Below are positions 1 through 64,000 of a DNA stretch of 64,000 nucleotides, piece by piece; the stretch's first letter is position 1, and each line of letters opens with the position of its first letter. The DNA is taken from positions 10,764 to 74,763 of the IMG/VR virus record IMGVR_UViG_3300047496_000204; one strand, given 5' to 3'. A model generated the notes under the pieces. The model was not told where the DNA came from and did no database searches. It saw only the letters and a list, made by a program, of their open reading frames with translations. Origin of the DNA: a virus. The translations under genes were made by a program, and so were the position numbers.

Positions 1-288
1 ATATTACAGGTTGGAGAATTGCTTTCTTCGTTGGGGATAAAATGGCGAATTAGCGGTAAAGTAATTAAAGATAGCATCTATTATACTTTACGATTTTCTA
101 CAAGTATTCCAGTTTTTAAATTGGAACGTAAAAGGAAAAAGCAAGGGAAATGCCTAAATCACCCTAAAAATTCGCGCTTCTATGTGAAATCTATTACTGA
201 AGTGGAAAGCGTTCCGGTTAAATGCATTCAAGTAGATAATGAAAGTCATATGTTTTTATGTAGTAAAACTATGATACCGACGCATAAT
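1..288 (+). mobile_element. C-terminal part of an intein in TerL, with the tail of a probable LAGLIDADG domain
   Basis: Block F/G-like VKCIQVDNESHMFLCSKTMIPTHN followed by Thr(+1); insertion point precedes TTT of the Walker A region. Confidence 0.9.
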
Positions 289-1638
289 ACTACTACGGCA
301 GCGGCTTATCTTTTATGGAGAGCCCTTTTTATTCCATCTACGACTATTTTGATTTGTGGTTTGACGTTTGCTGGTGCTTTAGAAATTATGGATCGTATTC
401 GTTTTGGATACGAAAATTTACCAGATCATATTAGAGATGAGGTTCCGGAATACAATAAAGGAACCATAAAATTTAAGAATGGTTCTAAAATTGTTTCAAG
501 AGCAACTACTCCAAACTCAGGTCGTGGTCTATCTATAACATTACTATATGTAGACGAATTCGCTGCATTGTCACCTCAATTGGCTAATCAATTTTGGTCT
601 GCTATTTCTCCTACACTTTCCACTGGTGGATCATGTATTATTACATCGACTCCACAAGATAGTGAAGATTTATTTTCTCAGATTTATCGAGGATCGGTTG
701 ATGTTACGGATGAGTTTGGAAATCCGAGACCTGATGGCGTAGGTAAAAATGGTTTCTTTGGAATGACTTTTCCTTGGCAAGTTCATCCAGATAGAGATGA
801 ACAATGGGCTAAGGAATGGAGAGATAAACTAGGAGAAGCTAAATTTAGACAGGAAATGAGTTGTGAATTCATTTCAGATTCGGAAACTCTTATAAATGCG
901 TTGACACTTTCACATATGAAAGGCATTACTCCAGAATTTTATACTGATACTGTTCGGTGGTATAAGGACCCATCTGCTAACAAATCTTATGTGATTGGTT
1001 TAGACCCATCTTTGGGCACTGGTGGCGACTATGCAGCGATTCAGGTTTTCGAACTTCCAGAAATGATTCAAATTGCAGAATGGCAGCATAATAATACTGA
1101 TCCTCGCGGTCAAGTTCGGCAACTTATGCGAATACTTCTTTTCATAGATCAAACTTTAAGGGATAGTCATAGGCAAGCGGGTGATCCTGAAATCTTCTGG
1201 ACGGTCGAAAATAACACCATTGGGGAAGCAATTCTTCTAATTATCGAAGATACCGGAGAAGAACGATTTCCAGGTATTTTTATTAGCGAGAAGAAACGAA
1301 AGGGTCAAACCCGTCGTTTTCGAAAAGGAATGAATACAGACAATAAGAAAAAACTTTCAGCATGTGCAAGAGCTAAAAGTTTGATAGAATCTGGAAGAAT
1401 GCTGGTTAATAGTGATCAATTAGTCAAAGAGCTAAAGACGTTCGTGGCTGCGGGGAGCACCTACAAAGCTAAACCGGGAACACATGATGACTTGGTATCA
1501 GCAATGTTGTTGAATGTTCGAATGCTTGATGTGGTTTTGAATTGGTCAGCAAATGCTCCTATAGAATTGCGTGAATATATCAATGAAGACGAATTATATG
1601 GCAATGGTAGCGATGAACCTATGCCAATTACATTTTGA
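1..1638 (+). CDS. terL: Terminase large subunit (T4 gp17-like), 5'-partial, intein-containing
   Basis: Frame open from base 1. After the intein end: TTTAAAYLLW, GRGLSITLLYVDEFA (Walker B), IITSTP, FRQEMSCEF, GLDPSLGTGGDY (RNase H-like nuclease) and HDDLVSA. Confidence 0.95.
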   Translation: MLQVGELLSSLGIKWRISGKVIKDSIYYTLRFSTSIPVFKLERKRKKQGKCLNHPKNSRFYVKSITEVESVPVKCIQVDNESHMFLCSKTMIPTHNTTTAAAYLLWRALFIPSTTILICGLTFAGALEIMDRIRFGYENLPDHIRDEVPEYNKGTIKFKNGSKIVSRATTPNSGRGLSITLLYVDEFAALSPQLANQFWSAISPTLSTGGSCIITSTPQDSEDLFSQIYRGSVDVTDEFGNPRPDGVGKNGFFGMTFPWQVHPDRDEQWAKEWRDKLGEAKFRQEMSCEFISDSETLINALTLSHMKGITPEFYTDTVRWYKDPSANKSYVIGLDPSLGTGGDYAAIQVFELPEMIQIAEWQHNNTDPRGQVRQLMRILLFIDQTLRDSHRQAGDPEIFWTVENNTIGEAILLIIEDTGEERFPGIFISEKKRKGQTRRFRKGMNTDNKKKLSACARAKSLIESGRMLVNSDQLVKELKTFVAAGSTYKAKPGTHDDLVSAMLLNVRMLDVVLNWSANAPIELREYINEDELYGNGSDEPMPITF

Positions 1639-2998
1639 TATCTTGATTTTTCATACGGTTTTCTAACGCTCTCTCCCAATTATAATCTAACGGGCCGCCC
1701 CTAGCTTTAATAAATTTACTCAAAGTTTCTTCATCGGCCTTGTTTATAATTTCTTGTTTTTGTTCATATGTAAAAGGAATACGAATAACATAATTATAAA
1801 ATTGCGAATGATCGTCGAGAAACCCTTTAATATTATAAAAATTCTTCGTTAAATAGTCTAAAATTTTTGGAGTAAAATATTTATTCGTGAAACTTATTAA
1901 ATGAAATATCATCAGATAATTTTCTTTAATTAAATCCAATATTTGGTCTTCATTAAGAGGAATGATATTTAGTAAATTAGGAACCTCGCTAATCCAATAT
2001 TTATATTTCAGGTTAAATGCATGTTTTACATAATCTGGAAGTTTATCCCATTCTAAAAGTCTTAATGCGTATCTAGGTATAGTTTGCATGATAAATTTTA
2101 TTTGAAAGAAATCTAATTTTCCAGCATATAGATATTTTAAAAATAATTTTGGATTTTCAATGCATATTTGACTAATAGTTCTAGGGTTTTCTGGTTTTAT
2201 ATTTCGAATAGTTTCTACAACTTTAAATGCTTTTATGGAAAAGAATACTGCTTGAGTGGGTTCATTATGATGAATAATTCCAGCCCCATTATCCACAGCC
2301 CCTTGATAACCTAATATTCTGAAAATTTTATTCCATGTAGAAACAGCATTCTCATCTATATCAGTATGTAATTTAATAGTATTAGCTAATACTCTAGTGA
2401 TATTCCATATATATCCACCGGGACTTTTTACTATTGCTTCACGTATGGCATAATCAATAGTTGCTCTCGGGTCGTTAAAACGAGTTATTTGTTTTGTCTT
2501 ATTATAATAATCTTGATCTTTGTAAGCTTTGAGCTTAGGTGGTATAAATTGTGGATTTTCTTTTTTGAAATCTTCCATATATTCTACCAAACTTTCTATA
2601 TCTTGATCTAAATGATTGTTGGTATATGAATCCAGCATTAATATATTGTCAGTTGGCACTGCTAGTGAAAGAATGTGAATAAAAGGTTGATTTCCGGCAA
2701 AAGGTACTTTTCCGTGTAATTCTAAAACATAATCTATAGGGTAAGTATAAATTCCTATAGGAGTTTCATAATAAGTAGATTTTGGATTGACACCTATTTT
2801 ATGTCCAGAAACATTTGCTGTTAATAACGAATCGGGTTTCATATGGGATTCTATCCCAACATCTGCTGTAAATGAAACGAATATATCTGATTGTCCTTCA
2901 TATTTCTTCAATTCTTCGAGAAAAGATTTTTTGAAATTTACCTTATGATTGCGACGCAATTCAAATAATTTGTTTTCGAATAAATCTTGCAAAATCAT
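1628..2998 (-). CDS. Hypothetical late protein, possibly virion-internal
   Basis: 456-aa ORF, GATAAATA at 3007-3014, N-terminus MILQDLFE; GIYTYP and LGYQGAVDNGAGIIHHNEPTQAVF motifs of unassigned function. Confidence 0.7.
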   Translation of the reverse strand: MILQDLFENKLFELRRNHKVNFKKSFLEELKKYEGQSDIFVSFTADVGIESHMKPDSLLTANVSGHKIGVNPKSTYYETPIGIYTYPIDYVLELHGKVPFAGNQPFIHILSLAVPTDNILMLDSYTNNHLDQDIESLVEYMEDFKKENPQFIPPKLKAYKDQDYYNKTKQITRFNDPRATIDYAIREAIVKSPGGYIWNITRVLANTIKLHTDIDENAVSTWNKIFRILGYQGAVDNGAGIIHHNEPTQAVFFSIKAFKVVETIRNIKPENPRTISQICIENPKLFLKYLYAGKLDFFQIKFIMQTIPRYALRLLEWDKLPDYVKHAFNLKYKYWISEVPNLLNIIPLNEDQILDLIKENYLMIFHLISFTNKYFTPKILDYLTKNFYNIKGFLDDHSQFYNYVIRIPFTYEQKQEIINKADEETLSKFIKARGGPLDYNWERALENRMKNQDIKM

Positions 2999-3066
2999 GA
3001 TGTTGTTATTTATCTGTTGACAAAAAATATTTTGTGATTAATACAGATTATAAAGGAGATATTTTT

Positions 3067-3393
3067 ATGAGAAGCACAAAGACAGAGAGAACCATTAGAG
3101 CAGCTATTGGTGATCCTGGTTTTGAATATTATGTTCGAAAATGGAAAGATGGTAGTATTTGGGTTGGAGCACAATATTTTGCTTCCCAAAAACGAACTGA
3201 AATTCTTTTTGAAATTTTGAAAAATCTTGGCTATTCTCCAAAGATGGAAGGGCAGATTGGCACGGTTGGCCAATACATATTAAAAATTGAAAGCGAACAA
3301 AATGGAAAAAACATTTCTAACAGCGGCCGAAACAAAGATCGTCATGGACGCTTTACAGGACAAACTGTCAACAACCTTGAAAGCATGGAATAA
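3067..3393 (+). CDS. Hypothetical protein
   Basis: AAAGGAG SD, upstream TTGACA; 3' end overlaps the next ORF. Confidence 0.5.
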   Translation: MRSTKTERTIRAAIGDPGFEYYVRKWKDGSIWVGAQYFASQKRTEILFEILKNLGYSPKMEGQIGTVGQYILKIESEQNGKNISNSGRNKDRHGRFTGQTVNNLESME

Positions 3394-3547
3394 TTTAAAG
3401 ACTACAAACCCTTCAATGGCAAACAATTTTGCTAATTCCCATGCGAAAATAACCGCATTGATGGAAAAGTTAATGAAGTCAAAAATTAGAAAAGATGTCC
3501 AAGAAATTAAGGAAGAAAAATCCAGATTCTTTAATAATATTCCTTGA
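3302..3547 (+). CDS. Hypothetical protein
   Basis: ORF only. Confidence 0.4.
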   Translation: MEKTFLTAAETKIVMDALQDKLSTTLKAWNNLKTTNPSMANNFANSHAKITALMEKLMKSKIRKDVQEIKEEKSRFFNNIP

Positions 3548-3607
3548 CCATTCTTAGAAATATGATATCTTACATTTATCGGATCACACAACACGGAGAT
3601 AAAAATC

Positions 3608-4282
3608 ATGGGAATGTTCGACCGCGCCAAGCCCGCCCCGAAGCCCGCCGCCAAGGGTAAGAAGAAAAAGGAAATCAAGATTTCGGGCCTCCTGGCCGTC
3701 GCCGCTTTCGATGCCGTCATCAAGTCGATGACCGCGATCAAGGAAACCATGGCGGCGACTATTAAGGAAGGTCCGATGACGGACCATTTCGTCGCCCAAG
3801 GTATGCTTCTGAAGCGCACGCCGGAATCCTTCACTGGAGTTGAAGGCAACGCGAAGGCTTCGTGCGAACTTCGCAAGCGTTCTACTTCTTCGGTTCTTTC
3901 TCCGGAAGAAGTCGAAACTCTGGAAGCCAAGGGTATTCCGGTTGAAACCATCGTCACTACCGTTGAGACCTATCGTTTCAACGAAAAGCATTTGGCCGAT
4001 CCGCTTCTGATGGCCAAGATCGAAAAGGCTTTGAGTGGCATCAAAGGTCTTCCTGAAGACCTTCTCTTCTTCCAAGAAGGGGTCTCCAAGCAGGTCGTCG
4101 CTGACGATGCCATCGATACGCTCTTCCGCGATATTACCGACGAAGATACGGTTCGCGAAATTCTTCCGCTGATTACCGTCCAGGCTATCAAGCCGACGAT
4201 GGTTACGGACGATTCTACCGCCGCCTTCTCCATCGTGAACGAAATCATGAACCCGCCGAAGAAGGAAAAGACGGCCAAGTAA
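3608..4282 (+). CDS. Hypothetical early protein with GC-rich codon usage
   Basis: GGAG SD, TTGACC promoter-like sequence at about 3544, 224-aa ORF. Confidence 0.8.
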   Translation: MGMFDRAKPAPKPAAKGKKKKEIKISGLLAVAAFDAVIKSMTAIKETMAATIKEGPMTDHFVAQGMLLKRTPESFTGVEGNAKASCELRKRSTSSVLSPEEVETLEAKGIPVETIVTTVETYRFNEKHLADPLLMAKIEKALSGIKGLPEDLLFFQEGVSKQVVADDAIDTLFRDITDEDTVREILPLITVQAIKPTMVTDDSTAAFSIVNEIMNPPKKEKTAK

Positions 4283-4366
4283 GAGAGATTGTCCAGAGAG
4301 CTAATCAGCAAAATCAGCAATATTGTATAATAAGATTTCGGCTGATAGTTTCTCTGGACAAAAGGA

Positions 4367-4540
4367 GTTGGGGTAGCTTAATTTGCGGACAAAGTAGCGG
4401 TAGGCATATCGTGAAACGATACGCAAGGCGTAATTACAAATGTATTAAGTTGCCATGGTAAGGCTCAATTATTTTGTGATTATGGACTAAAGCAATCGGT
4501 TTCTAAGCCGACTGATGTAGGTGAAGCCCTACTCCCGATA
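4367..4540 (+). ncRNA. tRNA-like element (Arg-TCT-like arm) with an approximately 100-nt D-loop insertion
   Basis: GTTGGGG/TCCCGAT acceptor, GCTT/AAGC D-stem, TCGG-TTTCTAAG-CCGA arm, GTAGG-TGAAGC-CCTAC T-arm-like hairpin. Confidence 0.45.
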
Positions 4541-4584
4541 GGATTTCTGTGTTGACCAGATCGCCCAGGGCATCAGCACAGATA

Positions 4585-4618
4585 GAGAGTGGGACACAAC
4601 CGGTTGTGTCCCACTCTC
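4585..4618. repeat. Perfect 34-bp palindrome, possibly a terminator
   Basis: GAGAGTGGGACACAACC followed directly by its reverse complement. Confidence 0.9.
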
Positions 4619-4694
4619 GTTATATTGTTTTGGGTTGACAATATAATAAAAATCTATATATTAGATTTATAGATTAATTGGAAAGGCACAAATA

Positions 4695-5318
4695 ATGCGT
4701 TATGACGATTTCGCCTATCTTTGGCCTCCGCGCCCCGATAAAGCAATTTCTAAATCTCTTCTACCCTACTACGAAAATCTTGGTTGGGTAGCTCAAGTTA
4801 AACTCAATGGCACAGCAAATGTTATGGCGGTGTCACCAGATCGCATCATCAAGGCGATGACTCGCCATAATGATGACCACAAGATGTGGGCGCCATCCGC
4901 CAAGACTGCCAAAATTTTTCAAAGTCTTCCCGGTAAGGGTTGGTATGTGTTCATTTCTGAACTGATGCATTCCAAAGTTCCTGGTATTCGCGATATCAAC
5001 TATATTCATGACGTGGTTGTGGCCGATGGTGAACAACTTGTTGGCTCCACATTTGCTGATCGCCAGAAGCTTTTGGAAAATTTGTTTAAGCCAAACACCG
5101 CTCGCCCGATCAGCCACTATATTCTTGACGAACACACTTGGCTTGCTAAGAATCATACAGAAGACTTTGATGATCTGTTTGAAGCTTTGGATAGGCCGGA
5201 ATATGAAGGGCTTGTCCTGAAGCGTCCTGACGCCAAGCTGGCTCCTTGCACGCGGCAAACGGCGAATTATTCTTGGCAAATCAAGATTCGCCGTCCCCAT
5301 AAGAACTTCAATTTCTAA
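4695..5318 (+). CDS. ATP-dependent ligase/capping-type nucleotidyltransferase domain, no OB domain evident
   Basis: QVKLNG (motif I), FISEL (III), YIHDV (IIIa), EGLVLK (IV), WQIKIR (V); only 207 aa. Confidence 0.75.
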   Translation: MRYDDFAYLWPPRPDKAISKSLLPYYENLGWVAQVKLNGTANVMAVSPDRIIKAMTRHNDDHKMWAPSAKTAKIFQSLPGKGWYVFISELMHSKVPGIRDINYIHDVVVADGEQLVGSTFADRQKLLENLFKPNTARPISHYILDEHTWLAKNHTEDFDDLFEALDRPEYEGLVLKRPDAKLAPCTRQTANYSWQIKIRRPHKNFNF

Positions 5319-5407
5319 TGTTTATTTTTCACATAATATTAATAGAAAAACGATTTGACGGCAAATAAAAATTCTGTTAAAACCCTTATCTAAATCGGAG
5401 AATATAA

Positions 5408-5548
5408 ATGACAAAGAATGAAGCTATCAAGTTACTGGAATCTGGCAAGGAACTTACCGTTGATGAACGGGAAGAAATTGTTCGTGCCATACGAGATAAT
5501 GTCCCAAGTTATGATTCTGAATGGGAATCCAGTGAAAAATGCTGGTAA
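5408..5548 (+). CDS. Small acidic protein (46 aa, ends SYDSEWESSEKCW)
   Basis: GGAG SD, upstream TTGACG promoter-like sequence, overlaps start of next ORF; translated by hand. Confidence 0.6.
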   Translation: MTKNEAIKLLESGKELTVDEREEIVRAIRDNVPSYDSEWESSEKCW

Positions 5549-6447
5549 TAGGCTCCAAAGCTTTAGCGCATAATGGTCTTGAAACTGGTCGTAAGATCAG
5601 GGATATCGATCTTATTGCTTCACCGCAAGAAGTCGATCTCATTTTGGCTAACTATGGGTCAAAAGTAATTGATTGCTCTGATACAAAAAAGGGCAAGTTG
5701 CTTTTGATCCAAGGTTTCTCGCCTATTGAAATTGAATTTGCCATTGGTGATAATCTAGGGGCTCGCTTGCAAGATTATGCAAATGGGCTCTACCTAGACA
5801 CTAGCGAGGTTCTTGGCCTCAGAGGGCTTGTAGCCTCACCAGAAATATGTCTGACTTTGAAGCTCTCTCATCGTTATCTGAAAAATTCACCACATTTTCT
5901 CAAAACGATGAGTGATATAACGTTGTTGCGTTCGCTTGGTTATTCAGTTCCTAAGGAATTGAAATCATGGCTAAAAGATCGAGAAACTGCGACTTATGAC
6001 TATTCGCATCCCAATCTCAAGCAGGGTAAGACAGATTTTTTCACAGACAATGTGAAATATGTATATTGTCATGATGATATTCATCGTATTATTGCGATAG
6101 AAAAAACGCCAGCATATACTAAATTTCAAGTAGATGGCGAAGATGTGCAAAGTTCAAAGAAGAAGTTTTTTAAATTGGATGAAAGAACAAGACTTCTTGC
6201 GGTATTAGAAGAAAGTCTAGTATTATCTGTAGAAAGATCACAGATTCCTCACCCCGAAACACATCCAGATAGAAGTTTCGCTATTGCAATTAAAAAATTG
6301 TCTACCTCGATTAGTTCAGGTTGGTTTAGAGAATTTGCTTGGGAAAATTATAACATTGTAATGCGAATGTATAACGAAATCGGAATTGGTTATATGGAAA
6401 AAATAAACAACGCAATTAAAAATAATGAGTTAAAGTCTTTTCAATAA
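5539..6447 (+). CDS. Pol-beta-like nucleotidyltransferase-fold protein
   Basis: N-terminal VIGS...DIDL motif. Confidence 0.6.
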   Translation: MLVIGSKALAHNGLETGRKIRDIDLIASPQEVDLILANYGSKVIDCSDTKKGKLLLIQGFSPIEIEFAIGDNLGARLQDYANGLYLDTSEVLGLRGLVASPEICLTLKLSHRYLKNSPHFLKTMSDITLLRSLGYSVPKELKSWLKDRETATYDYSHPNLKQGKTDFFTDNVKYVYCHDDIHRIIAIEKTPAYTKFQVDGEDVQSSKKKFFKLDERTRLLAVLEESLVLSVERSQIPHPETHPDRSFAIAIKKLSTSISSGWFREFAWENYNIVMRMYNEIGIGYMEKINNAIKNNELKSFQ

Positions 6448-6685
6448 AGAAAGACCTTTACGTGATTTTACTTCACCACAAGAAATTTTTCTAATAGTTG
6501 ATAACAACATATTATTTTTTTAGAAAAATTAATCTGATCGTTAACATAAAATTCTTTTGGATATAAAACGAGTTAAAATACCTTTTTTATTGGCCTATTA
6601 GGAAAGCATTTGATATAGGATATGTAGATCGATTTCACGCGGCAAATGCGGCGGGAATTTTGAAACCTTGGAAGGCTTGAGAAAA

Positions 6686-7033
6686 ATGCCAATCGAAGAA
6701 GAAATGTCAACCAAAAGAGAGATTCTCCAAATGTTGGTTGAGGCGTTAAGAAAAGGTATTTTATCACCAGAAATTTCTATTGAACGTGGCCATATTTACC
6801 ACGCTGATAATCAAATCCTGGAAGAAGATGAAGATGAAATACCCGGCCTTTTTTCTATTGGTACAGATCGTGATGCATTTTATAGGCCATTACTCAATCT
6901 TGATATATCTGCGGAATACATTTATTCTTGGATTGAAGAAAAGAAAAATAAAATTAGGGCTGAAATTGGTAATGAAATTGGGAACGCGTTGTTATCTTCT
7001 CTTAAAGAAGATCGATCTTTCCCCTCGTGTTGA
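6686..7033 (+). CDS. Hypothetical protein
   Basis: ORF only. Confidence 0.55.
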   Translation: MPIEEEMSTKREILQMLVEALRKGILSPEISIERGHIYHADNQILEEDEDEIPGLFSIGTDRDAFYRPLLNLDISAEYIYSWIEEKKNKIRAEIGNEIGNALLSSLKEDRSFPSC

Positions 7034-7056
7034 ATTTGATTGAAGGGATTTAAAAA

Positions 7057-7278
7057 ATGGCAGAAGAAGGCGAGATGGAATATAAGCTGATAGATGCTAT
7101 GTGGCAAATTTTAGATGACATGGGTAAAACTGGAACATCCGTTTGCTTAGCCACAAAGGCTCAAGCTAGAATTGCGTTCGAACCTTTCTATCAACAGTTA
7201 GACGAAATTCATACAGATTTGTATGATGATTGGATGAGTCTAGAAGAAGCCCAAGCTATCATCAGCCAATTAGATTGA
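7057..7278 (+). CDS. Hypothetical protein
   Basis: ORF, followed by a hairpin (TTCTCGGCTCAGT...ACTGAGCCGAGAA). Confidence 0.55.
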   Translation: MAEEGEMEYKLIDAMWQILDDMGKTGTSVCLATKAQARIAFEPFYQQLDEIHTDLYDDWMSLEEAQAIISQLD

Positions 7279-7339
7279 ACTCTTCTCGGCTCAGTAAAAT
7301 TCGCGAACTGAGCCGAGAAATTATTCCGTCATGAACCCA

Positions 7340-8125
7340 CTAAACTTTAAGAATTATATCCGCATTCGAAAATAGGACTTCAGTCCGGTTGGCGACCTGA
7401 CTAAATGGTGGCCATTGCATTTCAGCAATTCGTGATCGAAGAACCTTAAAAGGAAGTCCAGGCCCGAATTCGGTATCTTCGCTTGGAATTTCTTTTTCCT
7501 CAACAATTCTCTTAAGAAAAGTGCCGTTTCGAAAAGCTTGCGGGAAGGCATCGAAATCCACGCCAGCACCCTTTAGCATTTCCAGCATTTCGAGACGATT
7601 TTTACCATGCATTTTCTTGGCTGAAAAATGCGCTCTTGTAGCCATGCTGACAGAGTTCTTTTGACAATCAACCGTTCTCCATAACAACGCATTAGTTGCT
7701 TCTATTTTATTAGGAACTTGGAAGACACGAGCATCAAAATGCGGATAGCGATCTTCATAAGGTTGCCATCCACGAATCTGCCGATTAAATGCAGCAGTAG
7801 CTATGCCAGATAAGACGCTTGTCATTTTAGTTATTTTGTAATCAAAGAATATACTTTTTGTATATTCATCTGAATTCCATATAAGAGTTATCTCGTCACT
7901 TTGACAATATCCAATCAAAGCATGCGTCTCCTTGACTAGATAGCGAGTAGTTTCAATCATGGCGTTAGTCATTTGAGGATCGAAAGGCCGCTGCATGCCT
8001 TTAGTGAATTTCGAAAAACCTCGTCCATCAAGACGCGCAATCGTAGGAAGCATAGGAAGAAATTTTCTGCCGGTTTCGAACGATTCAAAAAATTTCATTC
8101 TGTCGCCAAAATCATCGTTTTTCAT
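7340..8125 (-). CDS. thg1: tRNA-His guanylyltransferase (Thg1-like)
   Basis: ARLDGRGFSKFT, GYCQSDEITL and FDARVF motifs; start may be 8125 or 8173. Confidence 0.92.
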   Translation of the reverse strand: MKNDDFGDRMKFFESFETGRKFLPMLPTIARLDGRGFSKFTKGMQRPFDPQMTNAMIETTRYLVKETHALIGYCQSDEITLIWNSDEYTKSIFFDYKITKMTSVLSGIATAAFNRQIRGWQPYEDRYPHFDARVFQVPNKIEATNALLWRTVDCQKNSVSMATRAHFSAKKMHGKNRLEMLEMLKGAGVDFDAFPQAFRNGTFLKRIVEEKEIPSEDTEFGPGLPFKVLRSRIAEMQWPPFSQVANRTEVLFSNADIILKV

Positions 8126-8189
8126 AAACAAATAATTATCATAAATAGAATCGCCCGTCAATAAGGATTTCATCTGACTAAATAGGTAT

Positions 8190-8443
8190 ATGAAACATTA
8201 TATTTACCGAAGAAAAATATTCGTGCCAAAGTAATTGAAATTTATGATAAAGAGGGAAAATTAAAATTCAGATGTGATGGTATATTTAAAAAAACATGTA
8301 AAGATAATAATCTACCATTCACAGCGTTAAGAAACTCTTACACTAATAATGGTCATAATATATTTCAACGGAAAAAAGACATTACAATCGCATACAAATT
8401 AGGAAAAGAAGAATATATAGGCTGGTGTGCTAAAGTTATTTGA
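8190..8443 (+). pseudogene. Remnant of a GIY-YIG-type homing endonuclease (internal deletion and frameshift)
   Basis: ACTAAATA box, MKHYIY start, stop after 14 codons, second frame continues NIRAKVIEIYDKEG...GWCAKVI. Confidence 0.5.
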
Positions 8444-9065
8444 ATTCTTTTAAATCGATCCCATGAGTATCCATCCACCATTCAGAAGATTTTTCTGAAT
8501 GTTTTGGCCACAATCGTTTAAAATTTCTCTTGAGCCGTTCTTGTCGTTCAAGTTCTTTGATGAAAACGGGATGATCTATTTGACCATTTCTATTAACCAA
8601 TTCTCGAAGCAGTTTCTTCAAGACATAGCCTTGACCTTTATGCCCAGGCGTAAAGCCGCTATGAATAATTTTCATAATTCCTTGTTGCAATACTTCGATT
8701 TCGGATAAAGCTGGTTCGCCAAGGAAGATGAGAAGACGATCAAGACCAAAACCAACATCAATACAGTCGCCATTCGTATTGACGATGTTGCCGATTTCGA
8801 TTCCATCTTTATAGAATTCTGTGCAATATCCGCCAATATCGCCATCCGACCAAATACATTCTGGGTCGAGTGTGATTAGAACATTTCGATTTTCATAAAA
8901 AGATTTCCATTCTTTGAAACCTTTCGAAAAACCTTTTTCCTCGTAATAATCTATTTCGAACCTAGTGGCAACCATTCGAATAGTTCCACGTATAAGAGCC
9001 CCGACCGTAGCAGTAAGTTTGGATTCGTCTTGTCTACAATCGGAAAAAGCGATGGAACGGTTCAT
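8436..9065 (-). CDS. Truncated alanyl-tRNA-synthetase-like catalytic fragment
   Basis: WSDGDIGGYCTEF, EIGNIV, IDVGFGLDRL and GQGYVLKKLLR resemble AlaRS GPCxEI, LEIWNLVF, IDTGMGLERL and GRGYVLRRILR. Confidence 0.75.
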   Translation of the reverse strand: MNRSIAFSDCRQDESKLTATVGALIRGTIRMVATRFEIDYYEEKGFSKGFKEWKSFYENRNVLITLDPECIWSDGDIGGYCTEFYKDGIEIGNIVNTNGDCIDVGFGLDRLLIFLGEPALSEIEVLQQGIMKIIHSGFTPGHKGQGYVLKKLLRELVNRNGQIDHPVFIKELERQERLKRNFKRLWPKHSEKSSEWWMDTHGIDLKEFK

Positions 9066-10015
9066 GATATTCTTGTAATATCGGTAGCTTGCACGCCTGT
9101 CATAACTGTGCCACCAGCCACGACGATTGATGGAGCATAGCCATCCTCAATCATATTCATCCATTGGCGATAATTTCCATCTAAGGAACGATATTTACTG
9201 AGCCAATGGGCCAATGCACCTCTAAATTGAAAAACTGGCGAAATAGGAGAACCTTCAGAAACGTTTTCCCACATTTGATAGCCTTCACCTTCCGGAGGCT
9301 CAGATGGTGTCCAGTTTGCATGCAGGGTTTCAAGTTCTGGACTAGGCCAATTTGAACCTTCTCCATCACAATCAGGACAATGTGTTTCGATGCCAAGTCG
9401 CTTTGCTTCGGCCTTACAAACTACCCATTGGTTAATACCGTCATGACCGAATCCGGTAAGGCTCCAATCGTTGACTTGTTGGGGGGTAGGCATCACAAAG
9501 TTTTCCTTCGGCTTCCATCCTTCACCGGGAACAAAGTCGTGAGTAAAATCATAGAGGCGTCCACCTTCGACCAGAGCGGCGACGTCATCGGCGTTCAGAT
9601 GGTGCGCCCATTGACGATTCCACAAGTCAGCAAGACGTTGGCCTTCACATTTAATTGCTTCTTCTTTGGTTAAACGCCATCCTGACAATGCTGATTCAAA
9701 ACATTCCAGCCAATATTGGCGTTCAATGTTTCGGGAATCCAGATAGAAATTCGGGAAATTATTTACATTTCTAGACGCGAAAGCATATACACCAGGGCTA
9801 TCCCAAAGTAGTGGAACACTACCTCGATCTTCCGGCTTAAAATCCGTATAGCCATACCACAAATCAGTAAGACGTTGCATTTCTGGTCTGGTGCCTTTTC
9901 CGTCACAGGTTTGGCATTTTACGGAAAGACCTGCATAAGGATTTAGATATCCTTCCCAAACCTTATCCATTGGCCAGGAAAAATCCAGAGCGACCCGCTT
10001 AAGTTCATGACCCAT
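9062..10015 (-). CDS. Hypothetical protein with two CxxCxGxG zinc-finger motifs
   Basis: CQTCDGKG and CPDCDGEG. Confidence 0.75.
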   Translation of the reverse strand: MGHELKRVALDFSWPMDKVWEGYLNPYAGLSVKCQTCDGKGTRPEMQRLTDLWYGYTDFKPEDRGSVPLLWDSPGVYAFASRNVNNFPNFYLDSRNIERQYWLECFESALSGWRLTKEEAIKCEGQRLADLWNRQWAHHLNADDVAALVEGGRLYDFTHDFVPGEGWKPKENFVMPTPQQVNDWSLTGFGHDGINQWVVCKAEAKRLGIETHCPDCDGEGSNWPSPELETLHANWTPSEPPEGEGYQMWENVSEGSPISPVFQFRGALAHWLSKYRSLDGNYRQWMNMIEDGYAPSIVVAGGTVMTGVQATDITRIS

Positions 10016-10028
10016 AATATGGTTTCCT

Positions 10029-10415
10029 TTATGTTATAATTTTAACGAAAACAGTTATGGCTCTATGACCATAGAAATCTTTGGTACTGATTACTGAATC
10101 ACAATCATTATCGTTAAATGTGATATAAAAGCCATTGGCTTGGATATCATCTGGAATTTGTGCCAACACTTCTGCAATACTTGGCTTAAAAAACCCATGA
10201 TAACCGCAAGTATGATAAGTGATTCGTTCTGCCATCACTTCTATTGAAACTTCTCCGGTAAATTCCGGGTCCCAGATGAAGGACATATTGCGAGGATCGA
10301 CCGTTTTAATAGTATAAAATTTACCTCCTTCATGAATAATAGGAGTCCAATGCTTCAGCCTTTCCGCGAGAAGTTCATCAGAAATTTCTACTATATCATT
10401 TGTGATATTTTCCAT
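10029..10415 (-). CDS. Hypothetical protein
   Basis: ORF with GAGG SD. Confidence 0.6.
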   Translation of the reverse strand: MENITNDIVEISDELLAERLKHWTPIIHEGGKFYTIKTVDPRNMSFIWDPEFTGEVSIEVMAERITYHTCGYHGFFKPSIAEVLAQIPDDIQANGFYITFNDNDCDSVISTKDFYGHRAITVFVKIIT

Positions 10416-10540
10416 TTAGACCTCTAATAAAAATTTCATCAAAAACAAAATCGATTATCAGTAATACATTATTAAAATGTTTTGTCAAATGTTTTTGTGG
10501 CATGGATAAATAAGACATAACCATTTGTCTCGGAGCCACA

Positions 10541-12499
10541 GTGATATCGCTTGATCCAATTGCCACGGAAGTTTTTCAAATTTTACGGTCGTATGACTAC
10601 ACCGTAAAAATGTGGGATGAAGACGGTAATTACGTCTATGAACCAGAAAAAGCTAGACGCATGTGGGCTACACCAGAAAACATAATGGTATCTTTAGTCG
10701 ATAAAGGTGAAGATTCCTATATTAGATTATCTTTAGGTAAATCTACTGAAATAGGTTCGGTAATGGGTTTAGATCAAACTCTTCGTACTGCTTCATCTAA
10801 ATATAATTTGTTATATCAACTTCGCCGCAATCCTAAAGCAGACATAGAACCTTCTCATTTTGCCACAAAAGCTTCTATGACAGAAAATAAGAAAGAAAAA
10901 AATATGGATATTTTTGAAGCTATGCACGGAACTTCTAAATCTTCTTACTGGAAATTAGAAGAAGCTCGAATGATTGTGCGTCACTCCGCAAAAATTAATG
11001 AGACTGTCATTGGTAGTCGTGGAAGAAATATTAAAGCGATATATGTAGAAAATTCTCAAGGGGAACGTTTTATGTTTCCTACCCGCCAATTGTCTCCTGC
11101 TCGCGCAATGACGCAGCACGTAAATCATGGTGGAAAGTTCACTGATAAAATTGGTGAATCAATTATTCACATGGCAGAAAACTATGCAAATCTTGGTAAG
11201 GCTTCTGGTTTTATTAATAGAAATTCTTCAAATCTTTCTGAATCTGCCATGGAAATTAGAGAAAAATGCCGTAATCAGATTTCTGAAATGAGAAAGTGTT
11301 TTGAACGTTTGGCTCGTCCAGGTGGATACATTGGTGAATCAAAAAAATTAGAAGATGAAACTGAAACACTCAATGAAGATTCAGAAGGTAATCTTGAACA
11401 ATTGAAGGAACTACTAATTGTTGAAGGATCGGAATTAGATGAAGATGTAATTAGAAGTATTGCGGAAGCTATGGTAAAAAGCAAAACTTTGAATGAACTA
11501 GATACTTCTGCATTAGATCGAAGAACCAACCCAATAAAAGATACAAAATGCCCTGAGTGTTCCGGAAAAGGCGATTTTAATGGTCGGGAATGTCCTGCCT
11601 GTGCTGGTTCTGGCATTGAAAGTATAAAAGTTTGTGGGCGATATGTTTCTATGGATGCATGGAATGACTTTAAAGCTGGTAAATTAGTTCTTAAAGGTAA
11701 AGTTGTTCTTAATAATATTATGCGTTTTGCTAATAAAGATGATGAGTTATCTTTTAAACTTGGTGAAATTGCCGAGCGAGTAAATAATGATAGTATGTGT
11801 AATTTCTTAGGTTATGTTTCGGATGCATTACACAATCGCAATACTCCCGAGCGTCTTAAAAGTTTACGGCATGTAGCGGCCCATGCTTTAAAAATTGCGG
11901 GTCTTTCCATAGACGAAGGAATTTGTTCCAAAAATCCAGCAGTAAAAGAATTTGCTTATTGGCTGTCTGGTTTTTCAGTTGATAAAATACTCATTGAACG
12001 AGATGACGATGAATATTCTTATGATGAGCATTCTCCGCGTAAATCAGAAGAAAATATTAATCGTGCTATAGATGAAGCAATAGGTAGTGTTGATATAATA
12101 GAATTTTTAGATAGATATAAATCAGATTTTGGATGGGATGACGAAACTTTAACGGGCTCAGATTTAGCTTATGAAAAGAAGTATATTATGCATCTTTTAT
12201 CTCATTATCTCTCTAAGAAAGTTGAAGAAGAATCCGGTTTTGAAGATGTCGATATGGATTTATATGCAGAAGAGTTTTGGCCTAAAGTTAAAGATCATTT
12301 ATCAGGTAGAGGATATTCTATTACCGAAGGTGATTTTAGTAGAGAAGATGTATTAATTCCTACTAATCAAGGTGATGATTTAAAACGAGAAGTAGAACCA
12401 TCTACTATGATCGATGTCATTACAGGACGAGAAGTTCCTGTTGATTCTGGAAGCGTTAATAGGGCTCGTGGTCAGGTAGCAGCACCTTGGTATAGATAA
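10541..12499 (+). CDS. Large late hypothetical protein, probably structural
   Basis: GATAAATA at 10505-10512, GTG start, 652 aa, internal CPECSGKG/CPACAGSG; lies upstream of the ssb-recA-uvsY block. Confidence 0.75.
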   Translation: MISLDPIATEVFQILRSYDYTVKMWDEDGNYVYEPEKARRMWATPENIMVSLVDKGEDSYIRLSLGKSTEIGSVMGLDQTLRTASSKYNLLYQLRRNPKADIEPSHFATKASMTENKKEKNMDIFEAMHGTSKSSYWKLEEARMIVRHSAKINETVIGSRGRNIKAIYVENSQGERFMFPTRQLSPARAMTQHVNHGGKFTDKIGESIIHMAENYANLGKASGFINRNSSNLSESAMEIREKCRNQISEMRKCFERLARPGGYIGESKKLEDETETLNEDSEGNLEQLKELLIVEGSELDEDVIRSIAEAMVKSKTLNELDTSALDRRTNPIKDTKCPECSGKGDFNGRECPACAGSGIESIKVCGRYVSMDAWNDFKAGKLVLKGKVVLNNIMRFANKDDELSFKLGEIAERVNNDSMCNFLGYVSDALHNRNTPERLKSLRHVAAHALKIAGLSIDEGICSKNPAVKEFAYWLSGFSVDKILIERDDDEYSYDEHSPRKSEENINRAIDEAIGSVDIIEFLDRYKSDFGWDDETLTGSDLAYEKKYIMHLLSHYLSKKVEEESGFEDVDMDLYAEEFWPKVKDHLSGRGYSITEGDFSREDVLIPTNQGDDLKREVEPSTMIDVITGREVPVDSGSVNRARGQVAAPWYR

Positions 12500-12505
12500 T
12501 TCCTA

Positions 12506-13039
12506 ATGAAAATCAAGGAATTATCTGAGGAGTATAGTCCAAATCCGGCATTTGAGTTAGAAACGTGTTGGATAAAGCCTGACGGAAAAATTTTGCCCGT
12601 CAGATTAATGGGTCATTCTGAAGCATTTAGGGTATGGTTAGAAAAATATCATCCAGAACAATACTTAGATTTACTTTCTACATTAAGAAAAAAATGTGGA
12701 AATATAGATTTTAAAAGTAAAATAGGATTGAAGACTTTATTGGGTATGGAAACGCCTATCGCAGACTATGCCAGAAGTAAAGGATTTATTCGTTATATGA
12801 TTGACAAAACATTTAGTAAGTATAATCCGGCTAATTCTGCTGGATATGATTATATATCTACTTTTCATTATTCGTTTTTGACATCGATTACTTCAAAATC
12901 TTGTTTACGATTACTTTATAATACTAAAAAATATCTACCAATGGGAGTGGAAGTTGGAGCAGACTTAGATGTGGATTCGTATGCCTTAATTTCCTATGGA
13001 GAGGCGATTAATTTTTTCAAAAAAGCTAAAAATATATAG
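12506..13039 (+). CDS. Hypothetical protein, possibly virion-internal
   Basis: N-terminus MKIKELSEE. Confidence 0.65.
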   Translation: MKIKELSEEYSPNPAFELETCWIKPDGKILPVRLMGHSEAFRVWLEKYHPEQYLDLLSTLRKKCGNIDFKSKIGLKTLLGMETPIADYARSKGFIRYMIDKTFSKYNPANSAGYDYISTFHYSFLTSITSKSCLRLLYNTKKYLPMGVEVGADLDVDSYALISYGEAINFFKKAKNI

Positions 13040-13189
13040 CTTTCGGAAGTTCAAATATGAGATATTACATAAATCGGAAGCGACCATAAAGTAACCGATA
13101 AAGATAAATACAATATCCGGAAGAGTAATCTGAAGGAAACTACAAATTTAACATTACAAAGAATACTTACAAAGTATAGAAAGACAAAT

Positions 13190-14161
13190 ATGGCTACAAA
13201 GCAAGAAATAATGGCTGCACTTTTAGCGCAAAAAGAAGCCAAGACAAATAAAACTACAGGCGGCGACAACGCTTCCTTCCCATTCTGGGACATAGGATTT
13301 GGAGAAACGGCCATTGTTCGTTTCTTACCAGATGGTAATAAACAGAACACTTTTTTCTGGGAAAAGAAAGAATCTATCAAACTTCCTTTTGACGGCGTAG
13401 AAGGTGGCGACTATCCAACTGATAAACAAGTTACTGTTACGGTTCCATGCATGGACATGTGGGATGGCAAGGGCTCTTGCCCAATCATTGCTGCCACAAA
13501 ACATATGTGGAAAACTCCAGAAGAGCCTATTGCTCGACTTTATTGGAAGAAGGCAAGCTACATTTTCCAAGGATTTATCGTTAAATCTACCTTGGAAGAA
13601 AAAGTAGTTCCAGAAAATCCAATTCGTAGATTGGTTATTAATCCATCTTTGTTTGAGATTATCGAACGATCTTTGATGGACCCTGAAATGGAAGATATGC
13701 CAACTGATTATGTTGGTGGTGTTGACTTCCGTATCAATAAAACCAAGAAGGGTGATTTTGCAAACTACTCTACTTCAGACTGGGCTCGTAAAACTCGTTC
13801 CTTAGGTCAAGAAGAATTGGATGCGATTGAACAATATGGCTTATTCAATTTGAATGAGTTTATTGGTAAGAAACCAGATGCCGATGAACTTGCAGCAATC
13901 GTTGCAATGTTTAAGGATTCTCTTGCTGGAAATCCGTTCGACTATGTATCGTATGGCCGTTATTATAAGCCTTATGGTGATAGAAATGCTTCTTCTGAAA
14001 ACAGTGTTCCAACTCGCGCTGTAACAGAAAACCGCGCCGCTCCTCAAATCGATGAGGAAGAAGAAACGGTGGCGGTGGTAGAAACCAAGACTTCTGGTGC
14101 TACTGCAAATGCTCAAGAAATTATTGAGCGTATTAAGAACCGGACTCAAAGCCGAGTTTAA
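13190..14161 (+). CDS. ssb: Single-stranded DNA-binding protein (T4 gp32-like)
   Basis: VRFLPD, VPC-MW-CPI, YWKK, PTDY-G-DF and acidic tail; adjacent to recA and uvsY. Confidence 0.88.
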   Translation: MATKQEIMAALLAQKEAKTNKTTGGDNASFPFWDIGFGETAIVRFLPDGNKQNTFFWEKKESIKLPFDGVEGGDYPTDKQVTVTVPCMDMWDGKGSCPIIAATKHMWKTPEEPIARLYWKKASYIFQGFIVKSTLEEKVVPENPIRRLVINPSLFEIIERSLMDPEMEDMPTDYVGGVDFRINKTKKGDFANYSTSDWARKTRSLGQEELDAIEQYGLFNLNEFIGKKPDADELAAIVAMFKDSLAGNPFDYVSYGRYYKPYGDRNASSENSVPTRAVTENRAAPQIDEEEETVAVVETKTSGATANAQEIIERIKNRTQSRV

Positions 14162-14223
14162 GTTTAATTTTGGGGTTGGTGTAGCAGCCAACCCCAAGTT
14201 TTTCAAAAATAATCTTGTAAATA

Positions 14224-15354
14224 ATGGCTTTTGAGCCGAAAGGACATATGGTTACACCATTTGATTTAAGTAAACTTCGTAAAGGTATTGATAAGTCTAT
14301 AAAAGGACTTTCTGTAGGATTTCATGATCCTAAAACTTGGCTGTCTACAGGCTGCTATGCGTTAAATTATCTAATTTCAGATAATTTTAGAGGCGGATTT
14401 CCTTTAGAGGGAAAATTCTGCATGGTAGCTGGCGATTCAGGATCAGGTAAAAGCTACATTACTTCCGCAAATGTAATTAAAGATGCTCAGAGCAAAGGAG
14501 TTTATTGTGTTCTTATTGATACAGAAAACGCTTTGGATGAATCTTGGTTAAATGATTTGGATGTCAATACCGACATTTCGGTAATGGAAAAAATTACCGC
14601 AGCTAAAGTTGATGATGTGGCAAAACTTATCGCCATGATTGTTGATATGTATAAAGCTCAAAATGATCCTCTTTCATATAAAGATCGTCCAAAACTACTT
14701 ATTATTATTGATAGTTTGGGTATGACTATTACGGAAAATATGGAAATTCAATTTGATGCTGGAGATCAAAAAGGTGATCTCGGTATTAAAGCAAAACAAA
14801 TTACAGCATTGTTGCGTGTTACTATGGCAAAAATCGCGGCCCAACCCATTGGATTGTTAGCAACAAATCACGTCTATACTTCTCAAAGCAAATATGATCC
14901 TGATAAGATTGCTGGCGGAAACATGGTCGAGTTTGCTAGTAGTGTTATTGTGCAAATGAATAAATTTTTACTAAAAGAAGATGAAAATGGTAAAGATTTT
15001 GATAAAGGTTCTCCTGCTGCTGGTATTAAATCAACCGCCGTTGTGCGTAAGTCTCGTTATGCTAAACCGTTTGAAAAAGTATATATTCAAATACCTTATA
15101 CTACTGGTATGAATCCATATTCTGGTTTATTTGATCTTTTTATAGGAAAGGGATTATTAATAAAATCTGGAAATAGTTATGAATATACTTCTCGTAAAAC
15201 CGGAGAAGTATTTAAAGAGATGCGTAAAAATCTAAAAGCTAAAGGTGTATATGATACTATAATGGAAGAACAACCATTATGGGATGTAGAGCCTCCGCGC
15301 GAAGGTTTTGATAACAGTGATAGTGCCGATTTTGTTGATAATGAAGAAGAATGA
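14224..15354 (+). CDS. uvsX: RecA/UvsX recombinase
   Basis: GDSGSGKS (Walker A), IDTENALD, IIIDSLG, NHVY and VRKSRY. Confidence 0.95.
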   Translation: MAFEPKGHMVTPFDLSKLRKGIDKSIKGLSVGFHDPKTWLSTGCYALNYLISDNFRGGFPLEGKFCMVAGDSGSGKSYITSANVIKDAQSKGVYCVLIDTENALDESWLNDLDVNTDISVMEKITAAKVDDVAKLIAMIVDMYKAQNDPLSYKDRPKLLIIIDSLGMTITENMEIQFDAGDQKGDLGIKAKQITALLRVTMAKIAAQPIGLLATNHVYTSQSKYDPDKIAGGNMVEFASSVIVQMNKFLLKEDENGKDFDKGSPAAGIKSTAVVRKSRYAKPFEKVYIQIPYTTGMNPYSGLFDLFIGKGLLIKSGNSYEYTSRKTGEVFKEMRKNLKAKGVYDTIMEEQPLWDVEPPREGFDNSDSADFVDNEEE

Positions 15355-15380
15355 TAAGTATAAGTTTTTGGAGTTAGTTT

Positions 15381-15608
15381 ATGAAAAGTGAGAGTCAATT
15401 AGTTGCTTCCCTTTGGGATTTGGTTCGTGATCAGATAGCAAGTGGTCGCCGCCTTGAAACGGCCATTTCATTTTTAAAATTATTTGAAGACTACGGTTTT
15501 GATTCATCAGAAATGCACGATATCGTGGATGAAGATGTATACTTGAAACGTGCGTTTGATGATTTATTTGGAGATGATGAGGACGAAGAAGAAAATGAGG
15601 ACTATTAA
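15381..15608 (+). CDS. Small acidic hypothetical protein between uvsX and uvsY
   Basis: GGAG SD, coupled to the next gene. Confidence 0.7.
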   Translation: MKSESQLVASLWDLVRDQIASGRRLETAISFLKLFEDYGFDSSEMHDIVDEDVYLKRAFDDLFGDDEDEEENEDY

Positions 15609-16081
15609 TGTCAAAATGGTACAGAGCTATAAGTTCGGCTAAAGATTTTTATGTTCCGTTAGGAGATGCCATTGTATATTTTCAAGATGAATATTTAAAA
15701 GCTAAGGCCGAACTTAAACCAAAAAGAGGAATTTTAATGACCGAATTGTCTTTAAATATTCCTGGTATGGTAGAATATCGTTATGGACAATTACAAGAAT
15801 TAGAAGCAATATTACTTTTTCTCAATATTCAATATGATATTAAAAAAGGAAATGCTAAACGAAATTTTCTTGAAAATTATAATCGAACCCTAACGGATCG
15901 ACAAGTAGATACCATGGCTAATATCGACCCAGATGTTATCATTATTCGTGAGTTTATAAACGAAACGGCTTTGGTTAGAAATCAATTTCTTGGAGTTTCC
16001 AAGGGTCTAGAATATCTCCATTTTCAAATGGGAAATCTAACAAAATTAAAGATTGCTGGGTTTGACGACGCTACTTTATAA
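15608..16081 (+). CDS. uvsY: Recombination mediator UvsY-like
   Basis: Size, helical character, FLENYNRTLTDR motif and synteny with uvsX. Confidence 0.75.
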   Translation: MSKWYRAISSAKDFYVPLGDAIVYFQDEYLKAKAELKPKRGILMTELSLNIPGMVEYRYGQLQELEAILLFLNIQYDIKKGNAKRNFLENYNRTLTDRQVDTMANIDPDVIIIREFINETALVRNQFLGVSKGLEYLHFQMGNLTKLKIAGFDDATL

Positions 16082-16105
16082 ATTTGGTTGACATAACTCT
16101 CCTTC

Positions 16106-16372
16106 ATGGTATCTTACAAATATAGCCATGAAGGAGAGTTACCTTATGAGCACTTCAACTATTCCCCTAATATTAGGGGAATGGGTGTTGGAATTGCTCA
16201 TCATTTGTATTCGACTGATCCCAAGGAATGGGAAACATTTAAAGCTGATGCCATCGCAATTATCCGGCTGCTTCATGGTAGCGGCGAAAAGGATTTGTGC
16301 TGGACTGGCATTAAAGATTCAAAACAATATTTCGACGCTCTACATGAATTGGCTGATAATCTTCGCAAATAA
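16106..16372 (+). CDS. Hypothetical protein
   Basis: ORF only. Confidence 0.45.
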   Translation: MVSYKYSHEGELPYEHFNYSPNIRGMGVGIAHHLYSTDPKEWETFKADAIAIIRLLHGSGEKDLCWTGIKDSKQYFDALHELADNLRK

Positions 16373-16438
16373 TCGGTTGACAGTCCATAGAAGTATGGTA
16401 TGTTAATAAAATAATCATTCGCGATAAGGAGAACATTC

Positions 16439-16822
16439 ATGGGAACGTATGTTTACACGGTTTCAACCAGGACTGTTCCCGGTATCGAAATCGATGGTCA
16501 TCCGGTTTATTTTTCCAACTTCGCGGGTAAGCCTCACTGGCGCGAAGAAGAAAATGGCAGCATTAATCAGAAGACTTCCTTCGCGGCGAGCGTTCACGCC
16601 CGTAATGGCACAAAGCCGAAGTTTTTCACTACGACTGAATTCAAAAATAAAGACAAATTTATGGAAATGGTAGTGTATGATGCACTATATGACCACGGTC
16701 TGACCAGTTATGACGATGGAAGGATCGGAACCGATCCTAAGACGGTTGGTTATATTGTTCGAGAAGGCAAGAAGTTTCGTTTCTTTGAGGAAGAAGATTA
16801 CATTCCGACGTGGGCTCGATGA
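16439..16822 (+). CDS. Hypothetical early protein
   Basis: TTGACA promoter at about 16377, AAGGAG SD. Confidence 0.75.
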   Translation: MGTYVYTVSTRTVPGIEIDGHPVYFSNFAGKPHWREEENGSINQKTSFAASVHARNGTKPKFFTTTEFKNKDKFMEMVVYDALYDHGLTSYDDGRIGTDPKTVGYIVREGKKFRFFEEEDYIPTWAR

Positions 16823-16865
16823 CCCTACCCGTAACATAAGGAAGACGAACGTGAAAACCGAAAAC

Positions 16866-17240
16866 ATGATTCTGCTCGCAGATTATTTGGATGCTCTCCC
16901 GGAAGGATATGAGCATTTCGACATGCTATGGTATCGTTCCGATCAAACGATCCTACTTGCTAACGAGGAACCTTTTGCCTGCGATACCGTCGCGTGTGCG
17001 TTGGGCCACGCCCCATTCGCTATTCCGGGTTCTGTTTCCTCTCCGAGAGAGGAATGGGATGTTTATGCTGATCGAGTGTTTGGCCTAAACAATGTGCAAT
17101 TTGCATATTGTTTCTGCGCCGACTGGGTTGACGACGACAACACGGTAAAAAGTGCCGCATTACGTATTCGAACGTTGGCTCTGGAAAATCTATCCGATGA
17201 TGAAATTCGTGCCAAAATGCCTTGGGATGGATTGGTGTAA
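16866..17240 (+). CDS. Hypothetical protein
   Basis: ORF; start uncertain. Confidence 0.6.
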   Translation: MILLADYLDALPEGYEHFDMLWYRSDQTILLANEEPFACDTVACALGHAPFAIPGSVSSPREEWDVYADRVFGLNNVQFAYCFCADWVDDDNTVKSAALRIRTLALENLSDDEIRAKMPWDGLV

Positions 17241-17248
17241 CAGTTTTG

Positions 17249-17524
17249 ATGACTTACGAGCAAAAAGAAATTGATTTTCTGGATGAAGTTTTAAATTCTC
17301 CGGAAATTATTGTGGAAGATGGCATTCCACCAGAAGCCATTGCTTTGTTGGAAGACCTTTATACAAAGCCGGTCTATGGTCTGACAGGCACAATGATCAT
17401 GCAACGGTATGGTTATTTGTGGCGTAAAGGCTTTGTTCAGCGTCCGCCGCTTGGTAGCGAAGAAACCGCCAGCTTGGTCCTTACATCCAAGGGCTATGAC
17501 GCAATGTTTGATAATAGGAGTTGA
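17249..17524 (+). CDS. Hypothetical protein
   Basis: ORF only. Confidence 0.55.
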   Translation: MTYEQKEIDFLDEVLNSPEIIVEDGIPPEAIALLEDLYTKPVYGLTGTMIMQRYGYLWRKGFVQRPPLGSEETASLVLTSKGYDAMFDNRS

Positions 17525-17528
17525 GAAC

Positions 17529-17741
17529 ATGAATCGTCTAGACAGAATGATTCGCGACAGTGCTGTTCGATATGCGATGAATATTCTTCGCACGGCCAAG
17601 GATTGGCAAGAAGCTCAAACGGCTCTTGGAGATCACGATATTTTTGGTGCTTGGCTTGACGAAATGGATGCCCCTATTTCAGAAGCACAGTCTATTATTC
17701 GAGAAGCCGAAGAACGTCTTGGAAATGATATTCCTTACTAA
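17529..17741 (+). CDS. Hypothetical protein
   Basis: AGGAG SD. Confidence 0.6.
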   Translation: MNRLDRMIRDSAVRYAMNILRTAKDWQEAQTALGDHDIFGAWLDEMDAPISEAQSIIREAEERLGNDIPY

Positions 17742-17809
17742 AAATATTGATTGACTTATATTTAATCCGTGATACATTCTGATAATAATATCAGAAAGGA
17801 ATTCATATA

Positions 17810-18328
17810 ATGTTTACAATGTTTACTGATCATCCGGAACGTGGCGAAGAAACTTACGAAATTGAAAGTTTTCATAAGGCGATGGAAACCTTTAACCATA
17901 TGGTAATTATGGCTTACCAGCATGCTGAATACAATCGGGCTGAAATTCGTTCCAAGAATCGAGATGGTTCTTTCCGGGTGTTGGTCGCATTCGATCACAA
18001 CGGTCTTCCTCTACACGAGACTATTAGTGGCGAAGAAATAGAGCAAGCTTGTAAGTTGCCCGACGAATTGCCTGACTTTATTCTTAAAGAATGCAAAGGT
18101 AAAATCAGTGAACAAACGTATCGCCTTATGCGTGAAGAGCATTTTCGCGGCGCCGAACACCAAGTTCGTGAATTCTATGATGGAAGCTGGCTTCGCTATA
18201 TTTCAGCGTGGTTGTATACAAGTTCACAATTTGATCCGCCCTATGGGTCTAAGCATCATGTCGAAGGATTTTTAGCGGATGTAGCCGCTCGTCTTGCCGA
18301 AAAGGAATTAAATCATGGACAAGACTGA
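17810..18328 (+). CDS. Hypothetical early protein
   Basis: TTGACT promoter-like sequence, AAGGA SD. Confidence 0.7.
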   Translation: MFTMFTDHPERGEETYEIESFHKAMETFNHMVIMAYQHAEYNRAEIRSKNRDGSFRVLVAFDHNGLPLHETISGEEIEQACKLPDELPDFILKECKGKISEQTYRLMREEHFRGAEHQVREFYDGSWLRYISAWLYTSSQFDPPYGSKHHVEGFLADVAARLAEKELNHGQD

Positions 18329-18643
18329 TCGACAAAAAGAATACGAAGCGGCGGTCAAGATCGGGGAGAAGACACTATGAGCGTACTCAGCGCTAACCAG
18401 CCCTCGCGACCGTCAGGGGAGCCGAAGTGGGTTACGAAGCTGCGGCACGTAGTCAAGCCGGGGACACGCCGGACGGCGCAGGAGAAGGCGCGAGCGCGGC
18501 TGAAGCTGGCGGAATGGGAGCGAAACCAGAATGTCCAGGCCCTATCGAGCAAGGAATTTTGGCGGATTTAGCCGCTCTTCTTGCTAAAAAGGAATTAAAT
18601 CATGGACAAGACTGATCGACAAAAAGCATACGAATCGGCGGTC
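18264..18643 (+). repeat. Imperfect 93-bp direct repeats (18264-18356 and 18551-18643) flanking a GC-rich segment
   Basis: Shared AAGGAATTAAATCATGGACAAGACTGATCGACAAAAAG core, offset 287 bp. Confidence 0.9.
18377..18571 (+). CDS. GC-rich 64-aa basic ORF inside the duplication
   Basis: GGAG SD; composition differs from flanks. Confidence 0.45.
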   Translation: MSVLSANQPSRPSGEPKWVTKLRHVVKPGTRRTAQEKARARLKLAEWERNQNVQALSSKEFWRI

Positions 18644-18850
18644 GCTTGGGTTCGGAGCATTCTGGACCTTCGCGAAAAAGAATATAATAATGGTGAGACG
18701 GTAACCCATCAAGACAAACTAATTTAGGCGTTGAACGCCGTTAAGGCGGCTATGTTGCGTGAATCGTAATAAAATGGCTTGACGAAATAATTTTAAAGTG
18801 TTTTCCTATTGATATTGAGGGTGTGGCTCTCATTTCATAACGAGGAAAAA

Positions 18851-19738
18851 ATGACTAAGGTTCGACTGAGAAAAATTGAGCAGGACGTCGAAGCTCCTGT
18901 TTCTTTTATGACACCAAGTAATGTTCGTATGCGTTTGGTAGAAGTTTCTCCAACTGTAGCAAAAACCATTCTTTTAAAGAATGGAAGAAATCGCGCTCTT
19001 CGCCAAGCAAGAATTGATCGCTACGCATCTGACATGCTTGCCGGTGGTTGGCGCGTTAACGGTGAAACTATCAGCATTTCGGATAAAGGCAACTTGCTGA
19101 ACGGTCAACATCGTCTTAACGCCGTCGTAAAGGCCAACGTGATCGTTCCTATGTGGATTGCCGAAGGTGTTGATGAATCGGCATTCAGCACAATCGATGA
19201 TGGATTTTCGAGAACGGCTGGCGACGTTTTGGGGATGGCAAAGATAACGAATGCCAATTCTGTAGCTGCGGTTATGCGTATTACCATGAACTATCGTGAT
19301 GGGATCGGCATCAGCAAACCTCGTCCAAATCGGGCTATCGAAGAAGCGATTACCAAACACAATCCTGAAAAGTTCGTCGCTAAGCATCATGCTTTCTTGC
19401 AGTTGGGTCGTTCAGTGGCAATGTCTGCTCTCTTTATTGCTTACGAATTCGGCTCTCCCGAGATTTCCGAAAAAGTTGACGATTTCGCCAAAGGCTTGAT
19501 TACTGGTGAAAATCTTGGGCACGGTGACGCCAGAGCGATTTTCCGCAATAAGCTCGTGCGTATGAACATGGATAAGAAGAAACGTCCAGAACAAGTTGTG
19601 ATTTGGAATTACACTGTGAGAGCGTTGACACATTTTGTGAATAACAAAGAAATTTCCGTGCTTACCGCTGGCAAAGGTGAGCCTACTTTCGTGGAAATTC
19701 CTTTTGTTACGCATGCGGATGTTCGCGCCAAGTGGTAA
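18851..19738 (+). CDS. ParB/Srx-like (DGQHR-type) domain protein
   Basis: NRALR...YASDM...W...GE...LLNGQHRLNAVV. Confidence 0.75.
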   Translation: MTKVRLRKIEQDVEAPVSFMTPSNVRMRLVEVSPTVAKTILLKNGRNRALRQARIDRYASDMLAGGWRVNGETISISDKGNLLNGQHRLNAVVKANVIVPMWIAEGVDESAFSTIDDGFSRTAGDVLGMAKITNANSVAAVMRITMNYRDGIGISKPRPNRAIEEAITKHNPEKFVAKHHAFLQLGRSVAMSALFIAYEFGSPEISEKVDDFAKGLITGENLGHGDARAIFRNKLVRMNMDKKKRPEQVVIWNYTVRALTHFVNNKEISVLTAGKGEPTFVEIPFVTHADVRAKW

Positions 19739-19913
19739 TTTACTGCTTGCAATAATCAGGCTTCATGGTAATATAATCTTCTAATCATGAGGTTATATTA
19801 CCATGAAAAACGAAGCTCTTCCCTTTTCTTTTTCTAAATATGAAGAGTTTTATGCTTGAACGAAATCATCCTGGATATCACAACGATATTGAGGCTCGCA
19901 AGGATTCCGGCTG

Positions 19914-20630
19914 ATGACTAACTCGGAAAAAGAAGCTGCGGCTTTGCAACTTTTGGATATGTTTGCTCCGGAAGAACTTAATCCGGAACTAGCTCTATAT
20001 GTGGAAACAGGGTCTCATTATCAGATGATTCATCATCGGTTAATGATACAAGTTCCGTATAATGAAACGCTAAACAAAATTGCAAACGCCCAATTTAAAT
20101 TCAAAAAAGAAAAGCTTCAAGCGGCAATTGATTCTGAAAATTGGCCATCTTACGTATTCATTCATGAGAGGCCATATCGTATCGAAGCACTTCAAGAAGT
20201 TCTATTCGATTTTTATCCCTCTGACGAAGTGGCTCTTTCTTTGATCGCTTCAGTTTGGGTTGATAGCGAAAACATTTATCAAAATTTTGAATCGTGGCAA
20301 GAGATTTGGAATTATGCAGCCAATGTAGATAACCGGCATAAATTTCTGATGAATACCGAAGAAATAGCGGCTCTTGCGGCCATGCCTGACACCATTGAAA
20401 TCTATCGCGGAACTTCATATGAATCCTCAATTAAGGGAATGTCGTGGACAACGAATAAGAAAAAAGCCATATGGTTTGCCCAGAGAATGTGTAACCTAGA
20501 TCAGGGGCCATTGTTAGCGTCTGCCATGGTTAAAAAAGAAAATGTTTTGGCTTTCTTCCAAGGTCGGAATGAAAGTGAAATTGTTGTTGATCCAGAGAAA
20601 ATTGAAAATCTGGTTAGACAAGTTGTTTGA
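19914..20630 (+). CDS. Putative ADP-ribosyltransferase-fold protein (R-S-E type)
   Basis: IYRG, MSWTT and RNESEIVV in canonical order. Confidence 0.55.
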   Translation: MTNSEKEAAALQLLDMFAPEELNPELALYVETGSHYQMIHHRLMIQVPYNETLNKIANAQFKFKKEKLQAAIDSENWPSYVFIHERPYRIEALQEVLFDFYPSDEVALSLIASVWVDSENIYQNFESWQEIWNYAANVDNRHKFLMNTEEIAALAAMPDTIEIYRGTSYESSIKGMSWTTNKKKAIWFAQRMCNLDQGPLLASAMVKKENVLAFFQGRNESEIVVDPEKIENLVRQVV

Positions 20631-20793
20631 CAGAATTTTGAGGAATAAATGACGCCCTGGTTTAAGAAAGTATGACAGCATCATACGACGATGGAATAAT
20701 GATGAGTTGAGCCTTGCAGATGCAGCAAGAGAATTGCATTGGCTAGGTTTTAACCCAATTGCCGCATGGCATCATCTCGAAAGAATTTAAAAA

Positions 20794-21387
20794 ATGATGA
20801 ACGAAAAACTTCCCCTCAAAATTACTTATTATGTAAGCGCATACGATGAAAGCGGGTATGGAGAAAATTGCTCCAAAGATTTCGGAACCGGCCAAGAAGC
20901 CGAAGCCGTAGCTTACGCGAAATCGTTGGAAGCTCGCATGGGAGCGCATGTTTACAAAAAAATATCCATGAATGATGTGATGATCAAAATCTTCCCAAAT
21001 GCGGAAGAGCCAATTCATTTAGAAAATAGAGCATGGTTTATCATGCGCCTTGATTTGCCGATGACACAAGGTAAGTTTGGCGTTCAGATCGGACATGGAA
21101 CTGACTTCATTCATATGATTGGATATAAAAATCCTTTCTACGAAAATTGGATTGATCCTGCTTGTGGGAACCGCCGTAAGATCGTTCTCAAGGCTAAGAC
21201 ACTCTCTGATATAGAAAAGCTTAAAGTCATCTGTGACGGACACGGAATGATTACAAAAATGATTGAAGACCGGGGTCTAACCGAGTTTGACGGGCCAACG
21301 ATTACCGGTATGGTGATCCTGCCCCACAATAATGATATTCCGACTGCGTTGAAGAGAACTCAAGTATGGAAATCAACTGATGGATGA
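20794..21387 (+). CDS. pth2: Peptidyl-tRNA hydrolase type II with an N-terminal extension
   Basis: RLDLPMTQGKFGVQIGHG, KIVLK and IEDRGLTEF. Confidence 0.8.
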   Translation: MMNEKLPLKITYYVSAYDESGYGENCSKDFGTGQEAEAVAYAKSLEARMGAHVYKKISMNDVMIKIFPNAEEPIHLENRAWFIMRLDLPMTQGKFGVQIGHGTDFIHMIGYKNPFYENWIDPACGNRRKIVLKAKTLSDIEKLKVICDGHGMITKMIEDRGLTEFDGPTITGMVILPHNNDIPTALKRTQVWKSTDG

Positions 21388-21609
21388 TTTTGAAGCAGAA
21401 ATTCTTTCTGCGGTGGAAACATTAGATGAAAAAGCTTATTCAGCAGAAATAACTCGATATTATCAAATAAACTTCTGAGAAATGTTACAATTTCGCAAGT
21501 TTATATTACATTGCGTCGTCTAGAAAAGAGAAATATTCTGCATTCTGGATTTTCTAAACCAATCTCTAAAAGAGGTGGTCGTAGAAAAAGAATTTTTGGA
21601 TTTGTTTAA
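21380..21609 (+). pseudogene. Frameshifted PadR-like winged-helix regulator
   Basis: FEAEILSAV...AYSAEI, then a frame change to VTISQVYITLRRLEKR...RGGRRKR. Confidence 0.7.
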
Positions 21610-21981
21610 ATGCCTTTTATTGCTCTTCGCACTAACGCATTGGCCAGCCGGTCAGCATACGATAAACGCAATAAAGGTGAATTAAAAAGTAAGACATCTA
21701 ATCTTGAATTGGAGTTATTATACAAATCCCAAATGATATATAATCTTCGTTATAATTTTATTTTACCAGTATCACAAAGTTGGTTGATAAATGAAATAGA
21801 CATGTGGATTGATGTTATAGAAAATAATAACATTCATAGGTTTGATGATTATACAATATGGTATATTTTAAAAAATAAATATGCCGAAGAAATTACAACG
21901 CAACGTGCTGTTTATTTTAGTTCGCGATTAAATTTTAAAACAGAAATAGACGCAACCATGGCGAAAATGCTTTTATCATGA
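21610..21981 (+). CDS. Member of the F-x5-DAxxF(K/R)LxW-like small-protein family
   Basis: Ends FKTEIDATMAKMLLS. Confidence 0.65.
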   Translation: MPFIALRTNALASRSAYDKRNKGELKSKTSNLELELLYKSQMIYNLRYNFILPVSQSWLINEIDMWIDVIENNNIHRFDDYTIWYILKNKYAEEITTQRAVYFSSRLNFKTEIDATMAKMLLS

Positions 21982-22000
21982 TTTATCATACGCATAATAA

Positions 22001-22195
22001 TTGGCACTATATTATCACGAAAAAATTCCAGAAGTTGATATCTCATTGCCGTGGGGATACCCATCATGGGATTATGGCTACGGAAATACTAATTGGAACC
22101 CGGCGCATGAATGCCCAGAGTATCTTCGTACAAAATATTGGATGAGTTTTAGACATAAAGAACAAGGCGCCATTTTTAGATTGATGTTCTTGTAA
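22001..22195 (+). CDS. Small-protein family member
   Basis: Ends FRHKEQGAIFRLMFL. Confidence 0.55.
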   Translation: MALYYHEKIPEVDISLPWGYPSWDYGYGNTNWNPAHECPEYLRTKYWMSFRHKEQGAIFRLMFL

Positions 22196-22492
22196 TGGCT
22201 CGTCGTATAATCATTCCTGTTTTATTAGACGAACTGAAATTAAAACTAAACCCATTACTTGATATTGATATTGAACTAATTTATGCCGCCCAAAAAATAC
22301 ATAATATGTATTATACATTTACGATGCCATATAAAGGAGGCCAATTGATTAGCGAATTTTCGAAAAAAATTGAAGAATTCCATTCACGAATTTTCTGATT
22401 ATGCCGCTTGGTATATAATTGAAACCACATCTATTCGGTTTTGCTTCAAAACAGAAATAGACGCAATCATGGCGAAAATGCTCATATCATAA
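22195..22492 (+). pseudogene. Frameshifted paralog of 21610..21981
   Basis: Second frame reads IHEFSDYAAWYI...FKTEIDAIMAKMLIS. Confidence 0.6.
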
Positions 22493-22569
22493 TGGTAGGC
22501 CGGGTGGGACTCGAACCCACGACCGTTCGATTAAAAGTCGAAAGCTCTATACCACTGAGCTACCGGCCC
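22493..22569 (-). tRNA. tRNA-Lys(TTT)
   Basis: Full cloverleaf, TTCGA-CTTTTAA-TCGAA, encoded CCA. Confidence 0.95.
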
Positions 22570-22899
22570 ATCCATTTATATACATTATATTCTATTAGAT
22601 GATTCGTCAAGAGGTTATATCAGTAATTTTTACATAGACAGGTCTAAAAGTATCTAGAAAGTATTGTAATAAAGGCATCAATTTATTTTCTCTGTAAGTT
22701 GGTGGTGATCGCCATGGCGGCCTATGCCATGGCGGCCGATTATTTTTTGGTGTAATTAGATAACGAAACAAATTCATTACCGATATATTTTTCATATTCA
22801 TTAAATCGTTGATAAATTTTAGCACCATCGCATCTTGAACAGAATAGCTTTACGAACATCTCTTATTTTTGACGGATTGGCGATATTGAAGAAATGAAT

Positions 22900-23044
22900 T
22901 GGTGCGCCGACTTGGATTTGAACCAAGGACCAGACCGTTTGCGCCTTTTTTGGGATCGAACCAAAGATTAAATCCTAACCATAGAAAGGCATTCACTATT
23001 ACTTGTATGAGCGGTCGGCTCTAACCGGACTGAGCTACCGGCGC
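22900..23044 (-). tRNA. tRNA-Met/Ile2(CAT) with a 67-nt insertion at 37/38 (22939-23005)
   Basis: GACCG-CTCATA[insert]A-CGGTC; intact D arm, T arm and CCA. Confidence 0.8.
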
Positions 23045-23212
23045 ATTAACTTTTTCAGAACTTCCAGAAACGATCTACGAATGCTTTTATAGCAAATCCT
23101 GCACAGATAGCAATGATCAAAAGCGAAAGGATTAGGAATTGTATAAGTGCGGCGAGAATCCAGGAGATAAACAATCCGACTATAATTCCGGAATAAAAGT
23201 TAGAAGAGTTCA

Positions 23213-23521
23213 TCAATCCATCCTACTGACTTCGAACGTTCCGTCAGGTTGAGTGATAGATACCCAAGCGTGTTCGTAGACACGAATGGTTTCATCGCGC
23301 AGCCTAGTTTCCCAGAGCACTCGTAGAGCGGGATCGCCAGGATATTGGATATTTCCATCTGAAAGCAGCTTAAAGCCGCTCATAGGGTTCCAGCCGCCAC
23401 CATAGGAATAATTATCTTCAATTTGTTTGGAGGCGGGACGAGCATCGAATTCTGCTATAAGATTTGGAATAAGTCCCAAATGATCCATAACAGCGGCGGG
23501 ATGAACTTTTTGCCAAATCAT
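23213..23521 (-). CDS. Hypothetical protein
   Basis: ORF with AAGG SD. Confidence 0.65.
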   Translation of the reverse strand: MIWQKVHPAAVMDHLGLIPNLIAEFDARPASKQIEDNYSYGGGWNPMSGFKLLSDGNIQYPGDPALRVLWETRLRDETIRVYEHAWVSITQPDGTFEVSRMD

Positions 23522-23753
23522 TGATCTTTTGCCTTAGTGAGAGTGAGCGTCATAGGAGATACCCACAAAAATTGATAGGTGCTTTTGTTTCGACCACTTC
23601 TAGTATGAAGCCATCCGCAAATACTTACCCAGATCGCGAAAACACTATCCAAAAGATATCCGTTTATCTTAATCATTTTAGTCTCCTATCATAAGGATAT
23701 CACAAATTAGTCTCCTATCATAAGGATATCACAAAAATATTTTTTGAAAAGAG

Positions 23754-23996
23754 TTATTTCCACATCAATTTAAAATGGATGGCGTCAATAATGGATATAA
23801 AACAAAATATAAAATAATATTCTACTTCTTCTCGTATACGCAGAGAAAACCTATATTCTTGTTGGCAGTTTTCTAATAACCAATCTTCTTTTGGAAAATC
23901 GTCGTTTTGATATATTTCAACAATGTTCTTATATTCGTCGGGAATTATATCAAAACGGTTTATATATCTGTTTATGCTTGAAAGCATTATTGCCAA
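23754..23996 (-). CDS. Small-protein family member
   Basis: Ends DAIHFKLMWK. Confidence 0.65.
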   Translation of the reverse strand: MAIMLSSINRYINRFDIIPDEYKNIVEIYQNDDFPKEDWLLENCQQEYRFSLRIREEVEYYFIFCFISIIDAIHFKLMWK

Positions 23997-24226
23997 CGCA
24001 TCTTGAAATGAATGGCATCTTTTATCTCTTCAAAATAAAAAGTCCAATTATAAAAAAAATCTTTATTTGACGTATTAACAATTATTTTCCACGTATATCT
24101 AAAGTTATCGCAATTATCATGCGTCCATAGTTTCCACTCATGAAAATTCTCAAAATGGCGCGATTCAGTTCTTAAAATAATTTTATAAGGAAACCGTTCA
24201 GATTCTTTTGGAAGATAACGTCTCAT
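23987..24226 (-). CDS. Small-protein family member
   Basis: Ends DAIHFKMRWQ. Confidence 0.7.
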   Translation of the reverse strand: MRRYLPKESERFPYKIILRTESRHFENFHEWKLWTHDNCDNFRYTWKIIVNTSNKDFFYNWTFYFEEIKDAIHFKMRWQ

Positions 24227-24462
24227 TTCAGTTCAAATTTCAAATTTTCCAAAAAATCAGTTCCAGAAAGTTCTTCCAATGTAGAAATCTTTCTGCTTAG
24301 AAAAATTCTGCCGACAAATTCAGCCAGAACGTCAAAATGAATAGTTACTTCCATTGTTGGTGTTCCAATATGTTCATCATTATCCCACTCTCTGATAAGA
24401 ACACATGTAGGATCGCCATCATGGATGAAAACATAGTTTTCGATTTTTGTGGAATGACTCAC
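24223..24462 (-). CDS. Hypothetical protein
   Basis: Start moved to a GTG downstream of the tRNA it would otherwise overlap. Confidence 0.45.
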   Translation of the reverse strand: MSHSTKIENYVFIHDGDPTCVLIREWDNDEHIGTPTMEVTIHFDVLAEFVGRIFLSRKISTLEELSGTDFLENLKFELK

Positions 24463-24483
24463 AGTTTTGTCTTTCAAAAAAGT

Positions 24484-24614
24484 TGGTGCCCTCGGTCGGA
24501 TTCGAACCGACACTTGCGAGATTTTTGGGCGACGATTCCGGGTTTGCACCGTAATAGGGCGTGATTACCCTTTTCATCGAAGTCTCGTGCCTCTGCCAGT
24601 TGGGCTACGAGGGC
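24484..24614 (-). tRNA. tRNA-Leu (probably TAA after excision) with a 54-nt anticodon insertion (24526-24579)
   Basis: Leu-type D arm, CGAGA-CTT[insert]AAAA-TCTCG, CCA. Confidence 0.8.
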
Positions 24615-24662
24615 ATTTGTAATTTTATATCATGATTGATGAGTTAATCAAGGAATTCCTAT

Positions 24663-24746
24663 TGGTGCCCCTCCCCGGATTCGAACCGGGACTCCTTTCG
24701 GAAAAGCATTTTGAGTGCTCCGCGTCTACCATTCCGCCAGAGAGGC
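24663..24746 (-). tRNA. tRNA-Leu(CAA)
   Basis: GAGCA-CTCAAAA-TGCTT, variable arm, CCA. Confidence 0.92.
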
Positions 24747-24800
24747 ATTAACATTTTTAGGATAGAGAAACGAACAGATATTGTCAATCAAAATATGTAG

Positions 24801-25088
24801 TTGTATTATGCAACTATGCAAAGAATTGTTTTGAAAAATTTACCAAGCATTCGAGAGAAGATGCTTTCGGAAACAAAAGAAACAATATCACCTCTTGGTT
24901 GGTGGAAATATACACCAGTCTTCAATGAAATATATGATTGGATGCAAGAAAATTGTAAAGGTAGATGGAAACAAGAATATGTTTGGTGTACCGAGCATCA
25001 CAATATTTTGAGTCCATATCATCAAGCAATAGGAATAAGATTTGATGATGACGCAGATGCAATATTTTTTAAATTGAGGTGGTCATGA
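24801..25088 (+). CDS. Small-protein family member
   Basis: Ends DAIFFKLRWS. Confidence 0.7.
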   Translation: MYYATMQRIVLKNLPSIREKMLSETKETISPLGWWKYTPVFNEIYDWMQENCKGRWKQEYVWCTEHHNILSPYHQAIGIRFDDDADAIFFKLRWS

Positions 25089-25387
25089 AAAAACTTAAAT
25101 TAAAGAATTTAGTTCGTAGAGAATTTTTAACAGAAGATCAACAAGAACTTGATATGTATGTGTGGAATACTGGTCGTAAATTGGAAACAATTGACAATTG
25201 GACCAGTATTCATGCTTGGTTAGACGAGAATGTCGGCCCAAAGTTTAAAGAAGGAAAAAATGAAGATGCCAAATGGTCGTGGGGGTGGGAAAGAAACCTT
25301 GATGAGGATGGATATTTTCAATCATCGGCGTGTTTTTATTTCACTGATTATGTAGATATGATTCATTTTAAGTTGAGGTGGGCATGA
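25085..25387 (+). CDS. Small-protein family member
   Basis: Ends DMIHFKLRWA. Confidence 0.7.
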   Translation: MKKLKLKNLVRREFLTEDQQELDMYVWNTGRKLETIDNWTSIHAWLDENVGPKFKEGKNEDAKWSWGWERNLDEDGYFQSSACFYFTDYVDMIHFKLRWA

Positions 25388-25388
25388 A

Positions 25389-25835
25389 ATGAATGTTCCT
25401 TCAATTAAAGATGCAACAACCGGTCGTGAATATTTTTACATGCCCGAAATAAATTTAAAGTGGTCAGATTTTTCTTATTGGATGCATTATAATATAGGTA
25501 CTCTTTTTCACGATTGGGATTGGCGTTATATTTCTTTAGATCGATCTATGTTTGTATGGTGCGCCAATCCATCAAATATTGAAATAATACAAAATAGATG
25601 GGTTAATAAATCTCTTTATCATATAAACACCACTTATATTTCGTATGACGAAGAATGGTTTGCTGAAAACAAAATTATATATGTGGTAGATGAAAATTTT
25701 GAAAATAGTCGAGCGGTGCAACATACCTGGATTAACTACCTAAATACAAATACTCATTATGTATTAAAAACTTTTTATAATTTAAGTTTTTCACATATTA
25801 ATGATATAATATTCTTCAAGATGCGATGGCAATAA
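25389..25835 (+). CDS. Small-protein family member (longer, possibly two repeats)
   Basis: Ends DIIFFKMRWQ. Confidence 0.7.
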   Translation: MNVPSIKDATTGREYFYMPEINLKWSDFSYWMHYNIGTLFHDWDWRYISLDRSMFVWCANPSNIEIIQNRWVNKSLYHINTTYISYDEEWFAENKIIYVVDENFENSRAVQHTWINYLNTNTHYVLKTFYNLSFSHINDIIFFKMRWQ

Positions 25836-25836
25836 T

Positions 25837-26088
25837 ATGCATGAGTATCAAATACGGCCAAGACACTTTATAGACTATCCATACAAAATGGCTGTCTCGA
25901 AATTATCTAATTTAATGGATTTATGCGAAACTACGGTATTACCGGAAGAAGTTAAAGAATGGATGATTTCCAATCATATAAGTGATTGGGGTTGGAATTG
26001 GATAGCCGTTTCTAATTTTCGTAACGATCTTTTCTACATGTTCGCCAATGAAAACGATGCGATATATTTTAAATTAAGATGGTCGTAA
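25837..26088 (+). CDS. Small-protein family member
   Basis: Ends DAIYFKLRWS. Confidence 0.7.
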   Translation: MHEYQIRPRHFIDYPYKMAVSKLSNLMDLCETTVLPEEVKEWMISNHISDWGWNWIAVSNFRNDLFYMFANENDAIYFKLRWS

Positions 26089-26148
26089 TATTTTCTTGAC
26101 GAAATAAAAATATATGCTAATCGTTATATAACCAGACGAGGCAAAATA

Positions 26149-27006
26149 ATGATCAAAATACTTTTTCCATTGGTAGTCCTTTTGATGGCTGAAACAGCAT
26201 TTGCTGAGACAGTTGATTCAAAAGTTGATTATGCTTTTGACACCAGCGGAAAGACTGCTCTGCATGTAACAGCGGATGATTATGTTGGAACCCTTGGTGT
26301 GGGTGCCGCATATACTCGTTTCACTACCTCTATTGGAACGTATAATAGTGCGGGTCTTCAACTTTTGGTAGACTATAAAATTTCAAATTATTCAATTAAC
26401 GGTCGTATTGGTGTGGCTGATTATAACGTAACGCCATATTTTCTCGGAAACATTTCGTTGGCCGATAAACTAACGAAACATATCACTATTTCAACGGGCA
26501 TTACGGGAGATATTGTAGATTCGGTGAAAAGTCTTAAGACTGGAACATCCGTATCTGGATACAATATTAATGCCGAAATAAATTATGGGCCGTTTGACAC
26601 CTTAATTACTGGAAAGCAAAGTTTTTATTCGAACGGGAACATTCAATCGGGCGTGATTGCCAGGACATATGTTAAACTTATTGATGGATTCAATCTGTAT
26701 ACCTCCCAACGGTATATCGTAAATTCCTTACCTTCGAATGGATATTTCTTTTCGCCACCTGATTATTCTCGTTTCAAGTTTGGCGCAGAATTTAAGAAAT
26801 CTTGGAAGGGTTATACGGTCTCTGGATCATATGATCGCGGCGTTGCCACTTCATATGGTAGAAGTGTTGATGTTAGTGCGTGGAAAGCTGGAATTGAAAA
26901 GAAAATCAAACCAGATTTATCCATTGCTGTAAATGCTGGATTTGATTTGAGCGACACCAATTATGTATATCATTTTGTGAATATAGGCTTCAATAAGTCA
27001 TTTTAA
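26149..27006 (+). CDS. Outer-membrane beta-barrel-like protein
   Basis: Signal peptide ending TAFA, alternating beta-strand pattern, YFFSPPDY loop, C-terminal Phe. Confidence 0.7.
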   Translation: MIKILFPLVVLLMAETAFAETVDSKVDYAFDTSGKTALHVTADDYVGTLGVGAAYTRFTTSIGTYNSAGLQLLVDYKISNYSINGRIGVADYNVTPYFLGNISLADKLTKHITISTGITGDIVDSVKSLKTGTSVSGYNINAEINYGPFDTLITGKQSFYSNGNIQSGVIARTYVKLIDGFNLYTSQRYIVNSLPSNGYFFSPPDYSRFKFGAEFKKSWKGYTVSGSYDRGVATSYGRSVDVSAWKAGIEKKIKPDLSIAVNAGFDLSDTNYVYHFVNIGFNKSF

Positions 27007-27040
27007 TCGAAAATCATTTTTGCGGGTTTTTTATAAGGCA

Positions 27041-27132
27041 TGGTAGTCCTGCTTGGATTCGAACCAAGATCACGCTCCAGTCCGGAGCTTACAGAGTATA
27101 AATCTGCTGCACTACCGTTGTGCTACAGGACC
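27041..27132 (-). tRNA. tRNA-Ile(TAT) with a long variable arm
   Basis: GCAGA-TTTATAC-TCTGT, GCTCC/GGAGC variable stem, CCA. Confidence 0.85.
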
Positions 27133-27139
27133 ATTGTTT

Positions 27140-28168
27140 TTAGTAAGCAAATTTCGATTTGAAATAATTCTTTTGGCTTCCGTTAAAAATTTCAGCGATA
27201 GTATATTCTTTTGCTTTTGTATCAAGTGTTTTACCAATAGATTTAGCGGCGGCTTGAGCTTCAATTTCGGTAAGAGGACGGAAATTCAAGACATCAAAAC
27301 ACCTACCAGGACGAAGAAAGGCTTCGTCAATTTTAGATGAATCTTTAATGTTAGCGGTGAAAATAAATTTCTTTTTTGAAAGTGGCACTAAACCATCCGC
27401 CGCATTCAAAATCTTGCTCATGGTAGCATTACTATCATGACCACGAGACCCAAGAATAAGATCGCTATCTTCAAGCATGAGATAGTTGAAATTTCTTGAT
27501 GAAATAAAAGTGATGTAGATTTCATCACCGGCCATGATGCTTTCGTCATATGTAGTCATTGCATTTTTACTAAAACGTTGCATTATGTATCGCAAAAAAG
27601 AAGTTTTACCAGTTCCAGGATCGCCTAATAACAGTAGAATGTTGGCAGAAGATTCGTCAAAATCTTTTATATATTGATCGACATCTTCTATCCATGGATA
27701 GAATTCTGGCCGGAAAATCATTTTTGTATCAATAGAAAAATCTGCATTCTGAATATTATTTCCAGCTTTATACCACCAAGTTAAAATAGGATTGGAACCT
27801 TCTTTAAAGTCATTAATTTTGTTGTAGAACTTTTCTAATACATTTACCGGACCATAAATATTAACCGTTGCTTCCCTTTTAATTTTAGTAAAAGGCTCTT
27901 CATTTGACATGAAAATCTCAATATATAAATTTTCATCATAAATCGTAATTTGACCTAATGCCGTATATTTCTTTACTTTTTCACTAAAGAAATTTCCGCA
28001 AATAGTTGAAACTGTATTGAAATAAGTATCAGTAAGAAATAGCATATCTATGCTAATATTGAATTCTGGATTATGAACTTCCATCCAATCATTAAACAAT
28101 TTTAAATGAAGCAGATCATCATTGGTGTTTTTATTATACGTAAAAACAGAAGCTATTTCAGTAGTCAT
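27140..28168 (-). CDS. AAA+ ATPase
   Basis: GDPGTGKT, LMLEDSD, FTAN and FLRPGRCFD (arginine finger). Confidence 0.9.
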   Translation of the reverse strand: MTTEIASVFTYNKNTNDDLLHLKLFNDWMEVHNPEFNISIDMLFLTDTYFNTVSTICGNFFSEKVKKYTALGQITIYDENLYIEIFMSNEEPFTKIKREATVNIYGPVNVLEKFYNKINDFKEGSNPILTWWYKAGNNIQNADFSIDTKMIFRPEFYPWIEDVDQYIKDFDESSANILLLLGDPGTGKTSFLRYIMQRFSKNAMTTYDESIMAGDEIYITFISSRNFNYLMLEDSDLILGSRGHDSNATMSKILNAADGLVPLSKKKFIFTANIKDSSKIDEAFLRPGRCFDVLNFRPLTEIEAQAAAKSIGKTLDTKAKEYTIAEIFNGSQKNYFKSKFAY

Positions 28169-28197
28169 TTTTTTCCATGTTTAAGTAAGAGATAGGG

Positions 28198-28271
28198 TAG
28201 ACTCGGAAGGACTTGAACCTTCAAAATACCAGCTTGATGCTGGCAGCGTATACCAATTCCGCCACGAGTCT
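28198..28271 (-). tRNA. tRNA-like gene with TCA anticodon (non-canonical A33/G38)
   Basis: AGACTCG/CGAGTCT acceptor, GCCAG-CATCAAG-CTGGT, canonical T arm. Confidence 0.55.
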
Positions 28272-28274
28272 ATA

Positions 28275-28514
28275 TTAGTTTTTAGTTTTTGTTAACTTTC
28301 CAAATTGTTCGTCAAGAGATTTAATATGCCCGAACTTGGCGCCCGATGCAATTTCTGAAATGCGTCCTTGATTACAATCGAATAATGATGCAATTCTTTT
28401 TTGCTGATGTCCCAATTTTAAAAGCAATTTAATCGTTGCCGCTGCGTCTTCATCAATCGGTTCAGACCGTTGAGTAATATGGGTATCAACCGCTTTTTTG
28501 GTTAAAAAATTCAT
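28275..28514 (-). CDS. Small helix-turn-helix protein
   Basis: QQKRIASLFDCNQGRISEIASG. Confidence 0.65.
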   Translation of the reverse strand: MNFLTKKAVDTHITQRSEPIDEDAAATIKLLLKLGHQQKRIASLFDCNQGRISEIASGAKFGHIKSLDEQFGKLTKTKN

Positions 28515-28515
28515 T

Positions 28516-28722
28516 TTACTCGAAGTCGCTGATAGCTTCTTGAATTTCTGTTTCTGTTTTAGAAACCCAATTTAAGATTTTACCGGTTTCAGTATCTATT
28601 TCAAGACGAATATAATCACCACCAATACCAAGACCATATGGCACATAACCATCATAGTCGATAGTTCCTGCGCGGAGATTAAACATATCGGAAACTTTTC
28701 CGGAGATCGTCATGATAGCCAT
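28516..28722 (-). CDS. Hypothetical phage protein
   Basis: ORF only. Confidence 0.6.
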   Translation of the reverse strand: MAIMTISGKVSDMFNLRAGTIDYDGYVPYGLGIGGDYIRLEIDTETGKILNWVSKTETEIQEAISDFE

Positions 28723-28767
28723 ATGAACCTACTATGATATTTTTTGAGGAATGTAAACGAAAAATTT

Positions 28768-28850
28768 TGGCACACCGAATTGGATTCGAACCAACCTTCT
28801 CAACTCCTGCTACGGATACTGCGTTCGAAGCGCAGCCCGGTTATCGGTGC
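28768..28850 (-). tRNA. D-armless tRNA-like gene, TCG (Arg) anticodon, long variable region
   Basis: GCACCGA/TCGGTGT, CTGCG-CTTCGAA-CGCAG, T arm, G-CCA; only 8 nt between acceptor and anticodon stems. Confidence 0.6.
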
Positions 28851-28889
28851 ATGATAAATAAAAGAAAGCTCAACGAAAAGAATTTGATC

Positions 28890-29153
28890 ATGTTTAATAT
28901 GAGAGATGTAATTAATAAATTACAAGAAAGTACGAAATTAAACGAACATACTAATATTTACACAGATCAAGCTAAAAGATTGTTAGATCAAGCAAATATT
29001 ATTAGAAAACAATTCGATAAATCTTGTTCGATCCCAGCAGGGTTCACCATTATTCCATTCTGTCATCCACCGCGCTACGAACGCGGGGGTAGGGGGTTCG
29101 ATTCCCTCATGCGGCGAACCAGCTACACGGAGGTTAAAAGTCTCCTGTGTTAA
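28890..29153 (+). pseudogene. Truncated late gene running into the scrambled tRNA locus
   Basis: GATAAATA at 28853-28860, MFNMRDVINKLQES start; reads into tRNA fragments after about 29025. Confidence 0.45.
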
Positions 29154-29220
29154 CTTTCCAAATTGTTCGTCAAGAGATTTAATATGCCCGAACTTGCTCT
29201 ATCCAATGAGCTAATGCGGC
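29026..29220. pseudogene. Scrambled tRNA-Arg(ACG) and tRNA-Lys(TTT) fragments on both strands
   Basis: Arg 5' part on minus (29195-29220), Arg 3' part on plus; Lys split at TTCG|ATC; 48-nt copy of 28291-28338 at 29149-29196. Confidence 0.7.
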
Positions 29221-29229
29221 ATTGTGTTT

Positions 29230-29314
29230 TGGTGCCTCTCTCCGGACTCGAACCGGAACTCCATTACGGAACCACGGTTTAAGCGTGGCGCGTCTACCAT
29301 TTCGCCAGAGAGGC
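29230..29314 (-). tRNA. tRNA-Leu(TAA)
   Basis: CCACG-CTTAAAC-CGTGG, variable arm, CCA. Confidence 0.92.
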
Positions 29315-29328
29315 ATTTAAAAAATGTT

Positions 29329-29405
29329 TGGTGCGCGTAGCGAGACTCGAACTCGCAAAACTTTCCGCACTCAACGGAACGACTTTACCATTTGCCCATA
29401 CGCAC
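29329..29405 (-). tRNA. tRNA-Leu(GAG), short variable loop
   Basis: TTCCG-TTGAGTG-CGGAA, CCA. Confidence 0.88.
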
Positions 29406-29417
29406 ATTTAGATATTT

Positions 29418-29494
29418 TGGTGTGCATACTCGGACTCGAACCGAGAAACTTTCCCTTCTGAGGGGAACGGCTTTACCAATTTGCCCATACGCAC
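29418..29494 (-). tRNA. tRNA-Leu(CAG), short variable loop
   Basis: TTCCC-CTCAGAA-GGGAA, CCA; paralog of the GAG gene. Confidence 0.88.
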
Positions 29495-29503
29495 AAGAAA
29501 AGA

Positions 29504-29588
29504 TGGTGGGTCATCTGGGACTCGAACCCAGGATGGCTTTCGCAACAGAGTAAGAGTCTGCCCCCTTCGCCGCTCGGGACAATGACCC
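29504..29588 (-). tRNA. tRNA with CTT (Lys) anticodon on a Tyr-like class II body
   Basis: GCAGA-CTCTTAC-TCTGT, CCCGAGCGGCGAAGGG D region, variable arm, CCA. Confidence 0.82.
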
Positions 29589-29596
29589 ATCTTTTT

Positions 29597-29684
29597 TGGT
29601 GCCTCTCTCCGGACTCGAACCGGAACGCCATTACAGCACTGAGGTTTGAAGCCAGCGCGTCTACCAATTTTTCACCAGAGAGGC
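29597..29684 (-). tRNA. tRNA-Leu(CAA), C31-C39 mismatch
   Basis: Aligns with the 29230 Leu gene: CTGGC-TTCAAAC-CTCAG. Confidence 0.8.
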
Positions 29685-29695
29685 ATTTAGAATAG

Positions 29696-29770
29696 TGGTG
29701 AACTCACTCGGATTCGAACCGAGAACCAACTCTTTAAAAGAGAGTTGCTCTACCGTTGAGCTATGAGTCC
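29696..29770 (-). tRNA. tRNA-Lys(TTT)
   Basis: ACTCT-CTTTTAA-AGAGT, CCA. Confidence 0.92.
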
Positions 29771-29771
29771 A

Positions 29772-29854
29772 TGGTGCCCTACCCCGGATTTGAACCGGGA
29801 TGCCTTGCGGCGGCAGCTTCTAAGGCTGCTGTGTATGCATTCCACCAGTAGGGC
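29772..29854 (-). tRNA. tRNA-Leu(TAG)
   Basis: GCAGC-CTTAGAA-GCTGC, variable arm, CCA. Confidence 0.92.
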
Positions 29855-29856
29855 AT

Positions 29857-29948
29857 TTGTTATATCAGATGAGACTCGAACTCACAAAACAACTAACGTT
29901 CCAAAGAACACTTCGTTGGTGTTTACCTTTTCACCACTGATATAACAA
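29857..29948 (-). ncRNA. Pseudo-tRNA with a 12-bp terminal stem and elongated anticodon arm
   Basis: TTGTTATATCAG/CTGATATAACAA, D-like and T arms present, no 7-nt anticodon loop. Confidence 0.5.
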
Positions 29949-29951
29949 GGC

Positions 29952-30023
29952 AGGCGCGCCGTAGGAATCGAACCCACATCTTCTCATTTGGAGGGAGACA
30001 ATCTACCATTGATATAGACGCCT
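29952..30023 (-). tRNA. tRNA-Trp(CCA), imperfect acceptor stem
   Basis: TCTCC-CTCCAAA-TGAGA, canonical T arm. Confidence 0.65.
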
Positions 30024-30040
30024 ATAGAGAAAAGTGTGTT

Positions 30041-30116
30041 TGGCAGAACTATCGAGACTCGAACTCGAAACTTAAGATTCGTAATCCTAGATGATAATCC
30101 ATTTCACCATAGCTCT
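30041..30116 (-). tRNA. tRNA-Arg(ACG)
   Basis: TAGGA-TTACGAA-TCTTA, AGAGCTA/TAGTTCT, G-CCA. Confidence 0.8.
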
Positions 30117-30228
30117 ACGAAACACACTTTTCTCAGAACCTTCCCCAAAAACTGCCGGGGAAGGCTTTGATTAAAACAACTTCCCCGCTGGCGACGGAAG
30201 AAGCCTTGATTCACGATGTAAAACAGAC

Positions 30229-30273
30229 AAAGAAAAACCCCGGATAAGCTTTTTTGAAAGCTCTTCCGGGGTT
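30229..30273 (-). terminator. Intrinsic terminator between leader 1 and the minus tRNA array
   Basis: AACCCCGGA...TCCGGGGTT followed by TTTCTTT on the minus strand. Confidence 0.85.
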
Positions 30274-30303
30274 GGTGTAAAATCCAACTATGTTAGGGTA
30301 AGT

Positions 30304-30396
30304 TTACCCCACGGTTGGCACACGACTCCCCGAAAACCCGAGCCACTTAAGGCGCAGGCTTTTCAAGCGGAGAGATATGCTTAACCGAGAGAACAT
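30304..30396 (-). CDS. Leader peptide 1, MFSRLSISLRLKSLRLKWLGFSGSRVPTVG (putative attenuator)
   Basis: AGGA SD 12 nt upstream, directly after the promoter, followed by the terminator; translated by hand. Confidence 0.7.
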   Translation of the reverse strand: MFSRLSISLRLKSLRLKWLGFSGSRVPTVG

Positions 30397-30456
30397 AATT
30401 AGTTTAATTCCTATATCTGTGATGCTAACGCGGGATGCGCTCGCTGTCTTGAAACC

Positions 30457-30487
30457 TATTTATCTCACAACGCTAAACCGGTGTCAA
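30457..30487 (-). promoter_or_regulatory. Promoter of the minus tRNA array, TTGACA-N17-GATAAATA
   Basis: Shares TTGTGAGATAAATAGGTT with the promoter at 35254. Confidence 0.8.
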
Positions 30488-30519
30488 TTAATTTTTCGAG
30501 ATTTTTTCATAAATAAAGA

Positions 30520-31707
30520 ATGCGATATTTTGAATTAACAGAAGGTGAAAATCAATTTCAAGCGTTTCCGCTGGCGGTTCACTTCAATAATTGGACAGAT
30601 TTTGAAAGCAAATTAGTAGAAATTTCGAAGAAAGGTTTATCTTCAGAAGAAGAGATGTGTTCTTTAATGGGTATAGATATAAATTTATACCATTCTGTAA
30701 TAGCATCTTCCATTAATAAATGGAGAGACAGCACTACTACATCGTTATTACATGGAATAGCTCATATCGACAATAATTTTCCAAAACCAGGACAACAAAT
30801 TTTTCCTAATGTGAAATGGCAAACGAGATTCTTGCTAATGGCCACGCAAACTATTCCTGGATTTAGAATGTATGTAAAAGGCATACCCGATCCTCAGAAG
30901 AGAGGGTTTTTTCTAAAAATTAATAATCAAAATGCTTTAACTGGTAATGAGGAAAAGATCAACGAAGTATTAAAAATATTATTTCTGTATAATTTCTTCA
31001 ATAGAAGTAAAAAAGTTAAATTACCTAAAATTATATATAGAGGAGTTAGAGCAAACGATTTGCTTCATAATGAGGATTTGAAAGATATAACAACAGCGAT
31101 TTGGAAATCTGATAAATCTTATTCAATGAAGCATAAAGAAGTTTTAGATATACTAATTCAATATATAGTTGATAACGGTTTGGATAAAATAGCTGATGGA
31201 AAAATATTATCTTTCACTTCTTCGATACCTGTAGCAAAATATTTTACACGTGGAGAAGGATTTATCTTACAAGTTGATCCAAAAAAAGTAAGTATAATTA
31301 CATCTGAAATACATGATGCTGATAGAGTTGGTGGAGAAGATAATTTTACTGGCAAAAAAGAAAGAGAATATATAGTAAGAATTCCTGAAAATTTTGCATG
31401 GTCAAAAGACAACATAATTATCAATGATGAAGAATATTTTATTGCTGAACAAAATCCGTTAGGTGTTTCACTTTTTTCTCATGACAATAAAGAAGCAAGT
31501 TATAATATAGATGGTTTCAAAGTAAAAGCGAAGTTTAATTGGAATTCTTCTGGAACAAACGGTTCTGTGCGTTTTAGAGTGAACGATGATTGGGTCAGTT
31601 ATAGCCGTCAAGAATGTAAAAAAACTTTTGGTTTTGATCCATTACCAACACCAGAAAATCTTAATAAGATTACGGAATTTAGGGTTCACCCCGTTAAAAA
31701 ATGGTAA
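30520..31707 (+). CDS. Putative virion-packaged ADP-ribosyltransferase-fold protein
   Basis: CATAAATA late box, MRYFELTE start, IIYRG...LSFTSS...KEREYIV. Confidence 0.6.
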   Translation: MRYFELTEGENQFQAFPLAVHFNNWTDFESKLVEISKKGLSSEEEMCSLMGIDINLYHSVIASSINKWRDSTTTSLLHGIAHIDNNFPKPGQQIFPNVKWQTRFLLMATQTIPGFRMYVKGIPDPQKRGFFLKINNQNALTGNEEKINEVLKILFLYNFFNRSKKVKLPKIIYRGVRANDLLHNEDLKDITTAIWKSDKSYSMKHKEVLDILIQYIVDNGLDKIADGKILSFTSSIPVAKYFTRGEGFILQVDPKKVSIITSEIHDADRVGGEDNFTGKKEREYIVRIPENFAWSKDNIIINDEEYFIAEQNPLGVSLFSHDNKEASYNIDGFKVKAKFNWNSSGTNGSVRFRVNDDWVSYSRQECKKTFGFDPLPTPENLNKITEFRVHPVKKW

Positions 31708-31913
31708 ATCAAATAATTTTTCGCTTGCCAATTTCTAATATAGTGGTAATATAAATTTATCGATCACACAAGGAAAGCAAACCATGCAATTCGAAGTTGG
31801 AAAAACTTCGGAATAAGCCATGCGATAAATTTTTCCCATTTTCGTCATCAAATTTCGTTGACAACCGTCAAGAAAAAATGTTTCTTGGTTCTTCGTGACA
31901 ATCAGGTGAAATT

Positions 31914-32120
31914 ATGAAGGCTATGACTGTCGAAAAAATTGAAGAAGCAATCGCGGAAGCGACGGAACTAACTTCGCCTTATATCGTTGGTCAAAAGAAA
32001 GTCAACATCAGGGTGGTGACAGTTCGGCGTCTCTTGGATGAGATTAAAGAATTACGACTCAAAGTCGCAGAATTTAACTCATCCATCATTTTGTATGGTG
32101 AAGACGTGGAAAATATATGA
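31914..32120 (+). CDS. Hypothetical protein
   Basis: ORF only. Confidence 0.5.
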   Translation: MKAMTVEKIEEAIAEATELTSPYIVGQKKVNIRVVTVRRLLDEIKELRLKVAEFNSSIILYGEDVENI

Positions 32121-32223
32121 ATCAAAAGTGGTTCAGGCCACTCGAAGGAACACTCTATAAATGGCATTCTATTTTGCTATGGCGCGGCGGCCATAGTAAA
32201 TCTGAGCTTTACCATTTGTAAAA

Positions 32224-32718
32224 TTAATTGCGGCCTAATTCAAAATGGGGACCATCTGTAAAAGGGTGAGGATTTCCTGCGGCTATATGTCGAGCCACAT
32301 AAGATTTCATTTCTTCTTCTGGTGATCCTTTATATTCCGTCAATAATTTATCCCAACATCCGCCCCAAGTGATTGGAATTGTGAGATCGATGGATGCTTG
32401 TTTCATAGCAGACACCAAAGGAAAAATTAATTTGAAATCCCATACGAAAGCTTTCCCATTCCAGGGAACTAAATCGGCGGCTCCGCTATAGCCTTTAGCT
32501 GCCCATGCTGGATTACAATCAACAATATGGTGACTGTGACGAGAATGGCTCAAGCCTTTAGCTACCAAAGCATCTTCTTCGGCTTGAGTGCGTGATTGTT
32601 CAGCGGCAAATCCGGCATCTTGAGTTGATATAGATAAAGCATGTTGAATGACAGCAATTAATTTTGGGTCTACATGCTTACAAAAAGATAATGATCGGGG
32701 TCCGAGGGAGTATGACAT
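32224..32718 (-). CDS. Peptidase M15-family endolysin (L-Ala-D-Glu peptidase-like)
   Basis: VDPKL...RTQAEE...SHH...AADLVP...ITWGGCW...DGPHFEL; AATAAATA late box before MSYSLG. Confidence 0.85.
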   Translation of the reverse strand: MSYSLGPRSLSFCKHVDPKLIAVIQHALSISTQDAGFAAEQSRTQAEEDALVAKGLSHSRHSHHIVDCNPAWAAKGYSGAADLVPWNGKAFVWDFKLIFPLVSAMKQASIDLTIPITWGGCWDKLLTEYKGSPEEEMKSYVARHIAAGNPHPFTDGPHFELGRN

Positions 32719-33243
32719 ATATCTATTTATTATCGTTGACAGATCGTTTTTTTGTAGTAAAATGGATTTATGATAAAGATTAAAGAAATCGAAGAACTTT
32801 TCTCCCTCTCGATTATCTTGATCGCAATAAGCGCGCACTATATCTGAATGAAAAAGTAACTGATCTTACTGCGATTTACATCGAGTTTGATTATCCTCTG
32901 AATAATCCAGTGACGATCAAGTTTACCAATGAAAATGGCTTTACTGTTCGCGATTTCGCCAAGGCTGTTTACGAAGGTTATACCAAGATTTATGCTGAAG
33001 AAGAAATGGCGGCAGGTGATCCCGGCCCGATTGGAGATATCGGTGGGATAACTCTCCTTAATCGTGCGCCCAGCGATGGTCCGTGACTTTCGTGATCTCT
33101 ACCTTGAAAGCTTCGTGTATATGAAATCGGCGTTGGAAGTTAAAATAATTATTGACAATCCAAAACGCGTTCAATACAAAAATAATTGCAGGCAGAAAGT
33201 CCTCACAGTTGGGTGAGGCAGAAAGTCCTGTAAGGAAAAAAAG

Positions 33244-33984
33244 ATGTATAAGCATGCGTGTAAACTAAATGTCCTAATTAATGGACGAAAAGTTAGAGAA
33301 TATCTTCACGAAAATAATACTTATATTGAAGGTCGAGATGGAAGCGCATTCGAAATTGAATTCGTAAATAACACGGTCTCTGATGTTGAAGCCGTTCTTT
33401 CTGTCGATGGTATTTCGATTATTGATGGGAAGCCAGCAGGTGAAAATAGTACCGGATATGTAGTCCGGAGATTTTCAAAGGTATCTATTCCTGGCTGGAC
33501 ACTTACCCAAAAACATGGCGCGGCATTCCGTTTTTCTGGTAAGAAAGATGCAAGCTATGCGGCGGCTGTCACTGGATCGGAAGCCAATAATGGTGTCATC
33601 GGCGCAATGGTCTTTAAAGAAAAGAATCGCCCACCGGCTAAACTAATCGCTATGGGTGGTGATCGTCCTCTTGGTAAATCTTGGCATGGTAGCGAAAAAA
33701 GTATGTATCGCTCTTATGGTAGTACCACCAGGGTTACACTTTCCAGTGACACCAATTCTCTGAATAACCTTGGGACTGAATTCGGAGAAAAGGTTGATTT
33801 TAAGACAACTTCTGTCAACTTTGAACGGGATTCTTTGCTTGGAACGTTAGTTCTCTATTATGATAGCGCGTCAGGATTGACCAAGCGTGGAATCGAAGTC
33901 AATCCTCCGAAGATCGTTGAGGCTCCAAACGCTTTTCCGGCTTCTCCGCAGTTCTGCAAGCCGCCTTCCGGCTGGCGTGAATAA
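33244..33984 (+). CDS. Hypothetical protein
   Basis: 246-aa ORF, AAGGA SD, terminator-like hairpin after the stop. Confidence 0.75.
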   Translation: MYKHACKLNVLINGRKVREYLHENNTYIEGRDGSAFEIEFVNNTVSDVEAVLSVDGISIIDGKPAGENSTGYVVRRFSKVSIPGWTLTQKHGAAFRFSGKKDASYAAAVTGSEANNGVIGAMVFKEKNRPPAKLIAMGGDRPLGKSWHGSEKSMYRSYGSTTRVTLSSDTNSLNNLGTEFGEKVDFKTTSVNFERDSLLGTLVLYYDSASGLTKRGIEVNPPKIVEAPNAFPASPQFCKPPSGWRE

Positions 33985-34041
33985 AAACCTAATTTTTGGA
34001 GAGGATGGTAAGCGTTCATCCTCTCCAAAAGAGGATTTATA

Positions 34042-34536
34042 ATGAGCAAATATGTCACGCATAAACATGGATTGAATATTGGATCAGACAATATATTTTT
34101 CGTAATCGATAGTGTTGATGCGGACGAACCGGAACTTATTTTGCCTGAAGGCGTCGCGAATTTACGCGATGGGTATCGTGCTATTGTAAGTTTTATGTCT
34201 TACCATTTCGATCAATCAGATATGTTGAATGTGTTTATAGAAACACCCGCCTCACAATTGGTGTGGTCTAATCATAAATTAATTTGGGAAGAATTGTGGG
34301 AACGCGAAGGCAAAGAATCTTATATGATCCCTCATGAAAAAACTTATTATAAGTTGAAGCCTTGGTTTGAAACATGGCTTAACAAAAATGTTGGCCCAAA
34401 ATATGAACAATGGGATACCTACACCAGAAATAGCAGAAGCGGTAAAAATTTATTTTTTAAAAAACGTAAAGACGCATTGGCTTTTGTTCGTTTGATAGAT
34501 TTGCGCCTTAAAGGCATTAAAATGGGAGATTTTTGA
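34042..34536 (+). CDS. Hypothetical protein, distant small-protein family member
   Basis: WLNKNVG...FFKKRKDALAFV. Confidence 0.6.
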   Translation: MSKYVTHKHGLNIGSDNIFFVIDSVDADEPELILPEGVANLRDGYRAIVSFMSYHFDQSDMLNVFIETPASQLVWSNHKLIWEELWEREGKESYMIPHEKTYYKLKPWFETWLNKNVGPKYEQWDTYTRNSRSGKNLFFKKRKDALAFVRLIDLRLKGIKMGDF

Positions 34537-34537
34537 A

Positions 34538-34966
34538 ATGGCTACTCGATCTAATATCGCAGTTCAACGACGCGACGGAACTTACAAAGTGATCTACTGT
34601 CATTGGGATGGCTATCCTACTGGTGTCGGGACACGTTTGATTAATTTCTATAATTCTCAGGAATTAGCCGAAGCATTAGTCGAACCGGGTGACATTTCAT
34701 ATATAGAAAAACGATGTGACGGAGCACCGGGACGCCACACCTCTGATACTCCGGTCAGCGATCAGACCGTGTATTACGGTCGAGATCGCGGTGAAGAAGG
34801 AACAGAAGGTGTTGTCGGAAATACACTAGAAGAATGCAATCATCCTACCATGGGTGGAGAATATTTTTATCTTTGGGAAAATAGAAATTGGTTAATCTCA
34901 GATGATGATGGTGAATTCGTTTCCCTTATTGATATAATAAAAAAGATGCACCAAATTTTGGTGTAG
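34538..34966 (+). CDS. Phage hypothetical protein (IYCHWDGY type), paralog 1
   Basis: Similar to 39409..39918 over most of its length. Confidence 0.75.
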   Translation: MATRSNIAVQRRDGTYKVIYCHWDGYPTGVGTRLINFYNSQELAEALVEPGDISYIEKRCDGAPGRHTSDTPVSDQTVYYGRDRGEEGTEGVVGNTLEECNHPTMGGEYFYLWENRNWLISDDDGEFVSLIDIIKKMHQILV

Positions 34967-34976
34967 GCCATAATTT

Positions 34977-35183
34977 ATGACATATATTTGGGTAATGGCT
35001 TTTTCTATTTTCACTAGAATTCATGTTTTTGACGGTGATCCTTTTGTTAATTCTATAACATTAAATGTATATGGCCCATATCAAACTGAGAAGCAATGCA
35101 TGGCTAGAGCACAAGAATTGCTTGATGAAAACTATCGTTTTTGGCCAGAAGCAACCTGTTCACGTGTTAAAATAAAAAAATGA
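34977..35183 (+). CDS. Hypothetical protein
   Basis: ORF only. Confidence 0.5.
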   Translation: MTYIWVMAFSIFTRIHVFDGDPFVNSITLNVYGPYQTEKQCMARAQELLDENYRFWPEATCSRVKIKK

Positions 35184-35253
35184 CCCGACGACCTAAGAGA
35201 AGACCCGACCCATCGTCCTAAAATGGCGTTGGAAAAATAATTTCAAAAACAAT

Positions 35254-35284
35254 TTGACAGGCTTTCGAGCTTGTGAGATAAATA
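35254..35284 (+). promoter_or_regulatory. Promoter of the plus tRNA array, TTGACA-N17-GATAAATA
   Basis: Same architecture as 30457-30487. Confidence 0.8.
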
Positions 35285-35337
35285 GGTTATCGGCTCATTC
35301 CGAGCCCCAACAGTTTTAAAAAGGACTTCCAACTTCA

Positions 35338-35475
35338 ATGTCTCGTTCCATTTCCATCGCAGCTTCTTTCGGCCAGGGCTTTACCGCCTTCGGCGCGATG
35401 ACCGCCGCCGTGGTCATTGGCGTCACAGGGATGATTGGATTCCAGAATCAACCCCCAAAAAAGGCTTCATCATGA
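35338..35475 (+). CDS. Leader peptide 2, MSRSISIAASFGQGFTAFGAMTAAVVIGVTGMIGFQNQPPKKASS (putative attenuator)
   Basis: AAGGA SD 12 nt upstream; stop codon lies in the antiterminator 5' arm; translated by hand. Confidence 0.72.
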   Translation: MSRSISIAASFGQGFTAFGAMTAAVVIGVTGMIGFQNQPPKKASS

Positions 35476-35535
35476 GTTAAAAACGCCAAACAGCGTCCTC
35501 TGATGAAGCCCCTAAGATTTCTTAGGGGCTTTTTT
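35463..35535 (+). terminator. Overlapping antiterminator (35463-35472 with 35501-35510) and terminator (35506-35535)
   Basis: GGCTTCATCA/TGATGAAGCC; AAGCCCCTAAG-ATTT-CTTAGGGGCTT followed by a U tract. Confidence 0.85.
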
Positions 35536-35570
35536 ATTGGATTGGTCGCATTTAAATACCTTATAACATA

Positions 35571-35660
35571 CAGGATGTAGCTCAGTCTGGCCGGAGCAGC
35601 GGTTTTGGAAACCGAAGGCGTGAAACGATTTCGTAGGTTCAAATCCTACCATCCTGACCA
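35571..35660 (+). tRNA. tRNA-Pro(TGG) with an enlarged variable region
   Basis: C1-G72, A73, CGGT-TTTGGAA-ACCG, CCA. Confidence 0.8.
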
Positions 35661-35729
35661 ATTTCTACCGAATGGAAATGTTCTTTATTTTTCATTCAGT
35701 TCTTTGACATCGTTAGAATATTTTAGTTG

Positions 35730-35848
35730 TATCTGGAAGCAATTCCAGGTATGGTTAATTTCTATCGTCAATTACGAATGGTTGCCCTAGTGGTATCCGA
35801 CAGTAATTGACGATAGAAATTAACTGTATCTGAGATTGCTTCCAGATA
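35730..35848 (+). repeat. 46-bp imperfect inverted repeat (long hairpin)
   Basis: Most substitutions retain G-U pairing on the plus strand. Confidence 0.85.
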
Positions 35849-35855
35849 TAAAATT

Positions 35856-36326
35856 CTAACTCTCTAAAGTGTTGGCAGGTGGCACATCCGGTTTGGGGCC
35901 GGGGGGCGCAGATTCGAATTCTGCTGGGGAGACCAAGTTTATTATAAAGTCTATAATAGATTGTAGAGACCCAAATCTCAAATCTATTTTATATTTTACG
36001 GAATCCATTTTTTCTTTACTTCTTTCAATGACTCTGTCATTTTTTGGATCAAGATATACGTTATATTTTGGTAAATAAAAGTCAGGGAAATAATTTCGCG
36101 GTTTTCCAGTAGAGTCAACCCAAGGTATAGGAATGGGTCGTGTCCAAACAATACCCAATTCATCAAGTTTTTCTGCAACTTTAACTTCCCAACTTGATTG
36201 TAAATTCACCGATTTATTCATATTTTTACAAAAATACGGAATAGACATGCATTTACCCCATTTATGTGTGATTGCAGATGCGGCGCATGATGCAGAACTT
36301 TTTATGCGTTTTCCATTGCAATTCAA
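35856..36326 (-). CDS. PD-(D/E)xK (TnsA-like) endonuclease domain
   Basis: YFPDFYLPKYNVYLDPK; probably one split gene together with 36323..36703. Confidence 0.7.
   Translation of the reverse strand: MNCNGKRIKSSASCAASAITHKWGKCMSIPYFCKNMNKSVNLQSSWEVKVAEKLDELGIVWTRPIPIPWVDSTGKPRNYFPDFYLPKYNVYLDPKNDRVIERSKEKMDSVKYKIDLRFGSLQSIIDFIINLVSPAEFESAPPGPKPDVPPANTLES
35860..35935 (+). tRNA. tRNA-Pro(TGG)
   Basis: CTCTCTA/TGGGGAG, TCCGG-TTTGGGG-CCGGG, CCA; antisense to the end of the endonuclease ORF. Confidence 0.75.
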
Positions 36327-36703
36327 ATGTGTTCAAACACGCGTATTATACGTTCAACTTTTATTTTTCCTTTAAACGGAGAAATTATTTTGAGACCTTT
36401 CATTTTTTTCGAAACATTTATTGCTTGTCTCGCTCTTACTTCTGGGCTTCGTCTTTTCATATTAAATGACGCTCCACAACTCTTTCCGCAGAATTTGTTT
36501 TCTTTATTAAATATTTGTGAATTGCATTCTAAGCAATATTTTTTATTTTCTTCTTTGTAAATACAAGATTTTTCATGTCTTTTAATACTACTCTTAGGAA
36601 TTTCGCATTCACAATGCGGGCATTGTTCTTTAATAGCGTTGGCTTTTAATCTCGCAGCATTAGCATTTTGAATATGTTGTTCTGATTTTTGATAATTACT
36701 CAT
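36323..36703 (-). CDS. Zinc-finger N-terminal half of the split endonuclease
   Basis: CPHC, CLEC and FCGKSC; ACTAAATA box at 36708-36715. Confidence 0.65.
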   Translation of the reverse strand: MSNYQKSEQHIQNANAARLKANAIKEQCPHCECEIPKSSIKRHEKSCIYKEENKKYCLECNSQIFNKENKFCGKSCGASFNMKRRSPEVRARQAINVSKKMKGLKIISPFKGKIKVERIIRVFEHI

Positions 36704-36808
36704 CTTCTATTTAGTCAGAAAAGACGGTTTCGAACCGACTATTTTGCGGACTTGATAAAATAAATATATTGACAAAATATCTTGATTTGGATAGCATATA
36801 TAAACTAT

Positions 36809-36881
36809 GCGGGATTGGTATATTGTTTGTGCCTCACCCTTCCAAGGTGATGAAATCAGTTAGATTCTGATATCCCGCTCC
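36809..36881 (+). tRNA. tRNA-Gly(TCC), atypical T loop
   Basis: GCGGGAT/ATCCCGC, U73, TCACC-CTTCCAA-GGTGA. Confidence 0.75.
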
Positions 36882-37048
36882 CATAAAGGTAAACAGATGA
36901 ATTTTGAATCTTTTGTAACTGCCGCAAGCTTGCTTTTTATTTTATTTGGTGTTATTATAGTTTGTAATCGTTAGAATCGTTTTAAAATGGGGAATCATGG
37001 ATGCCACTATTGAAAAATAGCGATGGTTAGGTATTGATCCATTTTTAA

Positions 37049-37236
37049 GTATAACCAGACGTCCTATGGTTATACATTTTCTACAGTAGAACGCACTCAA
37101 CTTCCACGATCCTAGACTGAACCGTGATTGACGGTGGAGAACTTGGTAGAAGTGTGAAAACCGGGTCAAATGGCGTAATCGCAAGATAGGCGTATATTGA
37201 CTTTGGGGCTCTGGGTGCGTTTTACTGTAGAAAATG
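37049..37236 (+). ncRNA. Unassigned structured RNA closed by a 25-bp stem
   Basis: 37075-37099 pairs with 37212-37236; upstream hairpin at 37049-37075. Confidence 0.5.
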
Positions 37237-37245
37237 ACGATCTAT

Positions 37246-37317
37246 ATGGACATAGCATTGTGGAATGCGGCGGCTCGCAAAGTTGCTTAACATGGTTCGA
37301 CTCCTTGTGTCCCTACC
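37246..37317 (+). tRNA. Degenerate tRNA-Cys(GCA)-like gene
   Basis: GCGGC-TCGCAAA-GTTGC, T arm; C33, A73 and an acceptor mismatch. Confidence 0.5.
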
Positions 37318-37386
37318 TTCATGCTGAAGATGTGTTTGTAAAATGCAAGCACGTCTTTGGCACCAAATAGAGAACGGAAAAGAAAA

Positions 37387-37560
37387 ATGATTATCAAAAT
37401 GAGTATTGGCGACACTGAATACGATCTTCGCATCAAAGAATTGGACGATGGTCGTTTCTATGTTACTTGCCAAAACCTTGAAGGCTTTCACTATTTGTTA
37501 GACGCGGATGAAACTTCGGAAGCAATTAAGCCTTCACTTATCGAGTTTCTGAATATTTGA
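37387..37560 (+). CDS. Small protein, weak HicB-like pattern
   Basis: IKELDDGRFYVTCQNLEG. Confidence 0.4.
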   Translation: MIIKMSIGDTEYDLRIKELDDGRFYVTCQNLEGFHYLLDADETSEAIKPSLIEFLNI

Positions 37561-37563
37561 TAT

Positions 37564-37675
37564 GCTGCGGTAGCTCAATGTTGCAAGGGCACTGTGTTTT
37601 CCCACAACCCCCAACGTGGTAGAGTGCTTACACGGAAAAGTAAGAGATGTGGTTCGAGTCCACCTAACAGCACCA
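37564..37675 (+). ncRNA. tRNA-like gene with an 8-nt anticodon loop and a D-loop insertion
   Basis: CTTAC-ACGGAAAA-GTAAG, T loop, ACCA; mismatched acceptor. Confidence 0.55.
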
Positions 37676-37685
37676 ATAGTTTTAT

Positions 37686-37774
37686 GCTGCGATAGCTGAA
37701 AATTGCAAAGGCAATGCGGTAGAGCGGTTCCCCGGAAAAGGAACAGATGTGGTTCGAACCCAACCACAGCACCA
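37686..37774 (+). ncRNA. Paralogous tRNA-like gene with an 8-nt anticodon loop
   Basis: GTTCC-CCGGAAAA-GGAAC, D-loop TTGC/GCAA hairpin, ACCA. Confidence 0.55.
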
Positions 37775-37979
37775 ATAAATAATTGACAAAATAATTGACA
37801 TGATGTATCAATTATTTATTGGATAAAGGAGATAATTTTATAAAGCGTGCATTTTTCTTTCCGGTTGCGCCGGTCCAGTTCACACTTCGGCTGGAGTAGA
37901 GGCGAAGCCATGTGTCTCATTAATGAAGAGCGCATTGATTCCGGATATGATGATGCGGAGTTAGACAAATATTATAAAT

Positions 37980-38059
37980 GCGGGTATAGCTCAGTCTGGT
38001 AGAGCGGAAGGTTTCCACCCTTCGTCATTGCACTGGTTCGAATCCAGTTACCCGCTCCA
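37980..38059 (+). tRNA. tRNA-Gly(TCC)
   Basis: GAAGG-TTTCCAC-CCTTC, U73, CCA. Confidence 0.88.
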
Positions 38060-38074
38060 GCCAAAAATTAACAT

Positions 38075-38147
38075 GGTCCCATAACTCAATGGTAGAGTGT
38101 CACATTGATAATGTGATTACGATTGTTCGATTCAATCTGGGACTACC
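38075..38147 (+). tRNA. tRNA-Ile(GAT)
   Basis: TCACA-TTGATAA-TGTGA. Confidence 0.85.
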
Positions 38148-38152
38148 TTTAT

Positions 38153-38242
38153 CGCGGAGTTGAGAAGTCCGGTCCATCTCACTGTCCTCATAAGGCAGCG
38201 GGCGTAATTGCCCTCACAGGTTCAAATCCTGTCTCCGCATCC
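38153..38242 (+). tRNA. tRNA(CAT), C1xA72, long variable arm (initiator-like)
   Basis: CTGTC-CTCATAA-GGCAG. Confidence 0.75.
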
Positions 38243-38291
38243 TTTTTCCGATTTTTATATACAAAATCGAACATATTTGCTATCAGTTTGA

Positions 38292-38369
38292 CGCGGGAAG
38301 GACAAGATAGTTAGTCACTTGCCTCATAAGCAAGACATCTGGAAGTTGCGAGCACTTCTCCCGCTCCCA
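38292..38369 (+). tRNA. tRNA(CAT), C1xU72, atypical T loop
   Basis: CTTGC-CTCATAA-GCAAG, CCA. Confidence 0.6.
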
Positions 38370-38392
38370 ATCTAAAAGGAAAAGAGGGAAAA

Positions 38393-38773
38393 ATGAGAAA
38401 GATTGCGATTATTTTAACTAGTAGTCGTTATGATGATTATGATAATTACCATATGATTATCAATTCTATCACGGATTGGCAGGAAGTTTCTGAAGAAGAT
38501 TACCGATTGCTAGATTCTTTTTCTTATGTAAAAGATTTTACAATTTTGGAGCAACCGATTGCTCCTAAGGATTACATTGGTAATACGATTGCAGAGTTTA
38601 GGGAATTAGCGAGAAAGCAAAAAGAAGAAGATGACGCGAGAATATTAGCTGAAGAAAAAAAGAAGCAGGCTCGTGCGGAAAAGAAAATTCTCAAAGAAGC
38701 TGAAACTCGCAAAGCATTGTTTGAAAAGCTTCAAGCAGAATTTGGTTCAAGTTCTCCAGTCAGCAATGGGTAA
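38393..38773 (+). CDS. Hypothetical protein
   Basis: GAGGG SD. Confidence 0.65.
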   Translation: MRKIAIILTSSRYDDYDNYHMIINSITDWQEVSEEDYRLLDSFSYVKDFTILEQPIAPKDYIGNTIAEFRELARKQKEEDDARILAEEKKKQARAEKKILKEAETRKALFEKLQAEFGSSSPVSNG

Positions 38774-38776
38774 AAA

Positions 38777-39178
38777 ATGGGAATTATCTACACACTGGTA
38801 AAACGTGATGTTCCAGAAGCTTTCGATCTTGGTAAGGGGCCTTGGGATATAGTTTTTGAACGAAAACATGGTTTTTCATTTTTTGCTAACAAAAATGGAA
38901 ATTTTGAAGAATCATTTAAAATTGAAGAAGCTAAATTGAGATCAAACATCAAGAAGTTTGGTCTTGAGCGTTGGTCTATTGATAATGACAAGTTGGTTCG
39001 AAGAATCACATCTTGGGCCAAAGATTCAGAAATATTTTTGATCAACTATTGGGAAGAGATTGAGTCTCTTCAGGAAGAAAATGATCGAGAAAATTTTGAC
39101 TTCCACGATCTCGATGATTTTTTGGTAGCTTCGCTTTTTGACTACAAAATCACGGCGTCAATATGGGAAGACAAATGA
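38777..39178 (+). CDS. Hypothetical protein
   Basis: ORF only. Confidence 0.6.
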   Translation: MGIIYTLVKRDVPEAFDLGKGPWDIVFERKHGFSFFANKNGNFEESFKIEEAKLRSNIKKFGLERWSIDNDKLVRRITSWAKDSEIFLINYWEEIESLQEENDRENFDFHDLDDFLVASLFDYKITASIWEDK

Positions 39179-39248
39179 GACAAAGAGCCTATTGGGTCGG
39201 CATCTGCTGGGTGCGCCAAGGAAGCTCGATCCTCTGCGGAGGATCAAT

Positions 39249-39322
39249 GGTTCTATAACTCAATGGTAGAGTGGCAGGCTCATAACTTGCTCATCTTGGT
39301 TCGATTCCAAGTAGAACCTCCA
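39249..39322 (+). tRNA. tRNA-Met/Ile2(CAT)
   Basis: GCAGG-CTCATAA-CTTGC, CCA; D arm matches the Ile(GAT) gene. Confidence 0.85.
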
Positions 39323-39408
39323 AAATCCTACAGAAGTCGCCAAAAAACGTTTGACAAAGTTTATTTTCGGTCTATATTTTAATTCTCAATTTAAATAGGA
39401 TTGAAAAA

Positions 39409-39918
39409 ATGGGCACAAGATCGGATATTATCGTTGAACATGCTGATGGCAAGTTCAAGAGAATTTACTGTCATTGGGATGGATATCTGGAAGGTGTTGG
39501 TCAAACACTTTTTTCTCATTACAATAGTCAAGAGCGCGCTGAAGCGGTAGTTGCGCCGGGTGATATGTCATCCTTGGCAGAAAGATGTGATGGGGAGCCT
39601 GGACATTCCTTCGATAATAACGTCAAGGGTCAAACCGTGTATTATGGTCGGGATCGTGGCGAAACAGAAATGGACGGCGTAGTTGGTGATACACTCGTTT
39701 CTGTTTGGCCGTCAGAGGGCACTTGGACGGAATTCACTTATGTTTGGACACAAGGTCGCTGGTGGGTCGCAGATGCCGATGAAGGTTCACAAGCCCTTCA
39801 TAGTCTGGAAGATGCCTTGAAGGGCGATGATCGTCCTACACCCTTGCCTTGGGTGATCCCGAGTAGGGACCGAGGACCGGGATCGAGGCCCGGCTTGTCC
39901 ACCAAAATAATATATTGA
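39409..39918 (+). CDS. IYCHWDGY-type protein, paralog 2
   Basis: Similar to 34538..34966; upstream TTGACA. Confidence 0.75.
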   Translation: MGTRSDIIVEHADGKFKRIYCHWDGYLEGVGQTLFSHYNSQERAEAVVAPGDMSSLAERCDGEPGHSFDNNVKGQTVYYGRDRGETEMDGVVGDTLVSVWPSEGTWTEFTYVWTQGRWWVADADEGSQALHSLEDALKGDDRPTPLPWVIPSRDRGPGSRPGLSTKIIY

Positions 39919-40037
39919 CTATTTCTCAAATAGTTAGTAAATACATATATGATATTAGTTGTGTTTCTTATCGTCAGTATAGCAGTCGGCCTTTCGGGGG
40001 CTGTTATGAGACGATGTAGGAAACATTTCTAATAAAT

Positions 40038-40113
40038 GGCCCTTTCGCCAAATGGGAAGGCATCGCTTTTACACGGCGACATTGAGTTGGTTCGATTCCA
40101 ACAAGGGCTACCA
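40038..40113 (+). tRNA. tRNA-Val(TAC)
   Basis: TCGCT-TTTACAC-GGCGA, CCA. Confidence 0.85.
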
Positions 40114-40126
40114 TTTTTAAGTTTAT

Positions 40127-40202
40127 TCCATCCAAAGCACAAGGTGTGCTGGCTCACTGTTAATGAGTATCGAGCCCAGTTCGATTCTGGGGGATGGAGC
40201 CA
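40127..40202 (+). tRNA. tRNA-Asn(GTT)
   Basis: U1-A72, G73, CTCA-CTGTTAA-TGAG, CCA. Confidence 0.8.
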
Positions 40203-40276
40203 GACTGCGACAGTATGTCGCATGCTATTACATAGCCTTACATGAAAGGTTTCGAACATAGAAGATAAATACTTCT

Positions 40277-41254
40277 ATGGAAACTTGTAGTATATGTAGT
40301 AAAACATTTAAGAATTCATTAGCATTAAGTGGTCATTCTCGGTGGCATAAAACCACCATATACAAAGAACCTATATTTGATTATTCTGTGTCATGTATTT
40401 TTACCAAAAAGAAAATGCACATCACTCGATGGGAAGACTATCAAAATAGGGTGAGAAACTGCCAATGCTGTAAAAAATTATTTGAGAAAATTGGTAATAC
40501 TTCTGGCCTCTTTTGTTCTAAAAGTTGTTCTGCCACCGAAAATAATAAAAAAAGAGAACCTGTATCAGATAAACAAAAACAAAAGACATCAAATGCCTTA
40601 AAAACCTATTTTGATAATCACGGAGGCCGACAGTGGTCAACAACACATAAAACAAAAATTGAAAATTATAAATATAATTTTATTTCTGTAAATTTTTCTA
40701 CTTGTATATGTGGAAAAATCTTCTTGAGCAAAGGCAAAAATTGGAAGCCAAAGAAACACTGTTCGACAAATTGTCGAAACGAAGCTCTAAGTGAAAATAG
40801 AATCAAATTTCTTCAAGAAAATGGAACGTCTAATTTTTCTACAAGAATTCCTGGATTTTGTTATAAAAACATAACCATCGATTGTGATTCAAAATTGGAA
40901 GCCGCTGCGGTTCAATATTTAATAGATGTTAAATCCGCATCTCATATCGAACGCTGTGAAAGCATTGTGAATTTCTATGATAAACATGGAAAACATCATA
41001 GATTTTTACCTGATTTTTTTGTGAGAATAGACTATAAAAGTTATATTGTTGAAGTAAAACAGGTTTACAGAAAATCAAGTTATATTGGAGATTACAATCA
41101 ATATTTTGAGGAAAAAAAGAAAGCGTTGTTGAAGTTTTGTGATGAAAAAAATTTAGAGATGTTGTGGTTAGATTTCGATTATGATAAATTGTTCGAAAAG
41201 ATGTATAGAAAGTTTTTGAAAGAAAATTGTGTTAAAATGTGCGGACGAAATTGA
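40277..41254 (+). CDS. Zinc-finger plus PD-(D/E)xK (TnsA-like) endonuclease in the tRNA array
   Basis: C2H2 finger, several CxxC/FCSKSC repeats, RFLPDFFV...IVEVK; GATAAATA at 40264-40271. Confidence 0.8.
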   Translation: METCSICSKTFKNSLALSGHSRWHKTTIYKEPIFDYSVSCIFTKKKMHITRWEDYQNRVRNCQCCKKLFEKIGNTSGLFCSKSCSATENNKKREPVSDKQKQKTSNALKTYFDNHGGRQWSTTHKTKIENYKYNFISVNFSTCICGKIFLSKGKNWKPKKHCSTNCRNEALSENRIKFLQENGTSNFSTRIPGFCYKNITIDCDSKLEAAAVQYLIDVKSASHIERCESIVNFYDKHGKHHRFLPDFFVRIDYKSYIVEVKQVYRKSSYIGDYNQYFEEKKKALLKFCDEKNLEMLWLDFDYDKLFEKMYRKFLKENCVKMCGRN

Positions 41255-41440
41255 GTTTCATTCCTCGACCCTAAAAGGTGACTAATGATTACTGAAAAAC
41301 AAAGAGACCGGATTTTCGATGAATGGCTTGAAAGAGAATTCGAAGAAGAATTGATAGATAATCCAATTCTTTGGCCTTTAACGACATCTTTTGCGTATTG
41401 TTTGATACGAAATGAAGACGAATCTCTTCATTGATTTTAT

Positions 41441-41514
41441 GGACATGTAGCTCATTGGTAGAGCATCGCACTGAAAATGCGAGTGTAAGTGGTTCGATTC
41501 CACTCTTGTCCACC
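41441..41514 (+). tRNA. tRNA-Phe(GAA)
   Basis: TCGCA-CTGAAAA-TGCGA. Confidence 0.9.
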
Positions 41515-41599
41515 GGGGAAGGCCCGCTACTTACACGCCAGATTCGTCCAGCGTTAGTTCAACGTAGAACATCCCCCTATTTTTATGTTGAAAGTTTTA

Positions 41600-41673
41600 T
41601 GAAGGTTGCCTCTTGGTGAGGCAGCGGTCCTTTGAAGTCCGCCAGCTTGGTTCGAACCCAAGACCTTCATCCA
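41600..41673 (+). tRNA. tRNA-Gln(TTG)
   Basis: U1-A72, CGGTC-CTTTGAA-GTCCG, CCA. Confidence 0.7.
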
Positions 41674-41677
41674 ATAT

Positions 41678-41753
41678 TCAGGGATAGTTCAATTGGTAGA
41701 ACATCGCTTTTTGGTAGCGAGTGTTGAGAGTTCGAGTCTTTCTCCCTGAGCCA
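41678..41753 (+). tRNA. tRNA-Gln(TTG)
   Basis: U1-A72, G73, TCGCT-TTTTGGT-AGCGA, CCA. Confidence 0.85.
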
Positions 41754-41755
41754 AA

Positions 41756-42412
41756 TCAAAAAATTATCTCGTTTAGAGGAATTTCTTTTTCAATTACTGA
41801 ATTGCCGGAAAAAGAAATAGTGGAACACATTTTCATCATTTCTTCTTCTTTACTGGATGATGTTAAAATTAATTGTGAATGTCTAATGCATGGAAGCATA
41901 CTTGTCCAAAAATCTTTTATTTTGGTTGGATTAGCCACTTCATAATCGTCTACTATTACCATGCTCAATGAAAGCCCCCGACCGGTAGTATCGGAAACAC
42001 TTCTAACAAGAAGCTGGCTATGGTTATCAAATTTCATTGAGCTTAAGTTGTATTCAGTTATTCCTTTTCTAAGAAAAATTGGAAGATTATCATACATAAT
42101 TTTTATAATATGAAGTTTTTCTTTTGCGCTTGCGACACTATTTCCGCAAAGCAATATAGTTTGATCTGAATTAAACATTGTCTTCCAAACAAGAAAAGCA
42201 CAAAGAGCAGAGGTTTTACCACTTTGTCTTGGTAATTCGAATGACAGTGTTCGATTTTCGCTATCGAGTTTGTTTATAATAATTTCTTGTTTAAAGGTAA
42301 GGTTCATCGGAACTAACCCTCTTATAAGATGCGACAATTTAATGTATGTGTTGATAAAATATACAGGATTAATTGCACATTTAGCGAATTCTTCTTCTAA
42401 TGATAATGACAT
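41756..42412 (-). CDS. Stand-alone terminase-large-subunit ATPase domain paralog, no nuclease domain
   Basis: KCAINPVYFINTY, LPRQSGKT and GRGLSLSMVIVDDY; 218 aa; GATAAATA at 42440-42447. Confidence 0.85.
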   Translation of the reverse strand: MSLSLEEEFAKCAINPVYFINTYIKLSHLIRGLVPMNLTFKQEIIINKLDSENRTLSFELPRQSGKTSALCAFLVWKTMFNSDQTILLCGNSVASAKEKLHIIKIMYDNLPIFLRKGITEYNLSSMKFDNHSQLLVRSVSDTTGRGLSLSMVIVDDYEVANPTKIKDFWTSMLPCIRHSQLILTSSSKEEEMMKMCSTISFSGNSVIEKEIPLNEIIF

Positions 42413-42583
42413 TTTTTCTCTAAAATTAACGTTGTATATTATTTATCTACAAGGTCTCCATCACCAATAACGATGGAGCGCAAGTCTCTTGATACGAGGG
42501 CAAGAGGGCCGTGAATATTTCGGTTGACACTTCTTCGAACTATGTTATCTTATGAAAATAATTTGACGCATAGGAGAAACATC

Positions 42584-42850
42584 ATGTCTGAACTTGCAAC
42601 ACTGGTTGAAGAAGTTCAAATTTCCAAGAAGGAATATTTGGAATATCTTGAGGAACATGGTTCCACGAGTAATACTGAACGTTATAAGGAACTTTCGAAG
42701 CCGTCGTATCGGAAGCCGCTAGTCAATCGCGTCTATCGTGCTGTTCGAGCGTTGAGCGATTATATGCAGAAGGAAACTGGACTGACTTCTTATCAATTCA
42801 GTGATCTTTTTTCGAGTTATGGATATATGGGTAATCCGGACGAGGAATAG
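42584..42850 (+). CDS. Hypothetical protein
   Basis: AGGAG SD. Confidence 0.65.
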   Translation: MSELATLVEEVQISKKEYLEYLEEHGSTSNTERYKELSKPSYRKPLVNRVYRAVRALSDYMQKETGLTSYQFSDLFSSYGYMGNPDEE

Positions 42851-42894
42851 AGAAAATGTTCACGCGCTTGGCGTGAAATTTAGAGGAATTTTAA

Positions 42895-43416
42895 ATGACT
42901 TACGATGAAGCTATTGCGATTTTGACTCAATTTTGTGCCAAAATTGACGGTCTGACATTTAGTCAATGTGAAGTTGGTGTTGGTCGGCCAGCAGTTGCTT
43001 TATTCTTGGATGACAAGATTCTTCACTACAATTTTTGGACGTATGATAGTTCTACTGGTGATTTCATTAGCCCATTTCCAGAGGAAATGGAAATTGATGT
43101 TCCGGATGGAGTTAATGCCTATCACAAGGATAATTTCATTGCCGTGTTAATTGGGGAAGGTCAAATCAATATTGAACGAAGTGTTATTCCATTGATTCAA
43201 GCTCTCAACGGCGAAAATCCGGATACGATCTTGGCGAATATGCCTGAAGAAGAAACTCAAGACCAAGAAACCTTGGAAGAAGCCTTCAAGCAGTTGGCTA
43301 TCTGGTGTTTGTCTATGAAAAAACAACAAATTGAAATTGCGATATATACAGACACCAATCAGAGCTATGGTCCTGGAAATAGTGCTATTCCGATTGTTGT
43401 AAAAATCTTGGAGTAA
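42895..43416 (+). CDS. Hypothetical protein
   Basis: GAGGA SD. Confidence 0.7.
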   Translation: MTYDEAIAILTQFCAKIDGLTFSQCEVGVGRPAVALFLDDKILHYNFWTYDSSTGDFISPFPEEMEIDVPDGVNAYHKDNFIAVLIGEGQINIERSVIPLIQALNGENPDTILANMPEEETQDQETLEEAFKQLAIWCLSMKKQQIEIAIYTDTNQSYGPGNSAIPIVVKILE

Positions 43417-43471
43417 ATTTTAAAAATCGTTTGACAATAGTTAGAACTATGTTATCTTGATTAAGTAATCA

Positions 43472-43600
43472 GTTCGGCGGCGGGACGACGACTCCGTAAG
43501 TCCGCAGAACTACTCTACCAGGGTGAGGAGAAGTTGGAGTCGGGTGGATGCCCTGGGGCTGTAATGGCTTTCCCACTTCTCCTCTCCCAGGGCCGATAGT
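43472..43600 (+). ncRNA. GC-rich structured leader with a possible pseudoknot
   Basis: GCGGGAC/GTCCGC hairpin whose loop GACTCC (43490-43495) complements GGAGTC (43536-43541). Confidence 0.4.
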
Positions 43601-43777
43601 TGAATAAAAAGGAGATTGATATGTCCAAGGAAGAAATTATTCAGTTTTTGAAGGATAATCTTACTATTCATCTTGAAGTGGAGGATTATGGTTCTAGCAA
43701 CCAAGTTAATATTAAGTTGTGTTTAGATGGAGAAGAAATTTCTTCCACCTTCCAATATATTTCAAAGGGTGAATAAT

Positions 43778-44017
43778 ATGTGTGAATGTTACAATATCGA
43801 TCATCCCGGCTTCGATCCGGCTTGCCCACTTCATGGTATTAACGGTATTTACCAGCGAGAAAGTGAATCCGAAGCTGCGTTCGAACGCTGGTGGCTTACT
43901 CAAGAACAGCAGTCTCAAGTGCCGATTTCTGAAGAACACCGCGCTGTTCTCAATATTTTTCGTAAGGTTTCTTGGAACGCTTGGCAAGCGGCTATTTCTT
44001 ATATGGCAGATGCGTGA
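43778..44017 (+). CDS. Hypothetical protein
   Basis: ORF only. Confidence 0.5.
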   Translation: MCECYNIDHPGFDPACPLHGINGIYQRESESEAAFERWWLTQEQQSQVPISEEHRAVLNIFRKVSWNAWQAAISYMADA

Positions 44018-44517
44018 TGCAAAATATTTTCATCGTAGTCGCATATGGCGGCCAATATGAAAACGCTTGGGGATCAATATCGGCAGCTTTCACTGATAGA
44101 TCATCGGCCGAGGCGTATATTCTTTATAAAGAAGATTTAGCGCAACGCATTTATCAAAAAGAAGTTTTGTTGGCTGCTTTTTATGAGAAGTATGAAGCGG
44201 AAAATCCGCGCCCGCCACGTGCAGTTCAACATGTTCTTCCACGTTGGAGATCGGGAATGTCCGAAAAAGATATTACCCCCGAGATGCGGACGGAACGAAC
44301 ACGTCTTTTCGATCTAAATAGCAAACTTGCGGAAGAAGCAAGCATCGCTTACGAAATATATGAAGAAACTTTACTTGCGGCTCAACAACAATATGCCGAG
44401 GCTGGTGGTATCGATTCTCCTGATCGAATCGTTAGGTATGCCAATATGCCAGATGTTCGTTGGCGTATCGATGAAAATTTTCTGCATTCTTCTTTCGATC
44501 CTATTCACTTTCATTAG
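44017..44517 (+). CDS. Hypothetical protein
   Basis: ORF only. Confidence 0.6.
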   Translation: MQNIFIVVAYGGQYENAWGSISAAFTDRSSAEAYILYKEDLAQRIYQKEVLLAAFYEKYEAENPRPPRAVQHVLPRWRSGMSEKDITPEMRTERTRLFDLNSKLAEEASIAYEIYEETLLAAQQQYAEAGGIDSPDRIVRYANMPDVRWRIDENFLHSSFDPIHFH

Positions 44518-44835
44518 GAAATATCTGATGGAAACTGTTTTAAAAGAACCAATTCTTCGTGATGATCACCCGATTTATGCGGATTATATTTACATTGCTG
44601 ATGGAAAAGTTTACATTTCGGATTGAAATTACGGTTCGAGAACTAAAGTCGAGAGAAGGTTTTACGGAAATCCGGAGATGCGATATATATGGCCGTAATC
44701 TCGGACATAAAATACAGAAAGAAGAAACAGATGTATCTTTCCCATTTCCAGAAAGAATTGCTCCTAAGCCTATTAGAGTGAAAAAGGCTGGAAAACATGG
44801 TAAGGTAAAGATTAAGAATAGATTTAAATTTAAAT

Positions 44836-44990
44836 GCCGGTTTAGCTCATTTGGTAGAGCGCCTGTTTGGAGGAAAGTGATCAGTGATCAGTGATCATAG
44901 AACATATCACCAGTGGATATGATGGTGCAAATCCAGAATCCTCAAAATTGTAATCAGGGGGCGGCAAGTTCGAAACTTGCAACCGGCGCC
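44836..44990 (+). tRNA. tRNA-Thr (GGT or TGT depending on the junction) with an approximately 80-nt anticodon insertion
   Basis: GCCGGTT/AACCGGC, CCTGT-TT[insert]TGTAA-TCAGG; insert contains AGTGATC x3. Confidence 0.8.
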
Positions 44991-45515
44991 CTAATAACTT
45001 TTTCCTTCGCTATATCTTTGGCGGCGAAACGCCCTGCCATTTCCAATATTCAATGCTTTAAAAGTTGGAGTTTGTGAATGACAATTTGGACAAAGCAATG
45101 TCGTGTTTTCTCGTGAATGATCATCGGAATTACCATTGATGTGTTCAATTTCCAAATATATAGGTAAATTATTCCAAGTAGTGTTTAAGCATTTCTGACA
45201 TTGATGCCCAAGTTCTTCTACGAGTTGTTTTTTCCTGCGCTTGGATGACCAAACAGAATTAGGGTTATTTTTAAATAATTCCCATTTATTTTTAAAGAAA
45301 CATCGTTGTGAGCAATATATTTGTCTCTGAGAATAGATAATAGTGCTACAATGTAGGCAAATTCCGTTCTCTTTATTTTTTCTAATTTTTTTATTTTTTG
45401 TTTTTGTAATCGATTTAGTTATTTTTGAAATTCTTTTAGTATTATTTACTGATGCCGAGCAAGAACGATTGCAAAAAATATTTCCATGTTTTCTTTTTTC
45501 ATAAGGAATTATCAT
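44991..45515 (-). CDS. HNH homing endonuclease
   Basis: LEIEHINGNSDDH...LLCPNCHSQT; the frame stays open upstream through a C2H2-like finger without a canonical start. Confidence 0.88.
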   Translation of the reverse strand: MIIPYEKRKHGNIFCNRSCSASVNNTKRISKITKSITKTKNKKIRKNKENGICLHCSTIIYSQRQIYCSQRCFFKNKWELFKNNPNSVWSSKRRKKQLVEELGHQCQKCLNTTWNNLPIYLEIEHINGNSDDHSRENTTLLCPNCHSQTPTFKALNIGNGRAFRRQRYSEGKSY

Positions 45516-45796
45516 TTTACAATGCAGACAATGATCAGTTTTTAATCCATATTTTTCTTCCGCTGTCAGTAATTTGAACGTAGGATCAAGTTTTCTTTGA
45601 TGGCGATATAAAGATTTTTGGGCTGAATATGATTTTTGCGGTTGACAACAATTACATTTAAATCTAATATCTCCTTATATTCGAAAAGGAGATAATCATG
45701 ATGAATTTGAACGAACTGGTCTTTATGCTGGTGTTTTAGGTGAAATGTCTCCGCTCCAAACTCTTGGTGCGAGACTTCTTTTGGAGGGTTGGTAAA

Positions 45797-46174
45797 ATGA
45801 CAAATTACAATGAAATAGTTGATACCGTTTTGGCGGCTCCAGCGGATGCGCGTGTTTTTGTTCTGAAGGGAATTTTCTCTGATTCTGAACGGAATTTCAA
45901 TCTTCTTTTGCTGGATTGTATGTTAGAACGCCTTCAAGTATGGCCTTATCGAGATTCTGTTACCAGTTTGGTTAGTAATGAAATACATTCTGAACGATTA
46001 AATGAAATCGTTGATTTTCTTTTGGATTCATCTCGGGAAGCCAGATTTTATGCTTTGAAGGGTATTCTGGTTGAGTATTCTACTAACAGTTTTCTTGTTC
46101 TGTTGGCTCATAATTTGATTTCTCGGCTGGCGTTTCAGAAGTTCAACCTGGACAAGAATGTGGAATGTCTGTAG
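45797..46174 (+). CDS. Hypothetical protein with two internal repeats
   Basis: EIVDTVL...ARVFVLKGI and EIVDFLL...ARFYALKGI. Confidence 0.6.
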   Translation: MTNYNEIVDTVLAAPADARVFVLKGIFSDSERNFNLLLLDCMLERLQVWPYRDSVTSLVSNEIHSERLNEIVDFLLDSSREARFYALKGILVEYSTNSFLVLLAHNLISRLAFQKFNLDKNVECL

Positions 46175-46357
46175 CAGGTTTTCATGACATTCAAATTGGC
46201 GATATAATTGAATGTCATGATAAAGAACAAGAAGCTTTACCTGCAACGATTTCCTGGGAAATTGTAAAGGCAAAAGGTTTGACCTTAGACTTGAAGGGTA
46301 AATTATTTTAAAGAAAACTGTTGACAATATTACCTATTTTGGATAATATACACAAAT

Positions 46358-46636
46358 GGTAGTGACAAGAAGAAAAGAGCTAAGCCCAGAAGTAGTTGCA
46401 GCGAAATTGGGCTAACATCTTAATATTCTGGCTCACATGACTCTGCAAAGTCCCTGGATCGTGTCCAGGCTACCGAACATTAGAATTACTTGCCCGTCCT
46501 ACTGTTTCCGATGGTAGGGCGGGCGAGAGAAGGAATTTAGCAGAATTGCTAAATGCGTTCCCGCTCTGTGAAAACATCGGGCTTGGCGGCGATCTGATAA
46601 CCATCAGAAACTATTCTGTGGCAGATCGTTGTCAAC
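46358..46636 (+). ncRNA. Unassigned multi-hairpin RNA preceding tRNA-Ala
   Basis: TTGACA-N17-TAATAT promoter at 46321-46349; at least five stems; no ORF with a credible start. Confidence 0.5.
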
Positions 46637-46638
46637 TT

Positions 46639-46775
46639 GTGGCCTTAGCTCATCTGGAAGAGCGTCTGCCTTGGGAGAAAGCGGCTTATGGTCGTAGTTC
46701 AGTAATGACGGTGCAAATCCGGAATCTCCGTGAAGCACGCAGAAGGTGGTCGGTTCGAGCCCGACAGGCTACACC
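46639..46775 (+). tRNA. tRNA-Ala(TGC) with a 62-nt anticodon insertion (46674-46735)
   Basis: G3-U70 pair, TCTGC-CTTG[insert]CAC-GCAGA. Confidence 0.85.
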
Positions 46776-47410
46776 TTTTTCTTTTCTTGAATACGTTTCA
46801 GGCGTAAAGTTCTTCCGTTGCCTTTGTTTAGACTACCATAATTTGGAGTAAGACTATGGCAACTAGGACAAATTAATTCAAGATTTTCTGATTTATTATT
46901 ACTCCAATTTCCATCGATATGATTTACTTGAAGGGGAATTTTTCCTGTTGTTGGGTGTATTTCAGCCCAACCGCATTTTTTACATTTTGTATTATATTTT
47001 TCAAATAACCATTTTCGAATGTAAGTGGACACTTGACCTTCGCCTGTTATCCCATCTTCTATACCAGAAAGCCATTTATCAATAAAATTTTTATATTGAT
47101 AATTAGATTGACATTGCGGCCCACAATATTTTACAATTGTTTTTCTTTTTGGTATTTCTTTTTCGCATGAAGCACAGAAATTAACAGTTCTTCTCTTTTG
47201 ATTGTTGTATTCTGCTGAACAACTATGATTACAAAAATTATTCCTACGGTTTTCATATTCTATCAAACTATTGCAATTTCTACATAATTTTGGAGAATTG
47301 AGATATTTTGATTTAAGTTCTTGAGAATTTCTTTTTGCTGTCTGAATACAGATTTCAAAAAATTTATTATTTTCTGGTTTATTTTGTGGTCTTTTTGATA
47401 ATTTGCTCAT
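46769..47410 (-). CDS. HNH homing endonuclease
   Basis: LQVNHIDGNWSNNKSENLELICPSCHSLT; CATAAATA box at 47416-47423. Confidence 0.9.
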   Translation of the reverse strand: MSKLSKRPQNKPENNKFFEICIQTAKRNSQELKSKYLNSPKLCRNCNSLIEYENRRNNFCNHSCSAEYNNQKRRTVNFCASCEKEIPKRKTIVKYCGPQCQSNYQYKNFIDKWLSGIEDGITGEGQVSTYIRKWLFEKYNTKCKKCGWAEIHPTTGKIPLQVNHIDGNWSNNKSENLELICPSCHSLTPNYGSLNKGNGRTLRLKRIQEKKKV

Positions 47411-47493
47411 GTTTCTATTTATGTTAGTGGAGAGAAGTATTTTCGCCTATTATTATTAAATAGTAAATATTATTCGTTAAACATTAGCCCCAT

Positions 47494-47580
47494 TGAAGAG
47501 TGGTGTAATTGGTAACATCCTCGCCTCTGAAGCGAGAGACCGAGAAGGATTTGTAGGTTCGAGCCCTACCTCTTCAGCCA
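47494..47580 (+). tRNA. tRNA-Gln(CTG) with a long variable region
   Basis: U1-A72, G73, CTCGC-CTCTGAA-GCGAG, CCA. Confidence 0.85.
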
Positions 47581-47637
47581 TCTATTTTTTATTGACATTT
47601 TTTGCTCCTATGGCTATAAAAATCATAGGAGAAACAA

Positions 47638-47899
47638 ATGGCAAACTTAATCGAAGTTCTTGAACTGTTTAAAGACAAAGATGACTCTATCAAGGTCATT
47701 GAAGACAATGACTGGATCGCTGAAAGCAAATATCAGTATCGTGAAATAATCGTTGAGCACGAAAGTCGTTTTTATAGTATTGGTGAAAGAAAGTAGAAGT
47801 GGCTCGTATTACACCGATTACGAATATGATGAGCCCACTATTAGTGAAGTGACACCCGTTGAAAAAACGATAGTGGTCAAGACTTGGGTTCCTGTATAA
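47638..47899 (+). pseudogene. Frameshifted phage hypothetical gene
   Basis: GAAA duplication near 47787; second frame reads SRSGSYYTDYEY...VVKTWVPV. Confidence 0.6.
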
Positions 47900-48023
47900 T
47901 TTTACCGGCGAGCGTTGGGATTATTTGTTTTGTGGATGAAAAAGACAAAAGTTGCGAAGTCGGCTGCGTAATATCCATTAAAAAAGAAAAACGCAGGATC
48001 GGGTTCGCTCCGATCTAAACAAT

Positions 48024-48099
48024 GCTATCATAGCTCAGTTGATAGAGCGTCCTCTCGACATGGGGAAGGTCACTGGTTTGATCCCAGTTGGTGGCACCA
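48024..48099 (+). tRNA. tRNA-Val(GAC), C33
   Basis: TCCTC-TCGACAT-GGGGA, CCA. Confidence 0.75.
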
Positions 48100-48191
48100 A
48101 AAAACAACTAAAAGATTCTAACGAAATAGTGGGTTGACAGCCTAAATATTTGTGATATCTTATGCTTATAAAGCATAAGGAGATAATAAAC

Positions 48192-48404
48192 ATGAAGCTG
48201 ATGATTCAAATCAAGGTCACTCCTGAAGATGCGCGAAAGTTCATCAATAACATGGTGAGTCAGGGATATGAAGATGTTCTCGAACCCGTTACGCCGTGGC
48301 GAGAAGATCATTCTTTTCGGCTTGATGGTGTAACGTCTGCTGACTATTCGATCGTCTTCTTCGAAGAAGACGATATCGCATTTATTGGAGTTCGTCCCCA
48401 ATGA
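48192..48404 (+). CDS. Hypothetical early protein
   Basis: TTGACA promoter, AAGGAG SD. Confidence 0.6.
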   Translation: MKLMIQIKVTPEDARKFINNMVSQGYEDVLEPVTPWREDHSFRLDGVTSADYSIVFFEEDDIAFIGVRPQ

Positions 48405-48645
48405 GTAAGCCAGACGCATATATAAGAGCAGTTATAGTTTCAGGTAACGGTATATATTAAGATGTCGGTAATACTTCAATAAATCTTTCTAATTTCTAGT
48501 TTACTGATTTCTTTCAAGTTTACGCCAATATTACCTGATATTTGACAATCTTCTAAATTGTTAATTATTATTTTCATGATTGGCTCCAGTGTTATCTCAT
48601 ATTTATTTGACTTGCAAATTTGGTTGCAAACTGATAAATTAATTT

Positions 48646-49389
48646 ATGGAACTGATTTACGCAATCCCTGATATTCACGGTCGGCTCGATCTTTTGTGCA
48701 AAGCCTATGAAGTAATAGAGGAACATGCAGCGGGAAGACCTGCGCGTATTGTTTTTCTAGGTGATGCGATAGATCGTGGTCCTGATTCCAAAGGTTGCAT
48801 TGATCGTTTGATCAAAGGAACATCGGCTTCTAATTTTCTTCCTCAAATAAATCTTCTTGGGAATCATGAAGAATTTATGATGGATGTGCTTAATGGAAAA
48901 CGTAGCGTTACGCACCATTGGTTGGAAAATGGTGGGATTAAGACTATTGCTTCATATGGCGTTCATGTTCCGCCATTGGATACGATGGACGATTGGCAAG
49001 AAGGTTTCATTCAGTTAGTAGCTGCTACTAACGGATTGAATATTCCAGATGATCATATGAAATGGTTAAATTCTTTATTATATTATTACGAAACAGATAC
49101 GCATATTTTTGTTCATGCTGGTTTGTTTCCTGGATATTCTCTTCAAGAAATTTTAGAAAAAGAAAAAGGAAAACATCAGTTAATTTGGATTCGTAGACCA
49201 TTTTTAGACACTGATTATGATTTTGGAAAGCATGTTATCCATGGTCATTCAATTCGTGGAAAATCGGATCGACGGCCATCCGCGCCATTTAGAACAAATT
49301 TGGATAATGGCGCCTATTTTACTGGCTGCTTGCATGTCGGTGTGGTAGAGACGCATGGTCATCCTACGGTAATCGAGGTTACCATTTAA
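48646..49389 (+). CDS. Calcineurin-like metallophosphoesterase (Ser/Thr phosphatase family)
   Basis: DIHG, GDAIDRG, LLGNHE, FVHAG and IHGHS. Confidence 0.92.
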   Translation: MELIYAIPDIHGRLDLLCKAYEVIEEHAAGRPARIVFLGDAIDRGPDSKGCIDRLIKGTSASNFLPQINLLGNHEEFMMDVLNGKRSVTHHWLENGGIKTIASYGVHVPPLDTMDDWQEGFIQLVAATNGLNIPDDHMKWLNSLLYYYETDTHIFVHAGLFPGYSLQEILEKEKGKHQLIWIRRPFLDTDYDFGKHVIHGHSIRGKSDRRPSAPFRTNLDNGAYFTGCLHVGVVETHGHPTVIEVTI

Positions 49390-49399
49390 GGAAAGTTCA

Positions 49400-49726
49400 A
49401 TGGGTTATTATACGAGATATTCGTTAGTAATTTCTGGTCCAGCGAATAAAGCACCAGAAGAAATAATCTCTGAATTGCGAGAAATCAGCTATGGTGCTAA
49501 ATACGCTTTGGAAGATTCTGGTGATACCAGAGAATTTGCGAAGTGGTATGACAATGACGAAGATTTAAGAGATTTTAGTAAACGTTATCCAGACATTCTT
49601 TTTGAATTGCATGTTGAAGGAGAAGAATCTGAAGATATTTGGAAATTGTATGTTCAAAACGGTAAATCTCAACGTTGTGAAGCTATCATCAGTTTCGAAC
49701 CTTTCGATAAGGATAAGTTAAAATAA
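49400..49726 (+). CDS. Hypothetical phage protein
   Basis: AAGGA SD. Confidence 0.7.
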   Translation: MGYYTRYSLVISGPANKAPEEIISELREISYGAKYALEDSGDTREFAKWYDNDEDLRDFSKRYPDILFELHVEGEESEDIWKLYVQNGKSQRCEAIISFEPFDKDKLK

Positions 49727-49944
49727 TGGACCCGACTATTAGAAATAGAAAATTCGAAGCTATTCGCGTTGAAGAAAACGCCGGTAATATTGCGGATAGT
49801 ATGGAAGTTCGTATGACTTTAATAGCCAAGATGGATGCCGGTGAAATGACACTGGAACAAGTTCAAGCAGAACTTAAAAGAATAAAAAGAAATGCTAAAA
49901 AGAATGGAAAGATAACTCGAAATCAAGCATTTCGTGAAGGATAG
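49726..49944 (+). CDS. Hypothetical protein
   Basis: Translationally coupled to the previous ORF. Confidence 0.65.
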   Translation: MDPTIRNRKFEAIRVEENAGNIADSMEVRMTLIAKMDAGEMTLEQVQAELKRIKRNAKKNGKITRNQAFREG

Positions 49945-49946
49945 TT

Positions 49947-50183
49947 ATGTTTAAAACAGCATATTTTTTATCAGGGTTTTGTATAGGGCTTAGCATATTA
50001 ATGCTAATTACTTTACCGATAATGGCGGTAGATTATTTCGCTAATGGTTGTGTTGTAGATTATGATCATGTTTATTCTAGAAAGCTTAAGTCTGGGGATG
50101 TGGTTTATTTTCATGGGGCTAAGTGTAAGCAAATATTAATTCATACCACGAAAGGAAAAGCTCTTGAAGGATATTCTCCGTGA
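49947..50183 (+). CDS. Small membrane-anchored protein
   Basis: N-terminal hydrophobic segment. Confidence 0.5.
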   Translation: MFKTAYFLSGFCIGLSILMLITLPIMAVDYFANGCVVDYDHVYSRKLKSGDVVYFHGAKCKQILIHTTKGKALEGYSP

Positions 50184-50428
50184 CGGAATCAACAAATGTC
50201 ATCCCTAAAAGGAAGTTTGAAATGAATCTAAAAACTATTTTTGAAATCTTTGGAATAAATGGTTCTGCCGCAGTAAGGGTAGGCGAAGAAACTGGCGGTT
50301 CTACTCTTCCTATTTTCATAGTTGTATCAAGTCCAAATGGTTGTGCAGTAATGTCTCCTGATGAAGCTCGATACTTGGCGGATCGCCTAGTTTATCTGGC
50401 AAATAAAATAGATAAACGCAATGAATAA
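50180..50428 (+). CDS. Hypothetical protein
   Basis: Coupled ORF. Confidence 0.5.
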   Translation: MTESTNVIPKRKFEMNLKTIFEIFGINGSAAVRVGEETGGSTLPIFIVVSSPNGCAVMSPDEARYLADRLVYLANKIDKRNE

Positions 50429-50714
50429 AGTTAAAATGACGGTCAGTATGGAAGTCACTATTCCTCAAGCATTAGCTTTACAGGCTATGTTTGAATATTG
50501 GAATTCGTTAGCAGCTATGGGAAGTAGCCGTAAGGTTGGTTTTTATATTGATGGCGATGGAGATTTTCATCCAGAATGTAAAATAAAGTTTTCGAAAAAA
50601 ATTCCTCCACTATCTGACGAAATCAAAAAAATTACGATTGCCAGCGGCGAACGAAGTGGCGATCTAATGTTTGATTATGATGGAATTGAAACATATATTA
50701 AGGATAAGAAATGA
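50421..50714 (+). CDS. Hypothetical protein
   Basis: Coupled ORF. Confidence 0.65.
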   Translation: MNKVKMTVSMEVTIPQALALQAMFEYWNSLAAMGSSRKVGFYIDGDGDFHPECKIKFSKKIPPLSDEIKKITIASGERSGDLMFDYDGIETYIKDKK

Positions 50715-50846
50715 CCGAAAGATTGGGAAGGCAAAGACCTAACAGAAGAAGATAGAATTAGATTTATAGATCATTATAAAATCGATTGACATAAAATAAA
50801 AAAATGATACTATTAGCTTCATAATCCAATAGGATAGGAGCTACAT

Positions 50847-51161
50847 ATGACAAAGTTCATCAAGGAAAATTTTGATTTTCAAGGTGGCTATCTCACTTAT
50901 GGTTCAGACCGCCGTTTCGTGGCTCGGTTCAAGTGGCTTCGAAAGCAGGCCAGTGATGCGGGAACCTTTCGCACCTTCCTGATCAAGAATTTCACGGTCG
51001 AAGAATACTTCACCGCCTATGATGAAGGCCGGGGCATGACTCCGCTCAAGATTCTGGAAGCCAAAGGCTATATCCTTCCTCATATTCGTAAGCGGTTGAA
51101 GGAAAAAGGGTATCCGATTACTCAAGAAGGTTATAAGCAACTTATTAGTGAACTACAATGA
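50847..51161 (+). CDS. Hypothetical early protein
   Basis: TTGACA promoter, AGGAG SD. Confidence 0.7.
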   Translation: MTKFIKENFDFQGGYLTYGSDRRFVARFKWLRKQASDAGTFRTFLIKNFTVEEYFTAYDEGRGMTPLKILEAKGYILPHIRKRLKEKGYPITQEGYKQLISELQ

Positions 51162-52144
51162 AAAATTTACAAACACTTAGTAATGAAGTTCGGGAATGGT
51201 TCGCTGAACGCGAAATCACTCACGCTGTAGTTGGGTTTTCCGGTGGTATTGATTCCACCGTGACCGCTCTTCTTCTCAATCATGCTGGAATTGAAGTTTG
51301 TCTTGTTGTGGCCAATTCACCGAATCAACGATATTCATCGCCGCTTGGTGGAAAATATCTTCAGAAACCTTCGCGTAATGGTTTTATAGAAGAATTTGAT
51401 ACCCAAATCATCAATTATCAGTGGCCTTTTTCGCTACTCACTGATGATGATGCCGTTGTCGCTAACGAAGCGGCTGGTCCGATCATCCGCAATGCTATTT
51501 TTTATGGTGTTGCAGCCAAGTTGAGATCGCGCGGACACAAGGCTATTGTAGTCGGAACTGTTAATTTTTCCGAAGCAGCATTTCTGGGGTTCTGGGGTTT
51601 AGTTTCAGATGGAGCGTGCAATTTCTACCCGATTAGTCATTTGACCAAGCGAGAAGTCTATGATCTGGCTCGCGAGTTGGACGCTCCGCAAGAGATCATC
51701 GATGCTACACCGTCTGGTGATCTTTTCTTTGAAGATACAAATGATTTGAAGATGATCGGCGCGACTTATGACCAGATTCAAGAAATCATTGATTGCGCTG
51801 AATCGATTCCAAATTGGGATTGTAATGGAACATATTCTCGTGGAGACTTGGTAATATATGAAAATAAAATTTATGAATATACTTGGCGGACACAACTGAC
51901 TTTTGGAAATGACAATCTTGCTATGAATCCAAGTTGTTCAGGATTTTGGAAAACCATTGAAATTTCTTCGAGACTTAAGCATCTCATAGAGAGTGTAGAA
52001 AATCCAGAAGTTCTCAAAGACAATATTGTTCGCAACGCCTTCAAGTATTCCTTGAGTTTCCCAAATTTTCACCTAAATGATCGTCTGGAACGTTTTAGAA
52101 ACTTTTCGTATAATTTTATATTAAGTGCTGCATCGGGGATTTAA
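51158..52144 (+). CDS. nadE: NH3-dependent NAD+ synthetase-like protein with a CBM5/12-like insertion
   Basis: GFSGGIDST, VGTVNFSE, SDGA, PISHLTKREV and PSGDL. Confidence 0.85.
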   Translation: MKNLQTLSNEVREWFAEREITHAVVGFSGGIDSTVTALLLNHAGIEVCLVVANSPNQRYSSPLGGKYLQKPSRNGFIEEFDTQIINYQWPFSLLTDDDAVVANEAAGPIIRNAIFYGVAAKLRSRGHKAIVVGTVNFSEAAFLGFWGLVSDGACNFYPISHLTKREVYDLARELDAPQEIIDATPSGDLFFEDTNDLKMIGATYDQIQEIIDCAESIPNWDCNGTYSRGDLVIYENKIYEYTWRTQLTFGNDNLAMNPSCSGFWKTIEISSRLKHLIESVENPEVLKDNIVRNAFKYSLSFPNFHLNDRLERFRNFSYNFILSAASGI

Positions 52145-52145
52145 T

Positions 52146-52430
52146 ATGTATTTCATTTTTGATAACCACGCCGTGGACGCTCTGTGTAGAGAATATGGTG
52201 GCGATCCTCGCGAAATGGCGCCTATTCTCAACAGTGCTGTTTCCAAAGAATTGCGTGATTTGGCTATGGCGGCTATTGAATACGAGGCGGCTCATTCTGA
52301 ATATACAGTGGTTTTCGAAGATATACAAACATCTGCCATTGAATTTACAGATGCTATTAACCGGCGCGATAAATCTATTACAAATTTGACTTCGGCGGTC
52401 ATGGCTTATGCGCTAAAGCAAAAGAGCTAA
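52146..52430 (+). CDS. Hypothetical protein
   Basis: ORF only. Confidence 0.55.
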   Translation: MYFIFDNHAVDALCREYGGDPREMAPILNSAVSKELRDLAMAAIEYEAAHSEYTVVFEDIQTSAIEFTDAINRRDKSITNLTSAVMAYALKQKS

Positions 52431-52432
52431 TC

Positions 52433-52822
52433 ATGTATTACGCTAATCCAAAAATATACGAAAGCGCGCCGATAGTTTTTTACGAAATCTGTCGAAGGCA
52501 CACATCGAATGATCCACGAGATTGTGGATCAATACAAGATTTTATTGTGGGAACGGCTGATTCTGAAGAAGAAGCAAAACAGGTCGTCGCGTTTCTACAA
52601 GCAAGGTCTGATATCGTAGTTCAAAAATCTTCTGGATATATAAATGTTTGGAATAAAATTGATGAAAATACGCGTCAAACTACCGGCGAACGGATCGATG
52701 AACTTGGATATATTGATGCTCTAAATGAATTCCGAAAGATTGATCCTTCATATATAAGCGGAGACAATCCAACTTATTATTATCGAGGAATTCATCGTTT
52801 GCCAGGGGTAAAAATATCATGA
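52433..52822 (+). CDS. Hypothetical protein
   Basis: ORF only. Confidence 0.6.
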   Translation: MYYANPKIYESAPIVFYEICRRHTSNDPRDCGSIQDFIVGTADSEEEAKQVVAFLQARSDIVVQKSSGYINVWNKIDENTRQTTGERIDELGYIDALNEFRKIDPSYISGDNPTYYYRGIHRLPGVKIS

Positions 52823-53100
52823 TTGAACTTGGAACATTTTGGACTTGCGCCATTTTGGGATTCTTTTCTGCCATTTTTATTTTCGCATATTTTTTAGATC
52901 AGTATAAGTTGCATAAAACTGCTGCAATATTTCTTGTAATATTTGTTGTGGTGGGTTGCTATACAAAGGCTTATATGATAGAAGAAGAAAAACAAGTTCC
53001 TAAGGAAACAGCTACGGAAATCAAACCAGTCCCTCAAGATGACAGTAAATCATCTACTAACGCACAAATAACGGTTACAGTTGAAGAAGGATCACAATAA
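52819..53100 (+). CDS. Small two-helix membrane protein
   Basis: Two hydrophobic segments. Confidence 0.6.
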   Translation: MIELGTFWTCAILGFFSAIFIFAYFLDQYKLHKTAAIFLVIFVVVGCYTKAYMIEEEKQVPKETATEIKPVPQDDSKSSTNAQITVTVEEGSQ

Positions 53101-54080
53101 TGAATAAGACGTTCATTTATCACGGCGAAGGCCAGCAACCGGAATGGAACCCGAGTGTTGAATGTATTCGACTTGGCGAAACGTCTTATCAAAAGTTATC
53201 CTATCCTCTGTCTCTATTGCGAGCAAACGCCGGTAAATTGGGCCAATCGACTACTGGACATTCTGTTATCCTTCAGAACGCTATTACAGCCGAATCGGCA
53301 CAAAATATCATCGATCAGTTCGAAGCTCGTCCGAAGTATGCCGTGAGTGTTTCTGGCTATCCGGACGATGAAAAAGTTGGATCGCAGCGCGCAAATGCTT
53401 GGGCTACCGATTTAGCTGAAGTTCTCAATCCTTTGTTTTCTCACGCTGCTGATCTTCCAAATTTTTCTGGTGATGGTCGAAGCCTTCATTACGGCTGGGA
53501 TACAGGAGATCGGAATACGCCACCAATCGACGCCCCTTTTTCAACAGAAAATACCGACTACTCGCTTATCGGAACTACGCCCTGGATGCGTTTTATGAAG
53601 TATTCTTCTAATGAAAGTAAAACTCCACGACATGTTCCTCATTTTGACGCTCCTTATTTTTGTAAAGAAGAGCAATATATTACATTATATTCGTGGGTGC
53701 TCTATCTAAACGATTTGAAAGAAGGGGACGGCGGGCGTCTTCAATTTATCGATGATGGTTACACAAATATTCATGAGCAAGATCGTCCTACAGAAGCATT
53801 TTCTGATTGGCGTGAAATGGCTGATCCCGGCAACGTAATTTACTCTTTGGCTCCCAAGCGTGGCACTCTTATTATTTTTCCGCATTGGGTTTGCCACCAA
53901 GTGGAAAATTTTGTTGGTGACGTTCGTTACATGATTCGCGGCGACGTGGCTTACAGTATCAATCCGCGCAAGGTGAATCATCTTCAGCGACTTATTGATA
54001 CTGCTAGAGAAACCGGACGTGATGTAACTGACCTTTCTGACGAAGACTTCTTTAAGTCCCTAACGGCTCCCCCAGCTTGA
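53100..54080 (+). CDS. 2OG-Fe(II) dioxygenase
   Basis: HVPHFD, VLYLND, GGRLQF, HWVCHQV and RYMIRGDV. Confidence 0.88.
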   Translation: MNKTFIYHGEGQQPEWNPSVECIRLGETSYQKLSYPLSLLRANAGKLGQSTTGHSVILQNAITAESAQNIIDQFEARPKYAVSVSGYPDDEKVGSQRANAWATDLAEVLNPLFSHAADLPNFSGDGRSLHYGWDTGDRNTPPIDAPFSTENTDYSLIGTTPWMRFMKYSSNESKTPRHVPHFDAPYFCKEEQYITLYSWVLYLNDLKEGDGGRLQFIDDGYTNIHEQDRPTEAFSDWREMADPGNVIYSLAPKRGTLIIFPHWVCHQVENFVGDVRYMIRGDVAYSINPRKVNHLQRLIDTARETGRDVTDLSDEDFFKSLTAPPA

Positions 54081-54300
54081 AGGAACCAAATGATGGGACA
54101 AGTAATGGATTCGGTTACGAATATCAAGGACAGTGCCACACAGTTACGCGAGCTTGCGTTGATCGCTGGCAGCATATCTTTGGCTTGTAAACTTCTAAAT
54201 ATTACACTGATGACCGAAAGGCGGCGTACCCTGTTGAAACCCCATTGACACAACCGGGTAATAAGGTTACAGTAGAGATTACAAGACCAAGGAGGGTCAG

Positions 54301-54537
54301 TTGGCAGTACAGTTAGGCGCAGACGGCAGTGTTCGTCCTAAGCTGGTAGATGTTTTCAAGTATATGTTGGAGGCGCAGGAACGGGGCAACATCAACATGT
54401 TGGGAGCAGGGCCATACCTGCAACTGCGGTTCGACATGACCGCCAACGATGCACGGCATGTTGTCGCCCTGTGGCTGGACCACGGAGACCGCAATAAAAC
54501 CCCGGAACAGATGGTGGAGGGCTTGGATTATGTCTGA
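54301..54537 (+). CDS. Hypothetical protein in a GC-rich patch
   Basis: TTGACA promoter, GGAGG SD, TTG start. Confidence 0.55.
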   Translation: MAVQLGADGSVRPKLVDVFKYMLEAQERGNINMLGAGPYLQLRFDMTANDARHVVALWLDHGDRNKTPEQMVEGLDYV

Positions 54538-54563
54538 AAAGTCCCACGTTTCAATGGAGCAGA

Positions 54564-54785
54564 ATGTCTGCCTCGTCTGCTGTGCCACGTTTGACACCGG
54601 GAAGCAGTCTTGAAGAATCTGCAAAGAAAATTTCGCAACTTCCCCCTCTCCAATGTTGTTTGATTTTGACTCAACATGGTTTTGGTAGCTACTATGATGT
54701 TCAACCTAGTGATTGGGGGCAATACTACGAAACGGATGAACTTCGCGATTTTGCTATTGCACATGTTTTTCCAAACGCCGAGTAA
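54564..54785 (+). CDS. Hypothetical protein
   Basis: ORF only. Confidence 0.45.
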   Translation: MSASSAVPRLTPGSSLEESAKKISQLPPLQCCLILTQHGFGSYYDVQPSDWGQYYETDELRDFAIAHVFPNAE

Positions 54786-54790
54786 AAATA

Positions 54791-55444
54791 ATGGATGCAT
54801 GGTATCAAACGATGGCAGAAAGATACGGCGAAGAGTTTTGCCGTATCGCTGGCTATTTTGATGAAACCAAGCCGTTCACTGTGCCATATGGATCAGTGTT
54901 TAATCTTCCAGAAAACAAATTGGTAATTCAGTTTTCAGGTGCATTTTTTCCATTTCATGAAGGGCATCTCGAAACTGTTAAAAACACCGTTCTATATATT
55001 TTAGATCATCATTATGCAGATATAGTCATCATTATCCATGCTGATCATTCAGAATATAGGCATTCAAAAGGAACTTATTCAGAGGAAAATTTCCTGAATT
55101 CGTTCAGTATGCTTAACGATTTTTGCAAAATTGTTTCCGATAGTAAATCACATGTTGAATGGCAATTAATTTCTGAAGATTCTATGCCTGACGGCTGTTC
55201 CAGAAATTTTACGCGACTTTATTCAGAACTCATGGAAAAGAATTTAGATGTTATTTTCCTGAGTGGTGGCGATAGAGCGAATTTTGCCTTGACCTTCCTT
55301 GATAAGGGACAATGTATCATTAGCGGCAGAGACAAAGCAGAAAACTTCAAAAAATATAACTATTTGCAATATAATACTGTTCGTATAACATTTCTTCCGG
55401 GAAATATTGAGGTATCCTCTACACTGATAAGGAGCCAAGCATGA
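54791..55444 (+). CDS. HxGH-type nucleotidyltransferase (NadD/NadM/cytidylyltransferase-like)
   Basis: FSGAFFPFHEGHL, FLSGGDRA and C-terminal VSSTLIR. Confidence 0.75.
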   Translation: MDAWYQTMAERYGEEFCRIAGYFDETKPFTVPYGSVFNLPENKLVIQFSGAFFPFHEGHLETVKNTVLYILDHHYADIVIIIHADHSEYRHSKGTYSEENFLNSFSMLNDFCKIVSDSKSHVEWQLISEDSMPDGCSRNFTRLYSELMEKNLDVIFLSGGDRANFALTFLDKGQCIISGRDKAENFKKYNYLQYNTVRITFLPGNIEVSSTLIRSQA

Positions 55445-56127
55445 CTTTCAAATATAAAGCTTTTGAAGAAGCATCCAAGAAATCTGACAAACAACTTTCT
55501 ACTTTAAGAAAAGTTCTATTAGAAAAACAGCCGAAGTTTAATGGAGCCAGTAGCGAAATCAAAGAAATTATGGTTCGATGCTATACACCTGAAGTTTTTG
55601 TTCTTCAATCAAAGATTTGTGATCTTATTGCAGAATACACCGATATGACGCCTATCCCGGTTGATCACACTAATTTGTCTCTTGAAGATTTTGACGTTGG
55701 TGATGCTATGCCGATCAGCATTGATAAGCATCTGGCTCACGGGTTTAACATTCCTTACATTCGAATTTCTAGGGTGTTTGACATTGAAGGCAATCTTCGG
55801 GAACGAATGATTCGAATTCCACAAGGATCGCAGTTCAAGAATATTTGCATCATCGACACCGATATTTGCAGCGGCGATACTATGAGGATGGCATGCCGAA
55901 TGTTCGAAACTACAAAATTTCGTGTTCCGTTACAAGTCGGCCCCAATCAAGACTTGATTGATGTAGAAGATTTGATCTTTGATGACAGCCTACTTTTCAA
56001 TGGTGGAACCGTGAGCTATCTTGCCAATGCGGAATTCTTTTCGAAAAGAACTTCTCTTCCAAAAGAACTTTATGATCCGATCTACAAAATGATTGTAGAA
56101 ACAGACGCTCGATCCAATTTCATCTAG
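55441..56127 (+). CDS. Type I phosphoribosyltransferase-like protein
   Basis: ICIIDTDICSGDTM resembles the PRPP-binding loop. Confidence 0.65.
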   Translation: MTFKYKAFEEASKKSDKQLSTLRKVLLEKQPKFNGASSEIKEIMVRCYTPEVFVLQSKICDLIAEYTDMTPIPVDHTNLSLEDFDVGDAMPISIDKHLAHGFNIPYIRISRVFDIEGNLRERMIRIPQGSQFKNICIIDTDICSGDTMRMACRMFETTKFRVPLQVGPNQDLIDVEDLIFDDSLLFNGGTVSYLANAEFFSKRTSLPKELYDPIYKMIVETDARSNFI

Positions 56128-56136
56128 GATAAAATC

Positions 56137-56748
56137 ATGCGAACGAATAATTCCAATAGCTATTCTTATCTATTTCATTCTGGCGGTTTTCCTGCCGTAT
56201 GGAATATTGAAACAGCTTTTTCTATGGCGGGAGTTGCTACTTGGGCGTTTGATGGTATCACGGCCAAGGACAATGGTTCGTGGTTTTTGTGTCATATAAA
56301 AAATGACAAAGTGGTTAATAGCTCTCTTTACCTTCAGACGGAGTATAAAGAAAAAATCGCAAATTCTGCAAAAATTCATATTTCCAATAATCTTGGTGTA
56401 ATCGATATGTTGGATGGTCATTTCGAATTGGTAGAAAAAGCTTTGTTAAAGGCTTTGACTGAATGCGGTTTTCTAATTTCTCAGGAACAGTATGAAAGAG
56501 ATTATCCAGAAAAAGTTCTTATTCAGGATAATTTTAACGAATTTTGGGCCGATGCTGATGCAGCCGATGCTCGTGGAGAAAAACTTAAGTTTGACATCAA
56601 GTATTCTCTATGGATGCGACCGTCAGATGGTGGTGCTCGGGATGAAGATTATACTCGTGCCGATCAAATTAAATATTTTCGATCTGTTGCCGCCGCACGT
56701 GGCATAGATCAAGCTATCATTGATGCCACGTGGCCTGAAGGAGAATGA
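56137..56748 (+). CDS. Hypothetical protein
   Basis: AGGA SD. Confidence 0.65.
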   Translation: MRTNNSNSYSYLFHSGGFPAVWNIETAFSMAGVATWAFDGITAKDNGSWFLCHIKNDKVVNSSLYLQTEYKEKIANSAKIHISNNLGVIDMLDGHFELVEKALLKALTECGFLISQEQYERDYPEKVLIQDNFNEFWADADAADARGEKLKFDIKYSLWMRPSDGGARDEDYTRADQIKYFRSVAAARGIDQAIIDATWPEGE

Positions 56749-56915
56749 AACTGCTCACGCTTAAGGCCTGTGATGATCTAATTCCTTTCAGAGATGTACG
56801 GGGGGTGAGACCTATACTGCATATGGTTTTGACGCCATTGAAACTGTAATAGCTCTTAAAAAAGCCGCGATTCGGTTCCACGATTGGACTACGCCAACTC
56901 CAACCGGTTTCAAAC

Positions 56916-57122
56916 ATGAACGAAACATTTAAAGATAAGGAGTATTTAGTTATTGCGATAGATTTGAAGAAGAATGGTTTAACTCAATCTGAAATTTATG
57001 AATGGTTAACCATAAACATTCTTCCAAATCATGTAAATATGCTATGGGATCATAGAAGATTTGTTGTCTTTTTTATTATGAAAACGAAAATTGGCTTCGA
57101 GATTCTACTCTTTTTAAGTTAA
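56916..57122 (+). CDS. Hypothetical protein
   Basis: ORF only. Confidence 0.45.
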   Translation: MNETFKDKEYLVIAIDLKKNGLTQSEIYEWLTINILPNHVNMLWDHRRFVVFFIMKTKIGFEILLFLS

Positions 57123-57133
57123 GGTGGTATTAG

Positions 57134-57373
57134 ATGTCGAACCTTTCAATTTTTGGCCTAGTCGCAGTCATAATATCCTTAATATGTTATGCCCTTGAGG
57201 TTAAATCTCACTGGTGGGTTCTTGGTTTTGCAATTTCATGTATTTTTTGCGCTATCTATGGGTTTATGCAAGGGGCATGGCCAATAGGTGTAGCTGAAAT
57301 TGTGTGGTGTGGTGTTTCCTTGCATAAGTGGCGGGTGCATCACAAAGCAATGTTAGAACGAGTTCCTTCTTGA
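57134..57373 (+). CDS. Three-helix small membrane protein
   Basis: Three hydrophobic segments, YGFMQGAWPIG. Confidence 0.65.
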   Translation: MSNLSIFGLVAVIISLICYALEVKSHWWVLGFAISCIFCAIYGFMQGAWPIGVAEIVWCGVSLHKWRVHHKAMLERVPS

Positions 57374-57623
57374 CAACGCTGTTCAACGTGGATATCTATA
57401 TTGAGCGCAACCGTGAGCGGCGTTGAATGAAACGCAGAGGATATCATATTGTAGAAATTTGTTTGTTAGTCATTGCAAGGACGTCTTACAAAGGAATACG
57501 GGGATGGTATTAAAATCTGAAGGAATTTGTTATTCCTTCAAGGGGATATTCGTTGTTGAGCGAATGTTTCCACAACTCGTGAACGACCTAAAGCATTTCC
57601 CGTAATCAACCGGGCCACGGCGC

Positions 57624-58121
57624 CTATTCCAGTTTCAACGTTATAGAATTGATAAGCGGGATACCATATTTAATGCATCCTGGCAGCGTATGTTCCATAT
57701 TGTCGTCAACCAAAACTTCAAGTCCCATCTCGCTGCATACTTTACCTTTCCAGGTATAGTAATATTCCTCGGCCGCCGTTAGGGGACCAGTTAAACGGCC
57801 TCGTTTACGCAAATATTCGTCTTGATTACATGCTACCCAGGCTTTGTGAGAAATGGTTACCACTCCATCAAAATCGGTCTCATCCAATCCGGCATGGTTT
57901 TGTGCGAGTTCTTGAAAAATACTATTAACCCAACCGTCAGTTCTGAACGTTACAATTACATGTTTTTTGTTGGGAGTATTTTCAATAAAATCGTAAAACA
58001 GTTTGTCATGACGATTATCGATCAGAGTGTTGTCAAAATCCCAAGCAATACTTGAAAAATTATTCAATACCGACAAACGGCTATAAGTTTCAATAAGAGA
58101 TATACTATTTCGGATGGCCAT
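57624..58121 (-). CDS. HAD-superfamily hydrolase, late gene
   Basis: IAWDFDNTL and LVDDN; GATAAATA at 58128-58135. Confidence 0.8.
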   Translation of the reverse strand: MAIRNSISLIETYSRLSVLNNFSSIAWDFDNTLIDNRHDKLFYDFIENTPNKKHVIVTFRTDGWVNSIFQELAQNHAGLDETDFDGVVTISHKAWVACNQDEYLRKRGRLTGPLTAAEEYYYTWKGKVCSEMGLEVLVDDNMEHTLPGCIKYGIPLINSITLKLE

Positions 58122-58571
58122 ATCTACTATTTATCTTAGAAGCAACTTCATCCACCATGACGCATAACCAAAGTATACAAGATCAGAAAATCTTAGCATT
58201 TCTCACGGCTTCAAAATCAACTTCTCCGTAATAGTCTTCCCGAAAATTTCCGTAGAAACCTTCCATGACGAACCAGCCTGTTTTCTTTTCATGATCGTCG
58301 AGCAAGCCTACAAAAGCATCTTCAAGCATACCATTTTCACTTCAAGATTGGCTGATCCACCTTCATAGGCATATTCGTTGATTTCCAAATGAAGCGAGTC
58401 ATATTCTTTGGTTTCTGGATTCCATTAGGTTCAGGTCGCAAACTTTTTTGATAATCTTCGTATTCTTTTTCTTCTGGTGTCTGATCCAGCACTTCAATAT
58501 TCGCCATGATTATCTCCAACGAAAAAGGCTCCGCTGAATAAGCGGAGCCTTGATCATGTTTCCTAGAAATA

Positions 58572-58808
58572 TTAGGAAGCGGTCTTATCAGATCGAGTGG
58601 AATGTTCTACGCGAAGAATGCTCAGGATTTTGTCCTTAGCAGCGTCAAAGCCTTGAGCCAATTCGCCTTCGACCTTACGAATCGCGTTTTCAATATGGGG
58701 AGTAGCCATCTTTGAAGGGGCGATAGGACCCTTTTTACCATTCCACTTGATATCTTCCGAGGTAGTTTCGTTAGCCACTTTGGGCCTCCTGTTTGTTAAT
58801 AACCACAC
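58572..58808 (-). CDS. Small hypothetical protein
   Basis: Real start is probably the GTG after GGAGG. Confidence 0.55.
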   Translation of the reverse strand: MWLLTNRRPKVANETTSEDIKWNGKKGPIAPSKMATPHIENAIRKVEGELAQGFDAAKDKILSILRVEHSTRSDKTAS

Positions 58809-58841
58809 TATCGGCTTTTATGAGCAGTTCGTCAATATTTT

Positions 58842-59216
58842 TTATGATGCCTTCTTACAAATCGGGATGAGTTTGGACATGATAACACTTTCCGGTAAAG
58901 ACGAAATTGGGGTGGTTATATAACCAGCATTTCCTATCAAAACGACCAAATAAAATTTGTGAGATTCATCATAGATGCCATTTCCAAAAACAACATTAGC
59001 TGTAAAGGTATTACCTGTTAATTTTACGACTGGTTGAGGATACCATAATCCATCATTAGAATAAACCAAAGCTTGTAAAGATGTTATATTTGGTTTTACA
59101 TGGCCAGTAATTACATATTCTTGAGGAACTTCATGTAAAGGAAGATTCACATGGATATCTCCATCAAGGCCAATAACTGCTGCCAACATATATTCAAAAT
59201 ACTTTGTAATGTTCAT
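58842..59216 (-). CDS. Hypothetical late protein
   Basis: GATAAATA at 59240-59247, GGAG SD before MNITK. Confidence 0.65.
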   Translation of the reverse strand: MNITKYFEYMLAAVIGLDGDIHVNLPLHEVPQEYVITGHVKPNITSLQALVYSNDGLWYPQPVVKLTGNTFTANVVFGNGIYDESHKFYLVVLIGNAGYITTPISSLPESVIMSKLIPICKKAS

Positions 59217-59254
59217 AAAAATCTCCGAGTTTACTCGGCTATTTATCACAAAAC

Positions 59255-59666
59255 AAAAAGGGGAGCCGGAAGCTCCCCTTTTTGTAGAGATTTTTCGCAT
59301 CTCTCAAGGGTCGATACATGTCCCTCGCGACTAAACAGTGGTAGTTTTATTTCAATCGCGTTTCGCACTGTCACGCTAATAAAACATCTGTTCGCATTAT
59401 GAGTGCTACCTGCTTATCGGTTATAGTTGATCCACATTTATTTTCCAATTTACAAAAGTCCTCTGAGGACAACAAGGCGGTTACATAATAAATTCTCCTG
59501 TATGTTGATTAAACTTACTATTCATTCACTACGCATATTTTCAAACTAAATGCTTAAGTCCGAAGGGTTACATGATGATCTCCTTTTCAGATTTAATTTA
59601 ATATATTGCTATATTGCTATATTGCTCTTCAACTTTCTTATATTAGCAAAAAATAATTTTAGTCAA
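59255..59666 (-). ncRNA. Putative small RNA containing two SD-ATG-TAA start-stop sites
   Basis: TTGACT promoter at 59661-59666, AGCAATAT x3, AGGAG-N7/8-ATGTAACC twice, terminator at 59255-59283. Confidence 0.6.
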
Positions 59667-59673
59667 GCGATTT

Positions 59674-60057
59674 TTACGCTAAAATTTCATCTCCAAATAG
59701 GATGGCTAACGGAATAATTTTTTCATTTGAACATCGAACTGTAAATGTTTGATCAAATAAAGATAAAACCAATATCAACCGTTCATTATTGATGATAATT
59801 TCCAGACATCTACTAGGCCGTCGTAGGGCCGGTAAAAATATTGGTTCGGAGTAAAATGTCTGCCATTTTATTTTACATTTTTCGCCAATTTTTTCAGAAA
59901 AGTTTATCAAGCGAGTCAAAAATAGAGCCCAACAACCAGATTTTTCCAAAGCATTTTTGTGTCTGTTTGGATCAAACCAAGCGGATTCAATATCTTCAAT
60001 ATGGAGAACAATGGGAAGATCACTGTCAAACGCAGCGCAATCTAGAAAATCTATCAT
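59674..60057 (-). CDS. Hypothetical protein
   Basis: ORF only. Confidence 0.55.
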   Translation of the reverse strand: MIDFLDCAAFDSDLPIVLHIEDIESAWFDPNRHKNALEKSGCWALFLTRLINFSEKIGEKCKIKWQTFYSEPIFLPALRRPSRCLEIIINNERLILVLSLFDQTFTVRCSNEKIIPLAILFGDEILA

Positions 60058-60481
60058 TAAAATAAAGCCTTAAGATTAAGACTTCATCCTAATGAGGGAG
60101 ATTCAGCTTTTCAATATTAAAGAAAGCTCTTGAGAGCTTTTAGATCGTCGCCGATTAGATCGACATGGATGGGTCCAATACCCAAGGCGGTAACGCCTTT
60201 AACATTCTTCTTTGCCGGTATAAAGACGATCTGATCTAAGAATTACAGCATCGGGTGGCGCATGATTGATATATTCTTCAATGAGTGTGTCAAGACTTTC
60301 TTGTAAAGTCTTGACTTCAATGTCCATACTTCAATCTCCAACATTTGATCCAAGGATCAGAGAACCATCAAAAAGCTCTAGCACTTCATACACTATTTGT
60401 CTACTAAACATATCATCATTCAAAATCAGCATGATTTACTAACAATTTCTTGCAATCTTCTGTTGAAATTTTAGACATATA

Positions 60482-61018
60482 TCAATCTCCGCAATCTTCG
60501 CCCAACCAAAGTTGGTTGTTTCGATCTTCGAGGACAAAATAACTTACGCCGCCCTCTGTGCCATCCAGATAAAATCTTCGGATAGTAAGAAAACATTCAG
60601 CCGGAAGCATCATCGTGTTATTATCTTCGCAGGTTATTAGGTATTCTTCATCATAATAATCGCTATTTACATTAGTGGCAGAATATTTTCCACCACGTTT
60701 CCACTTTTTTGGATTAATAGACGCCTTTTTTACGGCTATATCTTTTTCCAAATATTTTAATTGCATGCTAGGATCGGAAAAAGAATGATCTAATAATTGT
60801 GGATTTTTAGAGAAATAGTCTGAAAGAAATTCTCTACAATCATTGGTAGTGACTATTGGACTAGCAGGTTGCTTACCAAATGATGGTGGAGCTTCCTCAA
60901 CTTCGCACACTTCACATAGACTATCGTCATTCAAAGTTTTAGACAGAAACAAAAGACTGCAACCCTGGCATTCTTCCGCATCTTCTTCCGGATTAAATTC
61001 TTTCCATAGTATACTCAT
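60482..61018 (-). CDS. Hypothetical protein with a CxxC motif
   Basis: ORF only. Confidence 0.65.
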   Translation of the reverse strand: MSILWKEFNPEEDAEECQGCSLLFLSKTLNDDSLCEVCEVEEAPPSFGKQPASPIVTTNDCREFLSDYFSKNPQLLDHSFSDPSMQLKYLEKDIAVKKASINPKKWKRGGKYSATNVNSDYYDEEYLITCEDNNTMMLPAECFLTIRRFYLDGTEGGVSYFVLEDRNNQLWLGEDCGD

Positions 61019-61269
61019 AATTCCGAAACCTGAACCATTAAATTAGAGATTTCGAGAACTAAACCAACTGCATTATTGACGCCCATTTTAACCATAAAAG
61101 CATCAGCCAAGGTCGGCACCATGACAGAAAAGCCGTTCGAATCTTTAGCTTTCTTGCACGTTGTACCTAATTGTTTGATAACTTTTTCGATTTCTTTATC
61201 GGTATCAGAGCCTTTGAACGTGACGATATAACCCCAATCTTCAGGGTTAGCCTCATTCTTACTAGGCAT
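61015..61269 (-). CDS. Hypothetical protein
   Basis: Coupled ORF. Confidence 0.6.
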   Translation of the reverse strand: MPSKNEANPEDWGYIVTFKGSDTDKEIEKVIKQLGTTCKKAKDSNGFSVMVPTLADAFMVKMGVNNAVGLVLEISNLMVQVSEL

Positions 61270-61298
61270 TCATTTTCTTTGAAAAATGGGACGCAAAA

Positions 61299-61907
61299 TC
61301 AATTGCGCCCCTGATAGTTACGATAGATCATCATAGCTTGCTCGTAAAGGATGGGATCACCATCTGATAGAATTTGTAACAAGGCGCCTTTTTCAGACAT
61401 CCACTTCCTCGCAAAACCGCCAGAATTTTCAATAATTCCAGGAGCGTTACTAATCAGGTCCGCAAGTTTTATTGTATGCACATCGGTAGTTTGTTCCGCC
61501 GTATGTGCCAAATCAATAGCCTTTCGAACCTTTCTGTTGCCTTCCCATGGCATGCTTACATCGGTCAATCCAGACACAAGCCGCCGAACTTCTGGACCAA
61601 ATTCTTGTTCGATCAGATCAAGCGTAATTCCTTCTAGCATTACACCGTTTTCAAATACGCGTGTATCTTCGACAGTATCGTGGAGCAATGCAGCCATTTC
61701 CATCTCAACAGTGACACCAGATGATTCGGGAAGTTCTTGCAGGATCGCACATACATCAATCGGATGAACAATGTATGGAGCGGGCTCTTCACCCGGCTCA
61801 GCATACTTACGCGTCTGCCGCACGGCAGCATGAGCCGCGCTTGCGAAGATGCGGGCGTTGTTCACGCGAGGATTACTCATATCTGCTGTTCTATATGTCA
61901 TATTCAC
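61299..61907 (-). CDS. HD-domain (p)ppGpp hydrolase-like protein (SpoT/Mesh1-type small alarmone hydrolase)
   Basis: AAHAAVRQTRK, PYIVHP, AALLHDTVEDT, FGPEV...LTD and IKLADLISN. Confidence 0.88.
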   Translation of the reverse strand: MNMTYRTADMSNPRVNNARIFASAAHAAVRQTRKYAEPGEEPAPYIVHPIDVCAILQELPESSGVTVEMEMAALLHDTVEDTRVFENGVMLEGITLDLIEQEFGPEVRRLVSGLTDVSMPWEGNRKVRKAIDLAHTAEQTTDVHTIKLADLISNAPGIIENSGGFARKWMSEKGALLQILSDGDPILYEQAMMIYRNYQGRN

Positions 61908-62004
61908 ACTATAATAGAAAAATCATTTACGTCAACCTTTTTCCTTGACGATTTTCATTTTTATGTTATTGTAATTTTATAAGGGCAACCAAGGAGAAAT
62001 AATT

Positions 62005-62271
62005 ATGTTCATCGTAATGACTGCGAGCGCCAAGGTTTCTAGCAAACTTCGTCAATACGGTGGTCAATATCGCCATGTGGCTGTTGTTGAAATTGATCCG
62101 TCTGTATGTGAAATTCCGGCGATGATCAGTACGCATGCAAAAGGCGTTATTCGGATCGTGAGTGACAGCGGTGCTCTTAAAGTCGGATCGACCGAACGAT
62201 GCGCGTGGTTTCGGGCTGTAGAAGAAGCAAATGTTCTGGCGGCGAAGCTCAATGATTCCGTTCCGGCATAA
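62005..62271 (+). CDS. Hypothetical early protein
   Basis: TTGACG promoter, AAGGAG SD. Confidence 0.7.
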   Translation: MFIVMTASAKVSSKLRQYGGQYRHVAVVEIDPSVCEIPAMISTHAKGVIRIVSDSGALKVGSTERCAWFRAVEEANVLAAKLNDSVPA

Positions 62272-62282
62272 GGAAATTTAGT

Positions 62283-62750
62283 ATGCGTTTTGTTCATGAT
62301 GAAACCCTTGATGATCTTGCCCACATCACGGCATCGGTTAATATACCGCGCAGTCAAGCATCTAAAGAAAATCCGATGCTTGCCACGATTACCATCGATC
62401 CATCAACTCTTTTCTCTATTCTGACATCAGCGACTCTTTATCGTTATGATAATCCGGTTAAGATGAAGGGAGATTTGGAATCATATCGAGAAAACAAAGA
62501 TTGGTATGATCTCCAAGGTGATGCCATTCGGGTTCTTGAAGGGCGTTTGTCTGTTGCTTGCGATCCAGATTACGGCCATAGTAGAGACAAGGAAGTTTCA
62601 CAAGATCGAAAGTTTCGGCGACTTTTTGAAGAACAAAAGCTGGATAACCCGGAAGAAGAAATTCAAGAAGAAACCATGCAAGATTTGAGAAACAAAATTG
62701 CAAGACTCGAATCGCAACTGGCTCGCGTCAAATCAGCAATAGAAGGATAA
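62283..62750 (+). CDS. Hypothetical protein with a C-terminal coiled coil
   Basis: AAGGA SD. Confidence 0.65.
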   Translation: MRFVHDETLDDLAHITASVNIPRSQASKENPMLATITIDPSTLFSILTSATLYRYDNPVKMKGDLESYRENKDWYDLQGDAIRVLEGRLSVACDPDYGHSRDKEVSQDRKFRRLFEEQKLDNPEEEIQEETMQDLRNKIARLESQLARVKSAIEG

Positions 62751-62754
62751 CAAT

Positions 62755-63006
62755 ATGGGTTTTTTAGTTTCAGGGCCTGATCCAAAGAGTAAGAGAACAA
62801 AACATTCTCTAACTCAAACAATTATGGCCAATAGACTTTTAGATTTTCTGGAACCAACAGTTACGTATCGTCGCCAGAAACCATTAGTCGCCGCAATTGG
62901 TAAGTATATTTCGATACTCATCTTGTTTGGGCTGGTTGGTCTTATAGTGTTTGAGGTTCTATTATATGTGAATACTCTAAAACCTCCCCAACATATCAAT
63001 GGCTAA
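62755..63006 (+). CDS. Small membrane protein
   Basis: One hydrophobic segment. Confidence 0.5.
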   Translation: MGFLVSGPDPKSKRTKHSLTQTIMANRLLDFLEPTVTYRRQKPLVAAIGKYISILILFGLVGLIVFEVLLYVNTLKPPQHING

Positions 63007-63915
63007 ATCAACGTCTCCAAATATTTTCTTGAATTTTGGATAAAGCCATACATCAGTTTTAGAAGTATTTTTCATTTCCGTATGAAGTTTATTCTTTAAG
63101 CTGTCATTGGAAAATAACAACTGCTCCAATCCTGAAATATTTGAATCATTTTCTAATACAGAAATTTGTTTTTCAGTCTGTATCAAATCGTCCCAAGGAA
63201 TGATAACTAATTTTTTCAAAAAATCAATCAACTCATATGATTCTTTGAATGCCGCTTTTATTTTTGTTTTTGAGAATTGATCATTTCGAGCCAAAGCAAT
63301 TAATTTGGCCACGTTTTTATATCGTTCAATAAATTCTTTACCCATGATCGCCAATTCTCCACGAGTTATAGTAAAATTGCCTTTATATTTTACAAAATCG
63401 CTCATCTTTACAAATAATCCTGACATATCTTCGATGCCTTCCATTACACCGTCTATGCCACCATAGGATAAAAATTTAGAGATCACGTTCAGCCATTTTG
63501 GTATTTCATCCGGATAGTAAATATAATTAAGACCACCGCACCAAACAGGTTTATAATTTTTTGGAGAAGCTGATATATTTTTACAAATGTCACGTAAAAC
63601 AACATATCCTTTAAGATGTTCATCGGCACGAGATATTGGAATTATTGTATTGTCTATAAGAGAAATCATCACATAACCAATTTCGCCCATCTCACCCTTA
63701 ATCGGATAAAAATAACGCGTATTTTCCTTGGCATTTCTTTTTTCACCAGCCAATGCTTGTTTTTTAGAATAGCCTTCGTATTGGATAGCCTTCCAATTTT
63801 TGTAATCACGCAATGAGCCGGTCATTACATAATTTTCTGGGTTAAGCTCTGGATGAAGGATGAATGGTGCCCGCTTAACAGATTCCACGATATTTATAAA
63901 ATGACGCATAGACAT
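62977..63915 (-). CDS. Hypothetical protein, possibly virion-internal
   Basis: N-terminus MSMRHFINIVES; 312 aa. Confidence 0.7.
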   Translation of the reverse strand: MSMRHFINIVESVKRAPFILHPELNPENYVMTGSLRDYKNWKAIQYEGYSKKQALAGEKRNAKENTRYFYPIKGEMGEIGYVMISLIDNTIIPISRADEHLKGYVVLRDICKNISASPKNYKPVWCGGLNYIYYPDEIPKWLNVISKFLSYGGIDGVMEGIEDMSGLFVKMSDFVKYKGNFTITRGELAIMGKEFIERYKNVAKLIALARNDQFSKTKIKAAFKESYELIDFLKKLVIIPWDDLIQTEKQISVLENDSNISGLEQLLFSNDSLKNKLHTEMKNTSKTDVWLYPKFKKIFGDVDLAIDMLGRF

Positions 63916-64000
63916 TAGTAATTTGTGACCCCTTCAATTTCATAAGAATTTTTATTTCTTTCTCTTATTTTAGAAAATCGTATACCTGTTGCTTTTTCAG

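Follow-up and report, generated by a model that had tools for sequence, protein, structure and literature searches.

Why do four nuclease genes lie against tRNA genes in a single phage array, and do the inserts that interrupt two of these tRNAs have anything to do with them? The window, the whole 64,000-nt stretch analysed here, is a fragment of a huge phage and derives from a moss metagenome, and ARAGORN with intron detection predicted 33 tRNAs in the 134.5-kb record, all within the window. Several tRNAs in the array are duplicated (Pro, Gln, Gly, and Met). The first-pass annotation had described antisense endonuclease ORFs at the 3' ends of tRNA-Thr and tRNA-Ala, and anticodon inserts in both tRNA genes; we confirmed the ORFs, with stops at 44991 and 46769, and the inserts were recovered by ARAGORN with intron detection. 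It had also placed endonucleases at tRNA-Pro and after tRNA-Asn. Endonucleases are indeed found there; they belong to the PD-(D/E)xK class and not to HNH. The nuclease genes are as follows.

35856..36326, minus strand: C-terminal half of a split nuclease gene, with a PD-(D/E)xK-like core at about residues 30–110.
36323..36703, minus strand: N-terminal half of the split nuclease gene, with zinc modules including an FCGKSC motif (from the translation).
40277..41254, plus strand: C2H2 and FCS-type zinc modules fused to a predicted PD-(D/E)xK nuclease, 325 aa.
44991..45668, minus strand: HNH endonuclease gene, convergent with tRNA-Thr (Pfam, PHROG, and tblastn with relatives).
46769..47410, minus strand: HNH endonuclease gene, 213 aa, convergent with tRNA-Ala (Pfam HNH_3, 25.6 bits; PHROG HNH, E=3e-21).

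HNH membership was judged by the beta-beta-alpha-metal motif with its catalytic His, conserved Asn, and paired CxxC zinc ligands. Pfam gave HNH at 21.1 bits and HNH_3 at 25.6 bits, the latter above its cut-off; the HNH match rose to 22 bits, against a cut-off of 21.4, when in-frame neighbouring matches were added. Both genes matched PHROG HNH families at about E=1e-20, and the H, N, and C positions were invariant in alignments of 30 and 25 sequences, including the Cys/His/Asn positions in the alignment of the Ala-docked HNH. No further HNH match occurred anywhere in the 134.5-kb record, and GIY-YIG (PF01541) gave none at all, so that the nucleases are not Seg-type members. The Thr-docked HNH ends in a TAG at 44991-44993, 0–2 nt past the tRNA-Thr 3' end. 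Its ATG-started ORF covers 44991-45515 (174 aa); the frame is open to 45668 and homologous to relatives of 219–245 aa, which in tblastn spanned 44994-45662 in a single frame. ATG, GTG, and TTG are absent at 45668; an ATT lies downstream of an AAGGAG box. The TAG of the Ala-docked HNH (46769-71) falls inside the 3' acceptor strand of tRNA-Ala, with an overlap of 7 nt. The tRNA-Thr and HNH unit is flanked by the two arms of an inverted repeat, of which the window has no further exact copy.

44819..44829 (left arm) and 45656-45666 (right arm), no strand: 11-nt perfect inverted repeat TAGATTTAAAT (exact-copy search).

In the 40277 nuclease, an E...D(F)...EVK pattern (E208, D246, E259, and K261) was invariant across 7 homologues. 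Its structure model (pLDDT 84) had Bax1 as the top fold match (E=2.6e-3), followed by TnsA (prob 1.0, TMq 0.54), R2 endonuclease, and RecU; no fold match reached E<=0.001, though the best ones were all PD-(D/E)xK nucleases. The predicted fold and the invariant residues agree with the class, which is defined by a restriction-endonuclease-like fold with the E...(P)D...(D/E)xK motif. The gene starts 74 nt past tRNA-Asn (40127-40202). Assignment of 35856-36326 to the same class is weaker than for 40277, as it rests on PHROG resolvase/endonuclease families (E=4e-12 to 1e-7); the product aligned weakly to the 40277 nuclease core. This ORF runs antisense through the entire second copy of tRNA-Pro(UGG), which takes up its last 25 codons.

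35860..35935, plus strand: tRNA-Pro(UGG), copy 2, with a weak D-arm and an encoded CCA (ARAGORN; read by eye).

Rfam gave no match here at E<=1, though ARAGORN calls a tRNA. The upstream half, 36323..36703, locally matched the 40277 protein (E=2e-4) and overlaps the next ORF by 4 nt, which makes this a frameshifted or two-part gene. A PDB sequence search with both PD-(D/E)xK proteins returned nothing useful. All four nuclease genes have an FCS-type zinc module in common, and across the whole 134.5-kb record the signature FCxxSCSAxxNN was confined to them. The set thus comprises two HNH and two PD-(D/E)xK nucleases whose FCS-type zinc modules presumably serve DNA recognition.

Does their position at tRNA ends carry any meaning? 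In the window, each of the five minus-strand gene units lying in the plus-strand array terminates no more than 8 nt from the 3' end of a tRNA, and the abutting ORFs include an unknown ORF (48108) and the following gene.

41756..42412, minus strand: terminase large-subunit ATPase-domain fragment, 218 aa (Pfam Terminase_6N; PHROG terminase, E=2.5e-38).

Since only 2 nt separate the end of this fragment from tRNA-Gln (41678-41753) on its 3' side, abutment is shared by non-nuclease antisense ORFs and is not nuclease-specific within the window. The abutment could then be mere gene packing, tight convergent ends in a compact genome that say nothing of targeting; the 5' ends of the same units keep gaps of 70–230 nt, as such packing would have it. 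We nevertheless consider this explanation highly improbable, because of what the HNH family does elsewhere. The family has more than 500 matches in IMG/VR, and across hundreds of phage contigs its members are associated with the edges of tRNA genes. A stop within 60 nt of a tRNA was found for 88 of 140 unique family genes (63%) compared with 109 of 653 other ORFs in the same loci (17%; p=9e-27), counts that are inflated by related phages since loci were de-duplicated by sequence only. The docked genes lay mostly at the 5' end of a same-strand tRNA (74), with 14 convergent at the 3' end, and tRNA-Thr(UGU) was the partner in 31 of the 88, against 8.7% among all tRNAs (p=2e-13). At the family level, docking therefore exceeds chance, and its distribution across these sequences marks it as a widespread trait of the family.

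Comparison of T5-like phages showed how one family member comes and goes. The HNH gene was present in 7 of 434 records, and the others had a clean gap of ~390 nt; the empty site is a 10-nt spacer 5' of tRNA-Thr. This is the sporadic presence at one locus expected of a homing endonuclease. The HNH-bearing tRNA-Thr alleles have a common recoded anticodon stem, and their differences from most empty-site alleles are almost confined to that stem. In the T5-like phage HdH2, tRNA-Thr is directly abutted by a homologue of the Ala-docked HNH (43.5% identity over 57% of the query). In Enterococcus phage iF6, the HNH is accompanied by a tRNA-Thr body wholly unlike that of CCS1 at the same slot. We had considered iF6 as a convergent example and rejected it, as ARAGORN placed the HNH on the same strand as the tRNAs and the tRNA strand annotation of the record is wrong. 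Megablast of 14 kb against GenBank phages, and probing with the neighbour proteins 45740-46174 and 43972-44517, detected no close relatives of the window phage; the presence/absence evidence therefore concerns the T5-like member and not the window copies.

Family-wide docking and the T5-like polymorphism support the first-pass comparison with free-standing homing-type endonucleases of phage tRNA clusters such as T4 SegB. On balance, we think it probable that all four are free-standing homing endonuclease genes with a specialisation in phage tRNA arrays, and that the inserts are a separate matter whose adjacency is most likely fortuitous or an accident of the lineage. We infer that the enzyme, on meeting a co-infecting phage that lacks the gene, would recognise conserved tRNA-gene DNA and cut in or beside the tRNA gene. 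Recombinational repair would then copy in the nuclease gene and the neighbouring tRNA allele as a cassette, which would leave the gene flush against the tRNA boundary. The resident tRNA may escape cutting through a divergent allele or because the insertion has broken the site.

Free-standing homing endonucleases in phage tRNA clusters, T4 SegB and T5 F-Tfl among them, are a known kind. Like the window genes, T4 SegB is a free-standing nuclease gene among phage tRNA genes; its target is tRNA-gene DNA, where it recognises the T-psi-C motif, and it is inherited along with flanking tRNA genes (PMC2330249), as we propose here. Unlike SegB, a GIY-YIG enzyme, the window nucleases are HNH and PD-(D/E)xK proteins with FCS-type zinc modules, and by analogy they would work like SegB without belonging to the GIY-YIG Seg family. 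HNH genes lie within the tRNA cluster of T5 as well (PMC2330249), namely F-TflI/II/IV in the accounts of Akulenko et al. 2004 given by PMC2330249 and PMC10644984. The T5-like HNH gene of HdH2, which we do not equate with a named F-Tfl enzyme, is on the same strand as its tRNAs, whereas those of the window run antisense to theirs.

Alternatively, the nucleases could be domesticated helpers, whose breaks in the array drive tRNA recombination and copy-number change against host tRNA-cleaving defences, rather than selfish spread. SegB is reported in a 2026 paper (PMC13096335) to drive segmental amplification of anti-defence tRNA loci, and the repeated Pro, Gln, Gly, and Met tRNAs of the window would suit such a role. 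However, presence in so few T5-like records (7/434) looks selfish and not selected, and half of the four window genes seem to be impaired: the Pro-linked nuclease is in two pieces, and the conserved N-terminus of the Thr-docked HNH has no canonical start, suggesting that some copies may be decaying. We therefore regard domestication as very unlikely and retain homing within tRNA arrays as the preferred reading.

Next to both HNH genes, the tRNAs are interrupted, and a third tRNA in the window carries a related insert.

44835..44991, plus strand: tRNA-Thr with an 80-nt anticodon-loop insert at 44871-44950 (ARAGORN -i; insert fold).
46639..46775, plus strand: tRNA-Ala(UGC), G3:U70 present, with a 62-nt anticodon-loop insert at 46674-46735 (ARAGORN -i).
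24484..24614, minus strand: tRNA-Arg(UCG) with a 54-nt insert of the Thr/Ala insert family (ARAGORN with intron detection).

The Thr and Ala genes were missed by default ARAGORN and gave no Rfam match at either position, and the anticodon of the tRNA-Thr is GGU or UGU according to the exact splice point. The tRNA-Arg gene is an internal control, an insert without an adjoining nuclease gene: the nearby ORFs (23213-23521, 25079-25387, and 25389-25835; the overlapping ORF 24223-24549 was left out) matched no Pfam or PHROG family. Covariation was read by eye and not counted, since MAFFT misaligned the 5' strand of the insert closing helix in short copies. We considered the insert core as a hammerhead junction or a cobalamin-riboswitch T-loop and rejected both, as Rfam gave no such family at E<=1. 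The sequencing runs listed for this stretch comprised the likely source DNA runs, with no RNA run among them.

The arrangement recalls collaborative homing, in which the HNH would cut the insert-less tRNA allele at its anticodon region, and the insert would split the site, protect the resident gene, and be co-converted. The cyanophage psbA case is reportedly of this kind, with an ORF-less group I intron and a neighbouring free-standing endonuclease. As with T4 mobE/I-TevIII (PMC2790892), a free-standing HNH adjoins a gene with an ORF-less insert; unlike ORF-less group I introns (PMC2790892), the window inserts, at 54–80 nt, are far too small and their splicing is putative. The geometry fits, in that a nuclease gene is adjacent to each insert-bearing gene with the insert ~40 nt from the HNH stop codon. 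Inserts occur in 4 of the 33 window tRNAs and both HNH genes adjoin insert tRNAs (Fisher p=0.011, post hoc), and the anticodon-stem recoding in T5-like phages hints that the family target lies there. Family HNH genes also lie 9 to ~150 nt from tRNAs split by group I introns at three loci (L102, L108, and L038). That layout is the classical one for collaborative homing, with true group I introns.

The comparison across genomes, however, pointed the other way. The closest relatives of the window HNHs keep the same docking geometry on insert-less tRNAs: all four closest relatives of the Thr-docked HNH are convergent with an insert-less tRNA-Thr (that of L180 was read by eye, as ARAGORN gave no call), and a close relative of the Ala-docked HNH is convergent with an insert-less tRNA-Ala. 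Any predicted insert was present in 2 of the 88 docked tRNAs, not above the background of 46 of 1175 overall; conversely, mini-insert tRNAs (5 of 41) had an HNH neighbour no more frequently than insert-less ones (222 of 1129). The insert family was found six times without an adjoining nuclease, in five independent phage-locus copies elsewhere and in the window tRNA-Arg, and its motif was absent from the ~996 kb surrounding family HNH genes. An exact search of IMG/VR with a 17-mer of the insert core gave 13 matches, none in a tRNA. Thus, unlike T4 mobE/I-TevIII, the window-type insert and the nuclease are not co-distributed across genomes, and we regard collaborative homing of these inserts as unlikely. 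The first-pass proposal, in which a mini-insert may shield its tRNA gene from the neighbouring HNH and travel together with that HNH, is not supported; it had asked for co-occurrence across genomes and named a lack of correlation as evidence against itself, and the two proved uncorrelated. A broader idea, that mini-inserts shield tRNA genes by splitting an anticodon-arm target of adjacent or incoming nucleases, is in our view quite doubtful. If true, phage tRNA introns that have otherwise lacked an explanation would gain a selective rationale, and insert immunity would be a new, non-group-I form of intron–nuclease cooperation.

The inserts instead make up a separate family of structured, putative mini-introns, occurring in phage tRNAs whether or not a nuclease gene adjoins, and their place beside both HNH genes most likely reflects chance or an accident of this lineage. 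Pure coincidence explains the double adjacency in the window genome only moderately well. By description they resemble the 'enigmatic' tRNA introns of Lak megaphages, whose removal mechanism is unknown (Devoto et al. 2019, PMC6784885): both are short anticodon-loop inserts in tRNAs of huge phages, including tRNA-Thr. The Lak paper (PMC6784885) reports no endonuclease link, whereas the window inserts sit beside HNH genes twice.

An apparent link between inserts and nucleases has thereby been separated into two things. The structured, putative mini-introns found in tRNAs of huge phages are an element in their own right, and how they move and are removed has to be explained in some other way. The zinc-module HNH family and its module-sharing PD-(D/E)xK relative appear to specialise in phage tRNA gene edges, chiefly those of tRNA-Thr, and their movement as nuclease-plus-tRNA cassettes would help explain both the mosaic tRNA arrays of phages and the odd tRNA alleles that adjoin nuclease genes.

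The source record, from IMG/VR, is 134.5 kb long and about 26% complete by CheckV, so the window is part of a huge-phage fragment, and the only sequencing runs found to match it were of moss-metagenome DNA. The record's 33 tRNA genes all fall within the window, in two blocks, and ARAGORN with intron detection called four insert-bearing tRNAs:

22.5–30.1 kb, minus strand: tRNA block 1
35.5–48.1 kb, plus strand: tRNA block 2
22900–23044, minus strand: fourth insert-bearing tRNA, 67-nt insert
24484–24614, minus strand: tRNA-Arg(UCG), 54-nt insert
44835–44991: tRNA-Thr, 80-nt insert
46639–46775: tRNA-Ala(UGC), 62-nt insert

A tRNA with the anticodon UCA, which would read UGA, lies at 28195–28272 (minus); another occurs at L252:1637–1711, on a contig that also carries the insert family.

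The positions of the stop codons confirmed that antisense HNH genes end on or within tRNA-Thr and tRNA-Ala. The minus-strand ORF 44991–45515 (Thr-HNH) stops 0–2 nt beyond the 3′ end of tRNA-Thr, and the stop of ORF 46769–47410 (Ala-HNH) falls within the acceptor stem of tRNA-Ala. Both ORFs matched PHROG HNH families (~1e-20), and their proteins share 33% identity; when the entire record was scanned in six frames, HNH domains appeared in these two ORFs only, and no GIY-YIG domain was found. The Thr-HNH gene extends past its ATG-ORF, as relatives of 219–245 aa align in a single open frame to 45662. At 45668, as far as the frame is open, ATG, GTG and TTG are all lacking, and only an ATT lies two bases downstream of an AAGGAG box. 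A perfect 11-nt inverted repeat, TAGATTTAAAT, at 44819–44829 and 45656–45666 exactly encloses the tRNA-Thr and HNH unit. The window has no other exact copy of it; the repeat may delimit a cassette or may have arisen by chance in AT-rich DNA.

The endonucleases assigned by the first-pass annotation to tRNA-Pro (35856) and to the position after tRNA-Asn (40277) are indeed nucleases, but not of the HNH type. The protein of ORF 40277–41254 has a C2H2 finger at its N-terminus, two FCS-type zinc modules and, at its C-terminus, a domain whose E...D...EVK motif is invariant in seven homologues. The top matches of its predicted fold (pLDDT 84) were PD-(D/E)xK proteins (Bax1, TnsA, the R2 endonuclease domain and RecU), none reaching E≤0.001. 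ORF 35856–36326 matched PHROG resolvase/endonuclease families and aligned weakly with the nuclease core of ORF 40277. It is preceded, with a 4-nt overlap, by ORF 36323–36703, which contains zinc modules; we read the two as a single frameshift-split gene. The final 25 codons of ORF 35856–36326 run antisense through a second, weak copy of tRNA-Pro(UGG), called by ARAGORN and missed by Rfam. The variable region of copy 1 (35571–35660) contains ~15 additional nt, and an inverted repeat with 49-nt arms, 88% complementary, lies between the copies (35727–35851). Across the record, FCxxSCSAxxNN is confined to the two HNH genes and ORF 40277, with a degenerate copy in ORF 36323, indicating that the four genes share a putative DNA-binding module across two catalytic folds.

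In the plus-strand array, the 3′ ends of all minus-strand ORFs lie ≤8 nt from a tRNA 3′ end, those of ORFs 41756–42412 (a terminase-ATPase fragment) and 48108–48419 (no assigned function) included, while gaps at their 5′ ends measure 70–230 nt. The terminase fragment (minus strand, 218 aa) is a stand-alone large-subunit ATPase domain within the array (PHROG terminase, E=2.5e-38), and its end is 2 nt away from the 3′ end of tRNA-Gln. Judged within the window alone, abutment is not beyond chance; at the level of the family of zinc-module HNH genes related to Thr-HNH and Ala-HNH, it is. A search of viral contigs from alignments of relatives gave >500 matches, from which ~160 loci were taken. Among 140 unique family genes, 88 (63%) were docked, that is, stopped ≤60 nt from a tRNA, compared with 109/653 for the remaining ORFs (≥100 aa) of those loci (odds ratio 8.4, p=9e-27). 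Most docked genes (74/88) shared the strand of the tRNA and lay at its 5′ end, often overlapping it by as much as 15 nt; the remaining 14, chiefly at Thr(UGU), Ala(UGC) and Leu(UAA), converged on the 3′ end, the arrangement seen in the window. tRNA-Thr(UGU) made up 31/88 docked tRNAs but only 8.7% of all tRNAs in those loci (p=2e-13).

The four nearest homologues of Thr-HNH (45–60% identity over aligned regions) are all convergent with tRNA-Thr, 3–36 nt from its 3′ end, and none of these tRNAs carries an insert; the one at locus L180 was not called by ARAGORN and was read by eye. Among close homologues of Ala-HNH, one converges on a tRNA-Ala(UGC) that has no insert and lies 14 nt away, another lies downstream of an insert-less tRNA-Ala, and two adjoin the tRNA-Thr 5′ end.

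The family is also present in T5-like phages, Cronobacter GAP32, Xanthomonas XbC2, Agrobacterium Atu_ph07, Enterococcus iF6 and others. HdH2, a T5-like phage, has an HNH gene whose stop codon includes the first base of tRNA-Thr. This HNH was found in only 7/434 matching T5-like records; the remainder, T5 included, gave a two-piece match with a clean ~390-nt gap, the empty site being a 10-nt spacer ahead of tRNA-Thr. The anticodon stem of tRNA-Thr was fully recoded, identically, in 3/3 HNH-bearing alleles aligned, and the alternative stem was present in 3/4 fully HNH-less alleles, phage smaug being the exception. HNH-linked and most HNH-less alleles (L191, L194–L200) differ almost solely in this stem, with full compensation. 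The recoding may confer resistance to the nuclease or evade a host defence that cleaves tRNAs. Where Enterococcus phage CCS1 has an AAA-ATPase ORF and one tRNA-Thr allele, iF6 has the HNH gene and a tRNA-Thr with an entirely different body, between flanks of 99–100% identity. The T5-like and iF6/CCS1 patterns are consistent with a nuclease whose target is the tRNA gene and which is inherited along with a resistant allele. They agree with what has been published on SegB, whose recognition site in tRNA genes is the T-psi-C motif (PMC2330249). The placement of the family in tRNA arrays likewise matches that of the T5 F-Tfl HNH genes, located in a tRNA cluster (PMC2330249). In the iF6 record (L193, GenBank MT909815), the HNH gene at 41124–41615 is absent from the annotation, and tRNA features are annotated on the strand opposite to ARAGORN's. 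The slot ahead of tRNA-Thr, occupied by HNH in iF6, holds the AAA ATPase in CCS1 (L322:119–1210), and in the window an AAA ATPase ORF (27140–28168, minus) stops 7 nt ahead of tRNA-Ile(UAU) on the same strand; AAA ATPases may be a further recurrent occupant of tRNA-array gaps.

The Thr, Ala and Arg inserts of the window share the core GGTGCAAAYCCRGAAT and a covarying 5-bp closing helix (GAGGA/TCCTC, GGAGA/TCTCC and GATGA/TCGTC). A pattern scan of metagenome contigs yielded six further copies at five independent loci, in Leu(CAA), His(GUG), Ala(UGC) (two, on related contigs) and Arg(UCG) (two), with more compensated helices (GCTTA/TAAGC, GGTGA/TCACC and GGGGA/TCCCC). The compensated helices and recurrence across loci indicate a real structured RNA family, which recurs in the same tRNA species despite unrelated exon backgrounds. 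Many other phage tRNAs in these arrays (L036, L040, L045, L051, L068 and others) have 40–110-nt anticodon-loop inserts of a different design, acceptor/T-arm minihelix-like followed by an NCCA-like tail.

The first-pass annotation had proposed that the inserts protect the resident tRNA gene from the adjacent HNH and spread with it. The correlation half of this idea fails, as inserts and HNHs were uncorrelated from both the nuclease side and the insert side. Any predicted insert was found in 2/88 docked tRNAs and 46/1175 tRNAs overall, and an HNH neighbour in 5/41 mini-insert and 222/1129 insert-less tRNAs (odds ratio 0.57, p=0.31). The core motif was absent from ~996 kb surrounding family HNH genes, and homologues of the four nucleases from the loci of the six further copies; three of these have flanking tRNAs at 9–11 nt, and the ORFs neighbouring the others contain no nuclease domain. 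No recognisable nuclease lies near the insert-bearing tRNA-Arg of the window. We regard insert-mediated immunity as improbable, though three observations keep it alive: both HNH genes of this genome adjoin insert-bearing tRNAs, with inserts in only 4/33 tRNAs (p=0.011, post hoc); the T5-like alleles hint at the anticodon arm as a possible target of the family; and at three loci (L102, L108 and L038) a family HNH lies 9 to ~150 nt from a tRNA split by a true group I intron, the classical collaborative-homing layout. These introns (L102:2596–2795, L108:3506–3706, L038:2858–3330) and one at L114:1580–1774, ~1.1 kb from the nearest family HNH, scored above the Rfam RF00028 threshold.

Together, family-wide docking and T5-like presence/absence support the original view of homing-type endonucleases in a phage tRNA cluster. 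The four genes, embedded in the tRNA array of a huge phage, are probably free-standing homing endonucleases of a type already known, with behaviour similar to that of SegB and F-Tfl. Modestly new are the family-wide measurement of docking, the preference for tRNA-Thr, a single zinc module common to two nuclease folds, and the independence of mini-introns from the nucleases.

Follow-up and report, generated by a model that had tools for sequence, protein, structure and literature searches.

Two Start-Stop Sites without Sense Codons in a Predicted Protein-Less RNA Unit of a Megaphage Fragment

An intergenic unit of about 380 nucleotides, located on the minus strand of a 64,000-nucleotide stretch of viral DNA (the window, by which we mean this stretch at its full length), most likely encodes no protein and runs from a promoter-like element to a strong terminator, and within it two Shine–Dalgarno (SD) sequences are each followed by an ATG and, immediately, a TAA. 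Judged by its sequence the unit is real and odd, a single copy without a homolog. We consider it likely that both sites are selected, ribosome-binding start-stops, whatever their use, and tentatively put forward the reading that ribosome occupancy at the two sites acts in cis, where it would shield the RNA and perhaps gate a weak terminator situated after the second site.

The window is part of a single virus contig of 134,526 bases (37% GC) obtained from a moss metagenome. This contig uses the standard genetic code and carries some 30 tRNAs; an alternative code was ruled out on the grounds that all three stop codons end normal genes. Its RecA/UvsX is about 45–55% identical to that of cultured jumbo phages (CBB, GAP32 and Atu_ph07, for example) and 62–68% identical to that of uncultured phages of 0.4–0.58 Mb, a kinship by which the contig represents part of a megaphage (jumbo phage) genome. 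A closer relative, an ENA contig of 85 kb, shows 74% identity in RecA. A tmRNA of alphaproteobacterial type in the relative G004 is a hint, not proof, of an alphaproteobacterial host group. The region around the unit is rich in small singleton ORFs and lacks conservation across the relatives, and the flanking genes, for which homologs were sought as anchors, proved to be singletons as well.

Anatomy of the Start-Stop Unit

Reading along the minus strand, the unit opens with the −35-like hexamer TTGACT (59661–59666), TTGAC being the −35 of the phage's promoter-like sites, followed by TGcTAATAT (59640–59648), a putative extended −10 element, with transcription predicted to start at about 59634. 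The hexamer TAATAT recurs in a promoter near 45643. The earlier note had called a sigma70-type promoter here: both hexamers are present, but they lie 15 nt apart versus 16–17 nt at the phage's other promoters, and the element is absent from the list returned by a consensus promoter scanner. With such a spacing either the extended −10 would be needed or an 18-nt spacer to TATAAG would have to be used, and we regard the promoter as plausible though imperfect. Since no terminator was found between the upstream gene (59674–60057) and the unit, the latter may also be transcribed as the 3′ tail of the upstream operon.

The 5′ leader contains three tandem AGCAATAT 8-mers (59603–59626), probably the product of slippage duplication; eleven single copies elsewhere in the contig follow no pattern of association with promoters. 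Start-stop site 1 (59566–59587) comprises the SD AAAAGGAG (59580–59587), a 6-nt spacer and ATGTAACC (59566–59573), which reads ATG-TAA-CC, and start-stop site 2 (59479–59500), 87 nt away, comprises the SD CAGGAG (59495–59500), an 8-nt spacer and the same ATGTAACC (59479–59486). As the first ATG lies some 60 nt from the predicted transcription start, a strong ribosome-binding site would thus sit near the 5′ end of the RNA. A weak terminator-like hairpin of 5 bp with a T run (59452–59470, −5.3 kcal/mol) begins 16 nt past the A of the second ATG, just beyond the footprint of a ribosome at that position. Behind it comes a 3′ half (59286–59451) with no credible ORF and no more structure than its shuffles, in which the hexamer TGCGAA occurs three times (59294–59396) outside any matching hairpins. 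The unit ends at a strong intrinsic terminator with a 15-bp arm pair and T runs on both strands (59253–59285). The two SD-ATG-TAA sites, the three repeats and the terminator on the minus strand, all described in the earlier note, are present in the sequence.

Directly behind the terminator, and outside the unit, lies the late-promoter-like box GATAAATA (59240–59247) of the next gene (59216–58842). Many ORFs of the contig have this box in front of them, and its place behind a strong terminator makes this gene independent of the start-stop unit. The encoded protein (58842–59247, minus strand, box included) is a 124-aa singleton, the confident Atlas model of which matches uncharacterised clusters with a TM score of about 0.7 and domains of secreted proteins with one of about 0.6.

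Non-Randomness and Strength of the Two Sites

Throughout the 134.5-kb contig the pattern AGGAG-N5–10-ATG-stop occurs at sites 1 and 2 only, which make up two of its 36 AGGAG-ATG sites. When the 412-nt stretch was shuffled 100,000 times with its dinucleotide content preserved, one site arose in 431 shuffles and two sites in a single one; the pair is not expected by chance, even given about a hundred intergenic stretches of like size. A Logan contig, from a separate assembly but probably of the same source run, covers 57587–60364 with zero letter differences, and the stop codons are therefore not an assembly slip.

Both SDs are strong by the phage's own standards. In predicted anti-SD pairing, site 1 ranks 9–10 and site 2 ranks 11–18 among the starts of 157 long ORFs (top 6–12%), and site 1 is identical at 17 of 18 nt to the promoter-proximal ribosome-binding site at 45683. 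The shuffles, the pairing ranks, this near-identity and the analogous phage sites described below together support non-random start-stops that bind ribosomes. The earlier note had reasoned that two independent identical start-stop contexts are unlikely to arise by decay, and of this argument the non-randomness holds while the independence is not proven: beyond the shared 8-mer, the sequences following the two sites are not significantly alike (p = 0.24), which excludes a recent duplication of one site and leaves an old one neither shown nor excluded.

The contig has 69 long ORFs that end in TAA, and none of them has the TAA-CC context at its stop; the motif is therefore not an ordinary start joined to an ordinary stop. 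The context also bears on a leader that would sense release-factor activity, either because a leaky UAA-C context, or an ochre tRNA of the phage, would admit ribosomes into short Pro-starting frames, or because a −1 shift would give Val-Thr peptides. Such a leader would find a Pro codon after both stops (Pro-Pro at site 2), a C that follows only 10 of the 69 normal TAA stops, a −1 frame opening Val-Thr-Ala at site 2 as well as in G004, and stop-reading tRNAs in related phages. The ochre-reading, TTA-anticodon tRNA, however, is absent both from the contig (a fragment, with TCA) and from four large relatives (with CTA), the unit holds no gene to be regulated, and at other start-stop sites any base follows the stop among the matches listed; we consider sensing by read-through or frameshifting very improbable.

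Coding Potential and RNA Structure

The unit is intergenic, and between 59300 and 59674 neither strand contains an ORF of at least 60 aa. The claim that no long ORF appears in any frame is therefore upheld at this length, with the qualification that short frames do exist: behind site 2, the −1/+2 register is open for 37 codons, with no SD-backed start of its own; a GTG frame of 42 codons extends across the terminator; and an ATG frame covers 8 codons. Frame 0 itself closes again within 8 (site 1) and 19 (site 2) codons after the stop, which rules out a gene with a single nonsense change. For the 37-codon peptide, a search of 1.84 billion proteins and of the relatives gave no homolog among small proteins, the matches being confined to repeats in long proteins, and a frameshifted small gene was rejected.

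These frames also weigh on the unit being a relic, that is, a promoter and two gene starts surviving from small genes that a hypervariable region has lost or inactivated, with site 2 as a dead gene start. The many small singletons and lack of conservation of the surroundings would suit such a history, as would the open 37-codon frame and the placement of site 2 where other start-stop leaders have their real gene start (76–123 nt). Set against it are the early re-closure of frame 0, the lack of homologs of the peptide and the unlikeness of TAA-CC to the phage's usual gene end; moreover, decay would neither produce ATGTAACC at two sites nor leave both SDs, the promoter and the terminator intact. 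We judge a relic quite unlikely.

Whole-unit folding gives a z of −4.2, which drops to −1.4 upon removal of the terminator and is −0.73 for 59290–59440 in the 3′ half. A structured 3′ RNA was accordingly rejected, the low z stemming from the terminator. Rfam covariance models (E-value and gathering thresholds) returned no family match for the unit, and no antisense partner above chance was found within the contig. With neither a structure signal nor a family, any cargo in the 3′ half is hypothetical.

The same data speak to a protein-binding RNA, such as a CsrA/RsmA sponge, in which the AGGA motifs would be SD-like by coincidence. Eight GGA motifs occur in the 380 nt, two of them as AGGAG. Sponges of the CsrB/RsmZ type present many GGA in hairpin loops; here the count is near the five to six expected from base composition, the motifs do not lie in repeated hairpin loops, and no Rfam family matches. 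Binding of this kind would, in addition, leave ATG-TAA at SD spacing unexplained. Alphaproteobacteria, to which the tmRNA of G004 points, mostly lack CsrA. Taken together this makes a protein-binding sponge most improbable.

Start-Stop Sites in Relatives and Other Phages

The unit was then sought elsewhere. Against cultured phages, blastn left it unmatched apart from the terminator, and a DNA search of eleven related records found no sequence homolog. In all, about 2.3 Mb of sequence of the nearest relatives was examined. The regions of G001–G003 that are syntenic by an HD-domain gene hold no start-stop, a promoter-proximal one is absent from three of the four large relatives, and genome-wide counts of SD-ATG-stop in relatives are no higher than those of control triplets. 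Five cultured jumbo phages and 39 further records gave no convincing promoter-proximal start-stop. The earlier note had proposed searching phages for SD-ATGTAA arrays: single promoter-proximal sites do occur in other phages, as set out below, but pattern scans for the exact and tandem motif in viral contigs, metagenomes and genomes returned just chance matches in coding repeats and satellites. A bacterial genome, the Desulfobacteraceae MAG L696 (960–1048), has AGGAGGG-spacer-ATGTAACC duplicated 70 nt apart in an intergenic position, which may be a chance duplication.

The exception among the large relatives is G004, which has one promoter-proximal, intergenic site consisting of CAGGAGG, 5 nt and ATG-TAA-CG, 180 nt before a 60-codon ORF. 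This site is not syntenic with the unit and not alignable to it. In the folding model, a ribosome on it would mask one arm of a competing hairpin and leave free a hairpin followed by a U run. In the surrounding locus (L245, 1–1700) histidine kinase and response regulator genes precede the start-stop, the tmRNA lies 2 kb upstream, and the competing hairpins are followed by the 60-codon ORF, which has a strong SD.

Scanning viral contigs for TTGAC, SD and ATG-TAA gave about ten intergenic cases in 79 distinct matches, and promoter-proximal SD-ATG-stop sites were found in the unrelated phages L326, L311, L317, L413, L433 and L324. These analogous sites mostly lie 76–180 nt ahead of a real gene, a position that implies action in cis. 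A control scan with any third base yielded, among the matches listed, intergenic sites with no alternative start for 7 of 16 ATG, 2 of 12 ATC, 2 of 28 ATA and 9 of 40 ATT, a modest enrichment of ATG over the control triplets. Pairwise alignment of the unit with 14 other start-stop leaders gave no significant match, the best being L324 (p = 0.07).

In the T4-like group, SD-ATG-TAA of L326 aligns with SD-ATG-TAG of L707 (82% identity in the downstream protein), and the start-stop is kept although the spacer has changed and an insertion has occurred at the stop. Three of the five leaders of the L326 family are without the start-stop segment. The retention of TAA/TAG is one event, which would arise by chance about half the time, and is suggestive only. 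All five T4-like relatives (leaders of L326 and L704–L710) share a GGAGG...CTCC hairpin, 30–45 nt before a conserved 88-aa gene located behind an AAA ATPase gene; this hairpin is likely an undescribed regulatory leader.

The closest architecture to the present unit, at a similarity p of 0.07, is that of L324, a 242-kb phage in which a gene-free unit of about 450 nt (~1800–2250, minus strand) comprises a promoter, SD-ATG-TAA, two 87-nt repeats with a 7-codon minigene each and a terminator. This likeness is consistent with a sponge acting in trans, meaning an abundant RNA on which ribosomes, initiation factors, initiator tRNA, release factors and RRF would turn over unproductively, lowering or redirecting early host translation. 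The stand-alone, gene-free layout from promoter to terminator and the presence of two sites rather than one fit as well. Small translated RNAs with a strong SD are familiar from the lambda bar minigenes, which trap tRNA as peptidyl-tRNA. Both bar and the RNA toxin CreT (PMC8501985) exert their effect through translation off a strong SD; they need at least one sense codon to trap tRNA, however, and both sites here have zero, so no peptidyl-tRNA would form, no elongator tRNA would be sequestered, and of the possible effects occupancy remains. A sponge would further consist of just two sites on one short, single-copy RNA, the analogous sites mostly precede genes, and a lytic phage, we reason, depends on the same ribosomes. 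We regard a sponge in trans as rather unlikely.

Ribosome Occupancy in Cis

From the observed anatomy, the non-randomness, the SD strength and the in silico folding geometry we infer transcription, ribosome binding, protection and gating along the following lines. Transcription would begin at the stretch's own early-type promoter and stop at the strong terminator, giving a protein-less RNA of about 380 nt; the same sequence may also be made as the last part of the upstream operon's transcript. At each site a 30S subunit would bind the SD and a 70S ribosome would assemble on AUG, placing UAA in its A site. Such a ribosome is a substrate for either release factor, upon which formyl-methionine is released and the ribosome is recycled; the site could then reload. 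The two footprints, 87 nt apart, would cover the AU-rich 5′ half and may shield it from nucleases or from premature termination. The ribosome at site 2 may in addition control the folding of the weak hairpin, which begins 16 nt downstream, and with it the synthesis of the 3′ half. When the site-2 footprint is forced to be unpaired, this hairpin (59452–59470) is the sole remaining structure, and the free local fold pairs otherwise.

In the trp and thr leader-peptide attenuators a ribosome at the leader stop covers one hairpin arm and thereby frees a terminator. The weak hairpin at site 2 and the footprint in G004 would, by the folding model, have the same geometry, with small energies; here, in contrast, there are no sense codons, the hairpin is weak and no gene comes after. 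Without sense codons, what such a leader could sense would be limited to initiation, termination or recycling.

Precedents for action in cis exist at each level. Toeprinting and reporter assays show that SD-bearing start-stops of E. coli bind ribosomes, and these sites act in cis (bioRxiv 10.1101/520783), leader minigenes likewise act in cis, with ribosome binding to the mini-ORF guarding the RNA against RNase E (PMC8708949), and a strong SD alone stabilises transcripts, phage SP82 mRNA included (PMC7509114). Arguing against occupancy in cis are the lack of a sequence homolog of the unit, the non-syntenic position of the G004 site, a 3′ half with neither structure nor family, the weakness of the gating hairpin and the atypical promoter spacing. 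Among the three functions offered by the earlier note, protection in cis fits best, stripped of its "downstream ncRNA", for which neither a structure signal (z −0.7) nor an Rfam match was found; the sponge and a decoy for A-site toxins would be compatible with the sequence.

The decoy would exploit the fact that RelE cuts UAA and UAG in the A site and that YoeB cuts UAA and 3 nt downstream of AUG (PMC7781912), AUG-UAA being ideal for both. An antitoxin-like or defence gene is not identifiable nearby, however, and the sequence gives no sign of cleavage resistance. These toxins being catalytic, a cleavable decoy would itself be consumed, and we hold a decoy for improbable.

Relation to Known Systems and Implications

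The nearest described counterparts of the two sites are the Start-Stop sites of E. coli (Meydan et al., bioRxiv 10.1101/520783; yecJ, hslR), which likewise consist of an SD-like sequence, AUG and an immediate stop, give no product and owe their activity to ribosome binding. Each of the 14 E. coli sites, however, stands alone and out of frame within a host ORF, which it tunes by about 16%, whereas the phage unit has two strong-SD sites in a gene-free setting with its own predicted promoter and a terminator. Held against the features of Start-Stop sites, the unit has the immediate in-frame stop and usable SDs (6- and 8-nt spacers) and is not nested in a gene. Leader minigenes (axe-txe mg2, EHEC LEE1 and the LEE4 mini-ORFs; PMC8708949) and SD stabilisers (SP82, ermC, ompA; PMC7509114) resemble it in loading ribosomes at the 5′ end without a useful peptide, the downstream RNA being protected or tuned. 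They have 2–6 codons or no start and are followed by a protein gene, in contrast to the zero sense codons after AUG and the absence of a gene in the unit. No stand-alone phage RNA with tandem start-stops was found in the literature searched, most subscription papers lying outside the reach of that search.

Start-stops in bacteria have so far been described just as single sites within genes and with subtle effect. If the present reading is true, a gene-free phage transcript built on two of them, together with single ones heading other phage transcripts, would point to purposeful empty cycles of initiation and termination. A bolder proposal, which we deem unlikely, is that zero-codon start-stop modules serve phages as a general tool, the two described here forming a dedicated RNA that only cycles ribosomes, thereby sensing initiation and release capacity via the hairpin, or titrating the machinery or A-site toxins in trans. 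The unit would also be a simple natural construct in which the effects of ribosome occupancy on an RNA and on the cell are isolated from those of peptides and tRNAs, and it raises the question whether phages turn start-stops against translation-targeting defences. Gene callers miss start-stop sites wholly.

Further Observations on the Contig and Its Relatives

The element at 45643–45800 (plus strand) combines a TTGACA-17-TAATAT promoter with a ribosome-binding site near-identical to site 1, ahead of a hydrophobic ORF of 13 codons, which is followed by a short ORF running into the next gene start; it is possibly a leader or encodes a micro-membrane protein. At 28195–28272 (minus strand) lies a 78-nt tRNA with anticodon TCA, called SeC by ARAGORN yet short for a selenocysteine tRNA, and a candidate opal suppressor; relatives G001, G002 and G004 have CTA-anticodon tRNAs instead. 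One Logan contig (depth 5.4) links both ends of 60520–61357 with 35 other letters in between, matching over just 18 and 27 nt, and a variant or relative lacking this stretch is possible but unproven. Two adjacent ORFs of exactly 312 codons each on the same (minus) strand, at 62977–63915 of the window and 75022–75960 of G000, are possible paralogs. GGQ-motif, release-factor-like proteins of the ArfB/PrfH type are encoded in G001 (near 265806) and G002 (near 30351) and not on the contig itself. Finally, a strong-SD minigene of 8 codons, starting MTPLNA, is conserved in the tRNA regions of G002 (518176) and G003 (8900, plus strand).
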